From: an uncultured virus (IMG/VR IMGVR_UViG_3300042257_000362)
Taxonomy: Duplodnaviria; Heunggongvirae; Uroviricota; Caudoviricetes
Virus record (IMG/VR): IMGVR_UViG_3300042257_000362
Location: 1-64,000 of that record
Length of the DNA: 64,000 bases
Reading direction: 5' to 3' (one strand)
In this document: piece after piece, positions 1 to 64,000 of the stretch
Position numbering within the stretch: position 1 is the first letter of the stretch
Layout of the letters: every line of letters starts with the position of its first letter
Position numbers and translations under genes: made by a program
Notes under the pieces: generated by a model
Seen by the model: the letters and a program-made list of their open reading frames with translations, nothing else
Database searches by the model: none
Told to the model about the DNA's origin: nothing

Positions 1-308
1 TACTCTTTTTTTTCTCTTTTTGAAAGATAAATTCGTCTTTTTCTTAGTTATAGTTGATCTTTATGACCGGTTTCATTCTTTTGATTCTAAACTTTGTTTC
101 TTATTGCGTTTACTTTAGTAAGTAACAAACATAAACCTTAATAAAGCATCGTATTTGTGAGTCACATTACATTTGTAAATAGAGACAATCTACACAATAA
201 CATTTAAACCAGAAATACATTTGAAACAATTTTATTGTCAAAACTAATTGATTAGTTTAAAATATATAAGTGCCCACAAGAATTTATGAAACTTAAAAAA
301 TAAAATTC

Positions 309-337
309 TTGGCTAATATGATATTTAGTTTTATAAT
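309..337 (+). promoter_or_regulatory. sigma-A-like promoter of the tRNA pair
   Basis: TTGGCT-N17-TATAAT about 40 nt upstream of tRNA-Gln. Confidence 0.55.
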
Positions 338-378
338 AAATATGTCAGTTTTTTTGAAAAGCAAAAAGCAATATACTT

Positions 379-453
379 TGGGCCATGGCCAAGTGGTTAA
401 GGCATCGGACTCTGACTCCGAGACCGAAAGTTCGAATCTCTCTGGCCCTGCCA
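379..453 (+). tRNA. tRNA-Gln(CTG)
   Basis: Cloverleaf; anticodon arm TCGGA-CT-CTG-AC-TCCGA, TTCGAAT T-loop, encoded CCA. Confidence 0.93.
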
Positions 454-468
454 GTTTTTATCTTTAAA

Positions 469-559
469 GGAGAAGTACCCAAGTGGCTAAAGGGGCGGGC
501 TTGGAAAGCTCGTAGGTCGGTAAAACGGCGCAGGGGTTCGAATCCCCTTTTCTCCGCCA
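469..559 (+). tRNA. tRNA-Ser(GGA)
   Basis: GGAGAAG/TTTCTCC acceptor stem, anticodon arm CGGGC-TT-GGA-AA-GCTCG, long variable arm, encoded CCA. Confidence 0.95.
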
Positions 560-560
560 T

Positions 561-899
561 ATTGACAAGTTTGTCAAAGAAGATGTTATTATTGGGCCTT
601 ATGGAAACCGCCTGAAGCTCACTGATAGTTTAGCTGATTTTCACTTCAGACCAATATATATGCCGAATTTTATACCATTCGTTGAAGAATTCGGTAAGAT
701 AGTTTATAATCCAAATATGTTTAACGGAGAAATTGTATTGGTTATTACCGGTGTTGCTACAAAAGAAGATTTTCTTAAGGAATCATATGAAGCAACACTT
801 GGACAGCGTGGAACTAAATATCGGGTTGTAAAAGCATCGGTTGCGGGGGATGTCACGGTTATGGATAAAAAATTTTCTGATTTTTTTAGTAAATATTAA
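561..899 (+). pseudogene. 5'-truncated hypothetical protein abutting tRNA-Ser
   Basis: Frame of the 660..899 ORF is open back to the tRNA end (IDKFVKEDVIIGPYGNRLKLTDSLADFHFRPIYM...), with no RBS at 660. Confidence 0.6.
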
Positions 900-905
900 A
901 TAAAT

Positions 906-945
906 AACGACCGACTCTAATTTAATGCGTCGATCGTTTTTTTTT
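906..945. terminator. Terminator between convergent genes
   Basis: AACGACCGAC...GTCGATCGTT stem plus T-run; equivalent hairpin at the same position in the sister element. Confidence 0.6.
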
Positions 946-1144
946 ATTTCATTATATATTCCATAATATCTTTGAAGTCACAACTTAGTGCTTTACAAAT
1001 CTTGCATAAAACATCAGTAGTTACATTCTCGCCCTTTGTGAGCTTTGCTATTGAAGAAGAACTTACACCTGAGAGCTTAATAAGCTCTTTTTTATTTATC
1101 CCTTTATCAATTAGAAGTTTCCATAACTTATTATAACTAACCAT
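944..1144 (-). CDS. Xre/Cro-C1 HTH transcriptional regulator (66 aa)
   Basis: MVSYNKLWKLLIDKGINKKEL...; start re-assigned to 1144 (GGAGG RBS); near-identical to 56963..57163. Confidence 0.88.
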   Translation of the reverse strand: MVSYNKLWKLLIDKGINKKELIKLSGVSSSSIAKLTKGENVTTDVLCKICKALSCDFKDIMEYIMK

Positions 1145-1154
1145 GCTTTCCTCC

Positions 1155-2957
1155 TTAGTTTTTTCTAATACCATTAAGTAGACCGTATCTGCCTCTGTCT
1201 TCATCTTGAGTAAATTCAATCACCTTGACTTTCGAATATGATTCAATATCAGCAGGTAAATCTTTAGGGTTTACATTCTCGATAACTATCATTTGATCAT
1301 TTTCTATACTTTCAATTATATATTTGAAAAATCCTTGTCTTACATCATCTGTTGACTCGATTCCATCTGGCATAGTTAATCCATGTAACGGAGAATCAAT
1401 TAAATAAAAATGCGGGTTGTTAATTGAAAACTCATTAATATACTTTCTCATAGATAGAATTAAAATAGTATTTAATAGAGCTCTATAGCCTTTACCGTGT
1501 GTTTTCTTTGCGTCCCCATTAACTATCACATCAAAATCATTCATATCGAAGACAACTGATTCTAGAGGTGTGAAATTGATTTTTCTTAATATGTCATAAT
1601 AATAATCTGCAATAGAAGAAGCAAAGTCATCAGGAAATAAGTCTTTCGGTTTATACTCGATATGTTTGTCAATAGTGGAATCTAAATTTGATAAGTCACT
1701 TTCAAAACCTGATAGCATTAGATTAGTTGATTCTAGTTCGTGAATAGCTTTTATGTATTCATTGTACTTGCTAATTTTTTCAGCTATAGATTGCCTATGT
1801 GGTTTGAGTTGATTATTCATATCATGATCAATATCTGACTTTTGTCTTTTTAGACCTTCCAACGTTTGCAGAAGAGCATCTTTTTCATTTGAAATATCAT
1901 CAATTGTGGTCGATAGGGCAATACTGCTAGCCAATATTTTTCTTGCTTCAGCTCTTGAAGCTTCTAGATAGGAGGATTCTTGATTTTTTTCAAGACTACC
2001 ATTACAAAACGGGCAGTTAATTGGCGATTTATGATTATGAATAACATCTTCACCTTGTATAATGAATCCAAGCCTATTTATATCTGACACATATTGTGAT
2101 TCTAATATCTTGTATCTGTCTAATTGCATATTAACTCGTCTGATCGAGTTTTCAGTTTCTATAATTTGCCTTCCAATAGTTTTTATATTTGTAATCGATT
2201 CGTCAATGATCTTGTTAGTCTCATCTAGTTCACTCTGCAAATTACTAATCATTTTCTCTAGTGATTCGCTATCTTTTTCAATTCCATTAATATATTTGCT
2301 TAAGGTCTCTCTTCGTCCAATGAGCTTTTCCTTGTTACTTATAATATATTTTTGAACAGCTGCTTTTTTAGCAGCTTTTGTTTTTTTATTTTCATCTGCA
2401 TCAAATTCAGAAAAATCTTGATCGTATAAGATGTAAAGTAAACCTGATAAGAAAGCTGTTCTAGCAGTATAGTTATCAGGTAGTAATATTGATTTTTCTA
2501 ACTCAGTGTCATTTTCATTTACGGTTAGTAATGATTTCAGTGTTCTCAATGAAAATCTTTGAGTTTGGCCATCAGTATTCTTAGGAACTTTTAATCCTAT
2601 TTTAATATCAAGCAACTTTGAAAAGAAATCTCTAATATTATCTTTTTCACCTGAGATTTTGTAGTCAGTTGTTTTATTACCTTCAAGGACGCTGATGGTA
2701 TTTGAACCAATCACTCTAGTTAGGGTTATTGATGATAAATTTTTAATTAACTCCATTCTAATCGTATCGTAGCCTATAGATTTATCAAAAGGTGCACTAT
2801 CATTACTTGCACCTAACATGTAGTAAATTGATTTATAAATATATGATTTACCAGTGTCTGAGGGACCGATGATAATTGTTAGATTCTCTCCGAAATTAAT
2901 CTCTGATACACCTTTTTCACCAGTGTACATAAGTTTGCTAATATATAATCTTCCCAT
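1155..2957 (-). CDS. SMC/Rad50-like ABC ATPase of ABC-three-component (Lamassu LmuB-like) system
   Basis: Walker A GPSDTGKS, long coiled coil with CPFC zinc hook, C-terminal GKGYRALLN and YLIDSP motifs. Confidence 0.85.
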   Translation of the reverse strand: MGRLYISKLMYTGEKGVSEINFGENLTIIIGPSDTGKSYIYKSIYYMLGASNDSAPFDKSIGYDTIRMELIKNLSSITLTRVIGSNTISVLEGNKTTDYKISGEKDNIRDFFSKLLDIKIGLKVPKNTDGQTQRFSLRTLKSLLTVNENDTELEKSILLPDNYTARTAFLSGLLYILYDQDFSEFDADENKKTKAAKKAAVQKYIISNKEKLIGRRETLSKYINGIEKDSESLEKMISNLQSELDETNKIIDESITNIKTIGRQIIETENSIRRVNMQLDRYKILESQYVSDINRLGFIIQGEDVIHNHKSPINCPFCNGSLEKNQESSYLEASRAEARKILASSIALSTTIDDISNEKDALLQTLEGLKRQKSDIDHDMNNQLKPHRQSIAEKISKYNEYIKAIHELESTNLMLSGFESDLSNLDSTIDKHIEYKPKDLFPDDFASSIADYYYDILRKINFTPLESVVFDMNDFDVIVNGDAKKTHGKGYRALLNTILILSMRKYINEFSINNPHFYLIDSPLHGLTMPDGIESTDDVRQGFFKYIIESIENDQMIVIENVNPKDLPADIESYSKVKVIEFTQDEDRGRYGLLNGIRKN

Positions 2958-2963
2958 GTCATT

Positions 2964-3401
2964 TTACCCCTTTCTTACAGCTTTTTTAGTAGCAAGCGTA
3001 ACAATTTGTTTTTCATTCATATTTGAAGTGATATCATTAACTATTTTCACACATTGACTATATTGGTTAAAGTAATCGGTATCCATTTTAGAGCAAATGA
3101 TTCTACCTTCTTCACTAATCTTGTATGTGAATCCATAAGCATTTTGAATAGGGATCACCAAACCTTCAAGAACTAGTGATTTTAATGCATCATTGATTAA
3201 TTTTCTTCTTGAAGTTATTTCACTAAAAGTATAGGTATTATCTCCATGCAAATTGAAATCAATCATATCATACGCTTTTCCATATGTTGCAAATAAATCA
3301 ATAGATGTTACTTCATCTAAAGAGCAGTTTTTATTAATGACATTCAATAAAACAAGAACTCGAAACGAAATCTCATGCTTTGAATTAAATATTTTTATCA
3401 T
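2964..3401 (-). CDS. ABC-3C middle component (LmuC-like)
   Basis: IFNS..EISFR and LHGDN..FSEITSRR motifs; lies between effector and ATPase; start re-assigned to 3401. Confidence 0.8.
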   Translation of the reverse strand: MIKIFNSKHEISFRVLVLLNVINKNCSLDEVTSIDLFATYGKAYDMIDFNLHGDNTYTFSEITSRRKLINDALKSLVLEGLVIPIQNAYGFTYKISEEGRIICSKMDTDYFNQYSQCVKIVNDITSNMNEKQIVTLATKKAVRKG

Positions 3402-4341
3402 AATCAACCACCCATTCAATTCGTCCATCATTGACTAACATGTGAATTATACCTTGTTTTTCTGAATTGCCGATTAAACCGACGTTTTGTCTAGCTAAAT
3501 ACGACCGACCATATGTAATCGTCACTGCATGATTCATTGTCCTATTAACTCTCTCGAAAGCATTATTATATGCTGCAATCATCACAGAGAATATGCCATC
3601 AAAAGTTTCATCTTTCATAATATTGAACTCTTCTTCACCATCTTCATATATGTCTCTTATTTGGTGTAACACACTATCGGCACTAAAGTATGTCTTTCTT
3701 TGAAACTTAAAATGCTCTTCATATTGAGGTTCCAAAGATTTTAAGTCGTCAACGGTCAATGGGCCTAAGCCTGCAGCTTGTGAGTACACTCTCATTAATG
3801 CATCAACATACGGCATTTCTTTTTCTAAGATATTTTCTGTAGGTACGAGTTTTGGATATAGCTTTATCGTTTTCCCACCAATCCTAACTTTGTTATCGCT
3901 AATGAATTCAGAATCTCTAATGCTAGTAGAAGGACTGACATTAACAATGTAATACATAATATCATCCAACGTATCAGTAAGTCCTTGTTCAAAGTCAGTG
4001 GGATTAATTTTGATATTAAAAATCTCGAACTCAGAAATAATATGGTCTATTGCTTCTACTGAAAGATTACTAGAAAAACTTTCAAAGGTTGATGAGTCCA
4101 AATTGCCACGTATAAAAGAAGCGCAATTCTGAGGAAGTGCTTCCGTTCCATTAAAAACTTTTCTTGAAAAATCTGAAGAAAGGTCATCTATAGGGTTTTT
4201 ATCATCATCATTTATTGAAATGAATGCATTAAGATATGTCTTAAGTTTATCTTCTTTTGTTACCCTGCTAGAAGCGGATGAACACATTACTTCATTCCAA
4301 AGATACTGATCAATGATTGAGAGAAATTGATTTAGTTTCAT
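3385..4341 (-). CDS. ABC-3C first component (LmuA-like; conserved C-terminal domain, unknown N-terminus)
   Basis: C-terminal KQGIIHMLVNDGRIEWV motif; first gene of a three-gene overlapping operon. Confidence 0.75.
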   Translation of the reverse strand: MKLNQFLSIIDQYLWNEVMCSSASSRVTKEDKLKTYLNAFISINDDDKNPIDDLSSDFSRKVFNGTEALPQNCASFIRGNLDSSTFESFSSNLSVEAIDHIISEFEIFNIKINPTDFEQGLTDTLDDIMYYIVNVSPSTSIRDSEFISDNKVRIGGKTIKLYPKLVPTENILEKEMPYVDALMRVYSQAAGLGPLTVDDLKSLEPQYEEHFKFQRKTYFSADSVLHQIRDIYEDGEEEFNIMKDETFDGIFSVMIAAYNNAFERVNRTMNHAVTITYGRSYLARQNVGLIGNSEKQGIIHMLVNDGRIEWVVDYDKNI

Positions 4342-4600
4342 TAACTAACACCTCCTGGAAAACGGAGTTAAAAGCTACCTCCGTTCGACTCTCATTTGAG
4401 ATATAAAAAAAATATATAATCATGTTGTCAGAAAGTTAATCGATTTTGCCGACTTAATTATATCAAATTAATCATACATATACAATTGAACGCAAATGAA
4501 AAATTTGAAAAGTCGAACTTTTATTCTGATAACAGGCTTTATATTTCGTTAGTGTCATGAACTAACTCCCAGAAATATAAAGCTTAAAACTTAATATAAT

Positions 4601-4745
4601 GCAGTATGCGTTGGGACGTTGTCTGCAAATTGAAATGGAGTTATTCAGTTAACCCTTCTTTTTGCGACCCCTTTGAACTGCCTACATGACTGAGAAAGAA
4701 TATCTCCATTTTTAGAAAACAAATCTAAACTGGAGGTATTTTTTT
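4601..4745 (+). ncRNA. Putative structured cis-regulatory leader RNA (copy 1)
   Basis: Conserved with 60610-60747, including a compensatory pair; ends in RBS-sequestering hairpin plus T-run. Confidence 0.65.
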
Positions 4746-5330
4746 ATGAGATTGTCTAAAGCAGAAAAGAATCAAAATCCTAAATTATATGGATATGGAA
4801 CCCTCGAACAGCTTCAAAGCGATCCAGAAAACACGCAAACACACTGGATTCTTTATAAGGATGCGGATGGGGATTACAGGTTCATTCCTTGTGACGAGGC
4901 TTATTATCATGCGTATAGAAATGAAGAACGTAATGAAAGACGTTTGCGTGACTTGGAATCAAGGTGTTTAATTCCATCTGAAAAATACGGGTTAGTGAAA
5001 TGTCGAGCTGATTGTAGTCTGTGTCCAAAAGTTAGAGACGGACTTCCTATCTCTATTGATTACATGCGCGAGCATTATGGTTTTGATTTCAAAGATAAGT
5101 CTTATGAAGTAAAGGAAGAAGAATTATATGAACAAGAACAAAAGGATTTTATTTGGAATGTTGTGAGTGAACTTGATCCTGTAGATCAAAAGATACTCAA
5201 ACTCTTTAATGCGGGTAAAAAGGATGCTGAAATCGCTGAAGTATTAAGTAAATCACGAAGCAGAATTCAGGAACGCAGAGTTCAACTGATTGAACTTTTA
5301 AAAGAAAAATTAAAAAAGTTTAACGAATAA
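4746..5330 (+). CDS. Sigma-70 region-4-type (sigma-like) transcription factor
   Basis: C-terminal LDPVDQKILKL...DAEIAEVLSKSRSRIQERR HTH; Cys cluster CRADCSLC. Confidence 0.75.
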   Translation: MRLSKAEKNQNPKLYGYGTLEQLQSDPENTQTHWILYKDADGDYRFIPCDEAYYHAYRNEERNERRLRDLESRCLIPSEKYGLVKCRADCSLCPKVRDGLPISIDYMREHYGFDFKDKSYEVKEEELYEQEQKDFIWNVVSELDPVDQKILKLFNAGKKDAEIAEVLSKSRSRIQERRVQLIELLKEKLKKFNE

Positions 5331-5332
5331 CC

Positions 5333-5371
5333 GGCAAATGATAGGTTACTTTGCCATTTAACTATTGAAGG
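5333..5371 (+). promoter_or_regulatory. Candidate promoter motif A for the element I sigma-like factor
   Basis: GGCAAAT-N13-GCCATTTAACT-NN-TGAAGG, repeated with identical spacing at 35261. Confidence 0.7.
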
Positions 5372-5409
5372 GGAAAAATACCTTTTCAAAAATTAAAGGA
5401 GGTTTAGAA

Positions 5410-5586
5410 ATGCAGAAAGAAAAAAAGCCCAATAAGCCCTATCTGACGGATAAGGATTTAGTTGAAACGCTGCTATTAATCAGTGAGACATCTAAAACAT
5501 TGGCACTTGAAGTAATGTTGCTTCCGGATGAAGCAGAAGGTAATGGAGGTGAGGATGATGTCAAGAAGTCCGACGACCCACAGTAG
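5410..5586 (+). CDS. Small hypothetical phage protein
   Basis: AGGAGG RBS before ATG 5410. Confidence 0.6.
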   Translation: MQKEKKPNKPYLTDKDLVETLLLISETSKTLALEVMLLPDEAEGNGGEDDVKKSDDPQ

Positions 5587-6739
5587 AAAGTATAGCCCTA
5601 GTAAAAGTGGCACATGGTTAAACTGTCCACTCAGTACACTCCTAAATGATGGATCAAGTCAAGAATCAAGTCCTCAAGCAGAGTTTGGTACACAATGTCA
5701 TGAACTGGGTGCAGCCTTAATCAGTAAGTCTCTCCATTTAGTTGATTACGATAATGAGGCCAAATCTGTTGAAGATATCATCAAAGAGCTTGATATGTAT
5801 TCAGAGGATATGCAGGAAATTGCAGATGGGTATGCTGATTTCGTTATTAAGACGATTGAGTATGAAAAGAAAAGGTCGAATAGTGATCCAATCATTGTGA
5901 TTGAACAGCACCTAGACATGGATTTCGATGATGATGCAGGTGGAACATTAGATTGTGGGATTATCTCATCAATGGGTGGCGGAACATTATCAGTGATTGA
6001 TTTAAAGACTGGTCGAACACCTGTTTATGCGTTTGATCATGAAAAAAATGTATTTAATTCTCAACTCGGAATCTATGCACTGTACTTTTACAAGGCATAC
6101 AAAGACTTATACCCAATCAAGAATGTAAGACTTGTCATTTATCAACCTGTTATCTCAAATACAAATGATTATGAGATGCCGATTGAGGAACTATTAAAGT
6201 TTGAAACTGAGATCTTAAAGCCAGCAGTCATGAGAACTAAATCAACTAACTTAGAAGCTGTTCCAGGGAAGTATTGTCGCTATTGTGCAGGAAAAGCAAT
6301 CTGTGCCAAACGTGCAGAAGTTAACCAGGAAGTTATTAAAGAATTGAAAAAACCTATGGCAAGAATGACTGATGATGACATTGAAAATTTACTTCCCTAT
6401 CTTGATGAAGTCATTCAATATGCAAAAGATGTCATGGAGTTTGCAGTAAAGAAAGCCTTAAATGGTCACAGTTGGAAAAACTACAAGCTTGTTCATACCA
6501 AAGGATCTAGGAAAATTACTGATGAAGATGGTGTCATCAAAGCTTGTGAAAATGAAGGTATTGATCCTTACGCTCCAAAGAAGGTCGCTGGGATTACAGA
6601 ATTAACGAAAAGAATAGGCAAGAACAGAGTTGATGCTCTTATTGGTTCATACATCAATATGCAACTAGGTTCATTAGTTTTAGTACCAAAATCAGATCCT
6701 CGTGAAGAGGCAACAATTATCGAAGAAGGAGATAAATAA
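5558..6739 (+). CDS. DUF2800 family PD-(D/E)XK (Cas4-like) nuclease
   Basis: SPS..WLNCP, GTLD...VIDLKTG, QLGIYA and CRYC..KAIC motifs. Confidence 0.85.
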   Translation: MSRSPTTHSRKYSPSKSGTWLNCPLSTLLNDGSSQESSPQAEFGTQCHELGAALISKSLHLVDYDNEAKSVEDIIKELDMYSEDMQEIADGYADFVIKTIEYEKKRSNSDPIIVIEQHLDMDFDDDAGGTLDCGIISSMGGGTLSVIDLKTGRTPVYAFDHEKNVFNSQLGIYALYFYKAYKDLYPIKNVRLVIYQPVISNTNDYEMPIEELLKFETEILKPAVMRTKSTNLEAVPGKYCRYCAGKAICAKRAEVNQEVIKELKKPMARMTDDDIENLLPYLDEVIQYAKDVMEFAVKKALNGHSWKNYKLVHTKGSRKITDEDGVIKACENEGIDPYAPKKVAGITELTKRIGKNRVDALIGSYINMQLGSLVLVPKSDPREEATIIEEGDK

Positions 6740-6741
6740 AC

Positions 6742-7716
6742 ATGTTAAACATTATTGAAGGAAAAGAAAAAAGACCATTAAAGATTGTTATCTATGGTCC
6801 AGAAGGCATTGGTAAATCAACCTTTGCGAGTCAGTTCCCAGATCCACTTTTTATTGATACGGAAGGCGGAACAAGCAATTTAGATATTAGAAGAATTAAA
6901 TGTAACAAATCATGGGATGAATTGATATCAGTTGTCAAAGAAATCAAAGAAAATCCTACGATCTGTAAAACTGTGGTACTCGATACTGCAGACTGGGCTG
7001 AAACATTATGTACCAATGCAGTGTGCGAAAAATATCGAAAGAACAATATTGAAGATTTTGGTTATGGAAAAGGTTATGTTTATTTAGTTGACGAGTTTTC
7101 AAAATTACTTACACTCATGGATCAGCTGATTGAAGTTGGCATCAATGTTGTCATTACTGCTCATGCAAAACCACGTAAATTTGAACTTCCAGAAGAACAA
7201 GGTGCTTTTGATCGCTATGAGATGAAGTTAACCAAACAAGTCGCACCAGTCATCAAAGAGTGGAGTGACGCATTATTCTTTGTCAACTATAAGATTTATG
7301 TCGTTACAACCGAAACCAACTCTAAGAAAGCTCAAGGTGGAAAACGTGTGCTCTATACAACACATAATCCTACGTATGATGCAAAGAACAGATTTGACTT
7401 ACCAGAAGAACTGGAACTGAACTTTAGAAGTATTTCACATCTATTTGAAGAGCAGGATTTTGTAAAACCTGAAGTACCGTTTCCTGATCCTAAAGATATT
7501 ACTACATTTGCACTCGTTGAGAAACTCACACAGATGATCAATGAATCAGATATCACTGAAGAAGAATTAAAGAAAGTCGTCGCAGCTAAAGGGCATTATC
7601 AAGAAACAGAATCAATAAGCAATTATTCAGATGATTTTATTACACGATGGATTATTCCAAATTGGAAAAAAATAGTTGAATCAATAAAAAATAAAAAAGG
7701 AGAACAACAATCATGA
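6742..7716 (+). CDS. AAA_24 (Sak4-like) phage NTP-binding recombination protein
   Basis: IYGPEGIGKST Walker A, DTEGG, AKNR motifs. Confidence 0.88.
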   Translation: MLNIIEGKEKRPLKIVIYGPEGIGKSTFASQFPDPLFIDTEGGTSNLDIRRIKCNKSWDELISVVKEIKENPTICKTVVLDTADWAETLCTNAVCEKYRKNNIEDFGYGKGYVYLVDEFSKLLTLMDQLIEVGINVVITAHAKPRKFELPEEQGAFDRYEMKLTKQVAPVIKEWSDALFFVNYKIYVVTTETNSKKAQGGKRVLYTTHNPTYDAKNRFDLPEELELNFRSISHLFEEQDFVKPEVPFPDPKDITTFALVEKLTQMINESDITEEELKKVVAAKGHYQETESISNYSDDFITRWIIPNWKKIVESIKNKKGEQQS

Positions 7717-8168
7717 TGGATAACAAAAATATGTTGATGGATTGGAACGATGCCATCGAAGAAGACGGTCAGGAGTATGTCTTACTGCCTGAAGGTGATT
7801 ACAATTTTACAGTGACTCATTTTGAGCGAGGAAGATTTCCTGGTGGACCAAAAGTACCTGCATGTAATAAAGCAACGATTACTGTTCAAGTAGATACCAA
7901 AGAAGGTATCGCAACAGTGAAGTTTGATCTGCTTTTATATCGCTCTTTAGAGTGGCGCATTTCATCATTTTTTAGATGCATAGGTCAAAAGAAACATGGT
8001 GAAAAGTTAACAATGGACTGGAATAAAGTGATCGGTTCTAAAGGCAGAGCTCATTTCAAGCAACGTTCATACACCAACAATCAAGGTGAAGAGAAGTTTA
8101 CTAATGATATTGATCGTTTCATCGATTACAACGAAGAGTTCTTTATTCCAGATGATCTTCCATTCTAG
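7713..8168 (+). CDS. DUF669-like single-stranded DNA-binding protein
   Basis: LLPEGDY motif, acidic DDLPF tail, follows Sak4-like gene. Confidence 0.7.
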   Translation: MMDNKNMLMDWNDAIEEDGQEYVLLPEGDYNFTVTHFERGRFPGGPKVPACNKATITVQVDTKEGIATVKFDLLLYRSLEWRISSFFRCIGQKKHGEKLTMDWNKVIGSKGRAHFKQRSYTNNQGEEKFTNDIDRFIDYNEEFFIPDDLPF

Positions 8169-8180
8169 GAGGGTTCAGTT

Positions 8181-9758
8181 ATGGTATTAAGACCTTATCA
8201 AAATGAAGCAGTCAGTGCAATTCGAAACGAATGGAGTCAAGGACATCAAAAAACGCTATTAGTACTTCCAACGGGTACTGGTAAAACAGTCGTGTTTTCA
8301 AAAGTTGTTGAAGAGGAAACTAAGGATGGAAGTAACGCATTAATTCTTGCGCATCGTGGAGAATTGCTCGATCAAGCTTCAGAGAAATTATTAGAAACGA
8401 GTGGATTGGATTCAGCTTTGGAAAAGGCTGAATCTAGTTCCATCGGTTCAAAAAAGCGAGTGACTGTTGCATCCGTTCAAACACTATCTCAAGAAAAAAG
8501 ACTCACAGCATTTGCTAAGAATCATTTTAAGACCATAGTAGTAGATGAAGCACATCATTCCATGAGTGATACCTATCAACGCATACTTACCCATTTCGAT
8601 GGTGCTAATGTGCTCGGAGTCACTGCAACGCCTGATCGCTCTGATCAGAAAAGTTTAGGAAAGTATTTTGACTCAAAAGCATATGAATACTCACTTCATC
8701 AAGCGATTAGAGAAGGTTATCTTTGCCCAGTTAAAGCACAGATGATTCCACTTGAACTCGATATTCACAGTGTCGGAGTGTCAAATGGTGATTACGCAGT
8801 TGGTGAAATTGGATCTGCACTAGAACCTTATCTTAATCAAATTGCACTTGAGATGCTCAAGTACTGTAAAGGTCGAAAAACTCTCGTTTTCTTACCACTT
8901 ATCAAAACATCACAGAAGTTTACTGAACTTTTAAACTTACACGGTATTAGAGCTGCAGAAGTTAATGGAAATAGCGTAGATCGCGATCAAATTTTAGAAG
9001 ACTTCAAGGCTGGAGAATACGATGTCCTTTGTAATTCAATGTTATTAACAGAAGGTTTTGATCTCCCAGCAATTGATTGCATCATCGTATTAAGACCTAC
9101 AAAGATTAGAAGTTTATACCAACAAATGGTAGGACGTGGGATGAGACTCCATCCGGGCAAAGAAGAGTTATTATTACTTGATTTCCTGTGGATGACAGAA
9201 CGCCATGATTTATGTAGACCATCTGCACTGATTTCTAAGGATGCAGAACTTGCTAAACGTATCAATCAAAAGATGATAGATAAAGAAAGTGGTATTGATT
9301 TACTTGTTGCAGAAAAAGAAGCTGAAAATGATGTGATTCAGGAACGTGAAGATGCACTTGCAAGAGAACTTGCTGCAATGCGCAGAAAGAAAACTAAACT
9401 CGTCGATCCAATTCAGTATGCATTTTCTATAGCCGCAGAAGATCTAGCAAATTATGAACCTACATTTATGTGGGAGATGGGACCTGCTACTGAAAGACAA
9501 CTTGATTACTTAGAAAAACATGGTATTTATCCAGAAGCAGTAACTAGCTGTGGCATGGCAAGTATGCTTATTGAAAAACTAAAAAATAGACAAATAGAAG
9601 GCTTAGCGACACCAAAACAAATCCGTTTCTTAGAACGTTATGGGTTCTTACATGTTGGTATGTGGGCATTCGATGCAGCAAGCAAAATGATAACTCGAAT
9701 TGCAGATAATCATTGGATGTTACCAAGAACTGTCAATGCTGCAACATATAGACCGTAG
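8181..9758 (+). CDS. Superfamily 2 DEAD/DEAH helicase
   Basis: LRPYQ, PTGTGKT, DEAHH, TATP, QMVGRG motifs. Confidence 0.92.
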   Translation: MVLRPYQNEAVSAIRNEWSQGHQKTLLVLPTGTGKTVVFSKVVEEETKDGSNALILAHRGELLDQASEKLLETSGLDSALEKAESSSIGSKKRVTVASVQTLSQEKRLTAFAKNHFKTIVVDEAHHSMSDTYQRILTHFDGANVLGVTATPDRSDQKSLGKYFDSKAYEYSLHQAIREGYLCPVKAQMIPLELDIHSVGVSNGDYAVGEIGSALEPYLNQIALEMLKYCKGRKTLVFLPLIKTSQKFTELLNLHGIRAAEVNGNSVDRDQILEDFKAGEYDVLCNSMLLTEGFDLPAIDCIIVLRPTKIRSLYQQMVGRGMRLHPGKEELLLLDFLWMTERHDLCRPSALISKDAELAKRINQKMIDKESGIDLLVAEKEAENDVIQEREDALARELAAMRRKKTKLVDPIQYAFSIAAEDLANYEPTFMWEMGPATERQLDYLEKHGIYPEAVTSCGMASMLIEKLKNRQIEGLATPKQIRFLERYGFLHVGMWAFDAASKMITRIADNHWMLPRTVNAATYRP

Positions 9759-9768
9759 GAGGACGTAA

Positions 9769-11754
9769 ATGGACAGTATATTAGAAGCTTTAAAACAAAT
9801 AGACGCATCAAATACAACATACGAAGAATGGATTCAAATAGGCATGGCTCTAAAAGTCGAAGGATATGACTGTTCAGTATGGGATGACTGGAGCAAGAAT
9901 GACAGCCGTTATAAAGACGGTGAGTGCGATAGGAAATGGGGAACTTTCAAAGGTTCCTCTATTCCCATATCAGGTGGAACAATTATCAAGATGGCAAAAG
10001 ATACAGGTTGGGAACCATATGGTGGAGTCATGGAATGGGACGACACGATTGAATACGATGGTGACGGATTAATTTACGACCCTACAACAGATCTCAAACC
10101 TTCTGAACAAATCATTAAATATCTTGAAACATTATTCAAAGATGATGAGAAAGTTGCTTTTGTAACAAATGATGTATGGCAAGACAGCAAAGGAAAATGG
10201 AAACCAGGAAAAGGATACTATGATCGAACTGCAAAAGAACTAATAGATGAACTAAAAAAACACCCAGATGATATTGGTGCAGTCATTGGTGACTGGAAAG
10301 ATGAATGTGGTGCATGGATTAGATTTAATCCGGTTGATGGAAGTGGTGTTAAGAATGAAAACATTACTAGATTTACCTATGCATTAATTGAATCAGATGA
10401 TATGCCTATTCCAGATCAAGATGCTCTATATAGAAGATTAGAATTACCAATTGCTTGTTTGGTTCATAGTGGTTCAAAAAGCCTACACGCAATCGTTAAA
10501 GTAGATGCTCCAAATTATCAAGAATATCGAAAACGAGTGGAGTACTTGTATGGTTTCTTAGCTAAACATGATTTCAAAGTAGATACTGCAAATCGGAATC
10601 CATCAAGGCTTTCAAGACTACCAGGAGTAACTAGAAACGGTGTAATTCAAACATTAGTAGATACGAACTTAGGTAGACGAAACTGGAACGAATGGATGGA
10701 TTTTGCTGAAGGTGTCAATGATGAAATGCCTAGTCTAAGATACTTAGATGAAGCACTTGCAAATCAACCTAAGTTACCTGATGAACTTATAGAAGGAGTG
10801 GTTCGTGTTGGACATAAAATGCTTATATCTGGTTCATCCAAAGCAGGGAAGAGTTTTCTATTGATGGAACTTGCAATCGCTCTATCAGAAGGAGTTAAAT
10901 GGCTTGGGTTTCAATGTAAAAAATCAAAGGTATTGTATGTTAATTTAGAAATTGATGAACCAAGTGCAATTAATCGATTTGCTGTTATATATAAGGCAAT
11001 GAAGGTAAAACCAAAATACAGTCATGACGTAGTTATCTGGAACCTTAGAGGTCGTGCAATGCCACTTGATAAATTAGTACCGAAACTGATAAGAAAAGTA
11101 GCAAATCAAGGTTTCGATGCAATCATTATTGATCCTATTTACAAGGTAATAACTGGTGATGAAAACAATGCATCCGATATGGGTAAGTTTAGTAATCAGT
11201 TCGACAAGATATGTAATGAAACAGGATGTACTGCTATCTATAGTCATCATCATTCTAAAGGCTCACAAGGATTTAAAAGAGCAATGGATAGGGCTTCGGG
11301 TTCTGGTGTGTTCGCACGAGATCCAGATGCACAACTCGACATGATTCAATTAGAGACAACAGAAGAATTTATGGCACAAAACGCAGATGTAATGACTTCA
11401 ACAGCATGGCGTTTAGAGAGTAGTTTACGAGAGTTTCAGAACTTTAAACCAGTGAACTTTTGGTTTGAATATCCGATACATAGAATCGATGATACAGGTG
11501 TATTAGCTAAGAATTATGCAGACGGTGATCCAAAAGCTAACCTTGAAAAAAGCGGTAAAAGAAATCAAACACCTGAGTCTCGAAAAGAAGGTTTCGACAC
11601 AGCGTTTGACATCAATGTAGACGAAGACGGAGTGTGTGATGTAGATGAACTTGCAGAGTATTTAGGTGTGAAAGAACGGACAGTGAGAGATCGTATTCGG
11701 GAATTTGATGACGACTATAAATACTCAAAAGGTAAAGTTTACCGACGTAAATAA
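9769..11754 (+). CDS. Primase-helicase (PriCT-2, primase, AAA_25, C-terminal HTH)
   Basis: YEEWIQIGMALK (PriCT-2), HSGSKSLHA, GSSKAGKS, IIIDP. Confidence 0.88.
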   Translation: MDSILEALKQIDASNTTYEEWIQIGMALKVEGYDCSVWDDWSKNDSRYKDGECDRKWGTFKGSSIPISGGTIIKMAKDTGWEPYGGVMEWDDTIEYDGDGLIYDPTTDLKPSEQIIKYLETLFKDDEKVAFVTNDVWQDSKGKWKPGKGYYDRTAKELIDELKKHPDDIGAVIGDWKDECGAWIRFNPVDGSGVKNENITRFTYALIESDDMPIPDQDALYRRLELPIACLVHSGSKSLHAIVKVDAPNYQEYRKRVEYLYGFLAKHDFKVDTANRNPSRLSRLPGVTRNGVIQTLVDTNLGRRNWNEWMDFAEGVNDEMPSLRYLDEALANQPKLPDELIEGVVRVGHKMLISGSSKAGKSFLLMELAIALSEGVKWLGFQCKKSKVLYVNLEIDEPSAINRFAVIYKAMKVKPKYSHDVVIWNLRGRAMPLDKLVPKLIRKVANQGFDAIIIDPIYKVITGDENNASDMGKFSNQFDKICNETGCTAIYSHHHSKGSQGFKRAMDRASGSGVFARDPDAQLDMIQLETTEEFMAQNADVMTSTAWRLESSLREFQNFKPVNFWFEYPIHRIDDTGVLAKNYADGDPKANLEKSGKRNQTPESRKEGFDTAFDINVDEDGVCDVDELAEYLGVKERTVRDRIREFDDDYKYSKGKVYRRK

Positions 11755-11942
11755 TACGTACGGAAAGGCAAAAATCACCTATCAGTAAATATTACGCATT
11801 TACGGTGTAAATAGGGTGAAATTACCTATACGTAAATGTTACGGAATGGCCTTATATATGTGTTGTACGTAACACGCTGACGCATGTTTGTAGGATAGGG
11901 CATTAAATGAGCCCTATCCCAAACAAATGCATCATCGTCAGC
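11745..11942. repeat. Short repeats plus long hairpin downstream of primase-helicase (candidate origin)
   Basis: Recurrent (C/A)GTAAAT, ACCTAT and ACGGAA.GGC units; hairpin 11876-11942. Confidence 0.45.
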
Positions 11943-11995
11943 ACTTGCCTATCTTCATCTGAAAATTCTAAAAAATTCTAAAAAAGGAGGAAACT

Positions 11996-12409
11996 ATGAA
12001 AATATTTCTACTACTAGATCCACCTACAATTACTGCTCAACAAAATAAAGTAACACTGGTGAACAACAAACCAGTTTTCTATAAACCTGAAAAATTAAAG
12101 AAAGCAAGACGAACAATTATCAAACATCTCAAACCATTCAAACCGAAGGAACCAATGCAAGGTCCAATCAGGCTTGATGTGATTTGGAGATTTCCTAGAG
12201 GTAAGAGACATAAACATCGGGAGTGGAGAGTAACAAGACCAGATACTGATAATTTGGAAAAGATGCTGAAAGATTGCATGACGGAAGTTGGATTCTGGAA
12301 TGATGATGCACAAGTGGTAGTTGAGCATGTGGAGAAGTTATGGTCCGATGATCCAACTGGGATATCAATCGAAATTAATGTGTTAAGTAAACTGAAGGAG
12401 GAGCTATGA
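11996..12409 (+). CDS. rusA: RusA-family Holliday junction resolvase
   Basis: RPDTDNLEKMLKD...WNDDAQVV catalytic motif. Confidence 0.88.
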   Translation: MKIFLLLDPPTITAQQNKVTLVNNKPVFYKPEKLKKARRTIIKHLKPFKPKEPMQGPIRLDVIWRFPRGKRHKHREWRVTRPDTDNLEKMLKDCMTEVGFWNDDAQVVVEHVEKLWSDDPTGISIEINVLSKLKEEL

Positions 12410-12852
12410 AAGATGTGAATGAATACCTAAGCCGATATCACAATACAAAAGTGAAGATTCAAAAACTACAAGCGTTAGTGGATGAATATATTCGTTTGGC
12501 TAATGAAGTACCAGGAATTCAATTTGATGCAATTCGAGTTGATGGTGGTAAAAATCTAAAAGCTCCATTTGAGAAGTGGATACTAAAAGCGCTGGACTAT
12601 GAATTAGAAATAAAAGATATGGAAAAGAATCTGCCAATCATAAAAGCTGACATCCTAAAAACGATAGAAAAACTCAAGGATTTTGAAATGGAACGTGTGT
12701 TAATTTTGCGATATATTGATTGGCTAACGTGGAATCAAATAGCAGCAAGGATGTATGTATCTATTTCGACACTAAAAAGGTTGCATAAGATAGCGATAGA
12801 TTGTATTTCAACAAATACTAAAGAAACACAAGAATTTAAGTGTGAAACGTGA
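12406..12852 (+). CDS. RinA/ArpU-like late transcription activator
   Basis: VLILRYIDWLTWNQIAARMYVSISTLKRLHKIA HTH; last early gene before the late promoter. Confidence 0.75.
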   Translation: MKDVNEYLSRYHNTKVKIQKLQALVDEYIRLANEVPGIQFDAIRVDGGKNLKAPFEKWILKALDYELEIKDMEKNLPIIKADILKTIEKLKDFEMERVLILRYIDWLTWNQIAARMYVSISTLKRLHKIAIDCISTNTKETQEFKCET

Positions 12853-12984
12853 TAAAATAATAATGGTGTTGAAAGCGCATCAACATCCGGTACAATGCTT
12901 GCTTGTGTTGAAAACTTTAGTGCACTAAGGGGAAGCAATATATGCAAAATCCAAACATTGTATTCCGCAAAAACAGGAGTAATT

Positions 12985-13134
12985 ATGAAAAGAATCTTTA
13001 AAAATCTTGCTATTGCGGCGGTTAATACATTATTATTTTGAGTTAGCATGAATATCGCTGGTCTAAATATTATGTATGCTGCTTTAGCATTCTGTTTTGC
13101 TTGAGAATTTATTAAAAAGCAAAAGCAGCTCTAA
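12985..13134 (+). pseudogene. Small hydrophobic ORF interrupted by two in-frame TGA
   Basis: AGGAG RBS; 49 codons with TGA at 13039 and 13102; followed by terminator. Confidence 0.4.
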
Positions 13135-13139
13135 CTGGG

Positions 13140-13172
13140 GAGTACCATCGTAAGGTGGTACTCAACTTTTTT
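13140..13172 (+). terminator. Intrinsic terminator closing the early region
   Basis: GAGTACCATC-GTAA-GGTGGTACTC then T-run. Confidence 0.75.
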
Positions 13173-13228
13173 ATAATATACAACTATATAAGAGCGTAAA
13201 TACAATCAAATGAATGTTTTTATAATTA

Positions 13229-13300
13229 TGGACTTTAATGGACCATTTTGAACCCCTGTGAACTATTGTGAATTTGTCAAGAGTGTGATAGTATTATAAT
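13229..13300 (+). promoter_or_regulatory. Late promoter with five 10-bp-phased TGRAY repeats
   Basis: TGGAC 13229, TGGAC 13239, TGAAC 13249, TGAAC 13259, TGAAT 13269; TATAAT 13295. Confidence 0.65.
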
Positions 13301-13457
13301 GAGCAAGGTGTAAGAAACATGGAATACTGGCTATGAGACCAGCCTAGAAACGAGAAGAATTCAGTAGAATGGGTTCTTTTTTGTTTTTGCAGAGATACTT
13401 GTAGTATTCCAACTGGTATATAATTACAATTTTTTGATACAGTTGGAGTGATTTTTT

Positions 13458-13985
13458 ATGAAAGGAAAGATGCTTGACACGTATGAGCGTTGGGAGAAAT
13501 CTGGACATTTAGAGAACAAATTAAAAGCCATAGCAGAAATGGTATCTAAAAGAGCTACTCAAAAACAAGTCGCTGAGTATTTGGGTATTACAGAAAAAAC
13601 AGTCATCAAGTTACGCAAAGCACATAAACGATTAGACGATGCGTTTCAGTTTGGTGATGAAGAACTAAAACTGAAGTTAGTTGATGCAATCTATCAACGA
13701 GCGATCGGTTTTGAATATGAAGAAACACAGACCGTAATCGAGGAAACAAAAACAGGTACGAAAAAGCGTATCACAAAATACAAGAAGCAATCGTTACCTG
13801 ATATTCAAGCAATCAAGTATTTGTTGATTACGAAGTTTGGTATTGAATACAACGAAAAGAAAGTAGAAATAGAACTAATGGAGAAACGCCTAGAAAAAGG
13901 TGAGGAGGTTTGGACTAATGAATATAGTGATGAAATCAGTATCAACACTCCAAGAGTACGAAAACAATCCAAGAAACAACGATGA
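13458..13985 (+). CDS. HTH protein resembling terminase small subunits
   Basis: QKQVAEYLGIT HTH; AIGFEYEE...LPDIQAIKYLL; first late gene. Confidence 0.6.
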   Translation: MKGKMLDTYERWEKSGHLENKLKAIAEMVSKRATQKQVAEYLGITEKTVIKLRKAHKRLDDAFQFGDEELKLKLVDAIYQRAIGFEYEETQTVIEETKTGTKKRITKYKKQSLPDIQAIKYLLITKFGIEYNEKKVEIELMEKRLEKGEEVWTNEYSDEISINTPRVRKQSKKQR

Positions 13986-15129
13986 GGCAATCAAAGCAGT
14001 TGCTAATTCAATCAGAGAGTTCGGTTTCAAAGTTCCCATTGTCATTACGAGTGATAACGTCATTATAGCCGGACATACCCGATTAAAAGCCTCTGTGTCG
14101 CTCGGTTTAGAAGAAGTGCCATGTATTATCGCAGATGACTTAAACGACGAACAAATCAAAGCATTTCGCTTAGCCGATAACAAGACAGCTGAACTAGCAA
14201 CTTGGGATTTATCGAAGTTAGAGGATGAACTAGCACACCTAGATATGGATATGCTTCAGTTTGGATTTGAGGAAATGGAAGAGTTGCTACCTGATAATGC
14301 AGCTGATGATGATTTTGATGTTGATGATGAAATCCCTGAAATACCATTCTCACAACCAGGAGACATTTATGAACTTGGACCTCATCGATTAATGTGTGGT
14401 GATTCGACTGATAGTGAACAAGTGAAAACATTGCTTGATGGAAAAGAAGTTGACATGATTTTTACTGATCCTCCGTACAATGTTGATTATGAAGGAACAG
14501 CTGGCAAGATTAAAAACGATAAGATGGAAGACGATACTTTCTATCTTTTTTTATTGGATGCTTTCAAGAATATGTTTGAACATACAAAGCCTGGTGGAGC
14601 GATCTATTGTTGCCATGCAGATACTGAAGGACTCAACTTCAGAAATGCATTCAAGAACGCTGGATACAAACTAGCAGAATGTTTGATTTGGGTTAAGAAT
14701 GCTTTAGTACTTGGTAGACAAGATTATCACTGGAGACACGAACCAATTCTATATGGATGGAAAGAAGGAGCAGCTCATTACTTTGTAGATGATCGTTCTC
14801 AAGACACTATATGGGAATATAACAAACCTAGAAAGAATGAAGAGCATCCAACCATGAAACCATTAGAACTTGTGGGAAAAGCAATCAGTAATTCCTCAAG
14901 ACGTCATGAATCAATATTGGATCTCTTTGGTGGATCTGGTTCAACGATGATTGCAGCTGATCAATTGGATAGAAAGTCATTCTTAATGGAACTTGATGAG
15001 AAGTTTATCGATGTAACAGTAAAACGTTATATAAAACATAAAGGTTCAGAAGAGGATTGCTATTTAATCAGAGATGGAAAAAAGTCTCCACTTAGCGATT
15101 TCGATTACTTTGAAAATAAGTCACTATAG
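13918..15129 (+). CDS. ParB-domain N4/N6 DNA methyltransferase
   Basis: N-terminal ParB-like IIAGHTR; TDPPY, HPTMKP, DLFGGSGST; start re-assigned to 13918. Confidence 0.92.
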   Translation: MNIVMKSVSTLQEYENNPRNNDEAIKAVANSIREFGFKVPIVITSDNVIIAGHTRLKASVSLGLEEVPCIIADDLNDEQIKAFRLADNKTAELATWDLSKLEDELAHLDMDMLQFGFEEMEELLPDNAADDDFDVDDEIPEIPFSQPGDIYELGPHRLMCGDSTDSEQVKTLLDGKEVDMIFTDPPYNVDYEGTAGKIKNDKMEDDTFYLFLLDAFKNMFEHTKPGGAIYCCHADTEGLNFRNAFKNAGYKLAECLIWVKNALVLGRQDYHWRHEPILYGWKEGAAHYFVDDRSQDTIWEYNKPRKNEEHPTMKPLELVGKAISNSSRRHESILDLFGGSGSTMIAADQLDRKSFLMELDEKFIDVTVKRYIKHKGSEEDCYLIRDGKKSPLSDFDYFENKSL

Positions 15130-15140
15130 TGAAAATATAA

Positions 15141-15199
15141 CTTGCTATTTGGTCTCTTTAGAGTGATATATATAGTAACCAAAACAAAGGAGGCTATTT
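15141..15199 (+). promoter_or_regulatory. Shared promoter/leader cassette (copy 1 of 3)
   Basis: CTTGCTA...AGAGTGATATAT...TAACCAAA...GGAGG; also at 34871 and 35822. Confidence 0.6.
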
Positions 15200-15577
15200 A
15201 TGTTTAAGGAATTTAATGCACATCCAAAAGGAATCAAGACGTCAGATTGTGTTGTAAGAGCAATCGCAACAGCAACCGGCACTGATTACCTAGAGTGCCG
15301 TAGAGAATTGAATCGCAAGAAACGAGAACTCGGATATTCAAGTTACAAAGACACGAAGTTCTTATACGATTATTTGAAGGGTTACCCTAGACTGATTTAT
15401 AAGGCAATCAAGGGAGAACCAAGAGTCAAAGGTAGCGACTTTACAGAGATGCATCCAAAAGGTACTTACATCCTTAAGATGGCTGGACACATTACAGCTT
15501 GTGTAGATGGAGTGATACTTGATACTTGGGATTGTTCCTATCGATCTGTTTATACAGCTTGGGAGATAAAGAAATAA
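15200..15577 (+). CDS. Conserved phage hypothetical protein (possible Cys-His-Asp peptidase-like fold)
   Basis: DCVVRAI...GHITACVDG..DTWD; own promoter and terminator. Confidence 0.65.
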   Translation: MFKEFNAHPKGIKTSDCVVRAIATATGTDYLECRRELNRKKRELGYSSYKDTKFLYDYLKGYPRLIYKAIKGEPRVKGSDFTEMHPKGTYILKMAGHITACVDGVILDTWDCSYRSVYTAWEIKK

Positions 15578-15582
15578 CAATT

Positions 15583-15602
15583 GGAGCGAAAGCTCCTTTT
15601 TT
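15583..15602 (+). terminator. Intrinsic terminator
   Basis: GGAGC-GAAA-GCTCC plus T6. Confidence 0.7.
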
Positions 15603-15627
15603 ACTAGTTGATAAAGGAGATGAAGTA

Positions 15628-16758
15628 ATGCAAGTAATAACAAGTGAATCCGTATTTAGTGGACATCCAGATAAGGTTTGTGACCAAATCAGCGATGCCA
15701 TACTAGATGCAATTTTAGAACAAGATAAAAATGCTCGAGTAGCAGTTGAGACAGCAATCAAGGATGATTTAGTATTTGTCTTTGGTGAGGTCACAACAAC
15801 TGCAAAAGTAGACTATGCATATATAGCGAAACAAAAACTCAAAGAGATAGGCTATGAAGATGAATTTGTTGTTATGGAAAAGATATCCAAACAATCACCA
15901 AATATTGCACTTGGTGTGAATTCAACCGAATCACATGAACAAGGTGCTGGTGATCAAGGGATTATGTTTGGTTATGCTTGTAATGAAACACAAGAATTTA
16001 TGCCCTTACCGATTATGTTAGCAAACCAAATTTCAAAAGAAATGGATACAATCCGTAAAGAAAAATATTCACACATCTTTGGCCCTGATGGTAAATGTCA
16101 GGTGTCTGTTGGGTATGAAAATGGAAGACCTAAGAAAGTACAGACTATTGTTGTATCAGCTCAAACCAAAGAGGGTGTAAATCGAGAGTTGTATGAGGAT
16201 ATCATAATCAACGAAGTACTTACTAAAGTATTTGATTTCGATACGATTGTTGATGCTGATGTGTTAATCAATCCTACAGGTGAATTTGTGATTGGTGGTC
16301 CTTATGCAGATTCTGGATTAACTGGTAGAAAGATAATCGTTGATACATATGGTGGTTACGCAAAACATGGCGGAGGTGCCTTTTCAGGCAAGGATGTAAG
16401 CAAGGTTGATCGTAGTGCGGCTTATTATGCCAGATACGTAGCAAAAGCCGTTGTCGGGGCAGGTTTGGCCACACACTGCGAGGTTCATTTGAGTTATGCA
16501 ATTGGAGTAGCTAATCCAGTGAGTGTTTTAGTTAATACCTTTGATACTGGTGTTACATCTGATGAAGAGATACAAGCACTTGTGAATTATGTGTTTGATT
16601 TCAAACCTGAAAGCATAAGAAAAGAACTCAACCTTGATAGTATTAAGTTCCAGCAGTTAGCAAAGTATGGACACTTAGGTAGAGAAGATTTAGATGTTAG
16701 ATGGGAACATGTAGATGATAAAATTACCGAATTGAGAAACCTATATGAGAAAGCCTAA
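15628..16758 (+). CDS. metK: S-adenosylmethionine synthetase (phage-borne)
   Basis: SESV..GHPDKVCDQISD, GAGDQG, GGGAFSGKD signatures; start re-assigned to 15628. Confidence 0.95.
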   Translation: MQVITSESVFSGHPDKVCDQISDAILDAILEQDKNARVAVETAIKDDLVFVFGEVTTTAKVDYAYIAKQKLKEIGYEDEFVVMEKISKQSPNIALGVNSTESHEQGAGDQGIMFGYACNETQEFMPLPIMLANQISKEMDTIRKEKYSHIFGPDGKCQVSVGYENGRPKKVQTIVVSAQTKEGVNRELYEDIIINEVLTKVFDFDTIVDADVLINPTGEFVIGGPYADSGLTGRKIIVDTYGGYAKHGGGAFSGKDVSKVDRSAAYYARYVAKAVVGAGLATHCEVHLSYAIGVANPVSVLVNTFDTGVTSDEEIQALVNYVFDFKPESIRKELNLDSIKFQQLAKYGHLGREDLDVRWEHVDDKITELRNLYEKA

Positions 16759-17029
16759 AGAATTACATCGATTCTACAAATCAGTAGCATGGCAAGTGGC
16801 TAGAGAAATCAAGATACGAGATGTTAATGGGAAGTGTGAAAGATGTGGTGCTTTTGGAGAAGAAGTCCATCACGTCATTAAACTGACAGTACATAACATT
16901 AAGAATCCAGCGATCAGTTTGAATCAAGAGAATCTCGAATTGCTGTGTAAGAAATGTCACAATGCAGAACACAAACGTTTCTCAAAGTCACAGCAATTTG
17001 ATGAAGATGGTAACTTGGTTCCAAGATAA
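16745..17029 (+). CDS. Packaging-associated HNH endonuclease
   Basis: CERC..EVHH...NLELLCKKCHNAEH; upstream of terminase. Confidence 0.88.
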   Translation: MRKPKELHRFYKSVAWQVAREIKIRDVNGKCERCGAFGEEVHHVIKLTVHNIKNPAISLNQENLELLCKKCHNAEHKRFSKSQQFDEDGNLVPR

Positions 17030-17085
17030 ACCTCGTTTTTATAATTCATTTTTGATATAATGTTTATAAAAAGGAGGAGAGTTAG

Positions 17086-17541
17086 ATGGCAAACTTAAAA
17101 TTAAAATGTAAAGTATGTGGGAGCGAATTTCTTTTTACAGACGGGGAACAAAAGTTTTATTCACAAAAGGGATATAATGTTCCTAAGAAGTGTCCGAATT
17201 GTAGGGGTGGCAAAAAATTCGTTTCTGGAAGAACTTGTTTAGATGTGTTAGCAGATTTGCATAAAAATGACCAAATAAGTTATGGAGATCTTATGGATTT
17301 TACAAGGAGTATCCGTTTTGACAATGGAGTTAATGCAAACTTACTGAAGGAGATTGGTAACATGCATAGAAATGATCAAATAAGTTATGGAGATCTAATG
17401 GATTTTATTAGAATAGTGATTGTTAATAAGTATAGTGGGGATATTCCGAGTAAGTTAAGATCATACAGAAATATGCATAGAAATGATCAAATAAGTTATG
17501 GAGATCTAATGGATTTTATTAGAAAGGAACTCCATAAGTAG
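17086..17541 (+). CDS. Zinc-ribbon protein with three HxNDQISYGDLMDF repeats (moron)
   Basis: CKVC..F.FTDGEQKFY..KG..PKKCPNCR ribbon; own TGATATAAT promoter and AGGAGG RBS. Confidence 0.75.
   Translation: MANLKLKCKVCGSEFLFTDGEQKFYSQKGYNVPKKCPNCRGGKKFVSGRTCLDVLADLHKNDQISYGDLMDFTRSIRFDNGVNANLLKEIGNMHRNDQISYGDLMDFIRIVIVNKYSGDIPSKLRSYRNMHRNDQISYGDLMDFIRKELHK
17362..17524 (+). repeat. Exact 52-bp intragenic direct repeat (17362-17413, 17473-17524), degenerate third copy near 17258
   Basis: ATGCATAGAAATGATCAAATAAGTTATGGAGATCTAATGGATTTTATTAGAA twice. Confidence 0.9.
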
Positions 17542-17551
17542 CAAGAATTGA

Positions 17552-18277
17552 GTGATGAACATGAACTTTGATAAGAAGATACAAGAGATTATCTCTGAAG
17601 TATTGTCTGAAATAAACGATAACGAAGAGTTTCATTATGAAAAAATAAACAATGGTAGAAAAATAACTGAAGATCCTAAAATATGTATTAGTATTACGAA
17701 GGAACATTCTATTAATGAAAGGTATATTATTTCAGCGATGTCCAAACCTTCATATAAATTCTATGACAAAATTATTTGGGACGATACTAAAAAGAAAGCA
17801 ATAGTTATAGGATTTAATCCAAGTAAGAGTAGCTTCACAAAACTTGATAAGACAAATCATAACATGTCAACTCTTTTATCTAATCAATATGGTGGATACC
17901 ATTTACTTAATATATATCCAATTGTCTCGCCTAATCCTGATGAAGTAGACGATGATTTGATAAATACATCATTTATACAAAAATTAGCCGAGATTCTAAG
18001 AGAAAATAATTCACTGAAGAAAGATGATAGGTTAAATTTAGTTTTAATGTGGGGTGTGACTTTGAAGGTTCCTAAAGATGGATTATTTAGTGAACTAGAA
18101 AAGGCAAAAAAAGAAGGGATATTATATTGTACAGCTGTTACCAATCAAAATGGAAGTACAACATTCGTTCATGGGAGTGCCAGAGGATATGCACTAGAGG
18201 ACATAAAAATAAGTGAAGTTCAGGAAATTAAACAGGGTAGCAAATATTTAATTGTGACCCCCACCCCAATACCTTAG
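17552..18277 (+). CDS. DUF1643-like protein (moron)
   Basis: VIGFNPS...DKT, LLNIYP and VLMWG motifs. Confidence 0.65.
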   Translation: MMNMNFDKKIQEIISEVLSEINDNEEFHYEKINNGRKITEDPKICISITKEHSINERYIISAMSKPSYKFYDKIIWDDTKKKAIVIGFNPSKSSFTKLDKTNHNMSTLLSNQYGGYHLLNIYPIVSPNPDEVDDDLINTSFIQKLAEILRENNSLKKDDRLNLVLMWGVTLKVPKDGLFSELEKAKKEGILYCTAVTNQNGSTTFVHGSARGYALEDIKISEVQEIKQGSKYLIVTPTPIP

Positions 18278-18340
18278 ATATGTTGCGAAGGGTACCGCGT
18301 AAGGGGGCGCTTAAGAAACACGAGGCAAATATTTTGAAAA
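18257..18340. other. Candidate cos/packaging-initiation region
   Basis: GC-rich island CCCCCACCCC...GGGTACCGCGTAAGGGGGCGC...AAACACG between HNH and terminase genes. Confidence 0.5.
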
Positions 18341-18378
18341 TATGAACATTAGTTTGTATGAACAAGAAGGAGTTAACT

Positions 18379-19206
18379 ATGATTAGACAATATGTAGATG
18401 AGTATTTAGAAGATGTTGTTGAACTTATAAATGAAAAAAATATAGGTGAAACATCAGTTAGATATTATCCATCAGATAGACAAAATATTATAAGTAAAAT
18501 AAAGAAAAGAAGATTACAACCTGACGTATTACAACTCATTAATATAGAGAACTCCAAACTTGTAAGTTATGTAGAATTGTTAGAAGATAAATCAGAAAAA
18601 TATCTACAGTTATTAGCACACTTTTCACATGTAAAATACAATAAAAGTTTACATGATTATTTCTGTTTTATTTTAGAAAAATATAAAGGTTATAGCTTAC
18701 ATTATGTTTTAAGTGATTTTAATACCAATACAATAAAGTTTATGAAGTCAATAGGGGCAACAGATGATGGATATGAAAAGATGATGCATATAGCAATTGG
18801 CAATTTTAAATATGTGAAGAGCGAAACTATTTATCCAATTGATGAAAAACATAAGGAACAGTTTTGCAAACTTCATAATCAGCTTTTTAAGGAAGCATAT
18901 TGGACTGGAGAACTATTACTTAATGAAGGTAGGTTTGATATTCTTGTTTCATTAGAAGAAGACAAAATAAATGGATATGTAGTTATTTCATGCTTTGGTA
19001 ATGAGGAAGAGGAAATTTACTTTATTTATGCAGATAACATTAATACAAAAATTAATCTCTATAGAGAAGCTTTGAATAAAGGTTTTAGAACTGCACAAAG
19101 AGTCCAAGTTTTGCTTAGTCATGATGAGGAATATGAGCTACCACAATTAGAGTCTTTAGGATTTACATTGAAGGAATCAATTATTACATTTTTTCTAAAG
19201 ATTTGA
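18379..19206 (+). CDS. Hypothetical protein, possible tandem GNAT-like fold (moron)
   Basis: AT-rich ORF; FMKSIGA and LESLGF..KE half-ends resemble GNAT domains; start re-assigned using AAGGAG. Confidence 0.5.
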   Translation: MIRQYVDEYLEDVVELINEKNIGETSVRYYPSDRQNIISKIKKRRLQPDVLQLINIENSKLVSYVELLEDKSEKYLQLLAHFSHVKYNKSLHDYFCFILEKYKGYSLHYVLSDFNTNTIKFMKSIGATDDGYEKMMHIAIGNFKYVKSETIYPIDEKHKEQFCKLHNQLFKEAYWTGELLLNEGRFDILVSLEEDKINGYVVISCFGNEEEEIYFIYADNINTKINLYREALNKGFRTAQRVQVLLSHDEEYELPQLESLGFTLKESIITFFLKI

Positions 19207-19207
19207 G

Positions 19208-19537
19208 ATGATATCTATGATTAATATTGAATACAAGCGATTAAAGTCGCTTTTTTCTTTGGTCGATGAATCAAAGACAGAGTTAGTAGACAACTTAATT
19301 TATCAAGCTGCATTTATGAAAGTGGAACTTGATAAGTTACAAGATCAAATTAGAAAGTATGGAGCAATTCAGACTTCAAATAGAGGAGCACAAAGACAGA
19401 CTGAAGCAGCGAAGTATTATACGAAGCTTGTGAACTCATATGGGACAGTGATTAAAACATTGAATAGTATTCTTGGGACTCAAGTTGATGATGGAGATGA
19501 TGCGTTTGATGAATTTCTTAAAAGAGCAAGCGAATGA
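19208..19537 (+). CDS. terS: Terminase small subunit (P27-like)
   Basis: Size, overlap with terL, AAFM...YG motif and acidic DAFDEFL tail. Confidence 0.8.
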   Translation: MISMINIEYKRLKSLFSLVDESKTELVDNLIYQAAFMKVELDKLQDQIRKYGAIQTSNRGAQRQTEAAKYYTKLVNSYGTVIKTLNSILGTQVDDGDDAFDEFLKRASE

Positions 19538-21177
19538 ACTATTTAGTAGAATATTACAATGAAATCGAAAATGGAAACATCATCGTAGGTGAAGAGCTAA
19601 AGACAGAACTAGATCAGCTAATAGATGACCTAGAAAATCCACTGTATTACTTTGATGAGAAACCAGGACAACTTAGAATTGATTTCATTGAAACGTTTTG
19701 TAAGCATACCAAGTCACCATTCAATGGTATGCCATTCATCTTAGAACTTTGGGAGAAAGCAATCCTTCAAACAGCATATGGATTTAAGATGGCAGACTCA
19801 GGGCTACGTAGATTTAATGAAGTTATATTACTCATAGCACGCAAGAACGGAAAGACTACATTTGTTGCAGGTATAGATTTAGCTGAATTCTTTCTATCAA
19901 GAGGTGGAGTTGATATTGTATGTGCCTCTAATACCACAGAACAAGCCAACATCTTATTTGAAGAAATTAACAACATGCGAGAACAATCACCTGCCCTATC
20001 AAAGGAAACAAGAAGTAAGAAAAACATTTATCACATCTATTCACCAAAGACTAAGAACAAGATTAAAAAGTTATCTGCTCAATCAAGAAATAAAGATGGA
20101 TACAATATAGAAGTTGGTTGTATTGATGAAGTTCATGAAATGACAGACTCAAAAGTCTATGACGCAATCAAACAATCACAATCGACAAAGAAAGAACCAC
20201 TAATATTTATCATAACCACTGAAGGTACTACAGTCGGTGGCTTTTTAGATAGCAAGTTAGATTATGTTAGGAAGATGCTGAAAGGTGAAATCAATGATAA
20301 TAGAGTGCTACCCTGGCTCTACACACAAGACTCCACCAAAGAGATATACGAGGATCAAACCACATGGCAAAAGTCGAATCCTAGTATTGGGGTTGTTAAG
20401 TTAAACAATTACCTAGAAGATGTTATGAACAAATCGAAACATGACTTATCCACAAGGGTTACGATGCTATGTAAAGACTTTAATATTAAACAAGCAGATT
20501 CAGGTTCCTGGTTATCGTTTGATGATTTAAACAATGAAGACAGATATTCAATTGAAGATCTAAGAGATAGTTATGCAATTGGTGGTGTGGATTTATCTTC
20601 AACCACTGACTTAACTGCTGCAGTCTTGGTTATTCAAACACGAGATAGCAACAAGAAGTATGTTATTCCTCATTTCTTTATGCCAAGTGAAGTAGTTGAA
20701 AAAAGAATTAAAGAAGATAATGTTCCATATGATATTTGGATAAAAAAAGGATACATTACTCTTACTGAAGGAAATCAGAATGACTTTAGTTTAGTTACTC
20801 AATGGTTTATGAAGATGATTCAAACATATGGGATTAGACCTCTATGGGTTGGATATGACCCCTGGAATTCTCAGTACTGGATAAAAGAAATGGAAGACTT
20901 AGGGTTCAACATGGAGAAGGTAAGACAAGGAATCTATTCTCTTTCAGAACCAATGAAAATCCTTGAAGCTGATTTAAAGAACAACTTAGTAAACTATAAT
21001 AACAATCCTATTCTTAAATGGTGTTTAGCTAATACACAAGCTAAGGTTGATTTGAATGGGAACATTCAACCATCAAAACTGAATTCTAAATACAAACGTA
21101 TTGATGGAACAGTAGCTTTAATTATTGCTTATGTTGTTTTAAATAGGTATAAGACAGATTATGAAAATATGATATAG
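19534..21177 (+). CDS. terL: Terminase large subunit
   Basis: ARKNGKT, IDEVHE, GVDLS, YDPW, RIDG motifs. Confidence 0.95.
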   Translation: MNYLVEYYNEIENGNIIVGEELKTELDQLIDDLENPLYYFDEKPGQLRIDFIETFCKHTKSPFNGMPFILELWEKAILQTAYGFKMADSGLRRFNEVILLIARKNGKTTFVAGIDLAEFFLSRGGVDIVCASNTTEQANILFEEINNMREQSPALSKETRSKKNIYHIYSPKTKNKIKKLSAQSRNKDGYNIEVGCIDEVHEMTDSKVYDAIKQSQSTKKEPLIFIITTEGTTVGGFLDSKLDYVRKMLKGEINDNRVLPWLYTQDSTKEIYEDQTTWQKSNPSIGVVKLNNYLEDVMNKSKHDLSTRVTMLCKDFNIKQADSGSWLSFDDLNNEDRYSIEDLRDSYAIGGVDLSSTTDLTAAVLVIQTRDSNKKYVIPHFFMPSEVVEKRIKEDNVPYDIWIKKGYITLTEGNQNDFSLVTQWFMKMIQTYGIRPLWVGYDPWNSQYWIKEMEDLGFNMEKVRQGIYSLSEPMKILEADLKNNLVNYNNNPILKWCLANTQAKVDLNGNIQPSKLNSKYKRIDGTVALIIAYVVLNRYKTDYENMI

Positions 21178-21186
21178 GAGGTGCAC

Positions 21187-22404
21187 ATGGCCTTATTTAA
21201 GAGAAGAAAAAAGACTGGATCATTTGATGCACTCCAGTTAATCAGTAATTTGAATACATTTTACACACCATTTGGTACTAATATATCAAAGAGTGACGTG
21301 GTTAAAATATGTATTGATCGAGTGGCAAGCCAATGTGCGAAACTCAAACCTAGATTTATTAAAACCGAAAACGATAAGACAGTAACCGAGAAAAAAGGTA
21401 GGCTGTCTTTTTTATTGAAGTATAAACCAAATGAGATCATGACACCTTATGATTTCATATACAAGACAATCACATTACTTTTGCTTAATGATAATGCGTT
21501 TGTTTATCCGAAGTTTGATAAGGACACAGGTGAACTTAAAGGAATCTATCCATTACGTCCAGTTACTGTAGAAATGATAGTAGATACCTCAGATACTTAT
21601 TTCATTAAGTTCTTATTTGATAATGGAGAATCATATATTTTGCCATACGATAACATTATTCATCTAAGACGTCATTACGGACAAAATGATATCTTTGGTG
21701 GTACTGGATCCACAGGGGATCATGAAGCAATCCTTAAAACCATATCAATCAATGATAGTTTACTTCAAGGAATTGATAATGCTGTAAAATCGTCCATGCA
21801 AATCAAAGGTATCTTGAAAATGAACGGTATGCTATCAGATACAGATAAGAAGAAACAACGTGATCTATTTGATGCAGCACTTTCTGAATCGGTGAGTCTC
21901 AAAGGTAGTTCAATTATACCGATTGACTTGAAATCAGAATACATTCCTTTGACAGTTGATCCGAAACTGATTGATAAAGACACACTCGAATTCTTACAAG
22001 CAAAGATCCTGGACTACTTTGGTGTGTCAGTGCCAATCTTTACAAACAAGTACACTGAAGATGAATATAACTCATTCTATGAGTCAACGATAGAGCCTTT
22101 TGCTATTCAACTTAGCGAGGCTTTTTCTTTAGGCTTACTTACAGACAATCAACTAGAACGTGGAGAAGAAATCATCTTTTATAGTGAAAGACTTCAATAT
22201 GCTTCATGGAACACAAAAGTAGCTGCGATTGAGAAACTCATGAGTCTTGGAATCATGTCACTTAATGAATCAAGAGCACTACTCGGATTAGAACCTATCG
22301 AAGGTGGAAATAAACGACTTCAATCATTAAACTTTGTTGATGCGGATAAAGCGAATCAATATCAAGTAGGAACGGAGGAACCTAAAGATGAAAATAACAG
22401 TTAA
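21187..22404 (+). CDS. HK97-family portal protein
   Basis: KPNEIMT, NAFVY, IIHLR, MSLNESRALLGL motifs. Confidence 0.92.
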   Translation: MALFKRRKKTGSFDALQLISNLNTFYTPFGTNISKSDVVKICIDRVASQCAKLKPRFIKTENDKTVTEKKGRLSFLLKYKPNEIMTPYDFIYKTITLLLLNDNAFVYPKFDKDTGELKGIYPLRPVTVEMIVDTSDTYFIKFLFDNGESYILPYDNIIHLRRHYGQNDIFGGTGSTGDHEAILKTISINDSLLQGIDNAVKSSMQIKGILKMNGMLSDTDKKKQRDLFDAALSESVSLKGSSIIPIDLKSEYIPLTVDPKLIDKDTLEFLQAKILDYFGVSVPIFTNKYTEDEYNSFYESTIEPFAIQLSEAFSLGLLTDNQLERGEEIIFYSERLQYASWNTKVAAIEKLMSLGIMSLNESRALLGLEPIEGGNKRLQSLNFVDADKANQYQVGTEEPKDENNS

Positions 22405-22603
22405 TGGAAAGATATCAGAAGATGCACTTAAGGTCATCTTAGAAACACAAAAGAAAAAGACGATCATCATCGATGATTATTGTAAAAAGGAAAAACTCGA
22501 GTCTCTTTTCTATAAAGACTCTGAGCTTGAATATGAATACCAAAAACAAGTAGCACCAAAACCAAAGAAAGTAGAGACTCGTAAAAATGATAAAGGAAAC
22601 TAG
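22388..22603 (+). CDS. Small hypothetical head-region protein
   Basis: Overlaps both neighbours; GGAGG upstream. Confidence 0.55.
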   Translation: MKITVNGKISEDALKVILETQKKKTIIIDDYCKKEKLESLFYKDSELEYEYQKQVAPKPKKVETRKNDKGN

Positions 22604-23177
22604 ACTCGCTGATGTCACGCTTCATGAAGAAGATGACAAGATGATATTAGAAGGCTATGCGTTAGTCTTTAATAATGAAACATTAATAGGTGATGAAGAA
22701 TATGGTTTCTTAGAAGAAATTGATTCAAGAGCTTTATCAGAAACGAAGATGAAGGATGTCCCGATGAAATACAATCATATGGACTCCTTTTTAATTATCG
22801 CTAGAACTAAGAATCAATCACTATCACTTACTGTAGATAGCATCGGTTTGAAAGTGCGTGCTGAACTTTTAGACACAAACACCAATCAAGATATCTACAA
22901 AATGGTAAGAAGTGGATTGTTGGATAAGATGAGTTTTGCTTTTACGGTTGATGAACAAGTATGGAATCGTGAAGGTAGAATTCCAAAGAGAACTATTACA
23001 AAGATAGAACGTTTGTATGATGTGTCAGTTGTGGATACTCCGGCATATGATGCAACTAGTATATACGCTCGTTCTTTAGAATCTATGGAGTTAGAACTAA
23101 AGGCTATGGAGTTAGCAGAGCAAGAAGAACAATCAAGAATTATCAAAAAACGTATTAAAATCAAATCACAAATTTAA
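22587..23177 (+). CDS. HK97-family prohead protease
   Basis: GYALVFN, YNH, MSFAF, DVSVVDTPAY. Confidence 0.92.
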   Translation: MIKETRLADVTLHEEDDKMILEGYALVFNNETLIGDEEYGFLEEIDSRALSETKMKDVPMKYNHMDSFLIIARTKNQSLSLTVDSIGLKVRAELLDTNTNQDIYKMVRSGLLDKMSFAFTVDEQVWNREGRIPKRTITKIERLYDVSVVDTPAYDATSIYARSLESMELELKAMELAEQEEQSRIIKKRIKIKSQI

Positions 23178-23191
23178 AAGGAGAAAAAATC

Positions 23192-24325
23192 ATGAACTTA
23201 GAATTAAGACGAAAAGAAATCGAGTCAAGACTGACTGAGATCAGAGGTCTTGTCGATAATGAAACAGATATTGCTAAACTTGAAGCATTGGAAACTGAAA
23301 CCACTGAACTTCAAGAAGAACGAAGTGTTATTGATAAGAAAATGTCGATTGCAAGTAAAGCAGAAATCAAACCAATTGTCATCGACAACCGCACTAAAGT
23401 TGATAAAGAGAAACTTGAACAACGTGCAGCTAGTTTACGTGAAAGTCGTGTTATCCAAGTATCAAGTGAAGAGATCTTGTTACCAGATCACACTGCTTCA
23501 GGATTAGCACCAGTACCATTTGCACAAGTATCAACGCTTGTTGATCGTGTCAATGTCATCAACCTAAATGGTGGAGAAACGTACAAGAAATCATTTGTGA
23601 AATCAAACGGTATCGCTGGTACAACACTTGAAGGACAGCCTTATAGTGAAACAGAACCTGCATTTGGTTATTTGACAATTTCCAAAGTGAAGATTACTGC
23701 GTATACAGAAATTACAGAGGAACTTGAAAAACTACCTGCTATTCCTTATCAAGCAGAAGTGTTGCGTAACATCAACATCTCACTGAAAAAGAAAATCAGC
23801 GAACAAATCTTACGTGGTGCAGGAACGACTAACACATTCACAGGTATCTTCAGTGATGCTGCAGTAGCTCTTGCGGATACAACTCCACTTGAAATTGAAG
23901 CAATCACTGATTCAACATTAGACGATATTGTTTTTGCTTACGGTGGAGATGAAGAAGTCGAAGGTGGAGCAGTTCTTATCTTGAATAAGAATGACTTACG
24001 TGCATTTGCTGGCCTTAAAACCCCAGAAGGTAGAAAAGTCCATTCAATCGATTATGTCAACAAAACAATCGATGGTATTCCTTATATCATCAACTCCAAC
24101 TGTAAAGCAATCTCAGATAGTAACACAGTAGCTGGAGAATATGGTATTGCTTATGGTGCACTTAAAAACTATGAAGTACCAGTGTTCTCACCAGTTGAAA
24201 TCGGTAAATCTACTGATTACAAATTCAAAGATGGAATCATCAGCTATAAAGCATCTGTATTCACAGGTGGTAACGTAGTCGGATACAACGGATTCCTTCG
24301 CATTAAAAAGAAAGCGGCAGCTTAA
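23192..24325 (+). CDS. HK97-family major capsid protein
   Basis: N-terminal coiled-coil delta domain; position after protease. Confidence 0.9.
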   Translation: MNLELRRKEIESRLTEIRGLVDNETDIAKLEALETETTELQEERSVIDKKMSIASKAEIKPIVIDNRTKVDKEKLEQRAASLRESRVIQVSSEEILLPDHTASGLAPVPFAQVSTLVDRVNVINLNGGETYKKSFVKSNGIAGTTLEGQPYSETEPAFGYLTISKVKITAYTEITEELEKLPAIPYQAEVLRNINISLKKKISEQILRGAGTTNTFTGIFSDAAVALADTTPLEIEAITDSTLDDIVFAYGGDEEVEGGAVLILNKNDLRAFAGLKTPEGRKVHSIDYVNKTIDGIPYIINSNCKAISDSNTVAGEYGIAYGALKNYEVPVFSPVEIGKSTDYKFKDGIISYKASVFTGGNVVGYNGFLRIKKKAAA

Positions 24326-24365
24326 TAACTAACCCTTGATAACAAAGTAAGAAAGGATTGATCTC

Positions 24366-24662
24366 ATGGCTATACTTGATATCGTAAAAAAAGCATTACT
24401 TATCCCCCAATCAGAATCATTTGCTGATGAAGAATTGAACACTCACATTAGTAGTTGTAAAGCATACCTTCAAAGCTGTGGGATCGATCCGACTTACATC
24501 AATGATGAATCTAATCCAATGATTAGCACAGTGATTATCATTTATGTGAAGACATTCTTTGGTTTTAAGAATGATGGGAGTGCAAAGGAGCTACCGAAGA
24601 CATTTGATATGTTGGTAGGACAGATAGCATTAACTAAGGGAGCAGAAGAAAATGTATCCTAA
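24366..24662 (+). CDS. Head-tail connector (gp6-like)
   Basis: LDIVKKAL...DEEL motif and position. Confidence 0.8.
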   Translation: MAILDIVKKALLIPQSESFADEELNTHISSCKAYLQSCGIDPTYINDESNPMISTVIIIYVKTFFGFKNDGSAKELPKTFDMLVGQIALTKGAEENVS

Positions 24663-24987
24663 TTCACCAAATATATCACTAAAATTATTAACCATTGATT
24701 TGGTTCAAAATAGTATTGGTTCTTCAACATACCAACTTATTAACTCAAAAGAAGTAATAGGTATCAATTTCAGTATTACCTCAAATGAATACTATGAAAG
24801 TAAACGATCAGACATTAGGATTGATATAGCACTCAAGATTCAAAGCTTCTTATACGATGGAAGTAAATACGCTGATATTGCAGGTAACATCTACAAAATT
24901 GAGCGCACGTATCAAATAGGACAGTTCATTGAACTTTACTTGAGCAAATCTAAGATCAGAAAGAGTGATATCATTGGTTACGCTTGA
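24652..24987 (+). CDS. Head closure/adaptor protein
   Basis: Position, size, YKIERTY...IELYL. Confidence 0.72.
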   Translation: MYPNSPNISLKLLTIDLVQNSIGSSTYQLINSKEVIGINFSITSNEYYESKRSDIRIDIALKIQSFLYDGSKYADIAGNIYKIERTYQIGQFIELYLSKSKIRKSDIIGYA

Positions 24988-25357
24988 TGAACTAGGTGTT
25001 GCCATTTCAAATATGGTAGAAGAATATGCTGAAGATATTATTGGAAAACTTGAAAAGAGGCTAGATGAAACTGCTCAGGAAATTGTGAAGTATATCAGTA
25101 CTCACGCACCTAGAAGTGGTGGTACGAAACCATTTGCTGATTCATTTGTTGCTGAACCAATAGGAAGTGGAATCAGTAAGACAATAGTTATCTTTTCTAA
25201 TGAGAAGGGAAAGCTAACACACTTACTTGAATTCGGTTTTACACATCGAAGTGGTAAATATGTAGGACCTAGACCTTTCATGCGTCCAGCCTATGATTTG
25301 CTTACACCAAAGATGCTAGAAGATATCAAAACGATTATTGAAAAGGGTGATAGTTAA
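24965..25357 (+). CDS. HK97 gp10-like tail completion protein
   Basis: THLLEFG...PRPFMRPA motif; start uncertain. Confidence 0.82.
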   Translation: MISLVTLDELGVAISNMVEEYAEDIIGKLEKRLDETAQEIVKYISTHAPRSGGTKPFADSFVAEPIGSGISKTIVIFSNEKGKLTHLLEFGFTHRSGKYVGPRPFMRPAYDLLTPKMLEDIKTIIEKGDS

Positions 25358-25692
25358 TGCAAGAAAAACTGGAAGCATTATATGATACTTTGAACTCCGT
25401 TTTACCTGGAAAGGTATCTTATGGAACCAGAGTAGGTTTAGAAGATGATCCAAACTATATCATCTATCAAGAATTAAGCAATCGATCAATTGTCTATGCT
25501 GATGATAGAGTAGTTGCAAAGGTAGCTACATTTCAAGTCAGTTTAATTACTGAAAAGAAGAACTTAGGACTAGAAGAACAACTAGAAACATCCCTTTATT
25601 TTATGGGATACGAATTTGAATTATTATCTGAATTTGTCAATGAAGACAGTTCAGTTAACAGAGTATATGAAATCAAACAGGAGGTATTTTAA
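25357..25692 (+). CDS. Tail terminator-like protein
   Basis: PNYIIYQ...YADD motif; precedes major tail gene. Confidence 0.7.
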   Translation: MQEKLEALYDTLNSVLPGKVSYGTRVGLEDDPNYIIYQELSNRSIVYADDRVVAKVATFQVSLITEKKNLGLEEQLETSLYFMGYEFELLSEFVNEDSSVNRVYEIKQEVF

Positions 25693-26259
25693 ATGAGTAA
25701 TAAAGTTACATTTGGTTTAACTAACGTACACTATGCACTTGCTACTCAAGCTGAAGATGGTAGCTGGACTTTTGCTACACCTAAACGTTTAGAAGGCGCA
25801 CAAGAAATTACAACTGAAGCCATCGGTGGTAGCACACAAGTATATGCAGATGATAAAGTGATTGCCACATTAGTATCCAATTCAGGATCTAACGTCACAC
25901 TTAAATTTACGGAGATTGATGATGTGTTCAAAAAAGACATCTTTGGTGTTCTAGAAGATACAAATGGTAATCTTGTAGAGGTTGTAAATGGCGAAACAAA
26001 AACATTTGCTTTAGGATATGAGATTCAAGGTGATATTAAAGCGAGACGTATTTGGTATTTCTTATGTACGGCTACTCCATCAGGAGATGCGAGTAAATCT
26101 AAAGCTGATTCAATTGAAGCAAACTCCATCACACTAAACATTACAGCTAGACCAATCGAATCTGGAGACAATCTTATTCTCAGAGTAATTGCAGGTGTTG
26201 GCGATACAAACTATGCATCATTCCTAACTACTGCACCAGCATTACCTACATTTATTTAA
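25693..26259 (+). CDS. Major tail protein (phi13-like)
   Basis: NKVTFGLTNVHYA...YADD. Confidence 0.88.
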   Translation: MSNKVTFGLTNVHYALATQAEDGSWTFATPKRLEGAQEITTEAIGGSTQVYADDKVIATLVSNSGSNVTLKFTEIDDVFKKDIFGVLEDTNGNLVEVVNGETKTFALGYEIQGDIKARRIWYFLCTATPSGDASKSKADSIEANSITLNITARPIESGDNLILRVIAGVGDTNYASFLTTAPALPTFI

Positions 26260-26273
26260 GGAGATAATCACAT

Positions 26274-26627
26274 ATGGAAAAGACACTTAAACTGGGTGAC
26301 AAGGATTATCGCCTTCATTCATCACTATATACGATTATTGACTATCGTAATGTATTCTCAACCGAGTTATTTAATGATATCAAGAAGTTAGAAAAAACGA
26401 ACATTAAAAAAGAAGATGATATATCGACTGTGATTGACACCATTTTCCGAATTATCTATGTTCTTCATAGGCCTTTCAGCAAACAATCCTACAACGACTT
26501 CTTAATGTCATTGGACTTCTCTGTATTAAGTAATCAGAGTGAGTTGGAAAATCTGACGAATACGATAGGTGAAATGCTGGGTACGTTTCAAAACGGATCC
26601 ACACCCAAACCACCCACAAAGAAATGA
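26274..26627 (+). CDS. Tail assembly chaperone
   Basis: Position between major tail and tape measure genes. Confidence 0.72.
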   Translation: MEKTLKLGDKDYRLHSSLYTIIDYRNVFSTELFNDIKKLEKTNIKKEDDISTVIDTIFRIIYVLHRPFSKQSYNDFLMSLDFSVLSNQSELENLTNTIGEMLGTFQNGSTPKPPTKK

Positions 26628-26811
26628 TGATGTAAACATAACAGCGAACATCATATTCAATCTTGCTCATTTAGGAATCTCTATTGAAGATACAAAGAAC
26701 TTTGATATAAATACCTATTTTGAGATTGTAGAACTTGAAATGAATGTTATTACAGGGAAACAGTCTTCAAAAAGAGCGACACAGAATGATATTGATAAAT
26801 TCCTGTTATAG
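26587..26811 (+). CDS. Tail assembly chaperone C-terminal extension (probable +1 frameshift product)
   Basis: Overlapping +1 frame without RBS; ends ATQNDIDKF. Confidence 0.55.
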   Translation, partial: FKTDPHPNHPQRNDDVNITANIIFNLAHLGISIEDTKNFDINTYFEIVELEMNVITGKQSSKRATQNDIDKFLL

Positions 26812-26824
26812 GAGGTGAATATTA

Positions 26825-28834
26825 ATGGCAGAAACAGTCAAAGGACTAAATATCAAACTGACCCTTGATGGTAAGGATTTAGAAAACGAATTAAACGGCA
26901 TCAAGAAAGAACTCAAGGAACAAAACAAAGACTTAAGAGCGATTAATACCAACCTTCGATACGATAGTACTAATCTTGATTTATGGAAACAAAAACAGTC
27001 AAAACTAAATGATATCTTAGTCCAAACAAAGAAGAAACTTGAAACTCAAAACCAGGAACTTGATCGTGCGAAAAAAGCTGTCCAAGTCGGTGATATGAGT
27101 CAAGAAGAGTTTAATAAGCTCAAACGAAACGTCATATACACCGAAGCTGAAATAGCTAAGATGAATGGACAGTTGGAAAAAACATCAGATAAGATTAAAC
27201 AACTAAGTAATGCTAATTTCGAGAAGATTGGTAAACTTGGTTCGACATTAACGAAAAGTGTAACGGTACCTATATTGGGTGCCGTTTCTGCTTTAACTGC
27301 CTTTTCAGTAAAAGCTGCATATACTGCAGATGAAATTGGAGACACAGCTGAGAAGATCGGATTATCTGCTGAAGCATTTCAAGAGTGGAATCATACTGCG
27401 ACCATTTTAGGTGTATCAACCGAAAGAATGGAACGAGCATTTGTAAAAGTTAATGGGATTCTTGGAGATATCGCTACAGGTAATGGAGACAAGTATGCTG
27501 AAAGTTTGGCATTGATTGGGTTATCACTTGATGATTTAGAAGGAAAAAATACAGATGAAGCATTCAATCTAATCCGTGATGCTTTAAGTGAAGTAGAAAA
27601 TGAAGCGATTCGACTTGGTGTGGCTAATGACTTGCTGAGTGAGAGAGTAGCAGCTGACATCATTCCAGTATTAACTCAAGAAGCATCTACAATAAATGAT
27701 TTAAGAAATGAAGCTCAAGAGTTAGGTGTTGTTACAAATGAACAGGCTGCTCAAGCAGGAGAATTCACTGATGCACTTGATCGTACCAAACAAGCGGTAT
27801 CTAGTTTGGGTATTGATCTAGCAAGTACATTGTTACCAGTTATCCAGGAACTTATCATCAAAGTCAGAGACAATGTAATCCCTACATTAAAAGACTGGAT
27901 TGACAAATGGAACAACATGGATTCAGGAACCAAGAAAATCATTGCAACTCTTATTGGATTAGTTGCAGCAATAGGGCCAGTACTTTCTGTTGTTGGCAAA
28001 GTAGGTCCTCTTTTAAATGCTGGATCGATGGCACTTAAAGCAGTAGGAACATCAGGTATATTTGCTGGAGTAGGAATCAATGCTGCTACTTTAGGTATTG
28101 GTGCTCTCATTGCAATATTAGCAGTAGCCTTGTTCCAAAGTGAAGAGTTCAAAGCATTATTAGGAAGACTTATGGAAACATTCATGCAGTTACTTCCACC
28201 TATTTTAGCGATTGTTGATAGTTTGATGACGGCTCTTCAACCTATCCTAGATGTGATTATTGATTTAGTTGTTATGTTAGTTGATCTATTAGTTCCAATT
28301 CTAGATGTTATCCTTACGCCACTCATCACACAAATTCAAATGTTTGCTGAGATACTAGGATTATTAGCACCACTGATTACCGTTGTAGGTGAAGTGTTGA
28401 ATGCAATACTAGTTCCAGCGATTAATGTACTCAAGACAGTACTTGAACCAGTACTTAATGTTGTTCAGAAGATTGTTGAATTTATCCAGAAAATATTCGA
28501 GTGGATTGGAGATCTACCTTCAAAGATTGGTGATTTTGGTGGTAAAGTAAAAGATACATTTTCAAACGTGACTGAAGGCATCTCGAACATTGCGAATAAA
28601 GTAACGGATGGGATTAGTGACTTTGCTTCAAATGCAGCAGATAAAGTCAGTGGATTTTTTGGAGGTATTGGAGATTTCTTTTCTGATACATTTAACTTAA
28701 AAGGATCGAGTACAGTTAACAATTCAAACTCTAGTTCATCAACAAGCAATACAAACAATATCACTATAAATACAACATCACCAACCTTTGATGTGGATTC
28801 CATCAATAAGGCATTAGGAGGTAGTGTGATATGA
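26825..28834 (+). CDS. Tape measure protein
   Basis: N-terminal coiled coil, hydrophobic Pro-periodic repeats. Confidence 0.9.
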   Translation: MAETVKGLNIKLTLDGKDLENELNGIKKELKEQNKDLRAINTNLRYDSTNLDLWKQKQSKLNDILVQTKKKLETQNQELDRAKKAVQVGDMSQEEFNKLKRNVIYTEAEIAKMNGQLEKTSDKIKQLSNANFEKIGKLGSTLTKSVTVPILGAVSALTAFSVKAAYTADEIGDTAEKIGLSAEAFQEWNHTATILGVSTERMERAFVKVNGILGDIATGNGDKYAESLALIGLSLDDLEGKNTDEAFNLIRDALSEVENEAIRLGVANDLLSERVAADIIPVLTQEASTINDLRNEAQELGVVTNEQAAQAGEFTDALDRTKQAVSSLGIDLASTLLPVIQELIIKVRDNVIPTLKDWIDKWNNMDSGTKKIIATLIGLVAAIGPVLSVVGKVGPLLNAGSMALKAVGTSGIFAGVGINAATLGIGALIAILAVALFQSEEFKALLGRLMETFMQLLPPILAIVDSLMTALQPILDVIIDLVVMLVDLLVPILDVILTPLITQIQMFAEILGLLAPLITVVGEVLNAILVPAINVLKTVLEPVLNVVQKIVEFIQKIFEWIGDLPSKIGDFGGKVKDTFSNVTEGISNIANKVTDGISDFASNAADKVSGFFGGIGDFFSDTFNLKGSSTVNNSNSSSSTSNTNNITINTTSPTFDVDSINKALGGSVI

Positions 28835-29661
28835 TCAGACAATTTTATCTAGAAAACGAGTATGGCGATATATATTATTTCAATCATAAGAATCAGACTC
28901 TAATTGCTCAAGTGAGTGGTCTTGGTTTTTCTTTGGATATGAAGTATTTAGAATATAGTCGTTTTTATTCTCGATCAGAATATAACATTCCTTTGTCAGA
29001 GATTTCTGAAACATTAATCTTTCTAAAGGGATATCAGGGATATAAGTCCTTCGTGGATTTTATTAGTAAAAGCAATAAAGAATATAAACTGCATTATCAA
29101 AACGATGCATTCAGCGCGTACTGTTATGTTGATATTGCTAGTTTATCGAAAGCTGAGTTGATCGCAGGTACCATTCAAAGTAACATCGTGTTTAAAAAAT
29201 TGTCACTTTGGTTAAAAGAAAAATCATATGAAATTATCGCAAATGGATCTTCAAGTGGTAAGGTTTATCCATATTCTTATCCATATTACTATTCAAGTTC
29301 ATATGAAGGTAAGGTATTTATTAGAAATGAAGGGTTAAATGATGCACCAACTGTCATAGAAATGATAGGAAGTGTTATTGATCCAGAAGTGCTAATCAAG
29401 AAGAATGGAGAAGTGGTATCTGTATTACGTTTATATTTAACTGCAGAAGATATAACTATTACCGTCAACTCTATTCCAAGTAAACAAGAAATGGTGATGG
29501 ATGAATCAGGTGTTGTTACTGACATTTATGGATTGCAGGACTTTGAAGAAGACAACTTTATTTTCCTAGAACATGGAGATTATGAAATTGAATTCAAACC
29601 AGGCGTAGCTACAGAATCGATTTGCAGGGTGACAGTCCTAGAAGGCTATTTAGGCATATAG
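28831..29661 (+). CDS. Distal tail (Dit-like) protein
   Basis: Follows tape measure; YPYSYPYYY...IRNEG..DAP. Confidence 0.75.
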   Translation: MIRQFYLENEYGDIYYFNHKNQTLIAQVSGLGFSLDMKYLEYSRFYSRSEYNIPLSEISETLIFLKGYQGYKSFVDFISKSNKEYKLHYQNDAFSAYCYVDIASLSKAELIAGTIQSNIVFKKLSLWLKEKSYEIIANGSSSGKVYPYSYPYYYSSSYEGKVFIRNEGLNDAPTVIEMIGSVIDPEVLIKKNGEVVSVLRLYLTAEDITITVNSIPSKQEMVMDESGVVTDIYGLQDFEEDNFIFLEHGDYEIEFKPGVATESICRVTVLEGYLGI

Positions 29662-29664
29662 GAT

Positions 29665-30783
29665 ATGAAACTACTATTTCTTGATCGTAGCACTTTGCAG
29701 TACAAGGACAATGCATACGTCAGTAATCAGTTTGAACTCGTTCTTGATATGGTGCTCATAAAGAGATCAACATTCAAAGTAAACAAGACCAACATTAACT
29801 GCACCATTGGTGATATTGTTGTTCTTAAGAATGATGTCTATTCATATATAGGAATCTTAGAAAGCATCGAGCTAAATGATGATTACACAACGAACATAAA
29901 GTCTCTCGATTTCAGGGAGATTTTTAATTTAGATATACCTGCTATAAGTTTTACTGGTGACCTTGCTGATTACCTTTATCAAATTATCACTGACTATTTC
30001 AAGAACAATTCAGATCAAAAACAGAACCTGCCCTATTTGACTGTAATTAGAGAAACAAGCATATCAGGAAGTCTTAGCTTTGAAACAGATAACATCATCA
30101 ATATGTCAAAAATATTTGAACTTGTTTCAAAGGGATACGGTATCAGCTTTAGAACCGATGTTACTTATTTAAGAGGTCGCATTACAGGTATCATATTTAG
30201 GATTGTTAGTGTGAATCAAGGTATGGTAATCAAGAGTGATTTTTCATCTATCTTGAATGTAGAAACCAATGATTCCACCAGCCAACTTGTGAATAAGGTC
30301 GTCTATTATCCAAGAAGTGATAATCAGATCTATCAAACAATCAAGACATTCTATTTGCTTACAACTGGAGAAATCACGGAAGATGGGACATCAGATGATA
30401 GATATACAAGTGTTATGGCCAAGAGTTATATTTATACGGATAACGATTATGAAACACTAGAAACTAAAGCAAAAAGTGAAATGGTAACATCCAAACTAGA
30501 TCACAATATAACATTTACAATTGACATGAAAAACAAGGTGTTTGTTCCATTTGAGAATATCTATCTTGGTGATTATGTCTCTTTTATTCATAAAGAGAAA
30601 ACATATGAATCAGTGATAACAGGCATCACATTCAAAGATTCATTTAACTATGCAGCGATTACATTAGGAGAGTATCGAGTGAAGCTAACAGAAAAAATAC
30701 AGCTACTTAGTAAAAATACAAGTAGTGGGCAGGCAAGCAATATTACAATTACCAATACAGACATCGATGGAGGTGAGTTCTGA
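29665..30783 (+). CDS. Baseplate hub/Tal-like minor tail protein
   Basis: Position after Dit; YLGDYV...ITLG C-terminal motif. Confidence 0.7.
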   Translation: MKLLFLDRSTLQYKDNAYVSNQFELVLDMVLIKRSTFKVNKTNINCTIGDIVVLKNDVYSYIGILESIELNDDYTTNIKSLDFREIFNLDIPAISFTGDLADYLYQIITDYFKNNSDQKQNLPYLTVIRETSISGSLSFETDNIINMSKIFELVSKGYGISFRTDVTYLRGRITGIIFRIVSVNQGMVIKSDFSSILNVETNDSTSQLVNKVVYYPRSDNQIYQTIKTFYLLTTGEITEDGTSDDRYTSVMAKSYIYTDNDYETLETKAKSEMVTSKLDHNITFTIDMKNKVFVPFENIYLGDYVSFIHKEKTYESVITGITFKDSFNYAAITLGEYRVKLTEKIQLLSKNTSSGQASNITITNTDIDGGEF

Positions 30784-31556
30784 TGGGATTACAAAAAATC
30801 ACTTTTGAAGGTGGTAATGTCACATCAAAGATCGATTCCGATTTATATCATTTTCTATTTTCAAGTGATGTAGGAATCTTAAAAGGATTAAAAAATGAAT
30901 GCGGTTATACGTTAGCCAATAATACCATTACATTCAGCGATGGTTACGTTTCGGTTTATGGAAGAATCATCTATGTTGAAAATCAGACAACGATTGGTGT
31001 AACACCAGATTCAAGTAAGTATGGATATGTTGTTTTAGGAGTAAATACGTCTGATAACACAGTCATCTTATATTTGAAAGAGCAGACCGGTAGCTATCCA
31101 TCTTTAATAGTTACTAATCTTCTGACAACTGATGGACTTTATGAACTGGCATTGTGTGCTTATACGAAAACAACGACATCAGTAACACTGACAAGTTATT
31201 CTAGAAAGTTGATAACTAACGATAAAACCAGAGTGGATGATTTAGATGATGAAATATTAAGCAAATATCTGCCAAAGCGAAGAACATTAACGCAAGTAAC
31301 TGCTGGTAAATATCGTTTTTCTGGTACTAGTTCAGTTGAACTTAGAGATTCAATCATCTATGTGACTATCAACAATCATACAGTCGTGACTTTCCCAGGA
31401 GAGCAAATGTTTTTGTTTGTTGGATCTAACACATCCGTATCTTATCGATATGCTTCAGGAGATTACTCATTAAGTGTTGTATATGAAGATGGCATCGTCA
31501 CATTAACAACTGGTAACACAACACACAACATCACAAGTGTGTTTACAAAAAAATAG
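30783..31556 (+). CDS. Minor tail/baseplate protein
   Basis: Thr/Ser-rich beta composition; YELAL motif. Confidence 0.65.
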   Translation: MGLQKITFEGGNVTSKIDSDLYHFLFSSDVGILKGLKNECGYTLANNTITFSDGYVSVYGRIIYVENQTTIGVTPDSSKYGYVVLGVNTSDNTVILYLKEQTGSYPSLIVTNLLTTDGLYELALCAYTKTTTSVTLTSYSRKLITNDKTRVDDLDDEILSKYLPKRRTLTQVTAGKYRFSGTSSVELRDSIIYVTINNHTVVTFPGEQMFLFVGSNTSVSYRYASGDYSLSVVYEDGIVTLTTGNTTHNITSVFTKK

Positions 31557-31567
31557 GAGGAATTTAA

Positions 31568-32419
31568 ATGGCTACAATTCAAATAAAAAGAAGAACCACA
31601 GCAGGAACAGGACCACTTACAGGGACAACTGGAACTGTTAAAGCTGGAGAACCACAAGTTGATTTTAATGGTGAACATTTATACATTGCAAAAGCAGATA
31701 AAGTGGCGAGTGTTTCTGTACCGCTTGCTGAATCAGATTACTTGAAAATACCTGGTGTAGATAAAGTTGACGATCAGATTGATACAAAGATTACTGCATT
31801 AAATTTAGGAACTGCAGCAACAAAGAATACAGGAACTGGCAGTGGAAACATTCCAATTCTTAATTCAAGTGGGAAATTAGCAGATAGTGTTGTACCTAAG
31901 ATTGCGATGACAAATACATATGTTGTTGCAAGTCAAACAGCGATGCTTACCTTATCAAGCGCACAGGAAGGCGACGTTGCCGTAAGAACCGACTTAAATA
32001 AGTCTTTTATCCTAAAGGCATCACCTTATTCAACGCTTGCTAACTGGCAAGAACTTTTAACACCTACCGATGCTGTAACGAGTGTCAATGGGTCTACTGG
32101 TGCAGTAACGATTTCACTAGCTGGACTTGGTGGTGTTGCAGCATCAACTTACAATACTCACGTTGCATCTAACCTTCATTTAACATCTGACCAAAGAACT
32201 ATACTTAATAATGTAAAAGATGTTCAAATTTTTGATACCGATGGTATAAGCCTGGCGTCATCAGTAACAGACTATGCAAATTCGGTAATTGTTGATGGAT
32301 TAATATATTACCCAATTGTCGACTCAAACTACACACCAACTAGAATTACATATAAGTTGGGTATTGATGAAACCAAAGTTCTACAACCATCCTCAATTAT
32401 TGATGGTGGTACATATTAA
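31568..32419 (+). CDS. Tail fibre-like protein
   Basis: IQIKRR...AGEP N-terminus; AQEGDVAVRTD; VTSVNGSTGAVT; IDGGTY end. Confidence 0.7.
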   Translation: MATIQIKRRTTAGTGPLTGTTGTVKAGEPQVDFNGEHLYIAKADKVASVSVPLAESDYLKIPGVDKVDDQIDTKITALNLGTAATKNTGTGSGNIPILNSSGKLADSVVPKIAMTNTYVVASQTAMLTLSSAQEGDVAVRTDLNKSFILKASPYSTLANWQELLTPTDAVTSVNGSTGAVTISLAGLGGVAASTYNTHVASNLHLTSDQRTILNNVKDVQIFDTDGISLASSVTDYANSVIVDGLIYYPIVDSNYTPTRITYKLGIDETKVLQPSSIIDGGTY

Positions 32420-33099
32420 TGGCTATTATCAGAGTCAAACGTGGTACTACAACTCCAACAACATCTAACCTATCATACTTAGGTGAGCTTGCATTTGACT
32501 ATTCAAACGAAGCATTATACGCAAGAGGAACATCATCTGTAGTAAAAATAGGCGGTGCTTTAGAACAAGTATATTTTTATCAAGGATACTCCTATTATCA
32601 CAGTTTGACATATCCATTTGATCCGGACTACATTTATAAAGTTCATGTAATTGCATCAACTCAAGGAACATCAGTCGATACTTCTGATACGTACATTTAC
32701 TATCGAACATCTAGTAACTCAAGTTTATATGGGGCATATATCAATCATCACTTAAATACCGAAGATACTGTTCATGATAAAAGATCTAGCACTAATACGA
32801 CCGCAAAATACATCGAGGATAGTTATGCAACCGGTCCAACAATTACGAGTGGAATTACGAAAGTCATTGATTTTGAGATTTCACCGACATTTAAAGCGAA
32901 CTATGTTGATACACAAGTCTGGGTAGCATATGGAAAAAGTATGACGACACTTTCTGGACAAGGTAATGGATCGATTAAGATGGTCGATTTTGTACATACA
33001 GCATATGGAGATTTAGGTGCTTTGTATATCAATCCAGGTATGTCTGTGGGCTCACCTGATAGTATTTCAGTAACAATTTATAGAATGAAAAGAAAGTAG
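32419..33099 (+). CDS. Tail fibre/receptor-binding-like protein
   Basis: IRVKRG...LGELAFD N-terminus, beta-rich C-terminus. Confidence 0.65.
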   Translation: MAIIRVKRGTTTPTTSNLSYLGELAFDYSNEALYARGTSSVVKIGGALEQVYFYQGYSYYHSLTYPFDPDYIYKVHVIASTQGTSVDTSDTYIYYRTSSNSSLYGAYINHHLNTEDTVHDKRSSTNTTAKYIEDSYATGPTITSGITKVIDFEISPTFKANYVDTQVWVAYGKSMTTLSGQGNGSIKMVDFVHTAYGDLGALYINPGMSVGSPDSISVTIYRMKRK

Positions 33100-33107
33100 G
33101 AGTCATT

Positions 33108-33443
33108 ATGGCAATTATTAAAGAACTAAATACGAAGTTTGGAGTTGGTGCATCATATCACCGAATTACAGCATTCAACATCAGTTACTCCAATAAGAAA
33201 ATCACCATTTGCGTAGCCTCATACTTAACAAAAGAAGCAAGAGCGGGTAAGAGTGAGCCAATAGAAGAAGTTGATATATCAATTCCAATCGCTGATTTTA
33301 AGTTATTTTTGGGAGTGAATCCGATTGAAGCAGGATATGGTTGGCTCAAACAAAATGTCATTGGATTTGAAGAGGCGGTCGATGATTATGATGCTGTTGA
33401 ACCATCTCTACCTGAACCAATCGAGGAGGCACCAAATGAATGA
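33108..33443 (+). CDS. Hypothetical protein (possible fibre assembly chaperone)
   Basis: ASYHRI...ASY...YGWLK pattern; follows fibre genes. Confidence 0.55.
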   Translation: MAIIKELNTKFGVGASYHRITAFNISYSNKKITICVASYLTKEARAGKSEPIEEVDISIPIADFKLFLGVNPIEAGYGWLKQNVIGFEEAVDDYDAVEPSLPEPIEEAPNE

Positions 33444-34074
33444 TATTTATAATCTCATAAAAGAAACATTTCCAAACACTGAAATTCTACTTATTTATTA
33501 TGGGGGTTCTAAAGCATATGGATTAGATGAAAACACTAGTGATATTGATGTTACTGTAGTTCTAGAAGGTTTCAAAGGAATCCTCCATTTATTTATTGGT
33601 AAATATGACCTGTTTGTTTTCTCAAAAGAGGATTTTATTAAGAGACAACAATTTGATGATTCAATCATCGCTTATCATAGACAAGCTGCAGATAATATTC
33701 TAGGTATTAAAACAAATGAATATTATTTAAATCCTGTGTTTTCTGATGAATTAGAAATTATGATTTCTAATGTTGACAATTCATTTATTTGCAACTTAAT
33801 AGATGCTTTATTAATCTATTCAAAAAGCGTGTTTGAAGTTAATCAAAAATCGAAAGCATTTTATCATCTATATAGACTAAGAGGTATGATAGAACATTAT
33901 ATGCAAACAGGTGTATTCGATTTAATCGTTGATGAACCTTGGAAAAGTAAAATGATTGAGTATAAAGCAAACTATAAAACCAACCCAGAGGCAAATTATG
34001 AAGAAGAAATAGTATTCTTGTTTGAATACTTAGAAAATTACCGAAATGAGATGATTGAACGTGGACTGGGATAA
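33436..34074 (+). CDS. Pol-beta-superfamily nucleotidyltransferase
   Basis: GGSKAYGL...SDID motif and later YDLF; start re-assigned to 33436. Confidence 0.8.
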   Translation: MNDIYNLIKETFPNTEILLIYYGGSKAYGLDENTSDIDVTVVLEGFKGILHLFIGKYDLFVFSKEDFIKRQQFDDSIIAYHRQAADNILGIKTNEYYLNPVFSDELEIMISNVDNSFICNLIDALLIYSKSVFEVNQKSKAFYHLYRLRGMIEHYMQTGVFDLIVDEPWKSKMIEYKANYKTNPEANYEEEIVFLFEYLENYRNEMIERGLG

Positions 34075-34387
34075 TCTTTTACATTTATTTAGAATGGAAA
34101 ACTTAATATATTGGATTGTAACAATGGTAGTCGTTATCCTTACCACAATAAAACAATTCAACAGACAAGAAAAGAACAACAAAACAAAGAACGATCAAAT
34201 CATGGTAAACCTACAAAAAATAGAAAAGCAGAACGTGAAGATGATAGGCTTATTGGAACTGCATTCAAAGGACATTAAAACATTGAAAAAGGATGTAAAT
34301 GTACTAGAACACAGAGTTTCAAGACTAGAAGATTCACAAGTTAACATTTATAGACACATAGGAGGAAAAGATAATGACAACACTTGA
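34061..34387 (+). CDS. Single-TM coiled-coil protein, holin-like
   Basis: TM LIYWIVTMVVVILTTI followed by heptads; lysis-module position. Confidence 0.55.
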   Translation: MDWDNLLHLFRMENLIYWIVTMVVVILTTIKQFNRQEKNNKTKNDQIMVNLQKIEKQNVKMIGLLELHSKDIKTLKKDVNVLEHRVSRLEDSQVNIYRHIGGKDNDNT

Positions 34388-34868
34388 GATAATTTTATTG
34401 GTAATATCACTATTGTTGCTTGCGCTTTATGTAACATCAAAGCTGGGTAAAGATCAGTCATTAAATGAAGTGATTAAGGAAGTCAAAGAAGATCTAAAAA
34501 ACACTGCAGAGAATGTATATGATCTTGTCAACAAAGCAACGGATATTGTTTTTGATGAATCGGTACAAAAAACAATCAAAGAATTTATTATGATTGTAGA
34601 AGAAAAGAATCAAATTGCTAAACAAAAGGGTGAAGCTTTCCTTGCAGGTGACGAGAAGAAACTCGCAGTTATTTCACGCTTTAGTGAATGGGTGAGCAAT
34701 GTTACAGGGTCAACTGAAAAGGCTGTAGAGTTTGTTGAATCAAATCAGTCTAGAATTGAATCGATCATTGATGATTACGTATCTTTTACGAATAAAATGC
34801 AAGGTAAAGAATCATTATCTGAAGCAGAGAAAATCATAGCAGAAAAGTTACGTCAGAAAGACGAGTAA
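34374..34868 (+). CDS. N-terminal-TM holin-like protein (LL-H-like)
   Basis: TM helix; GDEKKLAV...IESII pattern. Confidence 0.55.
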   Translation: MTTLEIILLVISLLLLALYVTSKLGKDQSLNEVIKEVKEDLKNTAENVYDLVNKATDIVFDESVQKTIKEFIMIVEEKNQIAKQKGEAFLAGDEKKLAVISRFSEWVSNVTGSTEKAVEFVESNQSRIESIIDDYVSFTNKMQGKESLSEAEKIIAEKLRQKDE

Positions 34869-34870
34869 TA

Positions 34871-34929
34871 CTTGCTATAGTGCCTTTATTTAGGTAATAT
34901 GTGACATAACCAAATCAAGGAGGAAAAGA
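34871..34929 (+). promoter_or_regulatory. Shared promoter/leader cassette (copy 2 of 3)
   Basis: CTTGCTA...GGTAATATGT...TAACCAAA..AAGGAGG. Confidence 0.55.
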
Positions 34930-35187
34930 ATGTTAAATCAAGTGATTTTAGTAGGACGAGTAAAGAAACTCGATAAGTTAGCAGGTATTGTTTCAATCGA
35001 TATCAAGAGACCAAATGAAAAGGATTCAGATTTGATTCCTGTCAACCTAAGTGAAGGCATTATGGACAATGTCATGGAGCACTTATCAGAAAACTCTACG
35101 ATTGGAGTGAAGGCATCACTTCATATTGATGACAACATCTTAAGGATTGTCGGAGAAAAAGTAACATTCATTAACGCAAAAGAATAA
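34930..35187 (+). CDS. Short SSB-like OB-fold protein lacking acidic tail
   Basis: MLNQVILVGR...EKVTF. Confidence 0.72.
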   Translation: MLNQVILVGRVKKLDKLAGIVSIDIKRPNEKDSDLIPVNLSEGIMDNVMEHLSENSTIGVKASLHIDDNILRIVGEKVTFINAKE

Positions 35188-35204
35188 GCAGAGATTTAGA
35201 AACT

Positions 35205-35235
35205 GGCCGTACTGATAAAAAGGTACGGCTTTTTT
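35205..35235 (+). terminator. Intrinsic terminator
   Basis: GGCCGTAC...GTACGGCT plus T-run. Confidence 0.75.
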
Positions 35236-35260
35236 ATTTGCGCTTTTTTACGTATTTATT

Positions 35261-35299
35261 GGCAAATCGTGTCATACCTCGCCATTTAACTGATGAAGG
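35261..35299 (+). promoter_or_regulatory. Promoter motif A upstream of recombinase operon
   Basis: GGCAAAT-N13-GCCATTTAACT-NN-TGAAGG, as at 5333. Confidence 0.7.
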
Positions 35300-35358
35300 A
35301 GGTAATTGATATGAAAATGAACAATAAAAATAATACAATTTGGATTTTTTCTACAAAT

Positions 35359-35398
35359 AACCCGAACTTTTACACGAATTCTGCGGACTATGATTTAG
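35359..35398 (+). promoter_or_regulatory. Promoter motif B upstream of recombinase operon
   Basis: AACCCGAACTTTT-N10-TGCGGACTA-N-GATTTAG, as at 61361. Confidence 0.7.
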
Positions 35399-35410
35399 GA
35401 GGTAGTTCGT

Positions 35411-35677
35411 ATGAATAATGACACATTAATTAAAGAGTTAAGAGACAAAGGATATGGTTACAAAAAGATTGCTAATGAGCTGGAACTAAAAGTTGATACT
35501 GTTCGTTATGCTTGTTTGAGAATGGAAGAGGAAAGCCTTGTTGGTTATTGCAAACACTGTGGTCTTGAGATGAAGTCAGTAAAAGGGAAAAAGAAAAAGA
35601 TATTCTGTTCGGATAGATGCAGGTGGCAATGGTGGAATGTGCAAAGAAAAGGATCAAGTCACAATGAATCGATCTAA
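35411..35677 (+). CDS. HTH plus zinc-finger protein (candidate recombination accessory factor)
   Basis: GYGYKKIANEL HTH; CKHC...FCSDRCR. Confidence 0.75.
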   Translation: MNNDTLIKELRDKGYGYKKIANELELKVDTVRYACLRMEEESLVGYCKHCGLEMKSVKGKKKKIFCSDRCRWQWWNVQRKGSSHNESI

Positions 35678-35936
35678 TTTAGAAATGTATTACCTATCCA
35701 TCGCACCCATTAAATCAATGTTTGATGAGGGGATTTTAAGTAAATCTGAATATCTTAAAGCAGAAGCATTTTTAGCAGAAAAGTATTGTATCAATAAAGG
35801 TAACATTCATCGTCTTAACAACTTGACTAAACCCCCTAAAAGAGTGATATATGGTGTAACCAAAGAGGAGGTAAAAGATGAAGGAAAAGAAGATAACCAA
35901 AATCGAAGCATTATCCAAATTACCAAAGAAAACTAG
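35664..35936 (+). CDS. SHOCT-like small protein
   Basis: MFDEGILSKSEY...AEKY; precedes recombinases. Confidence 0.65.
   Translation: MNRSNLEMYYLSIAPIKSMFDEGILSKSEYLKAEAFLAEKYCINKGNIHRLNNLTKPPKRVIYGVTKEEVKDEGKEDNQNRSIIQITKEN
35822..35877 (+). promoter_or_regulatory. Shared promoter/leader cassette (copy 3 of 3), inside the SHOCT gene
   Basis: CTTGACTA...AGAGTGATATAT...TAACCAAA-GAGGAGG. Confidence 0.6.
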
Positions 35937-37191
35937 AGTTGCTGCTTATGCTAGGGTATCTAATGGTAAAGATGCAATGCTACATTCCTTATCTGCTCAA
36001 ATCAATTATTACAAGAAAGTGATTCAAGATAATAAAGATTGGCAGTTTGTAGGAGTGTATGCAGATGAAGCTCTCACTGGAACCAAAGACTCGAGACAAG
36101 AGTTTCAGCAGCTTTTAGAAGATTCCAAAGCTGGTAAAATTGATATGATTATTACAAAGTCTATATCAAGGTTTGCAAGAAATACAATGACACTTCTTGA
36201 GACTGTAAGAGAACTTGATAAACTAAATGTTGATGTATTTTTTGAAGAACAGAATATTCACTCAATAAGCAGCGAAGGAGAAATGGTACTTACGTTATTG
36301 GCATCTGTAGCACAGGAAGAATCAAGAAGTGTTTCAGAAAATATGAAATGGCGCATTAAGAAGGAATTTCAGCAAGGTGAGATTTGGGGAGGACGATCGC
36401 CTCTTGGGTATAACTTAAAGAATAAGACGTTTCGTGTGATTCCTAAAGAAGCTGAATTGGTGCAGCTCATCTATAAACTATATGTTGATGGTAATGGTGC
36501 TGAAGCAATTTGTCAGATATTAGATGAAAAAGGTATAAAACCTAAGGAATCTAAAAAGTGGGGTCCATCATCGATTATTAAGATTCTGTCAAATCGAAAT
36601 TATACAGGTGACTTGCTATTGCAAAAGACATACTTGAACAATCATTTATCAAAGAAACAGGTTATCAATAAAGGAGAACTTGATCGATATTTGGTTAAAG
36701 GAAATCATGAGGCAATCATAAGCAAAGAATTATTCGATAAAGTACAGAGAATTAAACAAGAGCGAGCCATTAAAAACAAATCAATTCTACCAAAGAAAAA
36801 AACGTTTCTTCATGGCTTAATACAATGTGGTAATTGTGGTTCAACTTATACACCTAAGAAGATGAGGCAGAAGGACATTTGGATTTGCTCGAAATCAGCA
36901 AGTAAAGGTCAAGATGTTTGTGATTCTAAACTTGTCCCACATAATATAATCATTGAAGCGTCTAAGCGTGTTTTGGATATGGACCAATATAGTGAGACAA
37001 TATTTAATTCGAAGGTTACTAAGATAATCGTTCAAGCGAATAAACAACTAGATTTTCATATGAGAGACGGAGCGGTTGTCAGCTATCGTTGGCAACATAA
37101 ATCAAGAAGTAAGAGTTGGACACCTGAAATGAAGGAACAAGCACGATTGAGAGCACTAGAACAACATCATGGAGGTGGAGAAAATGCCTAA
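35878..37191 (+). CDS. Large serine recombinase 1
   Basis: YARVS, KSISRFARN, recombinase domain, CGNC zinc ribbon. Confidence 0.93.
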   Translation: MKEKKITKIEALSKLPKKTRVAAYARVSNGKDAMLHSLSAQINYYKKVIQDNKDWQFVGVYADEALTGTKDSRQEFQQLLEDSKAGKIDMIITKSISRFARNTMTLLETVRELDKLNVDVFFEEQNIHSISSEGEMVLTLLASVAQEESRSVSENMKWRIKKEFQQGEIWGGRSPLGYNLKNKTFRVIPKEAELVQLIYKLYVDGNGAEAICQILDEKGIKPKESKKWGPSSIIKILSNRNYTGDLLLQKTYLNNHLSKKQVINKGELDRYLVKGNHEAIISKELFDKVQRIKQERAIKNKSILPKKKTFLHGLIQCGNCGSTYTPKKMRQKDIWICSKSASKGQDVCDSKLVPHNIIIEASKRVLDMDQYSETIFNSKVTKIIVQANKQLDFHMRDGAVVSYRWQHKSRSKSWTPEMKEQARLRALEQHHGGGENA

Positions 37192-38764
37192 GGTCACAGT
37201 AATACCATCAACAATTAATCCCATTACCCAAATGCCACTAAATGCGAATCAAGTTAAGAAAGTAGCAGCATATGCAAGGGTTTCAACAAATAGCGATGAA
37301 CAGTACACAAGCTATGAGGCACAAGTGAATTTCTACAAAAAATACATCCAAGAAAAACCTGACTGGGAATATACCGAAGTATACGCTGATGAAGGGCTTT
37401 CAGGAACAACAACTAAGAAACGAGCTGAGTTTAATCGAATGATTAAGGATGCATTAACTGGTAAGATCAATCTTATCATTACAAAGTCAATATCAAGGTT
37501 TGCGAGAAACACACTAGACACGATCTCTTATGTTAGAAAGTTAAAAGATCATGGTGTTGAAGTATTCTTTGAAAAAGAGAACTTGTGGACACTTGATCCA
37601 AAAAGTGAACTCATTTTAACCATTATGGCATCTATCGCACAAGAAGAATCACGCTCCATTAGCCAAAACGTGACGTGGGGTAAGAGGGTCGGTTTCCAGC
37701 AAGGTAAAGTTTCATTTGCCTACAAATCTTTTCTAGGCTATAAGAAAGAAGATGATAAGATTGTCATTGATGAAGATCAAGCAGTCATTGTTAGAATGAT
37801 TTATCGTATGTTTTTAATTGAAGGTAAGACTGCAACTGGCATAGCAAACTATTTAAAGTCACAACATATCAAAACGCCAAGAGGCAAAGCGAATTGGACT
37901 AAGAATAACGTGAATTCAATTCTTACCAATGAGAAGTATAAAGGTGATGCACTTCTTCAAAAGACCTATACCGAAAACTATCTTGATCATAAAATGGTTA
38001 AGAATAACGGACAAATTCCTCAGTACTATGTAGAAAATAGTCATCCAGCGATTATTGACAGAGATATGTGGGAACAGGTTCAAATTGAACTTAAACGAAG
38101 AGAACGAATTGGTGCTAAATACTCATCGTCTGATATATTTGCATCGAAACTGATATGTGAGGACTGTGGAGGATTCTATGGCAAAAAGAAATGGCATTCC
38201 AATAGCAAGTATTCTAGATTTGTGTATCAATGTAACAATAAGTTTCATAAGCATAAAGACAAATGCCAAACGCCTAATTTAGCAGAGGAGGACATTAAAC
38301 TTAAATTCATTAAAGCTTATAATCTTTCAATGGAAGATAAAGTAAGAATCATAGAAGATACATACAAAGTCATAGAACTGCTGACCGATACAGAAAAACT
38401 CGATGATGTTATTTCTGAACTTGAGGACGAGATCATGGTAACTTCAGAAATAGTGAGTAGACTTGTCAATGAAAATTCAAAAACAGACATAGCTTTAGAA
38501 GATTACAATAAAAAGTATGAAGAGTTATCCAATCGATATGACAAGCTTAAAAACAAACAAACAGACTTGTTAAACGAAAGAAATGAAAAGCAAGGACAAG
38601 CACTTAGAATGAAAGCTTTTATTGCAAGCCTATCTGAATCTGAAGATAAGCTTGATGAATGGAATGAGCGTATTTGGATGTTATTAGTTGATGGAGCAAC
38701 AGTTCACAGAGATTCGAGCATTACATTCAAGTTATACAATGGCATTGATATAAAAACAAAATAA
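37184..38764 (+). CDS. Large serine recombinase 2
   Basis: YARVST, KSISRFARN, CEDC zinc ribbon, coiled coil. Confidence 0.94.
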   Translation: MPKVTVIPSTINPITQMPLNANQVKKVAAYARVSTNSDEQYTSYEAQVNFYKKYIQEKPDWEYTEVYADEGLSGTTTKKRAEFNRMIKDALTGKINLIITKSISRFARNTLDTISYVRKLKDHGVEVFFEKENLWTLDPKSELILTIMASIAQEESRSISQNVTWGKRVGFQQGKVSFAYKSFLGYKKEDDKIVIDEDQAVIVRMIYRMFLIEGKTATGIANYLKSQHIKTPRGKANWTKNNVNSILTNEKYKGDALLQKTYTENYLDHKMVKNNGQIPQYYVENSHPAIIDRDMWEQVQIELKRRERIGAKYSSSDIFASKLICEDCGGFYGKKKWHSNSKYSRFVYQCNNKFHKHKDKCQTPNLAEEDIKLKFIKAYNLSMEDKVRIIEDTYKVIELLTDTEKLDDVISELEDEIMVTSEIVSRLVNENSKTDIALEDYNKKYEELSNRYDKLKNKQTDLLNERNEKQGQALRMKAFIASLSESEDKLDEWNERIWMLLVDGATVHRDSSITFKLYNGIDIKTK

Positions 38765-38769
38765 AGAGA

Positions 38770-38802
38770 GGTCTACCGGTTGAGAAACAGGTAGGCTTTT
38801 TA
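38770..38802 (+). terminator. Terminator after recombinases
   Basis: GTCTACC...GGTAGGC plus T-rich tail. Confidence 0.65.
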
Positions 38803-38873
38803 GTTTTTGTCATTTTTATAATTAAGAAGGTATGATATAATTTATTTAAGAGGATATCTAAGGGGAGAACATC

Positions 38874-39003
38874 ATGGATAATTACGAAGTAGCGGTTAGA
38901 GGTACGAATTTAGCTGCACAAATTTTAGGTATGAAAGCTCTTGAAGTTCTGTTTTTTTTATAATCAAAATCATTCTAAAAGGGGTATTAATCCCATATTT
39001 CTA
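38874..39003 (+). pseudogene. Decayed 5' fragment of the HExxH protein gene seen intact at 45190
   Basis: MDNYEVAVRGTNLAAQILGM vs MDNYEVAINGTTLAAQILGI; frame breaks in a T-run; upstream promoter also matches. Confidence 0.85.
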
Positions 39004-39055
39004 TATTCAAAATAAATGTGGTAGAATTACTGTGTTAAAGAAAAAGGTGAGAGAT

Positions 39056-42000
39056 ATGAGTTACCTAAAGAAACTAGTTATTGCATTATTGTTAGTAATT
39101 GTCATAACAATACCGGTAGTATCCGTTAATGTGAAAGCAGATGCGAGTGAAGAAAGAACTATTTATTTAAGTGCAACAGAATTTGATTACCCACCTTTTT
39201 CAGTCACAGATAGTGGTGAAGCAGACGGTTTTTCTGTGGAGCTACTAAAAGCAGTTGCTGAAGAAATGGGCATAGTTGTCACATTTAAAATTGATCAATG
39301 GAACGTTTTAAAAGAAGAACTTAAAAATGGAGAATTAGATATTCTTCCTTTAGTTGGATATACAGAAGAACGGGACGAAATCTATGATTTTACTGTGCCT
39401 TATATCGTCATGCGAGGAAATATTTTCGTTAGAAAAGGTGAAAATGGCATTCAATCTCAAGAGGACTTATTTGGAAAAGAAATCCTTGTGCTTGATGGCG
39501 ATAACTCACAAGAATGGGCTTGGTCTATCGGCTTAGACTCTGAGTTGACTGCGACTGCAACTTATTTAGAAGCATTTGAGCTTTTAGCGAGTGGTGTGTA
39601 TGATGCCGTATTAGCCCAAGGTTTAGTTGGTGAAAAATTAATTAGCGATCATGGATTGGATAATATCACACCGGTCTATGTTTATGATGATAATGGTATT
39701 AATCGATATAAATTGAATTTAGAAGGATATGAACAAAAATTTTGTTTTGCAGTTGTTGAGGGAGATAGTGAATTACTATCTATTTTAAATGAAGGTCTTT
39801 CAATCGTATCAACAAATGGCACCTATGATGAACTTTATCAAAAATGGTTTCCTTTTTTATTAGAATATGAAGGCGTTTCAACAGCTGAGGTTCTTAAATA
39901 TGTTGGTTATGTACTGATTCCTATATTGGTACTATTAATCACCGCTTACTTTATTACAACGAGAAAAACAATAAAAAATAAAACAGAAGAAATTGTAAAA
40001 GAAAAAAATATTGCTGAAAAATATTTGCATGATTTAATCCTATCTGGAAAAATATTTGAAACGAGTATTGAACATGCACCAATCCCGATTATGATTCATG
40101 CAGATGACGGTCAAGTGATAAATATTAGTAAAACTTGGACAAAACTAACAGGTTATCAAAAAGAAGACATACCTACCATCTATGAATGGACAGAAAAGGC
40201 TTTTGGGACTAAGAAAGAAGATGTGCAAAGATTTATATCAGGACTTTATATTTTAACGGAAACTCAACATGACGGAGAATTTGAAGTTAATACTAAAGAT
40301 GACAAAAAATTAATATGGGATTTTTATTCAATCGGTATTGGCCAGTTAACAGACGGAAGAAAAGCTGCAATGAGTGTTGCGACGGATATTACAGAACGTG
40401 TTGAAATCAGTCAACTGCTCAAGGAAAGTGAAGAAAGATTTAAAGCATTGCACAATGCTTCTTTTGGTGGTATTTCCATTCATGATAAGGGATTAATCCT
40501 TGATTGTAATCAAGGACTTGCTGATATGACAGGTTATTCCCAAAACGAACTCATTGGTAGTGATGGGGTAATGTTAATCGCACCTGATTATAGGGATTTT
40601 GTAATGAATAAAATCACTTCTAGTTATGAAAAGCCTTATGAAGCCTATGGACTTAGAAAAAACGGGGATATATATCCACTAAGATTAGAAGCGAGAAAAA
40701 TCCCTTATAAAGGAAAACAGGTTCGAGTTGTTGAATTTAGAGATATCACTGAACAAAAAAAAGTTGAAGAAGAACTATTAGTTAAACAAAAAGAATTACA
40801 ACACTCGAAATATTTAATGAATTATATCATTGAACATAATAATGCAGGTGTTGCAGTTCATGACAAAGAGTTGAATTATGTTTATGTGAGCAATAAATAC
40901 TTAGATCAATACGATATTCATGATGATATCATTGGAAAGCATCATCATGATGTTTTTCCAGATTTGCCTGACAAGTGGCGTGAAATTCATCAGAAAACAT
41001 TACAGGGCATGGTTTTTAAAAACGATAAGGATCTCTTTGTGAGAAATGATGGAATCTTACTATGGACAAGATGGGAATGTCGACCTTGGTATGATGCCAA
41101 TGATGAAATTGCTGGAATTATTATATACACCGAAGTTATTAATGAATTAGTTAAAGCGGAGCAAGAAAAAGAATATCTATTAACACACGATCAACTAACT
41201 GGCTTGAATACTCGTATATATTTTGATGAGCAAATAAAGCAAATCGATAAAGATGAGAACCTTCCAATCTCACTCATTAATTTCGATATTAATGGTCTAA
41301 TTATAATCAACGAAGCATTTGGACATGAATATGGCGATGAATTTATCAAGTTTATTGCACAGACGCTTAAGGACGTTTTTAATGATGAAAGCGTTATTTC
41401 AAGAGTAGGTGGCGATCAGTTTACAGTGCTTTTAAAAAACACATCAAACAAAACTGCAGAAAATTTAGCAAAAGAAGTTGCTGCTCGAGTCAAGAATCAG
41501 GATATTAAGGGCACCCAAATATCGATTGCACATGGTATTGCAACAAAAAACAAAGATGAAGAAATTAGTAAGTTGTTTACAATCTCTGAGAATAATATGT
41601 ATTCTAACAAGATTTTCGAATCTCAATCATATCGAAATAATTCAATTAAATCCATGATAAAAGCATATCATGAAAAAAATCCAAGAGAAGAAGAACATTC
41701 AAAACGTGTATCGATATTATGCGAAAAATTTGCTGAAGTTTTAGAAATGAACTATGAGGATATTAACAAACTAAAGGCAATAAGTCATCTCCATGACATC
41801 GGTAAAATTGCCATTGATGAAGCTATCTTAAATAAACCGGGGAAACTAAACGATGTAGAGTGGGAAACTATTAAAAAGCATCCTGAAATTGGTGCACGCA
41901 TAATTTCAACTTCACATGAGTACTCAGTCATTGCAGATGACATATTATCGCATCACGAAAGATATGATGGTAATGGTTATCCAAGAGGAATAGCGGGTAA

Positions 42001-42205
42001 AGATATTCCAATAAGAGCACGCATGATTGCCATTATTGATTCTTATGATGCCATGACATCTGATAGACCATACCGAAAAGCAATGGCAAAGCAAGAAGCA
42101 ATTGATGAAATCGTTAGATGTTCAGGTACACAATTTGATCCAGATTTAGTAGAGGTTTTCATCAAGAAAGTCATTATAAATGATGACGCTGATATAACAT
42201 CATAA
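39056..42205 (+). CDS. Solute-binding domain + TM + PAS domains + degenerate GGDEF + HD-GYP phosphodiesterase
   Basis: DYPPFS..GFSVEL; PAS/PAC RDITE motifs; GGDQF; HDIGK and HHERYDGNGYP. Confidence 0.9.
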   Translation: MSYLKKLVIALLLVIVITIPVVSVNVKADASEERTIYLSATEFDYPPFSVTDSGEADGFSVELLKAVAEEMGIVVTFKIDQWNVLKEELKNGELDILPLVGYTEERDEIYDFTVPYIVMRGNIFVRKGENGIQSQEDLFGKEILVLDGDNSQEWAWSIGLDSELTATATYLEAFELLASGVYDAVLAQGLVGEKLISDHGLDNITPVYVYDDNGINRYKLNLEGYEQKFCFAVVEGDSELLSILNEGLSIVSTNGTYDELYQKWFPFLLEYEGVSTAEVLKYVGYVLIPILVLLITAYFITTRKTIKNKTEEIVKEKNIAEKYLHDLILSGKIFETSIEHAPIPIMIHADDGQVINISKTWTKLTGYQKEDIPTIYEWTEKAFGTKKEDVQRFISGLYILTETQHDGEFEVNTKDDKKLIWDFYSIGIGQLTDGRKAAMSVATDITERVEISQLLKESEERFKALHNASFGGISIHDKGLILDCNQGLADMTGYSQNELIGSDGVMLIAPDYRDFVMNKITSSYEKPYEAYGLRKNGDIYPLRLEARKIPYKGKQVRVVEFRDITEQKKVEEELLVKQKELQHSKYLMNYIIEHNNAGVAVHDKELNYVYVSNKYLDQYDIHDDIIGKHHHDVFPDLPDKWREIHQKTLQGMVFKNDKDLFVRNDGILLWTRWECRPWYDANDEIAGIIIYTEVINELVKAEQEKEYLLTHDQLTGLNTRIYFDEQIKQIDKDENLPISLINFDINGLIIINEAFGHEYGDEFIKFIAQTLKDVFNDESVISRVGGDQFTVLLKNTSNKTAENLAKEVAARVKNQDIKGTQISIAHGIATKNKDEEISKLFTISENNMYSNKIFESQSYRNNSIKSMIKAYHEKNPREEEHSKRVSILCEKFAEVLEMNYEDINKLKAISHLHDIGKIAIDEAILNKPGKLNDVEWETIKKHPEIGARIISTSHEYSVIADDILSHHERYDGNGYPRGIAGKDIPIRARMIAIIDSYDAMTSDRPYRKAMAKQEAIDEIVRCSGTQFDPDLVEVFIKKVIINDDADITS

Positions 42206-42221
42206 ACGGAGGATAAATATA

Positions 42222-43121
42222 ATGAATATTAACTATAATGATAACCTTATTCCTTATCTATATGAGGGTGTATATGTTGTAGATCAAAAAAGAAAAATTA
42301 TTTTTTGGAATGAAGGAAGTAAGCGTATTACAGGATACTCTGCAGAAGAAGTCATGAATAGTTTTTGTTATCATAATATCTTGCAACATGTCGATTCAGA
42401 AGGAAAAAAATTGTGTTTTGATGGATGCCCATTACACAAAACGTTAGATAATGGAATGATTAATGAAGCGCATGTTTTTTTAAAACATAAAGAGGGTTAC
42501 CGAATACCAGTGATGGTAAAAACACTCCCAATTTATGACGAAAAACAAAATATTGTAGCAGCTATAGAAGTGTTTACCGATGAAAGATTTCAAAAACATA
42601 TCTATCATGAGAATCTTGAACTTAAGAATAAACTTCGTATTGATCCATTAACAAAAATAGCAAACAGACATTTTTTTGATTTTCAACTTTCTAAAAAGAT
42701 AGAAGAGACTAAAGTATTTTCAAGCTTGTTTGGAATTTTAATGATTGATATTGATCATTTCAAATCAGTCAATGATACTTATGGTCATTTGGTTGGAGAT
42801 GAAATCTTGAAAATAGTTGCCAATTCATTATCTTCAAATGTCGAAAAAACAGGTCTTGTCAGTCGTTGGGGAGGCGAAGAGTTTATTGCAATTATTGATG
42901 TTGATAATCAAGATGACTTGCTAAAAGTTGCTGAAAAACTTAGAAATGTTGTGTTAACATCAGGTTATCAATTGGATAGTGGCAAAACAATATCTGTATC
43001 TATATCCATTGGTGGAACACTTGTCAATAGTGATGATGATACTAAGTCACTAATTAATAGAGCAGATGAAAATATGTATTATGCAAAACAAAATGGAAGA
43101 AACCAATCCAAAATTGAATAA
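42222..43121 (+). CDS. PAS-GGDEF diguanylate cyclase
   Basis: DPLT..ANR, DIDHFKSVNDTYGH, RWGGEEF. Confidence 0.93.
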   Translation: MNINYNDNLIPYLYEGVYVVDQKRKIIFWNEGSKRITGYSAEEVMNSFCYHNILQHVDSEGKKLCFDGCPLHKTLDNGMINEAHVFLKHKEGYRIPVMVKTLPIYDEKQNIVAAIEVFTDERFQKHIYHENLELKNKLRIDPLTKIANRHFFDFQLSKKIEETKVFSSLFGILMIDIDHFKSVNDTYGHLVGDEILKIVANSLSSNVEKTGLVSRWGGEEFIAIIDVDNQDDLLKVAEKLRNVVLTSGYQLDSGKTISVSISIGGTLVNSDDDTKSLINRADENMYYAKQNGRNQSKIE

Positions 43122-43170
43122 TGGATTATGTTGGTTTTTTGGATATTATTTTTGACATTTACCTTTGTTA

Positions 43171-43242
43171 AGCCACTTTTCTGGGGTGGCGTAAAAATAT
43201 GGCAGAGGTGCGCAATTGTATTAAAATAGGTTACATATTCCA
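43171..43242. other. attR-like right end of element I
   Basis: GGGGTG...GAGGTG then AATTGTATTAAAATAGG; CCA starts 26 nt after AATTGTA, same as at 52083/52109. Confidence 0.7.
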
Positions 43243-43449
43243 CATTAAGAAAAGTTATAGAAAAATTCTAGTATAATTTTTAAGGCATAAATAAATATGA
43301 TGATCTTTATATCAAATATTTTAATAATTAATTGTTAATGAAAAACTAAACGGAGTGTTCTAGTTATATTTGACTTTTAATGAAAGAATAACAGTAATTT
43401 TATAAAAAAGATGGATTATATACAACTATAAAATAAATTCCAAGATAAA

Positions 43450-44355
43450 ATGAGGTATATAAATATGTATAAAATCAGTAAAAAATTTGTTACATTAATC
43501 AATCAAGAAAAAATAGCATACATTGATCAGGGGAAAAGTGAAAAAGTGCTTCTGTTAATTCACGGGAATATGGCATCTTCAGCAACAATGATTACATTAA
43601 TTGAAGCCTTAAAAGATGATTATCGTGTGATTGCACCAGATATGCGTGGTTTTGGTGACTCGTCATTTAATAAAAATTTTACAACATTGAAAGAACTTGC
43701 ATTTGATATGTTTTTATTTTGTAAGGCATTAAATGTCAAAAAAGCACACGTCGTTGGTTGGTCAACAGGATTTGGTGTTGCAATGGAACTCGCTTTATTG
43801 GCACCAGAAATGGTTCAATCATTATTTAGTATTGAAGGAATGAGCGTTAAAGGATATTATTCTAGAAGGAAAGATAAAGACGGACATATTTTAAAACACA
43901 AAATTTTCAATAGTTTCAATGAAATGACAGCGGATGAAAGCATGCAATTAGTTCCTGAAGCACTAAAAAGAAAAGATAGAGCGTTTGTTAAAAGCATATG
44001 GATGAACTTGCTCCTTCATGTGAAACCAGAAAAAAACGAAAATTTACTTAATTTATATATTGATGAAACTTTAAAAGAAAGATGTCAAATGAATATTAAT
44101 TGGTGCTGGGTTAATTATAATATTTCAAATGAATCAAATTTATATACAAATGGTCATAATAGAGTTAATGAATTGAAATGCCCAGTTTATTTAACATTGG
44201 CTGACAAAGACAATGTTGTTTATGAAGATATGATTATGGAAAATGTGAAATTTATTAAACAAGCTAAACTTATCCACTTTAATGAAGCAGGACATTGCCT
44301 TCATATTGATCAACTTGATGCTGTTGTTAAAGCAATGAAAAAATATTTAAAGTAA
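43450..44355 (+). CDS. Alpha/beta hydrolase
   Basis: LLIHGN, DMRGFGDS, GWSTG nucleophile, AGH. Confidence 0.9.
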   Translation: MRYINMYKISKKFVTLINQEKIAYIDQGKSEKVLLLIHGNMASSATMITLIEALKDDYRVIAPDMRGFGDSSFNKNFTTLKELAFDMFLFCKALNVKKAHVVGWSTGFGVAMELALLAPEMVQSLFSIEGMSVKGYYSRRKDKDGHILKHKIFNSFNEMTADESMQLVPEALKRKDRAFVKSIWMNLLLHVKPEKNENLLNLYIDETLKERCQMNINWCWVNYNISNESNLYTNGHNRVNELKCPVYLTLADKDNVVYEDMIMENVKFIKQAKLIHFNEAGHCLHIDQLDAVVKAMKKYLK

Positions 44356-44479
44356 ATGTGCGAATAATTATGAAATGAAATTACAATATTTTGTAAATAA
44401 AAACTGTTAGTCATATTAATTTACCCAATATCAAAGTCTCTTTTTTATAGGGTAGAGTATATAAAAACTAACTGTTTTT

Positions 44480-44944
44480 TTATCTTACTTTTTTCATAAA
44501 TGCTTCAAGTTGCTTAGTTTTAGGATTTTCCAAAATGTCTGGTTCACCATGTTCGATAATATGTCCGTCATCTAGAAAGACAACATAATCAGCAAAATCT
44601 TTTACAAAACTTATAACATGGGTGACAAAAATAAAATCTTTTCCTAACCCCTTTAATTCTTCAATAGCTGTTAAAACCTCATCAGTTAAAATAGGATCAA
44701 GAGAAGATGTTGGTTCATCTAAAAAGACAATATCAGGATTCATAGCAAGTGCTCTTGCAATTGATGCTCTTTGTGCCTGTCCTCCAGAAACATTTCTCGG
44801 TAGTTTATAGTGTTGATCTCTAAGATGTAGAAGATCTAGATACTTGTCAGCAATTTGTGATGCTTTTTCTTCATCAACTTTTCTTGTTTTTTCTAAAACC
44901 AATGTAATATTTTTCTTAAGTGTTAAATGAGGAAAAAGATTATG
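44480..44944 (-). pseudogene. 5'-truncated polar amino-acid ABC ATPase (GlnQ-like)
   Basis: HNLFPHL, VSGGQAQR, FLDEPTSSLDP, FVTH present; Walker A half absent. Confidence 0.85.
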
Positions 44945-45097
44945 GAAACATTCATAACCAATCTAAAAAAATCAGAAAATGAACTATCTGATTGGAATGT
45001 ACGAATATGGATGCTTATGGTGGAAAGTGCAACTGTCCATAGGAATTCGAGTATAACGTTTAGGTTTCGCAATGGAGTCTCTATAAAAATTAACTGA
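44942..45097 (+). pseudogene. 3' remnant of large serine recombinase 2 homologue
   Basis: METFITNLKKSENELSDWNVRIWMLMVESATVHRNSSITFRFRNG matches MKAFIASLSESEDKLDEWNERIWMLLVDGATVHRDSSITFKLYNG. Confidence 0.92.
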
Positions 45098-45124
45098 GTC
45101 GCTTGAAAAATAGCGACTTTTTTT
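45097..45124 (+). terminator. Intrinsic terminator
   Basis: AGTCGCT...AGCGACT plus T-run. Confidence 0.75.
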
Positions 45125-45189
45125 GTATTTTTATAATTAAGAAAATATGTTATAATTTTAGTTAAGAGAATATCTTGGAGGACCACATC

Positions 45190-45651
45190 ATGGATAACTA
45201 CGAAGTTGCAATCAATGGGACTACTTTAGCTGCACAGATTCTAGGTATAGAAACTCCTGATGTGCAGTTTTTTTATAACCAAGATTTAACGGAAAAAGGG
45301 ATCAACTCCATTTTTCTAAAGGATAAATATATCATAGCATTTAATGAAGAGTGGATAGAGCAAGCAAATCAAGTGGAAATTCTAATCACTTGTTTCCATG
45401 AGAGTAGACATGCACTCCAATGGAAAGTTATAACTGGTGAGTACACCGGAACTGAAGTAATAGATCCAATGACGATTCATAAATGGAAAGATGAAATGAG
45501 CAATTACAATTCACCTACAAAAAAAGACATTCCAGAAGAAGAATATCTAAAGCAGGCGATTGAGATTGATGCTATAGCATTTGCACATAAGATGATGTTA
45601 GAACATTTTGGGGTAAGAACTTATGTACCAAATATGATTGAAAATAAATAA
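45190..45651 (+). CDS. HExxH zincin-like metallopeptidase
   Basis: CFHESRH and EIDAIAFA; start re-assigned to 45190. Confidence 0.75.
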   Translation: MDNYEVAINGTTLAAQILGIETPDVQFFYNQDLTEKGINSIFLKDKYIIAFNEEWIEQANQVEILITCFHESRHALQWKVITGEYTGTEVIDPMTIHKWKDEMSNYNSPTKKDIPEEEYLKQAIEIDAIAFAHKMMLEHFGVRTYVPNMIENK

Positions 45652-45681
45652 AAAATATATTTAGAAATGAGGGGATAAATC

Positions 45682-46014
45682 ATGAAAAAAACTAATAGTA
45701 ACAAAGGAATCTTATATTTAATTCTAATTGTAAACGGTCTATATTTAGCCATTTCATTCATTGCTTATTTGATAAAAATGAGTACTTATCCTATCAGTGC
45801 GAATATTATAGATTTTCTATACTTAATACCATATTTAGCAATTGGAATAATTATAAGTGTGGGACTCTCATTGTATTTCTATAAAAAGTATGAACGACAA
45901 AACATTGATATCATCGAAAAATCAAAAGTTTTCCTATTGGTTAATTTACCTAGTTTTATTATGTTTGATTTAACCATCTTTATTATATTGGCTATGGTGA
46001 TTCAAGTAGATTAA
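45682..46014 (+). CDS. Small membrane protein (about 3 TM)
   Basis: Hydrophobic segments; GAGGGG RBS. Confidence 0.65.
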   Translation: MKKTNSNKGILYLILIVNGLYLAISFIAYLIKMSTYPISANIIDFLYLIPYLAIGIIISVGLSLYFYKKYERQNIDIIEKSKVFLLVNLPSFIMFDLTIFIILAMVIQVD

Positions 46015-46046
46015 CTTCAAATAACATCATGTGAAGAGGTGGTTTA

Positions 46047-47573
46047 ATGAGATTTGAAATATGGGATGCCATTAGGATAGAAAATTTAACCAGTAAAGAA
46101 AAACTGCTATGGTTTGATACACTAAACTATGGCTTAGAGGAAGACAGAGGATACAAATTAAATGATCCTAATATTCAAACAATACAAGAGTCGATTAGAG
46201 AAGATTATATAACTTATTTGGAAGAGTGTCATAAAAGCAAGTTATTTCATTCGTATTTTGTGTTGTATGATAATTCTGTTATTGTGTCATTGTGTCGAGT
46301 GATTTTGAATGAACAAGGACAATATTTAGTTGAAGGATTAGAAACACACAGAAGCTATAGAAAACGAGGTTATGCAAAAGCCCTAGAGAATCGCGTTTTT
46401 GAAGTTCTCAATAAGAGTAATGTAAAAACAGTATTTGCAAAAGTGTCAAAACATAATGAAGAATCACTTGCATTTCATTCAAAAATGGGCTATGAAGTTT
46501 ATTCTGAAACAGATAGTGAATACTTGCTGCAATATAAAATACCAAGTGAAGAAGATAATATGCTAAGAATTAAGTTGATTAATCTAGTTCTTAATTCTTT
46601 TGAATTTGATTATAAACTTGTTGATTTTCAAACATATTATAACTATATCAATTTTGAATCTGATCCTATCCAAGTCAAGATTATTGCTAAAGTAACTCTA
46701 AGTAATCAACGAGAGTATGTTATTAGAATTTTAAGAGAAAATCATATTACATTCGATGAAATAGTAAAACAAAATGAGTTATCTGAGATTTTTAGAGCAA
46801 ATGGTATTAATACACCGAAGAAGTATAATTTTGAGGGAAAACTTGTGAAAAAAATCTATCATAATAACTATATGATGTATGCTACTATTGAAGATTACGT
46901 AGGCGATCACATAAAAAAGCTGAACAAGAACACTTTATATGAATGTGGTAAATTACTTGCGAAAACTCACAAAGTTTCTGAAGAATTAACTCTCTCCATA
47001 GAATCAGATGGATATGTATATAATTTTGCAGGGAAAAACGAAGTAGTCTTAATTGACAAACTTGTTGATTTATCCATTAAATTCAATTTTGAAACAGATA
47101 AAATTAAGAAAATACATCAACTATATCTTCTAAAACATAAAAGAATCGTTAAAGCGTTAAATAACTTAAAGCGCTATGCTGTACAAGGAGATTTGAACAC
47201 AAATAATATTAGCCTATATAACAATGAGTTATGGTTATATGACTATAACATTGCCTGTAATGAATATTTTGTTGTTATGTTAGCAATAGATGCATTAATG
47301 ATGATTTACGAGGAAGAATTCGAGGAGTACTTATCAAAAGAGGATAAATTTAGGACTTTTATTTCAGGATATAAATCAGTTAGAACTATGAATGAATCTG
47401 AAGAGTTATTGTTACCACAAATATTTGAATTAGCTGATACATTGTGGTTTTCAAAAATTCATATCAGGAAGACATCACTTGAAAGACTACTTGATAAAAA
47501 TGAAATAGACAAAGCAAAAACTTTAGTTGATGAAATTTATATAAATTTAAGTGCTGCAGTAGACTATATATAG
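46047..47573 (+). CDS. GNAT acetyltransferase / APH-like kinase fusion
   Basis: YRKRGYAK and NEESLAFHSKMGY (GNAT); QGDLNTNN and LYDYN (kinase). Confidence 0.75.
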   Translation: MRFEIWDAIRIENLTSKEKLLWFDTLNYGLEEDRGYKLNDPNIQTIQESIREDYITYLEECHKSKLFHSYFVLYDNSVIVSLCRVILNEQGQYLVEGLETHRSYRKRGYAKALENRVFEVLNKSNVKTVFAKVSKHNEESLAFHSKMGYEVYSETDSEYLLQYKIPSEEDNMLRIKLINLVLNSFEFDYKLVDFQTYYNYINFESDPIQVKIIAKVTLSNQREYVIRILRENHITFDEIVKQNELSEIFRANGINTPKKYNFEGKLVKKIYHNNYMMYATIEDYVGDHIKKLNKNTLYECGKLLAKTHKVSEELTLSIESDGYVYNFAGKNEVVLIDKLVDLSIKFNFETDKIKKIHQLYLLKHKRIVKALNNLKRYAVQGDLNTNNISLYNNELWLYDYNIACNEYFVVMLAIDALMMIYEEEFEEYLSKEDKFRTFISGYKSVRTMNESEELLLPQIFELADTLWFSKIHIRKTSLERLLDKNEIDKAKTLVDEIYINLSAAVDYI

Positions 47574-47592
47574 TATTTGAAGGAGGTTCATT

Positions 47593-48249
47593 ATGGCAGA
47601 TTTATATGGAAGAACTTATGAATATGTAACTAGAGCAGAATTGTCGCCAGCAAGAGAGCAAATAGAAAAAATTATTGGATCTCTGCATACAAAATTAAGA
47701 AAAGAAGGCGTAACATTTGAACACAAACTTATTGGTAGTGTTGGAAAGAATCTAGTGACAAAAGTAGTCGGTGGAAACAAAGGATTTGACTTTGACTATA
47801 ACTTTGTTATTCAAAAAGATAATGACTTAGAGGCAAAAGAATTACGTCAATTATTCGTTCGTAAACTTGAGGAAATTGTTGCTAAAACCAATTATAAGAC
47901 TGTTTCAGATGGAGAACAATCATTTACAATTAAAGTGGTTGATAAAAAGAAAAGCCAAATCAAATATGGATGTGATTTCGCTATAGTGAACGAGTATATA
48001 GATAATCAAAACAACTTCAGACAGCAAATACTTGTCAAGCATTCAAACAACAACTACGGTTGGGAAGATAAGCCTATTGCAAAGAATTATTCTACCAAAG
48101 TTTCAAATCTAAAGGCTAACGGTTTATGGAATGAAGTTCGAGATGAATATTTGAAAGTAAAAAATAACAATAGAGATGGAAACAAGAAATCATATACAAT
48201 GTATTATGAGGCTGTAAATAATGTGTACGGTAGATATCGCTGGGTCTAG
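47593..48249 (+). CDS. Nucleotidyltransferase, cGAS/DncV-like catalytic core
   Basis: LIGSVG, DFDYN, third Asp in CDFAI. Confidence 0.72.
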   Translation: MADLYGRTYEYVTRAELSPAREQIEKIIGSLHTKLRKEGVTFEHKLIGSVGKNLVTKVVGGNKGFDFDYNFVIQKDNDLEAKELRQLFVRKLEEIVAKTNYKTVSDGEQSFTIKVVDKKKSQIKYGCDFAIVNEYIDNQNNFRQQILVKHSNNNYGWEDKPIAKNYSTKVSNLKANGLWNEVRDEYLKVKNNNRDGNKKSYTMYYEAVNNVYGRYRWV

Positions 48250-48973
48250 CCCTTTGGTAACTAAACTCTCACTTGATATTTCAAAGGACGATTTCGTTTC
48301 AAGGATGGAGTTTGAAAATGAAAAGGAACGAGATCGGTGTTTGCAGTATCTTGACCTAAAGGGAGTAGCATACCATACAGTATTAGTCAATTATATAGGA
48401 CTTAATAAAGATGGAAAGATCCAATATAAAAGAGTTCAGAACTTATACATTTATGACAAAAGGGTAAGAAATATACTCTATCGATTTTTGTCTGCTCTAG
48501 AAGAGGGAATTAGAGGTTTCATTGCAAATAAATATTGTGGAAAATTAGATAACATTAAGAAACTTTCTAAATCAATTCATAAGTCGATTACTGAGGGTAG
48601 CAGTCTCTCGAAAGAATTAGAAGATCTTGATTTTAATAAACTGATGAATCTTACAAAAAAGCTTACTGTTAAAGAGAAAAGGTCCTTGTTTGGTAGAACA
48701 GATAGACTTGAAGAGAATTTGCTTGCAGTTAAGCAGCTAAGAAATGCAGTAAGCCATCATAGAATGTTATTTGTCTATGAAGACTTATATGAATGCTATT
48801 TTGAGGATGGAACAATAGGTGATTCGCTTATGGATAATATTGTGAATCTCAGACAACTATTGAATCCATATTATATAGATTTCTTTACTAAGGCAATCAA
48901 CAACAGTTCAGTTGATGAAAAAGATTTAACTTTTGTAACCACATTGCCTGATAAAGCAATTTTACATTTTTGA
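48221..48973 (+). CDS. Abi-family (AbiD/F-like) HEPN ribonuclease
   Basis: LYIYDKRVRNIL...LEEGIR and RNAVSHH (RxxxxH); start uncertain. Confidence 0.8.
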   Translation: MCTVDIAGSSPLVTKLSLDISKDDFVSRMEFENEKERDRCLQYLDLKGVAYHTVLVNYIGLNKDGKIQYKRVQNLYIYDKRVRNILYRFLSALEEGIRGFIANKYCGKLDNIKKLSKSIHKSITEGSSLSKELEDLDFNKLMNLTKKLTVKEKRSLFGRTDRLEENLLAVKQLRNAVSHHRMLFVYEDLYECYFEDGTIGDSLMDNIVNLRQLLNPYYIDFFTKAINNSSVDEKDLTFVTTLPDKAILHF

Positions 48974-49011
48974 GATAGCCTTTATATGATATAGTTTTGG
49001 GAGGAAAAGAT

Positions 49012-49530
49012 ATGAGTTGGGAGTATAATGAATATACAAAACCGTGTCCTTGTGGTAAAGGATTAATAAGAGTTGTAGATGGTTCAAATGACTGGGGACA
49101 AACATCTCATGATGAAACCATTTTATGTCCTGAATGCAAAGAAAAAGCAAAAGTAGCAAGAGCTCAAAAAGAAGAGAGATTCAGAGTTGCTAATAACAAG
49201 ATCTCACTAGCAGTTTCTTATTTTAGAGATAACTACTCTCATTTATTAGAGAGTAAATTTGAGAATACAAAAAGTAAAAAAGCTATTTGGCAGGTTGCCT
49301 ATGATTTAGGTATAGAAACTCAAAGCCTTGCAACTTTTTATAAACATTTTATTTCAAAAGAAAAATACATTCACGGTCTGATTTCTTGGTATAGAATACA
49401 CTCGATTATTCTTGCTCTTGAAATAAAGGATCAGAGACTTGAAGAGTTATATAAAGATGCTAAAGCTCATATTAAAGAGTTTGATGATGAACGTGCTGCA
49501 GCTGCCTACATGTATTATAAAGGTAGGTAA
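49012..49530 (+). CDS. Zinc-ribbon hypothetical protein
   Basis: CPCGKG...NDWG...CPEC; own promoter and GGAGG RBS. Confidence 0.7.
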   Translation: MSWEYNEYTKPCPCGKGLIRVVDGSNDWGQTSHDETILCPECKEKAKVARAQKEERFRVANNKISLAVSYFRDNYSHLLESKFENTKSKKAIWQVAYDLGIETQSLATFYKHFISKEKYIHGLISWYRIHSIILALEIKDQRLEELYKDAKAHIKEFDDERAAAAYMYYKGR

Positions 49531-49567
49531 ATGACGATAATAAAAGGTATTATAGGGGGTTGGTTAC

Positions 49568-50857
49568 ATGAAGTATATGAGTTTTAATCGATCGTGTTCA
49601 TATACATGTTTGGCTTATATGATAGGGGATTATGGTTTGAATTATACGGATAAAGATATAGCACTTGAAATGAAACTGGCATATCTTTTATATAATGACT
49701 CAAAGAATAATGAATATCTATCAGGTGCAATGTTACAAGGGAAGAGATGGTTTGATTTATTCTTGAATCGTCATTCTTTTGAGTTTATTGAAGACGAATA
49801 TAAGAAAAATGTTGCGTTATCTGTCATTAAGAATTCTAATAGAAAATTAATGGTGGGGATAAATTTAAAAACCGGTAAACACGCTATGGTTTATTGTCCA
49901 TCAGAAACACAACTGTTTAGATTCTTTAATCCTCATTATGAGAATGATGGTGTTGCTGACTTTTTTGTCTATTCAGAACAAGAATTACTTGATCTTCTAG
50001 ATGATGAGGTGACTATTGGCTACATTAATCATAATCCGAGAATTACTGTTCCTGAGCTTGAACTATATGGTCATTCATGTGGTTATCTAGATAAATATGT
50101 GGTAGACATAATTGAATTTTGTTCGATTGAACATACACTTGATGAGATAGGAGAAGTAAAAGAATCATTGTTTGCTGGACTATTACTTTCACCAATACCA
50201 TTGTTAGAATTCGAGGGAGAGAACGAACTTGTTGATTGCCTTAAAAAACTACAAACAGACTTTATTCGTGCCCTTCGACAAACAAAAACTAGTATTAGAC
50301 TATTAGATTATTTTAATCCTTTAGAGCTTAATGCATGTGTTAGGAAGTATAAGGAATCAATTAAAAGGAAAGCAATGCTGGACAGTTTAATTATCAGAAA
50401 AGCTACAGATGAAGATGCAGAAGGAAAAGGATATGTTCATTATCAAAGTTGGATTGAAACATATACTGGTCTTTTTCCTGATGAAGTTATGGCAAGATTA
50501 TCTTTAGAAAAGAATATACAATTAGCAAAAGACTATCCAGAGAACACATATGTTGCCATTGTAGATAATAAGATTATTGGATTCTGTTGCTATCTTGAAT
50601 CAAGAGATGATGATTTAGAAGATACTGGCGAAATTGTGGCAATATACATATTAAAGGAATATCAAGGTCTCGGTATTGGAAAGCAATTGATGGAAGTATG
50701 CTATAAAGAATTAAGTAAATATTCAAAACTATCACTATTGGTACTTGGAAGTAATAAGAAATCAGTAGGTTTTTATGAGAAACAAGGGTTTATTGCTGAT
50801 GGTAAAACAAAGATACTTCATGGAAAAGAAGTTATTAGAATGATTAAGAGTTTGTGA
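49568..50857 (+). CDS. C39-peptidase-like domain fused to GNAT
   Basis: SCSYTC...HAMV...FFNP; C-terminal YQGLGIGK...FYEKQGF. Confidence 0.65.
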   Translation: MKYMSFNRSCSYTCLAYMIGDYGLNYTDKDIALEMKLAYLLYNDSKNNEYLSGAMLQGKRWFDLFLNRHSFEFIEDEYKKNVALSVIKNSNRKLMVGINLKTGKHAMVYCPSETQLFRFFNPHYENDGVADFFVYSEQELLDLLDDEVTIGYINHNPRITVPELELYGHSCGYLDKYVVDIIEFCSIEHTLDEIGEVKESLFAGLLLSPIPLLEFEGENELVDCLKKLQTDFIRALRQTKTSIRLLDYFNPLELNACVRKYKESIKRKAMLDSLIIRKATDEDAEGKGYVHYQSWIETYTGLFPDEVMARLSLEKNIQLAKDYPENTYVAIVDNKIIGFCCYLESRDDDLEDTGEIVAIYILKEYQGLGIGKQLMEVCYKELSKYSKLSLLVLGSNKKSVGFYEKQGFIADGKTKILHGKEVIRMIKSL

Positions 50858-50866
50858 GGTGATGAC

Positions 50867-51331
50867 ATGTTTTCATTCTTCGAGTTTGATGATCTAACTG
50901 ATGGTGAAATTAGATTAGTAGTTGATGAGTTGATTCCAGAAGACAAAGAAAAAGGTTTTGTTCCAGCATATAAGTTTAACATTGTAGAAGAAAAATCAGA
51001 TCTGAAAGTTGGTTTTATTGATGTCAGAATTGGACATAATAAAGGTTTGTATTATGGTGGCAATATTGGATATACAGTATATGAAAAACATAGAGGACAT
51101 AATTACGCTTTAAAAGCATGTAAATTAATAAAGAATGTTGCTATCAAACATAACATGGAATATCTATATGTTACTTGTAATCCTGATAACATAGCTTCAA
51201 GAAGAACATGCGAAAAGTTAGGGTTACCTTTGCTAGAAATTGTTGAATTACCAGAAGATAATGATATGTATAAAGAAGGTGAAAGGCAAAAGTGTATATA
51301 TTATTGGAGACTTTTGCCTAGATTGAGCTAA
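50867..51331 (+). CDS. GNAT acetyltransferase
   Basis: GGNIGY, HRGHNYA, NIASRRTCEKLG. Confidence 0.88.
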   Translation: MFSFFEFDDLTDGEIRLVVDELIPEDKEKGFVPAYKFNIVEEKSDLKVGFIDVRIGHNKGLYYGGNIGYTVYEKHRGHNYALKACKLIKNVAIKHNMEYLYVTCNPDNIASRRTCEKLGLPLLEIVELPEDNDMYKEGERQKCIYYWRLLPRLS

Positions 51332-51375
51332 AACTACGAAATATTGTAGTAATTTGTTAAGAGAGAAGTGATTAT

Positions 51376-51876
51376 GTGAAAGAAATATCAAACTGTAAAT
51401 ATTGTGGAGGTTCATTATCAACTTAAAGTATCAAAGGAGAGGGAAATATACCATATTGTATGGATTGTGATGAATTGTTCTTTCCAACATCCGATATTGC
51501 AATTTTAGGAATAATCGTAAATGATTCAAATCAAGTTCTTATGTTGAAACAACAAGTAGTTAACGAGTATTATGTTCTCGTTGCAGGATATTACAAAAAA
51601 GGCGAACAATTAGAAGATACACTCAAAAGAGAAGTTTTTGAAGAAACAGGTATTGATATCACAAATATTCAATATCATGGTAATAAATACTACGAGAAGA
51701 AAAATATCTTAATGTTTGTTTACTCTGCAAAGGCTATAACAACCGTTATAAGGATAAACGAATCAGAAGTTGATTCTGCAATTTGGGTTAATTTAGATAA
51801 AGCGATAAAATTAATGAGACCAGGATCAATTGGTGATATAGTTTTAAAAGAATATATTAATCATATTTCTAACTGA
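51376..51876 (+). pseudogene. NudC-like Nudix hydrolase with premature stop
   Basis: GTG start, CKYC...CMDC zinc finger split by TAA at 51424; Nudix box GYYKKGEQLEDTLKREVFEETG. Confidence 0.78.
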
Positions 51877-52031
51877 GATTTTTTCATCAAATCATAAAGA
51901 GTTTCATTATTCAAAAATTATAGAGTTCGATACCCAGCATTAAACAGATAGTTGAATAACCTATTTTGATACAAAGAAATTAATACTAAAAAAATGCAAA
52001 AAATAAAACCTCTAAACTAAGCCATAATTTA

Positions 52032-52080
52032 GGGGTGCAATTTTTTCGGGTGGGGGTGCAAAAATTTTGACTAGGGGTGT
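52032..52080 (+). repeat. Three GGGGTGY repeats, 21-bp period
   Basis: At 52032, 52053 and 52074. Confidence 0.8.
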
Positions 52081-52082
52081 AA

Positions 52083-52138
52083 AATTGTAGCAAAATAGGT
52101 CATACAACCCATATAAGAAGCATAGGTTTGATACAATT
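52083..52138. other. attP-like site of large serine recombinase
   Basis: Inverted repeat AATTGTAGCAAA/TTTGATACAATT, 56 bp, centred on CA at 52110-52111. Confidence 0.75.
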
Positions 52139-52155
52139 GTATCAGGCCTTTTTTT
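52124..52155 (+). terminator. Terminator-like hairpin built on the att arm
   Basis: AGGTT-TGATACAATTGTATCA-GGCCT plus T-run. Confidence 0.6.
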
Positions 52156-52249
52156 ACGCTATATAGGGCCGTTTCACGATTTGCCTCAATTTATCAAGCC
52201 TGAAAAGAGTATCGCTTTTACTAGATTTTGGACATTTCAATAGAATTTC

Positions 52250-52298
52250 TACACGATTATATTTCAAAATACACGATTTAAAATGGATTTACACGATT
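52250..52298 (+). repeat. Three TACACGATT repeats, 20-bp period
   Basis: At 52250, 52270 and 52290; partial CACGATT at 52175. Confidence 0.85.
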
Positions 52299-52426
52299 TC
52301 AGTAATCAAGCCATTTAACAGGTATGCTTGATTTTTTAGTAGGCTACACTATGATTTTATCCATTCAACACCTATCATCAAAATATATAATATGATATAA
52401 TAACGTTGATTATATGAGGTGATTTT

Positions 52427-53392
52427 ATGAAATATATAGCAAAAGAAAAAATTTACATAGACCCTAAACATTTGCTTACATACTATCAAATGACTACAAT
52501 AGACAACATTGAAGGAGCACTAAAGGATTCATTTCTTAACATCCTAGCTGACAATGCTGGATTAATTATGCGAACTGCAGATCTAAAAAATAAATATTTG
52601 GAAAGTCTAAAACAATATGAAAATATTGATATTGAAAGTTTAGAACATAAGTATTCCAATAAAAACTATGTTCAAATTTTTAAGAATTTAACAGGATCCA
52701 ATGTAAAGAATACCACAAACCTCTTGCGAGATAAAAATGTTAACTGGTATTATGGAAAAGGTGAATATGGTAATATTTCCCTTATTGAAGCCAAGTGTAT
52801 AGGATCTACTCAATTGCCACTTGGCTTTGACGAGATAAGAGCACATGGCAATAACTATTTTATATTCTTTAATAATGATGTTTCAAACGATCACCAGCTA
52901 CATGATGAGATAACCACTCTAACTTCTTTGAAGGATTCAATTTCTGATGATACCAAATTAACACAAGAAATTATCACAAAAAGTAGAAATATGAAACTTC
53001 AAAAAATATTTCGTAATAGCTGTTTAACAAAGGATAACTTTAAATGCGCTGTAGATGGTTGTGAAGTTTCTGATGAGCATTTATTGATTGCTTCACACAT
53101 AATTCCAGTTAGTGCAATTATAAAAGATAAAAATATGAGCATAAGTCAAAAAATATTATATATAACTAGTGATTCAAATGGTTTGACATTATGTCCGAAT
53201 CATGATGCTCTTTTAGACAAAAATTATATAACTTTTTCATCAGATAATTCAATTATTTTTCATAAAAAAATTAATAATGATAACAGGAAATCTTTAAACG
53301 TTTCAGGAGTAACAAAGTTAAAGAAACACCGTAGTGATGATGAGAAAATGAAACAGAACTTCGAGATGCTTAGAAAAGTGTTTTTGTCATAA
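52427..53392 (+). CDS. HNH endonuclease (restriction-associated type)
   Basis: CAVDGC, LIASHIIP, NGLTLCPNHDALLD. Confidence 0.85.
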   Translation: MKYIAKEKIYIDPKHLLTYYQMTTIDNIEGALKDSFLNILADNAGLIMRTADLKNKYLESLKQYENIDIESLEHKYSNKNYVQIFKNLTGSNVKNTTNLLRDKNVNWYYGKGEYGNISLIEAKCIGSTQLPLGFDEIRAHGNNYFIFFNNDVSNDHQLHDEITTLTSLKDSISDDTKLTQEIITKSRNMKLQKIFRNSCLTKDNFKCAVDGCEVSDEHLLIASHIIPVSAIIKDKNMSISQKILYITSDSNGLTLCPNHDALLDKNYITFSSDNSIIFHKKINNDNRKSLNVSGVTKLKKHRSDDEKMKQNFEMLRKVFLS

Positions 53393-53455
53393 ACTAATAG
53401 TGAGTGGATTACTGTAATTTAATATGCTATAATCAATACAATGGAGGAGATTAGA

Positions 53456-54559
53456 ATGAGAGAAAACAACAAGTTTTTACAGGATCAAATTATTACTTAT
53501 TTGGGTAATAAAAGAAGCTTGAATCCATATATTGAAAACGAAATAAAGAAAATTAAGAAGTCTCTTAATAAAGACAAGTTGGTTACACTAGATTTATTTT
53601 CTGGATCTGGAATCGTAGCTAGAATGCTAAAAAAGCATTCTGAGAAACTTATTGCGAACGACTTAGAAGAGTATTCTCAAATCATAAATGAATGTTATTT
53701 AAGTAATCATTCAGATTTTGATAGAAAGAAGTACGACTTATATAAAGAAAAACTAGATGATTTATTATCCAATAAAGTATATAAAAAAGGAATCATCACT
53801 TCAAACTATGCTCCTAAAAATGATTTGCATATTAAAAAAGGAGAAAGATGTTTTTATACAACAGAAAATGCACAGATTATTGATACAATAAGAGACTTCG
53901 TTGATACCATTGAAGAACCTATGAAAAAATATTTTTTAGCACCTTTACTATATCAAGCATCTGTTAATACAAATACAGCTGGGATATTTAAGGGGTTCTA
54001 TAAAGATTCATCAACTGGAATTGGAAAATACGGTGGAAACGGTGAGTTTGCTTTAAAAAGAATAAAAGGTAAAATACAAATACTGGAACCAATATTTAGT
54101 AACTTTGAAACTGATGTTTTAGTCACTAGAGAAGATGCTAATAACCTTGTTAAAAGAGAAAAAAACTTTGATGTTGTTTACATTGATCCGCCTTATAACC
54201 AACACCCTTATGGATCAAACTACTTTATGTTAAACTTGATTTTAAGTAATAAAATGCCAGATAATATAAGTAAAGTTTCTGGAATACCAAAAAATTGGAA
54301 CAGGTCAGATTATAATTATAAAGCTAAAGCCCTAAATGCCTTTGATGATTTAATTAAGAATATTGATAGTAAATTTATTATCATATCGTATAACTCTGAA
54401 GGAATAATATCATATGATGAAATGATAAAACTGCTAAAACCATATGGTGAATTAACTATTAAGGAAATCGTTTATAATACTTTTAGAGGTAGTAGAAACC
54501 TTAGTGAACGAAGTTTGTATGTTCAAGAGTATTTGTTTGTTTTAAAGAGGGGGGATTAA
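53456..54559 (+). CDS. Type II N6-adenine DNA methyltransferase (Dam/D12 class)
   Basis: YLGNKRSL, DLFSGSG, YIDPPYN, ISYN. Confidence 0.92.
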   Translation: MRENNKFLQDQIITYLGNKRSLNPYIENEIKKIKKSLNKDKLVTLDLFSGSGIVARMLKKHSEKLIANDLEEYSQIINECYLSNHSDFDRKKYDLYKEKLDDLLSNKVYKKGIITSNYAPKNDLHIKKGERCFYTTENAQIIDTIRDFVDTIEEPMKKYFLAPLLYQASVNTNTAGIFKGFYKDSSTGIGKYGGNGEFALKRIKGKIQILEPIFSNFETDVLVTREDANNLVKREKNFDVVYIDPPYNQHPYGSNYFMLNLILSNKMPDNISKVSGIPKNWNRSDYNYKAKALNAFDDLIKNIDSKFIIISYNSEGIISYDEMIKLLKPYGELTIKEIVYNTFRGSRNLSERSLYVQEYLFVLKRGD

Positions 54560-54560
54560 A

Positions 54561-55271
54561 TTGAGTCAAAGAGAATCGTTGAGAGAAAGATACGAGCAAC
54601 ACAAACCTAAAAACACTAGATCTAAAAAGACAGATAAGGCTATTTATTCATCAATGGAAGCTGTTATTGAATATTTACATCATAGATTTAAAGGGATGTT
54701 GGATGATTATGAAATCACATTCGAGAAAAATATCAAAATAGATTATATGATAAAATTCATAAAGCAAAAAGGTATCAGACTAGAGTTTGATTATGACTTT
54801 GAAGATCGTAAAATCATCCCTGATGGAGGAGTGCTGTTCTTAAATAAAAAGTCTTCAGAAGAGTTGAAAAAACCGTTACTTATTTCTGAAATCAAAGTAC
54901 AAGGAACTAATAAAAAAAGACTTAAAGAGGGGAAAACGAAACAAGCTACAGGTAATGCCATTGAACGTTTAGGTAAGAACTTAACTGGAATTAAAGCAAT
55001 GATGAATCACGAGAAGATTACTCCATTTGTTTGTTTTGGACAAGGATGTGATTTTGCTCCAGAAGTGAAGACAGTTTTAGCTAAAGTTCACATTTTAAAC
55101 GAATTTTATGATTTGAATAGAACACATGTTTTCAAAAAGGATGGTAATTCAGATAACAATTACTATAGTCCTGTCTCTATGTATTTTAGGGAAGAAGACT
55201 GGTCAGAAGAAGAAATGTTTGATATAATGAAGGAAATCGCAGAAACTGCCTTAAGATATTATATCTTTTAA
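54561..55271 (+). CDS. EcoRI-family type II restriction endonuclease
   Basis: PDGG...SEIKVQG and ATGNAIER motifs as in EcoRI. Confidence 0.85.
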   Translation: MSQRESLRERYEQHKPKNTRSKKTDKAIYSSMEAVIEYLHHRFKGMLDDYEITFEKNIKIDYMIKFIKQKGIRLEFDYDFEDRKIIPDGGVLFLNKKSSEELKKPLLISEIKVQGTNKKRLKEGKTKQATGNAIERLGKNLTGIKAMMNHEKITPFVCFGQGCDFAPEVKTVLAKVHILNEFYDLNRTHVFKKDGNSDNNYYSPVSMYFREEDWSEEEMFDIMKEIAETALRYYIF

Positions 55272-55411
55272 TATCATTGAGATCTAAATTCTTTTGAATT
55301 TTGGTCTCTTTTTAGTTATGCTCCATGATGCCATTATCAAATATGTACAAGAATACCTTTTGATGATACAATATAATTGTTAATACGGACAAGGATAAGG
55401 TGGTATTACAT

Positions 55412-56257
55412 ATGATATTAGCCAAAACAATAGAAATTTATTTACCTACAGGAGATGCAAGTAAAGTAAGCCAAGCACGTATAACAACTGAGGCAATTAG
55501 GATTGTATATGTTGCAAAATCGGAAATTGAAAATAGAAAAATTGACCTAGATAATATTGGTTGCTATATTTTAGTTGGTGTCGATTCGGCAGGGGACAAG
55601 ATGGTTTATATAGGTGAATCAGAAAACATTTATACGAGACTACAGGACCACAAAAAGAAAAAAGACTTCTGGGATGGAGTCTATACTATTCAAAATCTTA
55701 GTGGCACATTTGATAAAGCTCATTTGACATATTTAGAACAACTAATGATACAAAAAGCACTTGAGACAGATCGCTTCAAAGTTGAAAATGGTAATGGAGG
55801 GAAATATACATCAATTCCTGAATCAAAGATGAATGAGTGCTTAGTTTATTTTGAGACCATTAAAACACTTGTAAAGGCATTAGGATTCAATGTGTTTGTA
55901 CCTGAAATTGAAAAGGAGCAATTAACTGATGAGACGTACTTCTATTTCAAAAGCAAAGACGACTTGTGGGATGCTCAAGGTGTATATGTTGATGAGAAGT
56001 TTATCGTTCTAAAAGGTTCCATTGCACGATCAGAACCGACAAAACACAAACGAGCTTCTAATGAACTAAAGTTTAGAGATAAATTAATCGATGAAGGTAT
56101 TATTGAAGAACGAAATGGTAGCCTTACTTTCGTTAAGGACTATGGATTTAACTCTCCAAGTACAGCTGCAGATATTGTTTCGTTAGGAAGTAATAGTGGT
56201 TGGAAAGTTTGGAAAACTAAAGATGGGAAAGCACTAGAGGAAGTCTATCCGAGATAG
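55412..56257 (+). CDS. GIY-YIG nuclease with DUF4357-like C-terminal domain
   Basis: GCYIL...VYIGESEN..RL; FNSPSTAA...SGWKVWK. Confidence 0.85.
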   Translation: MILAKTIEIYLPTGDASKVSQARITTEAIRIVYVAKSEIENRKIDLDNIGCYILVGVDSAGDKMVYIGESENIYTRLQDHKKKKDFWDGVYTIQNLSGTFDKAHLTYLEQLMIQKALETDRFKVENGNGGKYTSIPESKMNECLVYFETIKTLVKALGFNVFVPEIEKEQLTDETYFYFKSKDDLWDAQGVYVDEKFIVLKGSIARSEPTKHKRASNELKFRDKLIDEGIIEERNGSLTFVKDYGFNSPSTAADIVSLGSNSGWKVWKTKDGKALEEVYPR

Positions 56258-56285
56258 AAAGTGTTTAATGTGTATGGGAGGAAAT

Positions 56286-56915
56286 ATGAAATCAAAAAAC
56301 TATAAAGAATTAAAGTTCACTGGGATAACATTCACAAGACGTATTTACATGGATGAAGACATGACTCACTATTTTGGATTTGATGAAGATGGTGAAATCA
56401 TAAAAGAAGCAACTGAACCAACTATGATGTTTTCACTCGGTGGGACTAAAGAAGAGTTTGAAAACTTCATTTCAAGGGCAATAGAAGACATAAATATTCT
56501 TAGTTGGAAAGATGAATATAGACCTACTGAAACTGTATTAGATGGTGAAGAATGGAAGATTACCATTCACATAGAAAATGATGACGACATTGAAATATTT
56601 GGAATAAATGCTTATCCAGATAATTTTGTAGATTTCATAGTTCTGTGTACTGAGTTCAACTTCGGACCATATGAGTTGGTTGATGATGAAACTTCATATG
56701 ATTTAGGTGTTGAAGAATGGTATGATGATTTTCTAGAGGAAATTGAGGAATTAGAATCCAAACTTATATGTCCTAAGTGTTCAAGTGATTACATGGTTCA
56801 CACAGATCCAATGGGATATACATTTCTTTGTGGGGATTGTGGAAATGTGTATGAATACGAAGATGGTAAGTTTAAAGCACATTTTGAATTTGAGAAGAAA
56901 GCAAATGAAGAATAG
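56286..56915 (+). CDS. Acidic hypothetical protein with C-terminal zinc ribbon
   Basis: LDGEEW...GINAYP; CPKC...CGDC. Confidence 0.65.
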   Translation: MKSKNYKELKFTGITFTRRIYMDEDMTHYFGFDEDGEIIKEATEPTMMFSLGGTKEEFENFISRAIEDINILSWKDEYRPTETVLDGEEWKITIHIENDDDIEIFGINAYPDNFVDFIVLCTEFNFGPYELVDDETSYDLGVEEWYDDFLEEIEELESKLICPKCSSDYMVHTDPMGYTFLCGDCGNVYEYEDGKFKAHFEFEKKANEE

Positions 56916-56925
56916 ATAAATGAAT

Positions 56926-56963
56926 AGCGACCCAGCTCTTAATTGAGTTGAGTCGCTTTTTTT
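56926..56963. terminator. Terminator between convergent genes
   Basis: AGCGACCCAGCTC...GAGTTGAGTCGCT plus T-run. Confidence 0.72.
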
Positions 56964-57163
56964 TATTTGTCTATATATTCCATGATGTCCTTAAAATCGC
57001 ACTTTAAAGCTTTGCAGATTTTACATAGAACGTCTGTTGTAACATTCTGACCTTTTGTCATTTTTGCTATGGAAGATGAACTTACTCCAGAGAGCTTAAT
57101 GAGCTCTTTTTTATTTAGCCCCTTATCGATTAGTAGTTTCCATAATTTATTATAACTAACCAT
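56963..57163 (-). CDS. Xre/Cro-C1 HTH transcriptional regulator
   Basis: Near-identical to 944..1144. Confidence 0.88.
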   Translation of the reverse strand: MVSYNKLWKLLIDKGLNKKELIKLSGVSSSSIAKMTKGQNVTTDVLCKICKALKCDFKDIMEYIDK

Positions 57164-57174
57164 TAGATTTCCTC

Positions 57175-58977
57175 CTAATTTTTTCTAATGCCTTTTAGTA
57201 ATCCATATCGGCCTTTGTTCTCACTTTTTGTAAATTCTATAATACTAATATTTGGATCGGTGTTAATATCTTTTGAAAGATCACCAGGAACAATGTTTTC
57301 CATAATAATAATTTGATCATCTCCATAATTATTAATAACGTAGTTAAAAAACCCTTTTCTAACGTTTTCATCTTGTTGAACTCCTTCTGGCATCTGTATA
57401 CCATGCAAAGGAGAATCTAATAAATAGAAGTGAGGGTTCTTGATAGCAACTTCATTGATGTATTCACGCATAGAGAGAATCATTATTGAATTGAGTAATG
57501 CTCTTACACCTTTTCCATGTGTCTTTTTTTCATCTCCATTAACAATTATATCGAGTTTAGATAAATCAAATTCCGCTGAATTTGCTGGAGTATATTTACA
57601 TCTCTTTAGTATTGATAGGTATGTCTTATTTATAGTAGAGATAAAATCATCTGCAAATAACTCTTTTGGTTTATATGCACGTTTTTCACTTACCGTAGAG
57701 TCAAGATGGGATAAATCATTCTCAAAGTTATCAAGCAAAGAATTGATTAATTCTAAATCATTCGATGCTTTTACATAGGCTGAGTATTGACTAATTTTTT
57801 GAGTAATAGATACTTTTTGCGGTTTTAATTCGGTGCTTAGCAGATTGTCGATAGATTTCTTTTTCTTTTTCAAATCTTTAAGCTCATCTAAATAACTAGA
57901 AACTTCAAAATCTATATCTATTAGTGTTTGAGATAAAGACATACTGTTATTTAGTATTTTAACAACTTCAGCTCTCGAAGATTCCAAATAAGAAGCTTCT
58001 TGTTCCTTTTCTAATTCCCCATTGCAGAACGGGCAGTTATGTGGTGATTCATGCTTGTGGATTATATCCTCACCTTGAATGATGAAACCTAACCTCTCAA
58101 TGTCAGCAATATATTGAGATTCGAGTGCTTTGTATCTGTTTTGAGTTATCTTTCTTGTTCTAATTAATTCTTCTTTCTTGGTTATCTCGGAGCTTACATT
58201 TCTCATATCATTTATTGTTGATGAAATGAGTGAATTTGTCTTGTCAAGCTCGGTTTGGAGATCTTCAATTAAATTCTCAAGATATGTATTATCTCCATTT
58301 TTCTCAGACAAGAATTTTTCAAGTGAGTCTTTTTGCTGCAAAAACTTTTCTTTATTACTAATGATATACTTTTGAACAGCAGCTCTTTTAGCAGCTTTGG
58401 TTTTTTTATTTTCTTCTGCATCAAACTCTGAATAATCTTGTTCATATAAAATATACAATAAGCATGATAAGAATGAAGTTGTGTTTTGAACAATGTCAGG
58501 AGTCAATATAGGTTTTTCTAACTCAGTATTATCCTCATGTACAAATAGTAGTGGTTTTAGACTTCGAAATGAAAAAGCCTCAGTTTGACCATCTTCATTT
58601 TTAGGTACTTGTAGCGATACAGGTATATCTAATATCTCAGAAAAGACTTCTCTAATGTTATCTTTTTTTCCACTAACTTTATAAATCTTATTCTTTATAC
58701 CATCATTAACGAGAATTTTATTTTCACCGATTTTTCTAGTTAATGTAATATGCGAATTGTCCTTCCTTACTTCCATAGAAATAGTATCATATCCAATTGA
58801 AGTATCAAAAGGTGCGTTCTTATTGCTAGAGCCTAAAAGATAATAAATTGACTTAAACACATATGTTTTACCGGTATCAGAAGGGCCAAAAATCAACGTT
58901 AGGTTTTCACCAAATGTGATTTCTGAGATTCCTTTAGTTCCAGTAAAAGTTAGTTTATTTATGTGAAATTTTCCCAT
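57175..58977 (-). CDS. SMC/Rad50-like ABC ATPase of ABC-3C system, copy 2
   Basis: GPSDTGKT, CPFC hook, YLLDSP. Confidence 0.85.
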   Translation of the reverse strand: MGKFHINKLTFTGTKGISEITFGENLTLIFGPSDTGKTYVFKSIYYLLGSSNKNAPFDTSIGYDTISMEVRKDNSHITLTRKIGENKILVNDGIKNKIYKVSGKKDNIREVFSEILDIPVSLQVPKNEDGQTEAFSFRSLKPLLFVHEDNTELEKPILTPDIVQNTTSFLSCLLYILYEQDYSEFDAEENKKTKAAKRAAVQKYIISNKEKFLQQKDSLEKFLSEKNGDNTYLENLIEDLQTELDKTNSLISSTINDMRNVSSEITKKEELIRTRKITQNRYKALESQYIADIERLGFIIQGEDIIHKHESPHNCPFCNGELEKEQEASYLESSRAEVVKILNNSMSLSQTLIDIDFEVSSYLDELKDLKKKKKSIDNLLSTELKPQKVSITQKISQYSAYVKASNDLELINSLLDNFENDLSHLDSTVSEKRAYKPKELFADDFISTINKTYLSILKRCKYTPANSAEFDLSKLDIIVNGDEKKTHGKGVRALLNSIMILSMREYINEVAIKNPHFYLLDSPLHGIQMPEGVQQDENVRKGFFNYVINNYGDDQIIIMENIVPGDLSKDINTDPNISIIEFTKSENKGRYGLLKGIRKN

Positions 58978-58982
58978 ATAAG

Positions 58983-59420
58983 TTATTCCCTCCTAACAGA
59001 TTCTTTTGTAGCATAATTGATTAATTTTTCATCGGTCCAATTTTGCGTTTTTTGAATAATCAATCTGACACTATCAATATACTTTTTAAAATAATCAGTT
59101 TCCATTTTTTCACAAACCTTACGACCATCCTCACTGATAATATATGTAAATCCATAAGCGTTTTGAAGTGGCATTAGTAATCCGGATAAAACGAGAGTGT
59201 TTATTGATTGGGAAACCTGATATCTTCGTGATGCAATTTCGCTAAAGCTATATGAACTGTCTCCGTGAAGATTAAATTCCAAAAAACCATAGTTTTTTCC
59301 ATAACTTGAAAACAAATCAATAGTTGTAATATGATCAACTGATATTGGAGCTCTCATCACATTTGTTATAACGAGAACTCTTAATGATATTTCAAGTTCA
59401 GAATTAAATATCTGTGTCAT
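58983..59420 (-). CDS. ABC-3C middle component, copy 2
   Basis: IFNSELEISLR; LHGD..SFSEIASRR. Confidence 0.8.
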   Translation of the reverse strand: MTQIFNSELEISLRVLVITNVMRAPISVDHITTIDLFSSYGKNYGFLEFNLHGDSSYSFSEIASRRYQVSQSINTLVLSGLLMPLQNAYGFTYIISEDGRKVCEKMETDYFKKYIDSVRLIIQKTQNWTDEKLINYATKESVRRE

Positions 59421-60357
59421 AATCAACCACCCACTCAATCTTCCCTTCATTAACTAGCATATGAACCATTCCTTGTTTTTCAGGGTTTCCAATAATGCCA
59501 TTATTGTCTCTAGTTAAAATGTTTTTGCTAAAGGTAATATCAACAACTTTTTGCATTGTACTATCAACTCTTTCGAGAGCATTCTTATACTCTTTCATGA
59601 TAGTAATTTCAATACCAGAAAGTAAATCTGCTTTCGCTTCGTTAAACTCGTATTCTCCATCTGGAAATACATCTCTAATTTGATGAAGAACACTCTCGGC
59701 GTTAAAATAATTTTCTCTTTGTAATTTAAAATGTTTTTCATATCTTGGATGCATTGATTTTAGATCAGTTAATGATATTGATCCGAATTTTTCTGATTGT
59801 GCATAGACACGTAGTAAGGCATCAACATACCGTATTTCATTTTTTATTATAGCTTCTGTAGGGACAAGCTTATCTAATAAATTTACTGTCTTACCTCCGA
59901 TTTTAACTTGGTTGTGACCGATAAAAACTGCATCACGTATTGAAGCTGAAGGCTTCACGTTTATAACGTAATAGAGTATGGTATCTAAGACCTTAGTAAT
60001 ATCTTTTTCAAAATTATCAAAAGTTATGGTGAAATTATAAGTCGCAAACTGTGAAATCATTCCATTTCTAGCATCCTCAGAGAGATCTTCTGAAAATATT
60101 TCAAATGTATAATAATCCAAATTTTCTTTTATATAAGAGGCGCAATCTACAGGTAAAGATTCTACTCCATTGAAAACCTTAAGTAAAAACCCATCTTTTC
60201 TCTTCTCGATTGGATTAGCTGAATCCACTGCGGATACAAATGCATTCAAATAAGTCTTTAATTTGTCTGCTTTTGTAACCCTACCAGATTTAGAACCGCT
60301 TAAGACTTTATGACTAAAATATTGTTCCATTATTGATAAAAAATCATTTAGTTTCAT
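59404..60357 (-). CDS. ABC-3C first component, copy 2
   Basis: Homologous to 3385..4341; KQGMVHMLVNEGKIEWV. Confidence 0.75.
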   Translation of the reverse strand: MKLNDFLSIMEQYFSHKVLSGSKSGRVTKADKLKTYLNAFVSAVDSANPIEKRKDGFLLKVFNGVESLPVDCASYIKENLDYYTFEIFSEDLSEDARNGMISQFATYNFTITFDNFEKDITKVLDTILYYVINVKPSASIRDAVFIGHNQVKIGGKTVNLLDKLVPTEAIIKNEIRYVDALLRVYAQSEKFGSISLTDLKSMHPRYEKHFKLQRENYFNAESVLHQIRDVFPDGEYEFNEAKADLLSGIEITIMKEYKNALERVDSTMQKVVDITFSKNILTRDNNGIIGNPEKQGMVHMLVNEGKIEWVVDYDTDI

Positions 60358-60609
60358 AGAATTTATCCTCCCTAATGAAATCGGAGCCAGAAATACACTC
60401 CACCTAGCTCTTAAGTCAAAATTCTAGTTGGTGTAATATAATGTCGTAATGAAAATTGACTGATAGTAATTTTCTTTATTATATCAAAAAACGGATGCAT
60501 CTACAATCTTATTACAAATTATTGCTTTGCAATAGTGATATTAAAGTTTGATAACGCATGCTTATCCATTACTAGTGTGGATTTCGCAAAAGCATGTAGA
60601 AATAATTAA

Positions 60610-60747
60610 GCAGAACTAACCATTGCGAGGAAAGTCTGCAAAATAAATGGATATACTCATATACCATTCTTTTTGCTGACGCCTATAAACTGCCTACATA
60701 CTACGAAAAGAGTATCTCCATTAATTCAAAAATGGAGGTATTTTTTT
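60610..60747 (+). ncRNA. Putative structured cis-regulatory leader RNA (copy 2)
   Basis: Conserved blocks and pairings with 4601-4745. Confidence 0.65.
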
Positions 60748-61380
60748 ATGAAATTACGTAAAACACCAATCTCGAAAAGAATGACATACACCTATTTTTT
60801 TGCTAACGGAGATAAGGTCATCCTGGAACCAGGAAGATCAACAACGATTTATGCATCCGGTGGTAGAACCATACAAGTTGATGAATCTATCACTGAAATC
60901 ACAATTACCGAACTTCACAGACAAGATGATGCTGAAGTAAGAGCAAACCTTAAATATATCAACTGTGAAAGCAACATAGAGCGACAAGCACGCATAGCTA
61001 ATAAAAAGAAGTGGGCTATGGAACATCCTGAAGAAGTTAATCCATATGACAAACCACCAAGAATCATGAATCTCGATGCATTTAATGATGATGAAAACTC
61101 ACAAGACGATAAAAGCAGTCTGTTATATAAAGCATCTATTTACTCAGAGCAAATCAACTCTGATGATAATTATGAAAAGCTCGAGCTCATCAAAGAGTTT
61201 GTTGCTACATTACCAACTACCATGCAAGAGATGTTTGACCTTATCTATATTCAAGAACTAAAACAATCAGATGTTTGCTCGATTTTAGGTATATCAAAAA
61301 GCACGGTATCAGAACGTGTAAAAACACTTAACAAAAAAATAATTGAACATTTTTCAAACCAACCCGAACTTTTGAGATAA
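60748..61380 (+). CDS. Sigma-70 region-4-type factor (different allele from element I)
   Basis: LPTTMQEMFDLIY..ELKQSDVCSILGISKSTVSERV HTH; start re-assigned to 60748. Confidence 0.75.
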   Translation: MKLRKTPISKRMTYTYFFANGDKVILEPGRSTTIYASGGRTIQVDESITEITITELHRQDDAEVRANLKYINCESNIERQARIANKKKWAMEHPEEVNPYDKPPRIMNLDAFNDDENSQDDKSSLLYKASIYSEQINSDDNYEKLELIKEFVATLPTTMQEMFDLIYIQELKQSDVCSILGISKSTVSERVKTLNKKIIEHFSNQPELLR

Positions 61381-61400
61381 AAATGCGGACTAAGATTTAG
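61361..61400 (+). promoter_or_regulatory. Candidate promoter motif B for the second sigma-like factor
   Basis: AACCCGAACTTTT-N10-TGCGGACTA-N-GATTTAG; duplicated at 35359. Confidence 0.7.
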
Positions 61401-61435
61401 AAGGCAAAAAAGCACTTCTAGAAAAGAGGAAAAAT

Positions 61436-61663
61436 ATGCAATCCAAAAAGCATAGAGTTCGCATTAATTTAGCGGACAAAAGGAGTAGGAATACCAACAT
61501 CATCGAGACTATGGATGAGACACTTCCAAAAAAACTATTCAATAAGTTATTCGGTAAGAAAAAACGAGTCTTGATTATTGCTCCAAGTGATTCGGTAACA
61601 GGCATTGAAATATATGAAGAGGTAGGTGAAAGAAATGTCAAGAAGCCCAACGGTTCACAGTAG
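61436..61663 (+). CDS. Small hypothetical phage protein
   Basis: AGAGG RBS; occupies the slot of 5410..5586 but is unrelated. Confidence 0.65.
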   Translation: MQSKKHRVRINLADKRSRNTNIIETMDETLPKKLFNKLFGKKKRVLIIAPSDSVTGIEIYEEVGERNVKKPNGSQ

Positions 61664-62816
61664 AAAGTATAGCCCAAGTAAAAGTAGTATCTGGCTAAAC
61701 TGTCCACTTAGTACATTCTACAACAACACAAAACATCAAGAAGTAAGTCCACAAGCAGAGTTCGGAACGCAATGTCATGAGTTAGGTGCTGCACTCATTA
61801 GTAAGTCATTAGGATTAATCGATTATGACAGTGAAGTTAAACCAATTGATGAACTAATCAAAGAACTCGATATGTATTCAGATGAAATGCAGGATATAGC
61901 GGATGGGTATGCGAACTTTGTAATTAACACCATTGAGTTTGAAAAGAAACGATCTGATGCAGAACCATTTGTAGTTATCGAACAACACCTGGATATGGAT
62001 TTTGATGAAGACGCAAAAGGGACACTTGACTGCGGAATCATCTCATCTATGAATGGTGGAACACTTACAGTTATTGATTTAAAGACAGGTAGATTACCAG
62101 TGTATGCATTTGACACAGAAGAAGACTCGTTCAACACACAACTTGCCATATATGCACTTTACCTATACAAGGTATACAAAGACTTATATCCAGTTAATAA
62201 AGTAAGGCTTGTAATTTACCAACCTGTTATCAATAACACCAATGAATACGAGATGGATTTAGAAGAGTTATTGAAGTTTGAAACAGAAGTATTATTGCCA
62301 GCAGTCGAAAAAACAAGAACAGGATATCTAGAAGGAAATACGGGTAAACATTGCAGATACTGTTCCGGAAGATTTATGTGTGTAAAAAGAGGAGATGAAT
62401 TTATAAAAATGTCAAAAGAATTAATAAAACCTTTGTCAGTTCACTCTGATGAAAAGATAGAAGAATTTTTACCAAAGCTAGATGACTATATACGTTATGC
62501 AAATGAGCTGAAAGAGTTCGCAATCAATCGAGCAAAAAACGGTCATAAATGGAATGGATTTAAGTTGGTTCATGCTCGAGTTTCAAGAAAAGTAACAGAC
62601 GAAGCTGGGTTGATAAAGGCTTGTGAAGAAGTTGGAATTGATCCATATGGTGCACAAAAAGTCGCAGGAATTACAGAACTGACCAAACGAATCGGTAAAG
62701 ACAAAGTCACTAGCATTATCGGACCCTACATTACGATGCAAACAGGTTCCATGATACTAGTGCCAGAAACAGATCCTCGTGAAGAGGTAACAACAATAGA
62801 AGAAGGAGAAAAATAA
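61635..62816 (+). CDS. DUF2800 family nuclease, copy 2
   Basis: Homologous to 5558..6739. Confidence 0.85.
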   Translation: MSRSPTVHSRKYSPSKSSIWLNCPLSTFYNNTKHQEVSPQAEFGTQCHELGAALISKSLGLIDYDSEVKPIDELIKELDMYSDEMQDIADGYANFVINTIEFEKKRSDAEPFVVIEQHLDMDFDEDAKGTLDCGIISSMNGGTLTVIDLKTGRLPVYAFDTEEDSFNTQLAIYALYLYKVYKDLYPVNKVRLVIYQPVINNTNEYEMDLEELLKFETEVLLPAVEKTRTGYLEGNTGKHCRYCSGRFMCVKRGDEFIKMSKELIKPLSVHSDEKIEEFLPKLDDYIRYANELKEFAINRAKNGHKWNGFKLVHARVSRKVTDEAGLIKACEEVGIDPYGAQKVAGITELTKRIGKDKVTSIIGPYITMQTGSMILVPETDPREEVTTIEEGEK

Positions 62817-62817
62817 A

Positions 62818-63786
62818 ATGTTGAATATTATTGAAGGAAAAGAACAACGCCCAAAGAAAATCGTCATTTATGGACCAGAAGGAATCGGAAAGTCGACATT
62901 CGCGAGTCAATTTCCTGATCCACTATTTATTGATACTGAGGGCGGAACAAGCAATTTAGATGTAAGAAGAATCAAATGTAACAAATCATGGAATGAACTA
63001 ATTGCCATAGTAAAAGAAATCCATGTGAATCCACATATTTGTAAGACTGTCGTATTGGATACAGCTGACTGGTCTGAAACGTTATGTACAAATGCTGTAT
63101 GTGAAAAGTACCGAAAAAACAATATAGAAGATTTTGGATATGGTAAGGGTTATGTCTACTTAGTGGATGAGTTTGCAAGGTTACTTACTCTACTTGACCG
63201 GTTAATCGAAGTAGGTATCAATGTTGTGATTACTGCTCATGCCAAGCCACGTAAATTTGAACTACCAGAAGAACAAGGATCATTTGACAGATACGAGATG
63301 AAACTATCAAGACAAGTAGCTCCTTTAATCAAAGAGTGGAGTGACGCATTATTCTTTGTGAATTACAAGATCTATGTCGTTACAACTGATACCAATAAGA
63401 AAAAAGCTCAAGGTGGGAAACGTGTTTTATATACCACACATAATCCAACTTATGATGCAAAGAACAGATTCGATTTACCAGAAGAACTTGAACTTGATTT
63501 TAAAGCTATCTCACATCTATTTGAAATTTACGATGTCCCAGCAGATGAAGTAATGGACTACGACTCAAAAGATATTACAACGTTAGCTTTTGTTGAAGAA
63601 CTTAGAAAGAAATTGGAACAAGAAGACGTTACCGAAGAACAGTTGCAAAAAGTAGTAGCCGCAAAAGGTCACTATGAATTAGAAACACCAATTAGTGAAT
63701 ATTCAGACGATTTCATTACACGTTGGATTATTCCGAATTGGAAGAAGATTGTAGAAGCAATAAAAAATGAAAAAGGAGAACAATAA
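62818..63786 (+). CDS. AAA_24 (Sak4-like) protein, copy 2
   Basis: Highly similar to 6742..7716. Confidence 0.88.
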   Translation: MLNIIEGKEQRPKKIVIYGPEGIGKSTFASQFPDPLFIDTEGGTSNLDVRRIKCNKSWNELIAIVKEIHVNPHICKTVVLDTADWSETLCTNAVCEKYRKNNIEDFGYGKGYVYLVDEFARLLTLLDRLIEVGINVVITAHAKPRKFELPEEQGSFDRYEMKLSRQVAPLIKEWSDALFFVNYKIYVVTTDTNKKKAQGGKRVLYTTHNPTYDAKNRFDLPEELELDFKAISHLFEIYDVPADEVMDYDSKDITTLAFVEELRKKLEQEDVTEEQLQKVVAAKGHYELETPISEYSDDFITRWIIPNWKKIVEAIKNEKGEQ

Positions 63787-63788
63787 TC

Positions 63789-64000
63789 ATGGAAGAAAAT
63801 AAAAACATGTTGATGGACTGGAATGATTCCATCGAAGAAGACGGACAGGAGTTAGTCATATTACCAGAAGGTGATTACAACTTTATAGTAACTCATTTTG
63901 AACGAGGAAGATTTCCTGGAGGGGCTAAGATTCCTGCATGTAATAAAGCAACGATTACAGTACAAGTAGAATCCGAAGAAGGAAGAGCTATAGTGAAGTT
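63789..64000 (+). CDS. DUF669-like ssDNA-binding protein, copy 2 (partial, runs off window)
   Basis: MEENKNMLMDWNDSIEEDGQELVILPEGDY matches 7713..8168. Confidence 0.85.
   Translation, partial: MEENKNMLMDWNDSIEEDGQELVILPEGDYNFIVTHFERGRFPGGAKIPACNKATITVQVESEEGRAIVK

Follow-up and report, generated by a model that had tools for sequence, protein, structure and literature searches.

DUF2800 RNA (Rfam RF02960) is a candidate cis-regulatory motif from Firmicutes phages and is credited by a citing preprint to Weinberg et al. 2017 (NAR 45:10811, PMC5737381), although that article's main text does not mention the motif. The Rfam entry records it as cis-regulatory and without a known partner; its model spans a 5' hairpin (P1), a linker and a P2/P3 domain, and ends before the hairpin designated T below. 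Like many other orphan RNAs of phages, DUF2800 RNA is catalogued as "cis-regulatory" without a mechanism.

Firmicutes have transcriptional and translational riboswitches and attenuators whose terminator and antiterminator exclude each other and whose Shine-Dalgarno sequence lies inside the terminator. The HIV-1 DIS is a kissing-loop dimerisation signal. Among phage-associated RNAs, ROOL, GOLLD and OLE are presented as homo-oligomeric ornate RNAs in bioRxiv 10.1101/2024.12.08.627333, and the immunity of phage P4 is described in terms of the CI RNA and the seqA and seqC sites (PMC4825925, citing Sabbattini 1995 and Briani 2000).

Here we describe two copies of a leader RNA in the window, the whole stretch of 64,000 nucleotides that was analysed. 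The copies belong to two neighbouring prophages, and the element is no new kind of RNA but a relative of DUF2800 RNA with low GC content. As modelled, both copies are folded, pseudoknotted leader RNAs able to hide or expose the ribosome-binding site (RBS) of the first early gene. Contributed here are the expression platform (RBS/terminator hairpin versus antiterminator), kept across the DUF2800 RNA family, a long-range pseudoknot with unusually clear covariation, and a sub-family under the Rfam threshold.

The two leader copies and their relatives

The predicted element begins with P1 at 4534 in copy 1 and at 60556 in copy 2, about 67 nt upstream of the span noted in an earlier sequence-only reading. 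Each first-noted stretch would be the 3' two-thirds of a cis-acting leader RNA of about 215 nt, apparently placed ahead of a prophage's first early gene (lytic/replication operon). The features of the two copies are the following, fold A and fold B being the two alternative structures discussed below.

Copy 1
4534..4585, + strand: hairpin P1, with outer and inner stem, 7-nt apical loop and 5-nt 3' internal loop; backed by the MFE fold and by the first hairpin of the RF02960 model, aligned at 4534..4585
4555..4560, + strand: self-complementary hexamer UCAUGA in the P1 apical loop, read from the sequence
4567..4572, + strand: pseudoknot 5' strand UCCCAG in the P1 3' internal loop, with partner UUGGGA at 4611-4616
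4601..4626, + strand: hairpin H of fold B, GCAG (4601-4604) with CUGC (4623-4626)
4611-4616, + strand: pseudoknot 3' strand UUGGGA in the H loop
4601..4681, + strand: fold-A domain, from MFE fold, RF02960 alignment and pair counts
4601-4605 with 4677-4681, + strand: P2
4625-4629 (GCAAA) with 4661-4665 (UUUGC), + strand: P2a
4632-4658, + strand: hairpin P3
4633..4646, + strand: antiterminator (anti-sequestor) 5' strand AAAUGGAGUUAUUC, also the P3 5' strand; complementary to 4698-4711 at 13 of 14 positions
4693..4745, + strand: hairpin T and U-run (4739-4745), from the MFE fold; the 5' arm holds the antiterminator 3' strand (4698-4711), the 3' arm the Shine-Dalgarno sequence GGAGG (4732-4736)
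4746..5330, + strand: first early gene, under the predicted control of the leader; 194 aa, rich in Cys, HTH at the C-terminus

Copy 2
60556..60597, + strand: hairpin P1, with apical palindrome ACUAGU (60571-60576)
60584-60589, + strand: pseudoknot 5' strand UCGCAA, in P1
60610..60639, + strand: hairpin H, GCAG (60610-60613) with CUGC (60636-60639)
60623-60628, + strand: pseudoknot 3' strand UUGCGA in the H loop
60610..60693, + strand: fold-A domain, from the MFE fold and the match to covariance model R1
60610-60613 with 60690-60693, + strand: P2
60638-60643 with 60671-60676, + strand: P2a
60646-60668, + strand: P3
60646..60658, + strand: antiterminator 5' strand AAUGGAUAUACUC; complementary to 60710-60722 at 12 of 13 positions
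60706..60747, + strand: hairpin T and U-run (60741-60747), with Shine-Dalgarno sequence GGAGG (60734-60738)
60748..61380, + strand: first early gene, under the predicted control of the leader; 210 aa, HTH of the sigma-70 region-4 type

As the sequence-only reading had noticed, the copies share GCAG/CTGC (4601-4604/4623-4626 and 60610-60613/60636-60639), AAATGGA and TTCTTTTTGC, and AACTGCCTACAT is identical in the two. The hairpin TATCTCCA/TGGAGGTA is predicted to hide GGAGG (4732-4736; 60734-60738) and is followed by T7 and ATG (4746; 60748). The alternative pairing proposed for its 5' arm is found between AAATGGAGTTATTC (4633-4646) and GAATATCTCCATTT (4698-4711) in copy 1 and between AATGGATATACTC (60646-60658) and GAGTATCTCCATT (60710-60722) in copy 2, with one mismatch in each and with the compensatory change from UUC/GAA to CUC/GAG between them. 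The 12-mer taken to be invariant is present in only 8 of 40 distinct relatives; its suggested role as a ligand, protein or antisense site was abandoned, AACUGC being the P2 3' strand and the remainder a variable spacer.

The likeness of the two copies goes beyond chance, because mean column identity is 77% over 217 columns, the downstream proteins are not alignable (BLASTP E = 1.8), the folding z-scores are -6.94 (copy 1) and -5.48 (copy 2) with 0 of 200 shuffles folding as well, and a covariance model built from relatives (R1) has only two matches in the 99.7-kb record, namely copies 1 and 2 (E 2e-20 and 9.8e-20). The R1 match to copy 2 covers 60609-60752 (112.5 bits). A blastn search against 50,697 phage records gave no match to the copy 1 leader and, for the copy 2 leader, only two 30-nt Listeria-phage matches of no consequence.

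Building such a model from relatives had been suggested by the earlier reading. R1 detects the leader at 53 of 70 related loci, which are for the most part Acholeplasmatales prophages; the matches, on the + strand, comprise 51 full-length loci (E <= 2e-11) and 2 cut at a contig end, and at 14 of the 70 the upstream DNA is too short to judge. Minus-strand R1 matches at the 70 loci all have E >= 0.12. The 3' end of the leader, where present, always adjoins the ATG of an ORF of 130-215 aa. The relatives amount to 40 distinct sequences with a median identity of 62% (27 clusters at 90% identity), and the pair counts given below rest on 38-40 distinct sequences. Three loci with sufficient upstream DNA have no R1 match (L054, L066 and L074); L054 and L066 carry a different leader, and L074 has a partial DUF2800 match only.

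The ORF adjoining the leader is always a small regulator with a sigma-region-4-like HTH, in agreement with the description of both downstream genes as sigma-like. The copy 1 gene matches phrog_13787 (8.1e-11) and a sigma-factor PHROG (2.9e-4), with Pfam Sigma70_r4_2 at only E 0.092; the copy 2 gene matches Sigma70_r4_2 with 27.9 bits (cut-off 25.7) and sigma-factor PHROGs at about 1e-9. The first genes form two families and one singleton, and in both the window clade and the RF02960 clade the first gene matches phrog_13787.

Relationship to DUF2800 RNA

Judged by covariance-model alignment, the window element is a divergent, sub-threshold relative of RF02960. The scores, 37.4 bits for copy 1 and 13.7 for copy 2, lie below the curated gathering threshold of 60.2, and a scan of the whole window at gathering thresholds returned two tRNAs only. 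The sequence-only reading had proposed an Rfam search and held that a described family would remove the novelty: there is no above-threshold match, but the sub-threshold kinship removes the novelty in part. The sub-family, found in prophages of the wall-less Acholeplasmatales, is missed by the Rfam threshold, and the same sites in four of five Acholeplasmatales genomes score 18.4-30.5 bits against RF02960. As a positive control, 18 of 20 scanned loci fetched by a consensus pattern are RF02960 members with 116.8-160.7 bits. Among 149 scored genomes sampled from a host's phylum no RF02960 was found; the controls were blank too, and absence is not implied.

The full model (1-158) aligns to copy 1 with E 3.5e-5 on 401 nt, taking in P1, the linker, CUAUUG.GAG, CUGCAA and GAAA(U/C)GGAG. 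The 5' hairpin of the family (model 1-51; inner and outer stems and a 3' unpaired stretch) aligns in copy 1, and the closing stem (67-73 with 149-155) around an inner stem and the AcGGAGaAuUCCgU hairpin is present in the window clade. The inner stem of the model (89-93 with 124-128) is absent in copy 1, all five of its pairs being flagged non-standard, and the shifted P2a (GCAAA/UUUGC) stands where it would be. By eye, in cmscan and MAFFT output, the linker ACAA..AAUA, CUAUUG.GAG..GG and CUGCAA are recognisable, with CAAUCCG changed to CAAAUUG.

Window variant and RF02960 agree in what looks like the same order of P1 with its 3' internal loop, the A-rich ACAA..AAUA linker, P2, CUAUUG.GAG..GG, CUGCAA and the GAAA(C/U)GGAG hairpin, and in the complementarity of the P1 loop with loop 2 (GCUCAA/UUGAGC in the RF02960 consensus). 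This complementarity, of the P1 3' loop with the segment after the P2 5' strand, occurs in the window clade and in 15 of 15 bona fide RF02960 members, and the same RBS hairpin and antiterminator lie downstream in those members. The genetic setting agrees as well: in both cases the downstream gene codes for a Cys-rich HTH regulator of the phrog_13787 type, with DUF2800 and replication genes after it, the DUF2800 gene being one gene downstream in both window copies and 170-257 nt past the first ORF in the relatives. In contrast to RF02960, with a GC content of 0.55, the window variant has about 0.35, a shorter 3' side of the domain in which the consensus segment GGACUGcgguuugu is without counterpart, P2a as GCAAA/UUUGC in place of gcugC/Gcggu, P1 and pseudoknot in many sequence types, and Acholeplasmatales as hosts. 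The expression platform lies outside the catalogued family, whose model stops before hairpin T.

Alternative folds over the ribosome-binding site

Pair counts support two mutually exclusive folds, OFF (fold A), consisting of P2, P2a and P3 with T over the RBS, and ON (fold B), consisting of the GCAG..CUGC hairpin H and the antiterminator pairing. In fold A 85.0% of the cells are paired (36-51% with partners slid) and in fold B 83.5% (32-50%). Double-change cells number 79 in fold A, against 30.7 in shuffles, and pairs with double changes 18, against 12.1 (0 of 500 shuffles reach the observed value in both cases), in an alignment that was itself fitted to fold A; values on the MAFFT alignment are similar. 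Fold B has 44 double-change cells against 11.5 in shuffles (0 of 500). Since the sequences are kin to each other, the shuffle controls overstate significance.

By helix, P2 is 78.6% paired with double changes in 5 of 7 pairs, P2a 99.0% and P3 79.9% paired, helix H 81.2% paired with double changes in 4 of 11 pairs, and the lower T helix 92.5% paired with many G-U pairs (e.g. GU:26, GU:21). The antiterminator has compensatory changes in 9 of 16 pairs, which bears out the exclusive choice between an RBS-hiding hairpin and an upstream antiterminator put forward in the sequence-only reading. The strand core common to antiterminator, T and P3 (AUGGAG/CUCCAU/UGGAGG) is near-invariant in the window clade, and much of the support for the antiterminator therefore comes from its flanks and from the difference between clades. 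From the plain MAFFT alignment RNAalifold retrieves T and no more than six further pairs, since the sub-types are misaligned with one another at P2 and P3; the structures were therefore written by hand and a covariance-model alignment was added.

The pseudoknot, H, a 9-10 bp antiterminator and T over GGAGG occur together in each of the 15 distinct bona fide RF02960 members. The antiterminator pairing is the same with other letters (GAAACGGAG/CUCCGUUUC), the U-A-U triplet being changed to C-G-C, and L089 has one more compensatory pair. As these members share the RBS hairpin and antiterminator, the switch architecture is family-wide. It resembles that of Firmicutes attenuators in having a 5' structured domain followed by a Shine-Dalgarno-containing hairpin and U-run, an upstream strand that can pair with the 5' arm of the hairpin, and a decision that would be kinetic. 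It differs in having no known ligand, tRNA, leader peptide or protein partner and no conserved leader ORF, and in that the 5' strand of P3 serves as antiterminator strand, not one shared by an aptamer closing stem and the terminator. Leader-peptide attenuation was rejected: the ATG at the start of H (ATGCAG), absent in many relatives, reads ACAG, AAGCAG or TCGCAG there, and no Shine-Dalgarno sequence precedes it.

Before the 3' arm of T is made, folds A and B have -26.2 and -26.1 kcal/mol, fold B being better in 17 and fold A in 18 of 36 sequences, while in the full-length RNA fold A with T is better in 36 of 36, by a mean of 16 kcal/mol. As the folds are equal only before the T 3' arm exists and the finished RNA prefers A with T, the choice would fall during transcription. 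When the growing chain is folded by MFE, H appears first; it stays the MFE structure up to the synthesis of the P2a 3' strand and later gives way to P2a and P2, and this replacement during transcription may be the decision step.

In the proposed mechanism a sensor-like 5' part would consist of P1, whose 3' internal loop forms a pseudoknot of 6-7 bp with another loop, some 45 nt further along the RNA. In fold A (OFF) P2, P2a and P3 would form, leaving CUCCAUUU free to pair with the Shine-Dalgarno sequence UGGAGG in T; with the U-run and AUG following T, the ribosome site would be buried and transcription probably stopped as well. In fold B (ON) H would persist and P3 open, and the Shine-Dalgarno-like P3 5' strand (U)GAAAUGGAG.. 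would pair with ..CUCCAUUUC(A), freeing the real Shine-Dalgarno sequence. We infer that the leader actually works as a switch, that T terminates and that the pseudoknotted 5' part sets the outcome. A low-GC DUF2800-type leader of Acholeplasmatales phages, with a two-fold RBS switch as expression platform, is probably the best joint explanation of the data. The resulting model can be tested by mutation and would have widespread temperate phages adding an RNA checkpoint before their first early regulator.

A single fold, A with T, could instead constitutively damp or insulate the early operon and stabilise its 5' end, the alternative pairing being a by-product of a Shine-Dalgarno-like sequence in P3; without a trigger, the element would be simply a structured insulator. 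The preference of all 36 full-length RNAs for fold A with T agrees with this, as do the Rfam consensus, which draws fold A only, and the near-invariance of the antiterminator core within the clade. We nevertheless regard it as very unlikely, given that the antiterminator covaries outside the core constrained by the Shine-Dalgarno sequence (columns 56/118 UA:11, CG:10, UG:10; columns 42/132 UA:11, UG:11, CG:5; one U-A swap at columns 46/128, an internal-loop position in T) and keeps its 9-10 bp with different letters in bona fide RF02960 members. In H, moreover, G-to-A in column 2 is accompanied by C-to-U in column 38 in 5 sequences (AU:5), while for column 2 and its fold-A partner AU occurs in a single sequence.

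Signals for termination are less uniform than those for RBS masking. In both copies U7 follows a hairpin, and the motif of U-run and ATG, TTTTTTATG, is found in 36 of 40 relatives. Of the bona fide RF02960 members at least one (L097) lacks a U-run behind T and in two others the run is interrupted (3 of 15 without a clean U-run); termination is therefore not universal, and RBS masking is the conserved part. A scan with a consensus terminator gave no + strand site at either copy and one - strand call across T of copy 2, and a consensus promoter scan found promoter-like sites at the shuffled expectation.

The 5' domain and candidate triggers

The shape of P1 recurs, by prediction, in both copies and in 37 of 37 relatives whose upstream DNA is long enough, and several unrelated sequences give rise to it. 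Its 3' internal loop is, on covariation, paired in a pseudoknot with the loop of the GCAG..CUGC hairpin, a feature that had escaped the sequence-only reading. Compensatory changes occur in 7 of 7 pairs, the first six of which have no unpaired cell in 37 distinct rows, and pairing falls to 24-42% with slid partners. For eight pseudoknot sequence types the cognate duplexes have 5-7 Watson-Crick bp, whereas non-cognate duplexes average 3.05 bp and reach >= 5 bp in 3 of 56 cases; the partner was taken as the best complement in a 40-50 nt window, a choice that favours pairing. Diversifying selection on the pseudoknot is not supported, column entropy being about equal to that of unconstrained spacer columns.

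It is highly improbable that the region is a DNA-level feature with promoter or operator inverted repeats. In favour of it, regulatory modules in divergent or tandem arrangement stand on both sides of the region, P1 is palindromic, as is a second inverted repeat (P0) farther upstream, which in some relatives overlaps -35/-10-like hexamers, and the folding energy of P1 is not strand-specific (+ versus - strand, 20 versus 17 of 37). Covariation of a long-range pseudoknot and an antiterminator would, however, be senseless for duplex DNA, and so would the many G-U pairs of T and an asymmetric internal loop that P1 invariably has on its 3' side; the covariance-model matches are strand-specific, and at every locus the element adjoins a Shine-Dalgarno sequence and start codon.

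If the leader is a switch, it may be triggered by a metabolite, by a protein or by a second copy of the leader RNA; should the trigger be a host metabolite or the RNA itself, the lysis-lysogeny decision would gain a new input. The last candidate corresponds to RNA-RNA self-recognition through the self-complementary P1 loop, possibly with the pseudoknot strands acting in trans, so that the outcome would depend on leader concentration or a terminated leader would act on nascent ones. This would amount to immunity or feedback exerted by RNA, comparable to the P4 CI RNA or to antisense attenuation in plasmids. P1 apices contain palindromes of at least 6 nt in 22 of 52 distinct RNAs by automatic loop call, against 5.6% of shuffled loops; 12 more were read by eye, and at least 8 different palindromes occur. 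The co-resident copies differ in palindrome (UCAUGA versus ACUAGU) and in pseudoknot strands (UCCCAG/UUGGGA versus UCGCAA/UUGCGA), with cross-pairing between them of only 3-4 bp. Self-complementary stretches of 6-8 nt in a hairpin loop of a phage-borne structured RNA recall kissing-loop RNAs, from which the window leader differs in that the palindrome is missing in about a third of members.

A precedent comes from P4, where, according to PMC4825925, a processed leader RNA pairs with two sites of the same leader and causes premature termination. According to this source, the P4 RNA likewise belongs to the leader of a phage replication or early operon with internally complementary sequences; premature termination silences the lytic genes and an untranslated leader RNA is the regulator, a likeness that we propose here. 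As that text has it, the P4 RNA is processed and acts in trans, whereas the complementary strands of the window leader form a pseudoknot in cis; the comparison is one of architecture, and no sequence relationship is claimed. Compared with ROOL, GOLLD and OLE, the window leader is small (about 215 nt) and is clearly tied to the RBS of one gene.

Self-recognition nevertheless appears unlikely. Eighteen of 52 apices are without a palindrome of at least 6 nt, the GC-rich clade mostly has one palindrome (UGAUCA in 11) and thus no diversified code, and an apical palindrome may equally be a DNA-level inverted repeat. The pseudoknot strands, lying about 45 nt apart in cis, would pair intramolecularly first, their columns are about as variable as spacer and so give no sign of diversifying selection, and with many types two random family members usually differ anyway. 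Quite unlikely, too, is a private code for each phage made up of the P1 kissing loop and the 6-7 nt pseudoknot pair, by which a leader would ignore that of a co-resident relative; if it existed, the RBS/terminator switch would be a concentration-dependent or immunity-like gate of the lytic operon that needs neither protein nor metabolite, and the two tandem prophages in the window would be an orthogonal pair.

A metabolite or ion riboswitch, in which the pseudoknotted P1/P2/P3 would be an aptamer, a ligand would lock fold A and a host metabolite would gate lytic entry, is unlikely. The layout is that of an aptamer with pseudoknot plus expression platform, unpaired nucleotides around the pseudoknot look conserved in both clades (CU..UUG.GAG..GG, the ACAA..AAUA linker and CUGCAA), the folds are near-isoenergetic right before the decision point, and Rfam holds the family as cis-regulatory with no known partner. 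The most conserved nucleotides, however, lie in strands with two alternative partners, in itself enough to explain their conservation, and the domain is essentially a long irregular hairpin with a pseudoknot and no multi-helix junction. The Rfam search gave no match to known riboswitch families, and the gene context hints at no ligand, the regulated gene coding for a transcription regulator and not for an enzyme or transporter.

Control by a phage or host RNA-binding protein, which would set the fold from P1 and the pseudoknot or from the GGA strands, is likewise unlikely. Structure is kept while sequence varies in P1 and the pseudoknot, with conserved single-stranded motifs flanking them, the RNA stands at the lysogeny/lysis boundary, where phage regulators act, and a thermodynamic default of OFF calls for an active antiterminating factor. 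Against such a protein, none with an RNA-binding domain is found among those scanned, no single phage protein co-occurs with the RNA except for the downstream replication genes, and the adjoining immunity modules are not constant. A requirement for ABC-3C was rejected, tblastn matches to CTD6 and MC2 occurring at only 9 of 70 loci, two of which are the window's own. The immunity modules nearby comprise ABC-3C with CTD6 or CTD11, HTH_26 with HamA, and M78/ImmA-like proteins; at the other loci, Pfam searches of the upstream ORFs identify CTD11-type ABC-3C, HTH_26 with HamA, or M78-type modules.

Genomic setting and distribution of the leader

Taken from a 99.7-kb IMG/VR virus record, the window carries two related prophage-like early regions, in each of which a plus-strand operon with a small regulator gene as its first gene faces an ABC-3C system. 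The regulator gene is followed in both regions by a DUF2800/PD-(D/E)XK gene and an AAA_24 gene, and in the first region, more of which lies inside the window, also by a helicase and a PriCT/AAA_25 primase. The DUF2800 proteins of the two regions share 67% identity. The leader element sits in the gap of about 400 nt ahead of the regulator genes.

Features of the two early regions
379-450 and 469-556: a pair of tRNA genes bordering the first element on the left (Rfam tRNA, 55.9 and 49.7 bits)
1155-4341, minus strand: ABC-3C system of the first region (three genes: CTD6 protein, MC2 protein, ABC ATPase)
4534-4585: hairpin P1 of leader copy 1, from the fold
4746-5330, plus strand: copy 1 regulator gene, 194 aa
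57175-60357, minus strand: ABC-3C system of the second region (three genes: CTD6 protein, MC2 protein, ABC ATPase)
60556-60597: hairpin P1 of leader copy 2, from the fold
60748-61380, plus strand: copy 2 regulator gene, 210 aa

The two tRNA genes at 379-556 may mark an integration site.

Everything described in the sequence-only reading is found at its stated position: the motifs, the alternative pairing, and the GGAGG-covering hairpin with the T-run and ATG after it. The element is real, but its start had been set too late, the folds placing the long hairpin P1 further upstream. The two leaders share 77% mean column identity over 217 columns, with folding z-scores of -6.94 (copy 1) and -5.48 (copy 2) and none of 200 shuffles folding as well. 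Lack of conservation had been noted for the N-termini of the downstream proteins; a BLASTP alignment of the two regulators fails (E = 1.8).

With the DUF2800 protein as handle, 70 related loci (56 viral, 14 from genomes) were fetched; the named genomes are mostly Acholeplasmatales/Tenericutes MAGs. R1, a covariance model built on 38 distinct leaders, matches the record of the window exactly twice and finds a full-length plus-strand leader in 51 of the 70 loci (E <= 2e-11), the two window copies included, and in two further loci a leader cut by the contig end; all minus-strand matches over the 70 loci have E >= 0.12. In fourteen loci the DNA upstream of the DUF2800 gene, at most 805 nt, is too short for a judgement. 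Three loci with sufficient upstream room gave no R1 match: L054 and L066, which bear a different leader, and L074, a partial protein match. The 3' end of the leader is always the ATG of an ORF of 130-215 aa. Among the 40 distinct leaders the median identity is 62%, and clustering at 90% identity yields 27 groups. The leader ahead of the same DUF2800 operon in L054 (130-380) and L066 (1900-2100) shows, by eye, one hairpin whose loop is a palindrome of the UGAUCA type and another, GC-rich, with a U-run behind it; this leader is possibly a third variant, or else a replacement.

The upstream immunity modules differ among the loci (ABC-3C with CTD6 or CTD11, Cro/CI-type HTH_26 with HamA, or large M78 (ImmA/IrrE-like) proteins, the last encoded on the strand of the leader); therefore no single neighbouring repressor goes with the RNA. 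Varied immunity or defence modules replace one another in the slot directly 5' of the leader, as seen in L006, L007, L008, L011, L012, L028, L029, L038, L043 and both window regions.

Two exclusive folds and a pseudoknot

Fold A, the predicted OFF state, contains the stems P2 (GCAGUUC/GAACUGC or variants), P2b, P2a (GCAAA/UUUGC) and P3, and hairpin T over the ribosome-binding site, in which ..AUAUCUCCA pairs with UGGAGGUAU.., followed by a U-run and AUG. Fold B, the predicted ON state, combines the local hairpin H (GCAG..CUGC) with an antiterminator made by the P3 5' strand, (U)UGAAAUGGAG.., and the 5' arm of T, ..CUCCAUUUCA(G). In counts that the shuffle controls flatter because the sequences are related, fold A has 85.0% of cells paired in the model-fitted alignment against 36-51% for slid partners, 79 double-change cells against 30.7 in shuffles and 18 pairs with double changes against 12.1 (each 0 of 500 shuffles), and in a plain MAFFT alignment 83.9% paired and 59 double-change cells against 25.1; fold B, for which the counts come from the MAFFT alignment, made with no fitting to that fold, has 83.5% against 32-50% paired and 44 double-change cells against 11.5 (0 of 500). 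Both folds covary, and the two structures and their exclusivity, claimed earlier as an RBS hairpin against an upstream pairing, are shown. Nine of the 16 antiterminator pairs have double changes (e.g. columns 56/118 with UA:11, CG:10, UG:10), and its core AUGGAG/CUCCAU does not vary within the window's clade of low-GC leaders. Hairpin T is rich in G-U pairs, which argues for a plus-strand RNA.

The 3' side of P1 always carries an unpaired stretch complementary to the loop of H, a pseudoknot missed in the sequence-only reading:

4567-4572 with 4611-4616: pseudoknot of copy 1, UCCCAG/UUGGGA
60584-60589 with 60623-60628: pseudoknot of copy 2, UCGCAA/UUGCGA

UCACAA(U)/(A)UUGUGA is the most frequent pair, and further variants are UCGUAAU/AUUACGA, CUACAAU/AUUGUAG, UCACAUU/AAUGUGA, ACGUGA/UCACGU and UCGCUA/UAGCGG. 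In an alignment anchored on both strands all seven pairs show compensatory changes, and not one cell of pairs 1-6 is unpaired across 37 distinct rows (24-42% paired with slid partners), the partner being chosen as the best complement in a window of 40-50 nt, which favours pairing; it falls at the same structural place every time. Cognate Watson-Crick duplexes of eight sequence types measure 5-7 bp, non-cognate ones on average 3.05 bp, with at least 5 bp in 3 of 56. The element is a real, conserved, pseudoknotted leader RNA, and the pseudoknot is the obvious place for an input because it ties P1 to the loop enclosed by H.

Constrained folding of 36 sequences gave, before the 3' arm of T, mean energies of -26.2 (fold A) and -26.1 kcal/mol (fold B), fold B being better in 17 and fold A in 18, with a gap of at most 2 kcal/mol in 15; in the finished leader fold A with T wins in all 36 by a mean of 16 kcal/mol. 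When the chain of either window copy is folded as it grows, P1 is the first to form, then H, which stays while P3 forms; P2a and P2 displace H only after their 3' strands appear. The near-equal early energies and this order are the signature of a kinetic decision. If H were displaced in time, P3 would be locked in a long stack and T would form (OFF); if H persisted, the isolated P3 would be open to invasion by the 5' arm of T (ON). We infer that the switch operates, that the U-run would terminate transcription and that the pseudoknot would play a role.

Relation to RF02960

At gathering thresholds Rfam returned only two tRNAs for the whole window. When the thresholds are relaxed, RF02960 (DUF2800 RNA, type Cis-reg) aligns to copy 1 along its full length (model 1-158 at 4534-4685; 37.4 bits, cut-off 60.2; E 3.5e-5 for 401 nt) and to copy 2 only weakly (13.7 bits). 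P1, the A-rich linker, the closing stem P2, the CUAUUG.GAG..GG stretch, CUGCAA and the GAAA(U/C)GGAG hairpin fall into register, and the RF02960 consensus holds a complementarity matching the pseudoknot (GCUCAA/UUGAGc). The 12-mer called invariant, proposed as a ligand, protein or antisense-RNA site, corresponds here to the 3' strand of P2 and the beginning of a spacer; of the earlier interpretation the switch stands, while this site and the implied novelty fall, the element being a sub-threshold relative of RF02960. It is a low-GC variant missed by the Rfam threshold, and its expression platform is the part left out of the catalogued model. A preprint, which describes the DUF2800 motif as a small RNA or cis-regulatory element of phages, credits it to Weinberg et al. 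2017, but the main text of that paper does not mention it; a full-text search for "DUF2800" listed no paper that, judged from the listing, concerns the mechanism of the RNA.

An RF02960-consensus pattern fetched 25 viral loci, of which 20 were scanned; 18 are bona fide members (116.8-160.7 bits; GC of the best-scoring match 0.55), representing 15 distinct sequences. All 15 have the pseudoknot with at least 5 Watson-Crick pairs (new variants AUCCAGU/ACUGGAU and GUUCAGU/ACUGAAC), hairpin H, an antiterminator of 9-10 bp (CGAAACGGAG/CUCCGUUUCG) and hairpin T over CGGAGG. Compared with the window's clade, the three positions that pair with one another have changed jointly in these members, from U-A-U to C-G-C, and locus L089 adds one more compensatory pair (GGAACGGAG/CUCCGUUCC). 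The U-run after T is clean in 12 of the 15, interrupted in L094 and L087 and absent from L097; what stays constant is thus the masking of the ribosome site, whereas termination is a probable addition that not all members share. In L097 T is followed by UAAAAAACAUG, an A-run in place of the U-run, so that only translational masking, not termination, is possible there.

Downstream gene, possible trigger and upstream repeats

The first gene of copy 1 and the first genes of bona fide RF02960 loci alike match phrog_13787, and that of copy 2 attains the Pfam Sigma70_r4_2 cut-off. First genes in the Acholeplasmatales loci form two families (39 and 13 loci) and one singleton, the families being linked solely by a weak C-terminal match; the earlier label 'sigma-like' therefore holds no further than a region-4-type HTH. 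Within phrog_13787 (function not known), the copy 1 gene and L084:1610-2122, from a bona fide locus, each encode a Cys-rich stretch (CxxxxxxxxxxC..CxxC-like) and a C-terminal HTH, which suggests a putative zinc-ribbon regulator travelling with the RNA. The ORF listing stretches the copy 2 gene upstream to a TTG at 60673, within the leader (60673-60747); the ATG at 60748 is argued to be the real start because the layout of SD, U-run and ATG is family-wide.

The gene context of the loci held nothing pointing to a metabolite. The data are compatible with leader RNAs that recognise one another: the automatic loop call places a palindrome of at least 6 nt at the P1 apex of 22 out of 52 distinct RNAs (shuffled loops, 5.6%), in 12 more such a palindrome is visible though partly paired in the fold, and the window copies differ both in this palindrome (UCAUGA, 4555-4560; ACUAGU, 60571-60576) and in their pseudoknot codes. 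The P4 leader-derived CI RNA (PMC4825925) is a loose precedent. However, a third of the members lack the palindrome, most of the GC-rich clade have one in common (UGAUCA), the pseudoknot columns vary no more than those of the spacer, and the apex could alternatively be a DNA-level inverted repeat; self-recognition therefore ranks as the boldest reading rather than the best.

Many relatives have a further inverted repeat, P0, directly 5' of P1 (e.g. L008:1951-1976, L070, L071, L044, L048), as do bona fide RF02960 loci (e.g. L084:1380-1408). The two arms of P0 show covariation (GAAUUAAG/CUUAAUUC, CUAGG/CCUAG, UUAGGA/UCCUAA, UGAGCA/UGCUCA vs UCGGUA/UGCCGA), and P0 is either one more RNA hairpin, beyond what the Rfam model covers, or an operator that overlaps the promoter. 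Short palindromes private to each copy lie 10-20 nt upstream of P1 (AAAAGU-CGA-ACUUUU at 4510-4527 in copy 1, UAUUGC-UUU-GCAAUA at 60520-60535 in copy 2), and the heptamer TGATAAC directly before P1 is common to both.

Follow-up and report, generated by a model that had tools for sequence, protein, structure and literature searches.

Candidate promoter motifs for two unrelated types of phage-encoded sigma-like factor in the leader of a prophage recombinase operon

Phages commonly encode sigma factors of their own that read private promoters, and this is textbook knowledge. The defective prophage PBSX carries Xpf, a small sigma-like positive control factor that drives the late genes. In the satellite P4 and its helper P2 the late promoters are transactivated reciprocally, and related activators read one promoter type.

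Mobile elements also place their excision under the control of particular promoters. For Tn916 a split sigma factor, Sig7-Sig8 (Orf7 and Orf8), has been described that is required for excision and has a promoter termed Psig7 (bioRxiv 10.64898/2026.10.01.756105). In SPbeta the excision factor gene sprB is read from two promoters that lie 5 kb apart and answer host sigma factors, the main one after DNA damage, with sporulation sigmas E or K as the further readers (PMC4191935). In Listeria, the induction of co-resident phage elements is coordinated through an anti-repressor and an SOS regulator (PMC9043618). In the locus analyzed in this work two prophages with different sigma-like genes share one record, and motifs of both types stand before a recombinase operon.

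The window, by which we mean the whole stretch of DNA that was analyzed, comprises the first 64 kb of a virus record of 99,745 bases (~99.7 kb). Two related prophages, which point the same way, lie in the record: element I (~922-38800) and a sister (~56939 to beyond 97240) that is 75-88% identical to element I across most genes. In both phages the left arm lies on the minus strand and encodes an HTH protein and an ABC-3C system. The divergent sigma-like gene comes next, followed by a small ORF and the replication module (DUF2800-type nuclease, helicase, primase), and later by the packaging, head, tail and lysis genes, a terminator and the recombinase operon. The segment 3463-5557 has no DNA match between the two phages. 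The factor gene with its motif, the small ORF and the divergent intergenic region all fall within it, as does the greater part of the CTD6 gene. The sigma-region-4 protein is not the same in the two phages, and directly behind each gene stands its own motif. Relatives of both phages are found in genomes labelled Tenericutes, Izemoplasmatales and Acholeplasmataceae, and a blastn search of the phage GenBank collection with 34900-36000 returned a single irrelevant match of 54 bases. The features that matter for the following are these:

4746..5330, plus strand: sigA-type sigma-like gene of element I, 194 aa, with four invariant cysteines in the middle of the protein and a region-4 fold at the C-terminus
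5333..5371, plus strand: motif A, sigma-gene copy (A1), exact match; putative promoter (P_A) ahead of the small ORF and the replication genes
5410..5586, plus strand: ORF of 58 aa, found only with sigA-type genes and kept in 7/7 sigA loci examined
35205..35240, plus strand: intrinsic terminator-like hairpin (9-bp stem, 5 G-C pairs) and T-run that closes the late/lysis region before the leader
35261..35299, plus strand: motif A, recombinase-operon copy (A2), exact match; putative P_A
35311..35418, plus strand: upstream ORF of 35 codons that crosses motif B and has its stop 8 nt inside the next gene
35359..35398, plus strand: motif B, recombinase-operon copy, exact match; putative promoter P_B
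35411..35677, plus strand: hthZn, first gene of the operon, 88-aa HTH and zinc-ribbon protein with invariant Cys pairs, phrog_2308
35637..35936, plus strand: 99-aa SHOCT-domain protein (Pfam SHOCT_2, 32.4 bits)
35878..37191, plus strand: large serine recombinase 1, 437 aa (Pfam Resolvase, Recombinase, Zn_ribbon_recom; phrog_95 integrase)
37169..38764, plus strand: large serine recombinase 2, 531 aa (Pfam Resolvase, Recombinase, Zn_ribbon_recom; phrog_95 integrase)
60748..61380, plus strand: sigB-type sigma-like gene of the sister phage, 210 aa, Pfam Sigma70_r4_2
61361..61400, plus strand: motif B, sigma-gene copy (B2), exact match; putative P_B ahead of the sister's small ORF and replication genes
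61436..61663, plus strand: ORF of 75 aa, found only with sigB-type genes; phrog_7234, of unknown function

The leader of the recombinase operon comprises the 150 bases at 35261-35410. When related leaders are read by eye, a hairpin and T-run are seen at the same place, irrespective of which motifs these leaders carry. Motif A has the form GGCAAAT-N13-GCCATTTAACT-NN-TGAAGG and matches exactly at 5333-5371 and 35261-35299. Motif B has the form AACCCGAACTTTT-N10-TGCGGACTA-N-GATTTAG and matches exactly at 35359-35398 and 61361-61400. A preliminary description had placed both pairs at these positions, and this was correct. No other motif A was found in the window even when 2-3 mismatches were allowed, and 0/100 dinucleotide-preserving shuffles gave two motif A matches. 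For motif B a search of the window at 2-3 mismatches likewise gave no further copy, with 0 expected from dinucleotide-preserving shuffles. It had also been noted that the spacing is the same within each pair while the spacers differ, and the letters of both pairs bear this out (GATAGGTTACTTT versus CGTGTCATACCTC for motif A, GAGATAAAAA versus ACACGAATTC for motif B). Copy A1 starts 3 nt past the stop codon of the 194-aa gene, and copy B2 overlaps the stop and final codons of the 210-aa gene. The GGAGG ribosome-binding site that was said to follow each copy in the leader is present as well. Behind the motif at 35261 it lies within TGAAGGAGG and is followed by the ATG at 35311, and behind the motif at 35359 it lies within TTTAGGAGG and is followed by the ATG at 35411. 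The final bases of motif A form the ribosome-binding site of the upstream ORF and those of motif B that of hthZn, the gene that in relatives is always found directly behind the motifs. The start of the upstream ORF matches the position of the HTH-zinc-ribbon start codon in leaders that carry motif A only. Both recombinases have all three Pfam domains of large serine recombinases above the cut-off.

Beyond the window, a third exact motif B is located at 94297 of the whole record, before the recombinase operon of the sister. A near-copy of motif A, GGCAAAA-N13-GCCATTAACT, stands before the same operon at ~94198. It has one substitution and one T fewer, and the substituted position also varies among relatives. 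In a weight-matrix scan of all 99,745 bases only six sites exceeded 5 bits, and these are the A and B copies named above. Motif A at 35261 scores 55.4 bits, the best for matrix A in the record, and motif B at 35359 scores 63.6 bits; three shuffles reached at most 0, 9.5 and 0 bits with matrix A, and with matrix B the maximum was 0 bits in all three. At 61361 motif B is part of a coding sequence, and its frame there is unlike its frame at 35359, so its conservation is at the level of the DNA. Both motifs consist of two unrelated conserved blocks at fixed spacing and have no repeat symmetry. Across relatives the spacer of motif A is 13 nt throughout and that of motif B is 10 nt, but 9 nt in L066, L120 and G014. 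The blocks sit 3-10 nt before the ribosome-binding site and directly behind the terminator. Thus, the features of a bipartite promoter are found in both motifs, namely blocks at fixed spacing, a position upstream of a gene start and co-occurrence with a factor. Promoters of the ECF type have an AAC-containing -35 and a CG-containing -10 element about 16 nt apart. Motif B reads CGAAC, 16 nt, CGGAC, which agrees with the general ECF form GAAC, 16 nt, CG(G/T). Motif A is without AAC and is not assignable to the ECF-type consensus.

The preliminary description asked whether the motif type tracks the sigma clade. This is the case at all factor gene ends that were counted. An A-type motif stands at the end of 11/11 genes of the sigA family (61-100% protein identity), 3-6 nt past the stop in 10 of them and overlapping an extended reading frame in one, and a B-type motif stands at the end of 12/12 genes of the sigB family (39-100% protein identity). 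Together, 23/23 factor genes have the motif of their own type at their end. Scans of IMG/VR with the exact patterns gave 22 stretches with motif B and 21 with motif A. As judged by tblastn, every B stretch either stands where a sigB-type gene ends or precedes an HTH-zinc-ribbon gene; the A stretches follow a sigA-type gene or precede an HTH-zinc-ribbon gene, save 2/21. These two (L036, L042) have none of the query genes nearby and were left uncounted; they were taken as chance matches because the pattern has only 17 specified bases and the collection is so large. In eight whole genomes (1.7-2.3 Mb), which each have one recombinase cassette, the motifs occur solely at the sigma gene end and before mobile-element operons, nearly always the recombinase operon. 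The association with the factor genes and these operons is exclusive there. The A pattern is present exactly twice in each of four sigA genomes and once more in a sigma-less island of genome G014, counted with a pattern that begins CGGCAAA and misses leaders reading TTGGCAAAT, as in G020. The B pattern is present exactly twice each in G013, G020 and G014, and reversed-pattern controls gave 0 matches in the eight genomes.

Leaders with a single motif agree with this pairing. A leader with motif A only goes together with a sigA-type factor in five cases, three of them on the same contig with the leader 29-31 kb downstream (G006, G011, G012) and two on neighbouring contigs of the same genome (G016, G419). 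A leader with motif B only goes together with a sigB-type factor in G013 and G017. The match is thus 7/7 (5 A-only, 2 B-only) and no mismatched pair was seen. An exact test gives p ~0.05 for this, a value to be read with the relatedness of the phages in mind, which are therefore not independent; several pairings rest on draft genomes and the independent phages are few. G307 was left out of the pairing, as its sigA-like gene (27% identity) is followed by different sequence and is not tied to the A-only leader of that genome. A class-wide sample searched with the sigB profile (401 genomes sampled, 399 scored) was too thin to add to this, and only two already-known genomes matched.

The most diverged pair is instructive. 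The factor of G017 is 39% identical to sigB, and the first block (CCCGAACTTTT) is kept at both G017 sites. The second block has changed from TGCGGACTA to TCGGTCCT, followed by AGACTTGAGGA, and it has done so in both copies. In the alignment of the sigB family the C-terminal recognition helix SKSTVSER is invariant and the rest has diverged. This co-variation is the pattern that a two-domain reader with region 4 on the first block would give. A smaller change of the same kind is seen in G013, where both copies have GACTTAG versus GATTTAG in the present record. Relatives of sigA at ~75% identity have GCCATTAATC at the gene-proximal site and GCCATTTAAC before the recombinases, and hence that part of the second block of motif A tolerates variation.

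Both factors had been described as sigma-like. This stands for the C-terminal part, where a region 4 domain is present in sigB by Pfam (Sigma70_r4_2, 27.9 bits, cut-off 25.7) and in sigA by fold alignment, but in the rest of the protein no region 2 was found by Pfam (no Sigma70_r2 match), NCBIfam or fold. The sigA protein has no Pfam match. It corresponds to phrog_13787 and also weakly matches phrog_1740 'RNA polymerase sigma factor', and its invariant cysteines are C74, C86, C90 and C93. With the NCBIfam model TIGR02937 (sigma70-ECF) sigA scores 33.1 bits and sigB 41.0 bits, both below the cut-off of 42.9, and sigB weakly matches NF005385 'positive control sigma-like factor' (E 0.0073). Residues 118-194 of sigA can be aligned to ~20 solved sigma region-4 chains (VIA-align; Z 8-11, rmsd 1.3-3.0 over 60-77 residues). 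It is to sigma region 4, with the leading helix included, that the fold matches best, and a Foldseek search of the sigA model against the PDB gave nothing at E <= 0.001 and weak region-4 rows only. The structure models rest on shallow alignments of 5-6 rows, with a pLDDT of 73 for sigA and a mean pLDDT of 60 for sigB, where the N-terminal part is of low confidence. The N-terminal halves, rich in beta structure or in cysteines, have pLDDT values mostly of 40-85, and the fold search hardly probed them. The two factors have no detectable similarity to each other (BLASTP E 1.8).

The small ORF behind each factor gene is conserved and co-varies with the factor type. For neither the 58-aa nor the 75-aa product was a family matched in Pfam or NCBIfam, although E values of up to 5 were allowed. 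The 58-aa product is a possible partner of the sigA-type factor and, as Orf7 and Orf8 of Tn916 have been reported as a split sigma, a two-subunit factor is a live possibility here. A complex prediction for sigB and the 75-aa protein (score 0.07, mark 0.32) says nothing for or against binding. We infer that the factors act as sigmas, alone or with a partner, rather than as activators.

The tandem arrangement had been presented as a property of element I. This turned out to be too narrow, as the sister and many relatives share it. The recombinase operon of the sister (record ~94168 onward) is 87% identical to 35229-38301 and has the same tandem leader, which is therefore a shared feature of the recombinase module and not peculiar to element I. 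Whether related phages stack motifs at this place had been raised as a check, and 11 distinct variants of the tandem leader were found. When these were aligned (13 loci), 36/42 columns of the motif A block and 39/44 columns of the motif B block were invariant, compared with 18/56 between the motifs, 21/80 upstream and 22/40 in the first coding bases. Among tandem leaders the spacers within the motifs show conservation as well. Most of these leaders are closely related, so part of the conservation reflects shared descent. The stretch between the motifs exists in three divergent forms, yet an ORF of 35-36 codons is open in 11/11 distinct tandem leaders. This anatomy suggests that an A-type leader acquired a B-type leader behind its start codon.

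The tandem leader is joined to recombinase modules of 95-100%, ~66% (L016, L022) and ~51% (L015) identity, where in L015 the identity breaks after ~18 codons, and it is found behind two different upstream hairpins. Three phages with this leader have a known factor: element I with sigA, the sister with sigB and the IMG/VR contig 3300006192_000019 with sigB, in which A and B are both exact. In G001 the tandem leader is combined with a wholly different early region that has neither factor. G020 has the sigB gene with its motif on contig C1, and the one further B site in its 2.2 Mb belongs to a tandem leader on C2. Several tandem leaders have single lesions in motif A (L014, L016/L022, L021/L074). 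The form of motif A in the sister, GCCATTAAC, is also found where A is the sole motif (L078, L079, L090). The preliminary description had named decay of motif B in other A-type phages as the mark of a mere relic. No decayed motif B was seen, but the A-only leaders are of another lineage and have no trace of motif B, and this comparison is thus inapplicable in the form in which it was posed.

Stacking is not confined to this arrangement. Closely set A and B motifs without the short ORF are present in L023, L087 and L111-113; the leader of G015 (L111) was set aside as a remnant, its recombinase gene being broken into three frames. In G014 profile searches detected no sigA or sigB gene. A small island of this genome carries stacked motifs before both of its operons, in the order B, A, 363-aa AAA_25 helicase, DUF6933 protein, a variant of A, B, HTH-zinc-ribbon gene and two serine recombinases. 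B and A stand before the helicase gene, and A and B before the recombinases. The helicase corresponds to the C-terminal half of the phage primase and is 52-64% identical to its best 80 IMG/VR relatives. These are ordinary phage primases with no A or B motif within 1.5 kb. The helicase was not found in four other records with sigma-less leaders, and neither these records nor the 80 primase loci yielded a second island of this kind. The G014 island has the look of an element that relies on a phage for its factor.

That promoter motifs for both factor types stand before the recombinase operon is a sound reading of the sequences, and the recombinase genes can probably be switched on by either phage type. 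We favor the explanation that both motifs are promoters of the neighbouring factor type, that each factor has two targets and that the tandem leader answers either factor, and we give this a probability of about 0.62. The terminator would separate the leader from late transcription, and the leader would hold two promoters in tandem, with P_A pairing with the 194-aa Cys-rich sigA type and P_B with the 210-aa sigB type. The factor gene would be the first early gene in phages of this group. Its product would fire just two promoters, one behind its own gene that leads into replication and one ~30 kb away that leads into the recombinases, and excision or integration would thereby be coupled to the start of replication. 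The tandem leader would have arisen by recombination between an A-only and a B-only leader, and the A-only start codon would survive as that of the 35-codon upstream ORF. It would have been kept because the recombinase module then works with either early module in a population of phages that swap modules. A co-resident or incoming phage of the other type could also fire the recombinase module in trans. The earlier proposal that the excision genes answer either sigma type is thus borne out as far as the tie between motif and factor (23/23 and 7/7) and the placement in the leader are concerned; that motifs A and B are promoters read by the neighbouring protein, and that both are active within one leader, is what we infer from these patterns. 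Two consequences had been drawn from the proposal, a universal cassette that is compatible with different sigma modules and cross-induction of prophages. The former has more comparative support, owing to the mosaic joins of the tandem leader. Cross-activation between co-resident elements is possible in the present record, in G020 and in G014.

Three other explanations have to be weighed against this one. The tandem leader might be a relic of recombination in which only the cognate motif works, while the other came along with a leader exchange, has no role and is as yet undecayed. We consider this unlikely. It would fit the fact that for other phages a single motif of their own type suffices in the leader, A with sigA and B with sigB, that most tandem leaders form one closely related lineage in which the spacers are conserved as well, and that single lesions of motif A occur in 5/11 distinct leaders, including that of the sister, which uses sigB. 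However, the form that appears as a lesion in the sister, GCCATTAAC, is the normal one in the A-only leaders L078, L079 and L090. Both motif blocks are also far better conserved than the inter-motif and the adjoining coding sequence. The tandem leader persists across three divergent recombinase modules and two upstream hairpins, and stacking recurs in other arrangements and in the sigma-less island.

A further explanation concerns the proteins and is in our view less probable again. The motifs might be conventional activator or repressor sites, to which the region-4-like protein binds alone in order to aid or block the main sigma of the host without replacing it. From their sequences the two proteins may indeed be activators rather than sigmas, given that they fall short of the NCBIfam sigma model and that the searches detected no region 2. 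LuxR/GerE-type regulators are also among the fold matches of sigA, and the nearest protein-atlas clusters mix GerE and Sigma70_r4_2. Yet these regulators match at a lower Z of 6-8 and it is sigma region 4 with its leading helix that fits best, the two blocks of each motif are unrelated and have no direct or inverted symmetry, unlike the sites of dimeric HTH regulators, and no host-type promoter is conserved within the motifs. The candidate for such a promoter, TATGAT of motif B, reads TAAGAC in G013 and G017 with the final T lost, and a consensus scan found nothing conserved. We regard it as very improbable that the repeats act as RNA, for instance as leader structures, processing sites or translational signals common to both transcripts. 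The conserved stretch does extend into the ribosome-binding region (TGAAGG, GATTTAGGAGG), and a predicted hairpin joins the spacer of motif B to the ribosome-binding site of hthZn; the fold of 35285-35425 is, however, no better than that of shuffles (z = -1.03; 32/200 shuffles fold as well), 35150-35450 has no Rfam match up to E = 1, a stem GGCAAA/TTTGCC is possible in copy A1 but absent from copy A2, and the frame in which motif B forms part of a coding sequence at 61361 differs from its frame at 35359.

If the favored explanation holds and both promoters of the tandem leader work, they would offer a mechanism at the level of the sequence by which mosaic phages swap regulatory modules with their excision control intact. 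Co-resident prophages and sigma-less islands could listen to each other. In this uncultured group, whose relatives are Izemoplasmatales and Acholeplasmataceae, the motif type would be a readable marker of the phages that can trigger a given element. The two factor-promoter pairs would be compact and orthogonal, with only two natural targets each, and are therefore candidate genetic parts. We may speculate, although we rather doubt it, that stacked private promoters form a plug-in adaptor for several unrelated factors. Integration and replication modules of this population would then bear the signals of several such factors together and keep working when the early region is exchanged, co-resident prophages would excise together, and small elements without a factor such as the G014 island would be woken, as sigma-hijacking satellites, by an infecting phage of either type.

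Literature searches that were not aimed at stacked promoters gave no leader in which private promoters of two unrelated phage-encoded factors are stacked, and nothing on such leaders was found among the listed papers on Izemoplasmatales with prophage. The closest published cases that we found are Sig7-Sig8 of Tn916 and sprB of SPbeta, and neither stacks promoters of two unrelated element-encoded factors. As described there, Tn916 is like the present phages in that a mobile element encodes a region-4-only protein with a small gene next to it, and the firing of its element-specific promoter together with the need of excision for the factor can be likened to the circuit proposed here. The Tn916 factor has been shown to bind RNA polymerase, whereas the present factors are putative sigmas. 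In Tn916, as reported, one factor serves one promoter upstream of the factor genes and activates itself. In contrast, the putative promoter here lies behind the factor gene, has a second copy 30 kb away and is stacked there with one of an unrelated type; moreover, the small ORFs match no family. In SPbeta a recombination gene is transcribed from distinct promoters for different sigma factors, which sets the time of excision, and this resembles the present case. Here, however, the readers would be encoded by phages, and by different ones, and the promoters would lie 100 bp apart in one leader. The Listeria elements are likewise two phage elements of one chromosome with coordinated induction, although the coordination described in that source does not work by promoter stacking.

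Xpf of PBSX and the proposed factors are alike in the scheme of a small sigma-like prophage protein that turns on phage promoters of its own; the targets here would be the replication and recombinase operons, with only two sites per phage. With P4 and P2 the present phages share the principle that the promoters of one element answer the activator of another element in the same cell. However, in the recombinase leader described here two unrelated promoter types would be stacked, so that unrelated factors would each find a site.

The leader that precedes the recombinase operon carries more than the stacked putative promoter motifs A and B, the bipartite repeats tied to sigA-type and sigB-type sigma-like genes. 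A 35-codon upstream ORF (window 35311-35418 in element I) extends through motif B, and its last 8 nt overlap the beginning of the next gene. This frame is open in 11 of 11 distinct tandem leaders, while its first half occurs in three divergent forms, and it may provide translational coupling for transcripts initiated at motif A. A subset of the leaders shows an inverted pair, CTCAACGATTT / AAATCGTTGA(G/A)G, on either side of some 70-100 nt that immediately precede motif A; the pair may serve as an operator or as a site for recombination. The pair lies 10-150 nt upstream of motif A at L023, L035, L044, L087, L089 and L111-L113.

At the gene-proximal copies of the motifs, short hairpins drawn by eye follow immediately on the 3' side, at 5371-5395 (GAAGGGG...CCTTTTC) and 61395-61420 (AGAAG...CTTCT). 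Their arms were seen again in sequences of relatives, and judged by sequence the hairpins could give the transcript a 5'-terminal stem.

In the related genome G020 (2.2 Mb) a sigB-type gene with its motif lies on contig C1 at about 1529152, and the genome's one remaining B motif is located in a tandem leader on contig C2 at about 54819. Contig C2 is labelled as a plasmid in its record. In another relative, G014, profile searches of the genome found neither a sigA nor a sigB gene, and stacked motifs are present in a small island.

L127:12877-16296 (G014:C1, about 675379-681180): small island, stacked motifs before both operons

The first operon of this island has B followed by A and then a gene for a 363-aa helicase that corresponds to the C-terminal half of a phage primase; the second has a variant of A followed by B, and then an HTH-zinc-ribbon gene and two serine recombinases. 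We regard the island as a candidate phage-dependent satellite. DUF960 and DUF6933 proteins adjoin its stacked-motif operons.

The left arms of both prophages and the borders of element I hold the following features.

379-450 and 469-556: a pair of tRNA genes close to the left border of element I (55.9 and 49.7 bits against Rfam tRNA)
944-4341 and 56963-60357, minus strand: ABC-3C three-gene system, left arm of each prophage

In both prophages the ABC-3C genes encode a 600-aa ATPase, Middle Component 2 and a CTD6-domain protein, and a Cro/C1-type HTH gene adjoins them. Just after the recombinase operon, a 164-base stretch (38804-38967) is 81% identical to 45120-45282, 6 kb downstream, and in the related genome G001 the counterpart of 44942-45621 lies directly 3' of the recombinase operon. 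Together, the repeat and the G001 arrangement may bear on the attachment site. A different repeat is contained in ORF 17086-17541, where three tandem copies of ~108 nt (17255-17524; 92-98% identical) encode a repeated peptide with NDQISYGDLMDF.

Relatives from genomes of Clostridia type carry a third bipartite signal, CCGTCCCGTTTTC-N7-CGTGGCCTACCTGTGAGG, at the same place, upstream of HTH-zinc-ribbon homologues (L088, L091, L092, L095, L102 and L104), and a further, different leader is conserved among Oscillospiraceae-type loci (L096-L106). More families of factors may follow the principle.

Follow-up and report, generated by a model that had tools for sequence, protein, structure and literature searches.

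A nucleotidyltransferase (NTase) gene and an Abi gene, overlapping on the plus strand of an uncultured virus of the Caudoviricetes, form a conserved pair that we read, with a probability of roughly 55%, as a toxin-antitoxin-like abortive-infection module in which a catalytic NTase keeps an AbiF-family HEPN RNase silent. The window, a 64,000 nt stretch corresponding to positions 1 to 64,000 of IMG/VR record IMGVR_UViG_3300042257_000362, was analysed following a first-pass annotation made from the sequence. The pair is probably involved in abortive infection or phage defence.

Few abortive-infection genes are as common as those of AbiD/F toxins, to which recent work traces the origin of Cas13; to our knowledge, every member characterised so far is governed by a small RNA. 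If our reading is true, a protein enzyme, one with a cGAS/CD-NTase fold, can also govern this toxin lineage. Such control would join in one module three subjects so far pursued separately: NTase-HEPN toxin-antitoxin pairs, nucleotide-signal immunity and the lineage leading from AbiF to Cas13.

Organisation of the locus

The features of the pair, all on the plus strand and numbered from the first nucleotide of the window, are as follows.

47579..47586, plus strand: Shine-Dalgarno-like GAAGGAGG, 6 nt 5' of the NTase ATG, as read from the sequence
47593..48249, plus strand: NTase gene (ORF1), 218 aa, family unnamed, predicted fold CD-NTase-like
47734..47739, plus strand: codons of NTase G48-S49 (GS motif), invariant in 33/33 sequences
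47788..47796, plus strand: codons of NTase D66-F67-D68 (metal-binding DxD), D66 and D68 invariant in 33/33 and kept in divergent pairs
47974..47976, plus strand: codon of NTase D128 (third catalytic Asp), invariant in 33/33
48103..48246, plus strand: NTase residues 171-218, comprising helix 171-177 (SNLKANG) and the C-terminal tail (Y215, W217), predicted to contact Abi
48208-48211, plus strand: GAGG, 9 nt 5' of the Abi ATG
48221..48249, plus strand: overlap of ORF1 and ORF2, 29 nt
48221..48973, plus strand: Abi gene (ORF2), 250 aa, compact Abi_2 (AbiD/F-type) HEPN protein, predicted RNase toxin
48740..48757, plus strand: codons of Abi R174-N-A-V-S-H179 (HEPN RNxxxH), R174, N175, S178 and H179 invariant in 25/25

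The NTase gene is the first in the operon and has a strong ribosome-binding site, GAAGGAGG, which lies 19 nt past the stop of an upstream GNAT-domain gene; its own stop codon (TAG, 48247-48249) lies beyond the Abi ATG at 48221. In other paired loci the two reading frames overlap by 4-131 nt or are separated by gaps of at most 18 nt, when delimited by a longest-ORF rule. Downstream of the pair lies a zinc-ribbon-like ORF3 (48997-49530). Neither ORF3 nor the upstream 508-aa GNAT-domain gene has a homologue next to the pair in 80 species-representative genome loci, which were located through their NTase, and both are therefore taken not to be parts of the module. A cluster of 22 small ORFs on the minus strand, close to where the NTase gene begins, proved to be antisense shadows of the conserved 5' region of that gene, and was dropped.

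Within the window, the pair has a prophage-like block on either side, and a restriction-modification cluster lies 3.5 kb away. The 24 sequencing runs listed as containing the stretch include no RNA run. Elsewhere its flanks vary by genome, and include SIR2 with HerA, DUF3800, PD-(D/E)XK, an SF1 helicase with DUF2726, AAA_21, a KAP NTPase and serine recombinases. The flanking genes are often defence genes, and the setting is one of mobile elements and defence islands. No SAVED, CARF, TM or ubiquitin-like partner was present among the neighbours scanned, as the first-pass annotation had stated.

Conservation of the gene pair

That annotation had proposed conservation of the pairing as a check, and the two genes proved to be closely associated. 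Wherever a metagenome locus held a full-length Abi ORF preceded by 600 nt or more of sequence, an NTase gene was directly upstream (28/28 loci, two of which are intact only if TGA is read as Trp); where the upstream stretch was short, a partial NTase ran to the contig edge in all four cases. The only Abi matches having more than 2.8 kb upstream and lacking an NTase were four short fragments (L107, L117, L123 and L129). Among the genome loci found through the NTase, an Abi gene was directly downstream on the same strand in 12/80, and 68/80 carried no Abi. The association between the two genes is far beyond chance.

The pairing is retained down to identities of 24-34% for the NTase and 30-34% for Abi, and the identities of the two proteins to their counterparts in the window fall together (Spearman 0.98, 39 loci), supporting the conclusion that the pair has been conserved and has diverged as a unit. 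In one complete phage genome the order is reversed, with Abi first, and the genes still overlap. That the two genes should be mere neighbours with no functional link is hence very hard to credit: the predominance of NTases without Abi in the genome loci is what would be expected of such an accident, but it has to be set against the invariable upstream NTase of full-length Abi genes, the parallel divergence of both proteins, the reversed phage pair, the variable flanks and a co-fold that passes its controls.

The nucleotidyltransferase

The first-pass annotation described ORF1 as a 218-aa NTase with a GS motif, a DxD motif and a third Asp, likening it to cGAS and DncV. Its coordinates are confirmed, and G48, S49, D66, D68 and D128 are invariant in 33/33 aligned sequences, as are T56, W179, Y186, K190, K198, S200, E206 and N210; the GS motif is also retained in the divergent paired and solo homologues aligned. 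Sixteen residues separate the GS and DxD motifs (GS-x16-DxD), and the predicted model includes a second helical lobe.

Sequence searches left the protein without a name. It matched no family in Pfam, NCBIfam, PADLOC or PHROG, PDB searches with the single sequence and with a profile returned no match, and the SMODS (PF18144), DncV-like (PF21654) and Mab-21 (PF03281) profiles did not match the window NTase; among 33 members, one matched SMODS (E 0.077) and one Mab-21 (E 0.13), both below thresholds, while NTP_transf_2 matched neither the window protein nor any of the 33. The named clusters nearest to it in the atlas were SMODS and DncV-like (0.86-0.87, a lead only). The family has no Pfam model and is annotated at source only as 'hypothetical protein'. 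Homologue searches yielded 131 sequences, and 1,131 representative clusters when E values up to 1e-3 were accepted, which brings a large unnamed NTase family to notice. At least two of 11 longer relatives (P0187 and P0232) are tandem NTase-NTase proteins; no fused Pfam domain was detected in the 11, and a plasmid search gave no NTase match.

Structural comparison was more informative. The predicted model (pLDDT 87.9) had CD-NTases as its top Foldseek matches (E 1e-6 to 1e-5, TMq 0.59), and in VIA the best match was CdnB (7ljo; Z 13.5 over 190 aligned residues, rmsd 4.7), with bacterial CD-NTases filling the first 11 places (Z 10.2-13.5, 181-196 residues aligned). These were followed, at Z 9.7-9.9, by cGAS, URT1 (Z 9.9), TUT7 (Z 9.7) and OAS2 (Z 9.7). 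The models thus support a CD-NTase-like predicted fold with intact catalytic residues, in line with the likeness originally drawn.

The scores of URT1 and TUT7, little below those of CD-NTases, raise the question of whether the pair might be a joint RNA-processing enzyme, in which the HEPN protein cuts RNA and the NTase tails or modifies the ends of tRNA, host or phage transcripts, neither being an antidote. A complex of the two is predicted, and solo NTases keep their active site and so can act on a substrate other than Abi, both of which such an enzyme would accommodate. We nevertheless think this quite improbable, since the pair has variable flanks and lies in mobile elements and defence islands rather than in housekeeping operons, its distribution is patchy even among species-representative NTase loci, and the AbiF-family members characterised in PMC12373285 and PMC13064643 are toxins.

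The Abi protein

ORF2 was originally described as an AbiD/F-like protein with an intact RxxxxH, and several lines of evidence bear this out. It matches Pfam Abi_2 (E 3.5e-8; 34.4 bits, cut-off 25.6), the PADLOC AbiD model (1.8e-5) and PHROG 2158, annotated as abortive infection. R174, N175, S178, H179, H180 and R181 are invariant in 25/25 sequences, and neither the divergent paired Abi proteins nor the phage copy has lost the RNxxxH pattern. The model (pLDDT 90.9) is of a soluble, all-helical protein, whose sole noteworthy Foldseek match was 8vz6_A (E 1.5e-3, probability 1.00, TMq 0.54, rmsd 8.0), a PbAbiF dimer with ncRNA. The relationship to that chain is remote in sequence (profile E 0.56), and ORF2 is the shorter, at 250 against 300 aa. 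Y186, near the HEPN motif, is invariant in the main clade and replaced by Phe in L124 and by Cys in L119, so that no acceptor residue at this position is common to all the pairs.

Profile and fold searches of Abi identified no CARF, SAVED, STING or other recognisable sensor domain. The abiF RNA motif (RF03085) also went undetected: there was no match between positions 44000 and 52500 of the window, with E allowed to reach 10, none in the complete 99.7-kb record, in a search where the control genomes gave no match either, and none at gathering score in 12 paired loci.

Predicted complex and interface

The NTase and Abi are predicted to form a stable complex. Co-folding scored 0.76 in three runs, as compared with 0.00 for the best of three controls, with 88% or more of the contacts shared between runs and a partner pLDDT of at least 87. 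The contacts predicted join NTase residues 171-177 and 213-218 to Abi residues 12-20 and 50-58. A mark of 0.76 was reached by 116/157 solved complexes and 2/215 mismatched pairs, counts that hold only roughly here because our own alignments were used. On this model, direct control of one protein by the other would fit better than a diffusible signal of the CBASS kind.

Conservation at the predicted interface follows the presence of the partner. S171, N172, A175, N176, G177, Y215 and W217 of the NTase reach 84-100% conservation among 31 paired NTases, against 23-42% among 66 solo ones; mean conservation of the interface positions is 0.68 in paired against 0.48 in solo NTases, whereas non-interface positions differ little (0.69 paired, 0.67 solo). 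Judging from these alignments, and independently of the co-fold, the interface positions appear to be constrained only where a partner exists. The C-terminal tail is absent in divergent pairs whose Abi also lacks its N-terminal strand.

The predicted interface omits the catalytic positions 48-49, 66-68 and 128 of the NTase, N53 being the only nearby residue in contact. A contact surface so placed, on helix 171-177 and the C-terminal tail, would suit a steric, type II-like protein antitoxin that blocks the RNase by binding it, with catalysis serving some unrelated purpose; solo NTases show in addition that the enzyme has an existence independent of Abi. We consider this explanation doubtful, however, because no paired lineage, not even the most divergent, shows any change in the catalytic residues, a pattern that fits a catalytic role without proving one.

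Relationship to known systems

The best structural matches of the NTase are the CD-NTases of CBASS (CdnB, CdnE, CdnG and DncV) together with cGAS, with which it has the GS, DxD and D catalytic set in common. By contrast with these enzymes it is shorter by about 70-150 residues, and has no Pfam match above threshold and no PADLOC CBASS match, nor does either ORF of the pair match a CBASS model in PADLOC. Its partner consists of Abi_2 only, lacking a known cyclic-nucleotide sensor domain, and a stable complex with that partner is predicted.

In animals, a similar coupling of an OAS/cGAS-fold NTase to a HEPN-type RNase is found in the OAS-RNase L system, in which OAS switches on RNase L, an enzyme with a HEPN-type nuclease domain, by means of diffusible 2-5A acting through the ankyrin repeats of the RNase. 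OAS2 matches the model of the window NTase at Z 9.7; the window pair, unlike the animal system, lacks a sensor domain and is predicted to bind directly.

These parallels suggest that the NTase might sense infection and make a nucleotide or oligonucleotide that switches on an otherwise inactive HEPN RNase, as in CBASS or OAS-RNase L. The best fold matches of the NTase are indeed cyclic-oligonucleotide synthases (the top 11 in VIA, Foldseek E 1e-6), its catalytic residues are invariant, and no intact Abi was found apart from an NTase, as would be expected of a synthase-dependent effector. Against this, Abi has no recognisable CARF, SAVED or STING sensor domain, a diffusible signal does not require the predicted heterocomplex and its clade-specific constrained interface, an antitoxin-first order with overlapping genes is typical of toxin-antitoxin pairs, and canonical AbiF relatives, as described in PMC12373285 and PMC13064643, are constitutively toxic and need an antitoxin. 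On balance we regard an activating signal as unlikely, if worth keeping in view.

One precedent for an NTase that neutralises a HEPN RNase is polyadenylylation of the RNase, described in PMC7641770, according to which neutralisation by MntA requires the GS...DxD active site. Like the type VII HepT-MntA system, the window pair has two genes, the first encoding a polymerase-beta-type NTase and the second a HEPN RNase with RxxxxH, and is predicted by co-folding to form a heterocomplex. It differs in that its NTase has 218 aa, a CD-NTase-like second lobe and GS-x16-DxD spacing, as opposed to the GSX10DXD of MNT proteins, and no NTP_transf_2 match; in that the RNase belongs to Abi_2/AbiF rather than HepT/DUF86; and in that the Abi family lacks a universally conserved Tyr next to RxxxxH.

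AbiD/F itself has been described as a type III toxin-antitoxin system with an RNA antitoxin (PMC13064643; PMC12373285), and canonical AbiF proteins as toxic RNases neutralised by an upstream ncRNA (PMC12373285; PMC13064643; PMC12737573). With AbiF-AbiFr and AbiFCd-RCd22, ORF2 shares the Abi_2 domain, RNxxxH and a fold match to PbAbiF, while the window pair shares a prophage or defence-island setting and the arrangement of a toxin with a neutralising partner encoded upstream (PMC13064643). ORF2 is however shorter and remote in sequence, no abiF RNA motif was detected, and the upstream position is held in the window by a protein-coding NTase gene.

A third comparison is with Hailong, another two-gene system, for which PMC13434031, reporting Tan et al. 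2025, describes an NTase that makes an inhibitory oligonucleotide for the effector, is a negative regulator of that toxic protein, and is toxic when mutated in its active site. A two-gene combination of NTase and toxic effector is also what we propose for the window pair; the HalA effector, however, is a membrane channel gated by oligodeoxyadenylate, whereas the partner here is a soluble Abi_2 HEPN protein. No entry titled HalB or Hailong was among the NTase Foldseek and VIA matches listed.

The first-pass annotation had put the locus forward as a candidate new defence system. No PADLOC model matches the NTase; the RNase half, however, falls within AbiD/F, an already described type III toxin-antitoxin system, so the pair is not a wholly new one. 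Current defence finders would flag a single-gene AbiD at this locus, overlooking the NTase partner.

Proposed mechanism

In the antitoxin reading that we favour, ORF2 would be an AbiF-family HEPN RNase acting as the toxic effector, and the putatively active NTase encoded by ORF1 would bind it through helix 171-177 and the C-terminal tail, replacing the small RNA antitoxin AbiFr of canonical AbiD/F toxins. Neutralisation most likely needs catalysis, given the invariance of the NTase catalytic residues, and two routes can be envisaged: the NTase might nucleotidylylate the RNase, as MntA does HepT, or it might make a short oligonucleotide that occupies the RNA-binding or active site of the RNase. 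Infection, or loss of the element, would then remove or outrun the action of the NTase and free the RNase.

The evidence from sequences and models that we count in favour of an antitoxin consists of the strict pairing, the parallel divergence, the reversed phage pair, the variable flanks, the co-fold, the interface positions constrained only in paired NTases, the overlapping NTase-first order with its strong ribosome-binding site, and the abiF motif searches, which gave no match. The toxicity described for canonical AbiF proteins and the precedents of MntA and Hailong add to it. Several observations point the other way. The nearest structural relatives of the modelled NTase are signal synthases, rather than protein-AMPylating minimal NTases; the predicted interface contains no catalytic residues, and the aligned Abi proteins share no universal Tyr acceptor at position 186; Abi would depend just as strictly on an NTase that was its activator; the Abi gene comes first in the phage copy; and a clade without Abi keeps the catalytic residues. 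The abiF motif searches, moreover, had control genomes that gave no match, and the co-fold score expresses the confidence of a model and is not a measurement.

A more specific version of the oligonucleotide route, which we put forward with considerable reserve and think rather improbable, is that the NTase goes beyond binding or AMPylating the toxin: untemplated synthesis would yield a short oligonucleotide, either free or protein-primed, lying in the RNA groove of the AbiF-type RNase as an enzymatic stand-in for AbiFr. This would place a toxin of the AbiF lineage under the control of a cGAS-fold enzyme.

Nucleotidyltransferases without Abi

The clade lacking Abi accounts for 66/103 NTases in the tree and retains the catalytic residues, so the NTase must have some substrate other than this Abi. 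Solo NTases are located on conjugative elements and prophages, including prophage ends, and the genes downstream of them encode PrgI, MatE-like, ADP-ribosylglycohydrolase, HTH, LiaF-TM and other proteins. These downstream genes show no common effector, leaving a model of one synthase serving many effectors unsupported. Next to the L013 NTase, on its downstream side, is a DUF5677 protein that is unrelated to the Abi profile (hhalign probability 0.3). In the tree, a quick IQ-TREE reconstruction rooted at its midpoint, the large Abi-less clade derives from paired ancestors. On the improbable oligonucleotide version set out above, these NTases could then be orphan antidotes, carried by mobile elements to disarm such toxins in new hosts.

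An overlapping NTase-Abi gene pair

A first-pass annotation of the sequence had proposed that adjacent genes for a cGAS/DncV-like nucleotidyltransferase (NTase) and an Abi-type HEPN RNase represent a candidate new defence system. Both open reading frames are present on the + strand, with exactly the coordinates it gave:

47593-48249, + strand: ORF1, NTase, 218 aa
48221-48973, + strand: ORF2, Abi protein, 250 aa

GAAGGAGG precedes ORF1, whose start lies 19 nt past the stop codon of the upstream gene. The ORF2 ATG, with GAGG 9 nt before it, lies within the 3' end of ORF1, giving a 29-nt overlap; the NTase gene is the first of the two, and translation of the Abi gene is coupled to it. As the only terminator-like hairpins on the + strand are found at 45096-45119 and 52124-52149, the pair sits inside a tightly packed run of genes on the same strand.

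The Abi protein and its relatives

ORF2 matches the Pfam Abi_2 family (34.4 bits, above the threshold of 25.6), the PADLOC AbiD model (1.8e-5) and PHROG 2158, an abortive-infection family. Its 60 relatives are 162-257 aa in length, and 59 of them carry PF07751. The HEPN motif is intact, as originally described, with R174, N175, S178, H179, H180 and R181 invariant among 25 sequences, giving the form RNxxxH. The predicted structure (pLDDT 90.9, confident save for residues 1-10) had one noteworthy Foldseek match, the PbAbiF dimer with ncRNA (8vz6_A; E 1.5e-3, probability 1.00, TMq 0.54, rmsd 8.0), the next row having an E value of 0.7. A profile of ORF2 matches the 8vz6 chain only remotely (E 0.56), yet both conserved motifs align.

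In three papers, the AbiD/F group is classed among the type III toxin-antitoxin systems, and its lineage is proposed to be ancestral to Cas13; the HEPN protein is a toxic RNase, dimerising around a shared active site, which is bound and blocked by an upstream ncRNA carrying abiF motifs (PMC13064643, PMC12373285, PMC12737573). Where canonical AbiD/F proteins have an RNA antitoxin upstream, ORF2 instead has the NTase gene. The abiF RNA (Rfam RF03085) had no match at E <=10 between positions 44000 and 52500 or anywhere in the full record, and 12 paired loci searched at the gathering score gave none either; control genomes were likewise blank, leaving the search without a positive control, so a divergent RNA could be missed. 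The relevant passages of a 2013 HEPN survey place Abi2/AbiF/AbiD in restriction-modification and ParB/HNH contexts and make no mention of an NTase partner (PMC3710099). Similarly, no published account of an NTase paired with an AbiD/F HEPN protein was found in a full-text literature search, which did not reach subscription journals.

A compact NTase resembling CD-NTases in fold

ORF1, whether alone or as a profile, matched no family in Pfam, NCBIfam, PHROGs or PADLOC, and neither single-sequence nor profile searches matched PDB sequences. A word-indexed search found 131 relatives, indicating a conserved, real protein; of the 120 listed, none carried a precomputed Pfam domain or was named as anything more than 'hypothetical protein'. 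Searching 1.84 billion representatives with the NTase profile gave 1,131 clusters at E <=1e-3, 704 at E <=1e-10 and 180 at E <=1e-30. The catalytic residues initially recognised (G48, S49, D66, D68 and D128) are invariant in an alignment of 33 sequences, along with T56 and the C-terminal residues W179, Y186, K190, K198, S200, E206 and N210.

The AlphaFold model of ORF1 is confident (pLDDT 87.9, pTM 0.78). When compared with the PDB using Foldseek, its top matches were CD-NTases, led by ClCdnE (7x4a; E 1e-6, TMq 0.59) and followed by DwCdnB, EmCdnE, BfCdnB and cGAS. In an independent fold search, rows 1-11 were all bacterial CD-NTases (Z 10.2-13.5), the best being CdnB 7ljo (190 residues aligned, rmsd 4.7), with cGAS, URT1, TUT7 and OAS2 next (Z 9.7-9.9). 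The nearest Pfam-bearing clusters in a protein atlas were SMODS and DncV-like (0.86-0.87), a weak agreement that serves as a lead only. 'Compact cGAS/DncV-like NTase' is thus a fair name for the predicted fold; when tested by sequence, ORF1 did not qualify as a CD-NTase family member.

Some NTase-related proteins are longer: P0187 and P0232, with P0197 and P0210 added on length and matched stretches, are 376-444 aa and have two stretches matching the NTase profile. The sequences of P0187 and P0232 consist of two NTase-like domains in tandem, GS and DxD-like motifs still being visible in the N-terminal copy of P0187, and no other fused Pfam domain was found in these proteins.

Conservation of the pair

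Searching one genome per species for the NTase found 191 pattern-matching stretches, 97 of which encode a relative; the best 80 of these 97 were kept. An Abi gene lies directly downstream, overlapping on the same strand, at 12 of the 80 loci (L001, L003-L012 and L025), BLAST and profile HMM searches of all ORFs per locus giving the same result. The hosts of these 12 are Mycoplasmatota/Acholeplasmataceae and unclassified Bacillota MAGs. No Abi gene was found at the remaining 68 loci within the approximately 6 kb fetched on either side; at L002, which has no Abi gene, the NTase match ends at residue 167, and the NTase ORF of L014 is a 115-aa fragment.

An Abi search of metagenome contigs matched 124 stretches, 48 of which encode a relative. 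The NTase gene is immediately upstream in all 28 loci whose Abi ORF is full-length (at least 215 aa) and preceded by sufficient DNA (at least 600 nt). Two of these look broken under table 11, but every in-frame stop is TGA, mostly at positions where relatives have Trp, and the ORFs are open under table 4:

L101:2376-3032: NTase gene, 4 in-frame TGA codons, intact only under genetic code 4
L108:2370-3026: NTase gene, 5 in-frame TGA codons, intact only under genetic code 4

The pair is thus also present in Mycoplasmatota that read TGA as Trp. Four further full-length Abi genes with short upstream stretches (L082, L093, L098 and L122) follow a partial NTase running up to the contig edge, and at L105 a partial NTase upstream of Abi was detected by tblastn only. 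The Abi matches lacking an NTase despite more than 2.8 kb of upstream sequence (L107, L117, L123 and L129) are all fragments of 81-129 aa.

In five divergent pairs (L121, L124, L125, L127 and L128), identity to the window proteins is 30-34% for Abi and 24-34% for the NTase, and the L119 pair is more divergent still; the association thus survives deep divergence. The two identities track together (Spearman 0.98 across 39 loci, which are mutually related and so should not be counted as 39 separate events). In a complete phage genome of human faecal origin, the pair is reversed and overlapping:

PV036423.1 (L130), 2340-3609: Abi-like gene (225 aa), then NTase gene (206 aa)

Its Abi-like protein (profile E 1.1e-16) has the RNxxxH motif, and its NTase scores E 3e-43. 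The original observation of an NTase-HEPN pair is confirmed. Its interpretation is supported wherever computation could test it, except as to novelty: as the RNase half belongs to the known AbiD/F system, the pair is a variation on a known type of system and not a categorically new one.

NTases without an Abi gene

A quick IQ-TREE phylogeny was built from 103 distinct full-length NTases, 37 paired with an Abi gene and 66 solo, leaving out duplicates, sequences shorter than 195 aa and those containing X. All but one of the solo NTases (65) form a single clade (SH-aLRT 94); the paired NTases occupy several deeper lineages, with L013 the lone solo representative among them. Two changes of state suffice on this tree, which is rooted at its midpoint only and sampled with bias, metagenome loci having been reached via Abi and genome loci via the NTase.

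Solo NTases retain the catalytic residues and are found mostly in gut Clostridia. Genes downstream of them include those for PrgI (four loci), MatE-like transporters and ADP-ribosylglycohydrolases, and in several loci large serine recombinases are found 1.1-2.8 kb upstream. We speculate that they could be orphan antidotes on mobile elements. At L017, L024, L030 and L047, all from gut Clostridia, the gene for the PrgI-family protein, associated with conjugative type IV secretion, immediately follows or overlaps the end of the NTase gene, which suggests that these NTases ride on conjugative elements.

A predicted complex and its possible function

Co-folding of NTase and Abi gave a score of 0.76 in all three runs, against 0.00 for the best of three controls. 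Of 157 solved complexes, 116 attained this mark, compared with 2 of 215 mismatched pairs; these counts apply only roughly because the co-fold used custom alignments. Contacts agreed by at least 88% between runs, and partner pLDDT was at least 87. Neither protein matched a PDB sequence at E <0.5, making recall of a solved complex less likely, though possible. The modelling supports the two proteins binding each other.

The predicted interface comprises NTase residues 13-18, 53, 168-180 and 213-218, and Abi residues 12-20, 24, 50-58, 165, 168 and 185-191. NTase positions S171, N172, A175, N176, G177, Y215 and W217 are 84-100% conserved in 31 paired NTases of the main clades, against 23-42% in 66 solo NTases. 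Averaged over the interface positions, conservation is 0.68 in paired and 0.48 in solo NTases, compared with 0.69 and 0.67 at all other positions. In the divergent pairs, the NTase 'RY-x-W' tail is absent, and so is the Abi N-terminal strand predicted to contact it. Both sequence patterns, clade-specific conservation and joint absence, are independent of the co-fold and agree with it.

Most likely, the module is a toxin-antitoxin-like abortive-infection pair, in which ORF2 would be the RNase toxin and ORF1 its neutralising partner, standing in for the RNA antitoxin. This is favoured because the characterised relatives of ORF2 are constitutively toxic, because no intact Abi of the subfamily has been seen without the NTase while the NTase thrives without Abi, because the NTase gene precedes the Abi gene and the two are translationally coupled, and because a stable complex is predicted. 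In the main rival reading, the NTase makes a signal that activates the RNase, in the manner of CBASS or OAS-RNase L. This would account well for the CD-NTase fold and is compatible with the co-occurrence data, but it fits less well with the lack of a sensor domain and the prediction of a stable complex.

Under the toxin-antitoxin-like reading, NTase catalysis would be expected to matter for the control of ORF2, as all paired lineages keep the catalytic residues unchanged. Two precedents offer analogies, neither of them favoured here: MntA polyadenylylates a tyrosine of HepT (PMC7641770), and HalA is kept shut by an oligodeoxyadenylate that HalB synthesises (PMC13434031). Simple tyrosine AMPylation of ORF2 is disfavoured on several grounds: Y186, seven residues past H179 and invariant across the main clade, is replaced by Phe or Cys in divergent pairs; the modelled NTase resembles an oligonucleotide synthase rather than a minimal NTase; and in the predicted interface the catalytic residues do not face the toxin. 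The pair is described as a putative abortive-infection module, for which toxicity, neutralisation, chemistry, trigger and defence are all proposals.

Genomic surroundings

The parent virus record is 99,745 nt long. PHROG and Pfam scans identified a prophage-like block from approximately 900 to 38,764, in which replication genes are followed by terminase, portal, capsid and tail genes and then two large serine recombinases. After it, an 18-kb block without phage-structural genes (39,032-56,915) contains two GGDEF proteins, a hydrolase, GNAT acetyltransferases, the pair, a NUDIX gene and a restriction cluster (52427-56257, + strand) 3.5 kb downstream of the pair; a second prophage-like block, related to the first, begins at 57,175. 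The restriction cluster consists of:

52427-53392, + strand: HNH_2 protein
53441-54559, + strand: type II methyltransferase (PADLOC MTase_II, 1.3e-118)
54561-55271, + strand: EcoRI-like endonuclease
55400-56257, + strand: GIY-YIG protein with DUF4357/RAMA domain

In the other genomes, the genes flanking the pair vary by locus and include SIR2 with HerA, DUF3800, PD-(D/E)XK, AAA_21, an SF1 helicase with DUF2726, a KAP NTPase, GIY-YIG, large serine recombinases and a transposase. Given these varying flanks, the pair behaves as a self-contained, mobile two-gene module that inserts into defence islands and the ends of mobile elements.

Several other features of the window were recorded. A three-gene ABC-3C cassette is present in two copies (1155-4341 and 57175-60357, both - strand), comprising an AAA_23 ABC-type ATPase (600 aa), the Middle Component MC2 (155 aa) and a CTD6 protein (approximately 318 aa); Pfam domains were scanned on the first copy, and the second has the same gene sizes and, for its two larger genes, the same PHROG families. 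Each copy is at the left end of a prophage-like block and is followed by exonuclease and Sak4 genes, with helicase and primase genes also following in the first block. Past the tail genes of the first prophage, the region 33325-34868 (+ strand) encodes a protein of 249 aa showing weak NTase signals (PHROG 388, 2.9e-6; Pfam MTPAP-like palm, 2.8e-4, below cut-off), followed by two small overlapping ORFs without families, and might represent a second NTase module. A 158-aa protein with an HExxH-like motif and a weak DUF3920 match (45175-45651, + strand) recurs at varying distances, 0.65-2.7 kb, upstream of the NTase at L002, L003, L005, L006 and L007, four of these five loci having the pair. Finally, two cyclic-di-GMP-type signalling proteins (39032-43121, + strand) directly follow the prophage recombinases: the first, of 1,057 aa, has SBP_bac_3, PAS, GGDEF and HD-type (HD_5) domains by Pfam, and the second, of 299 aa, matches the PHROG families of the first protein's GGDEF-domain region.
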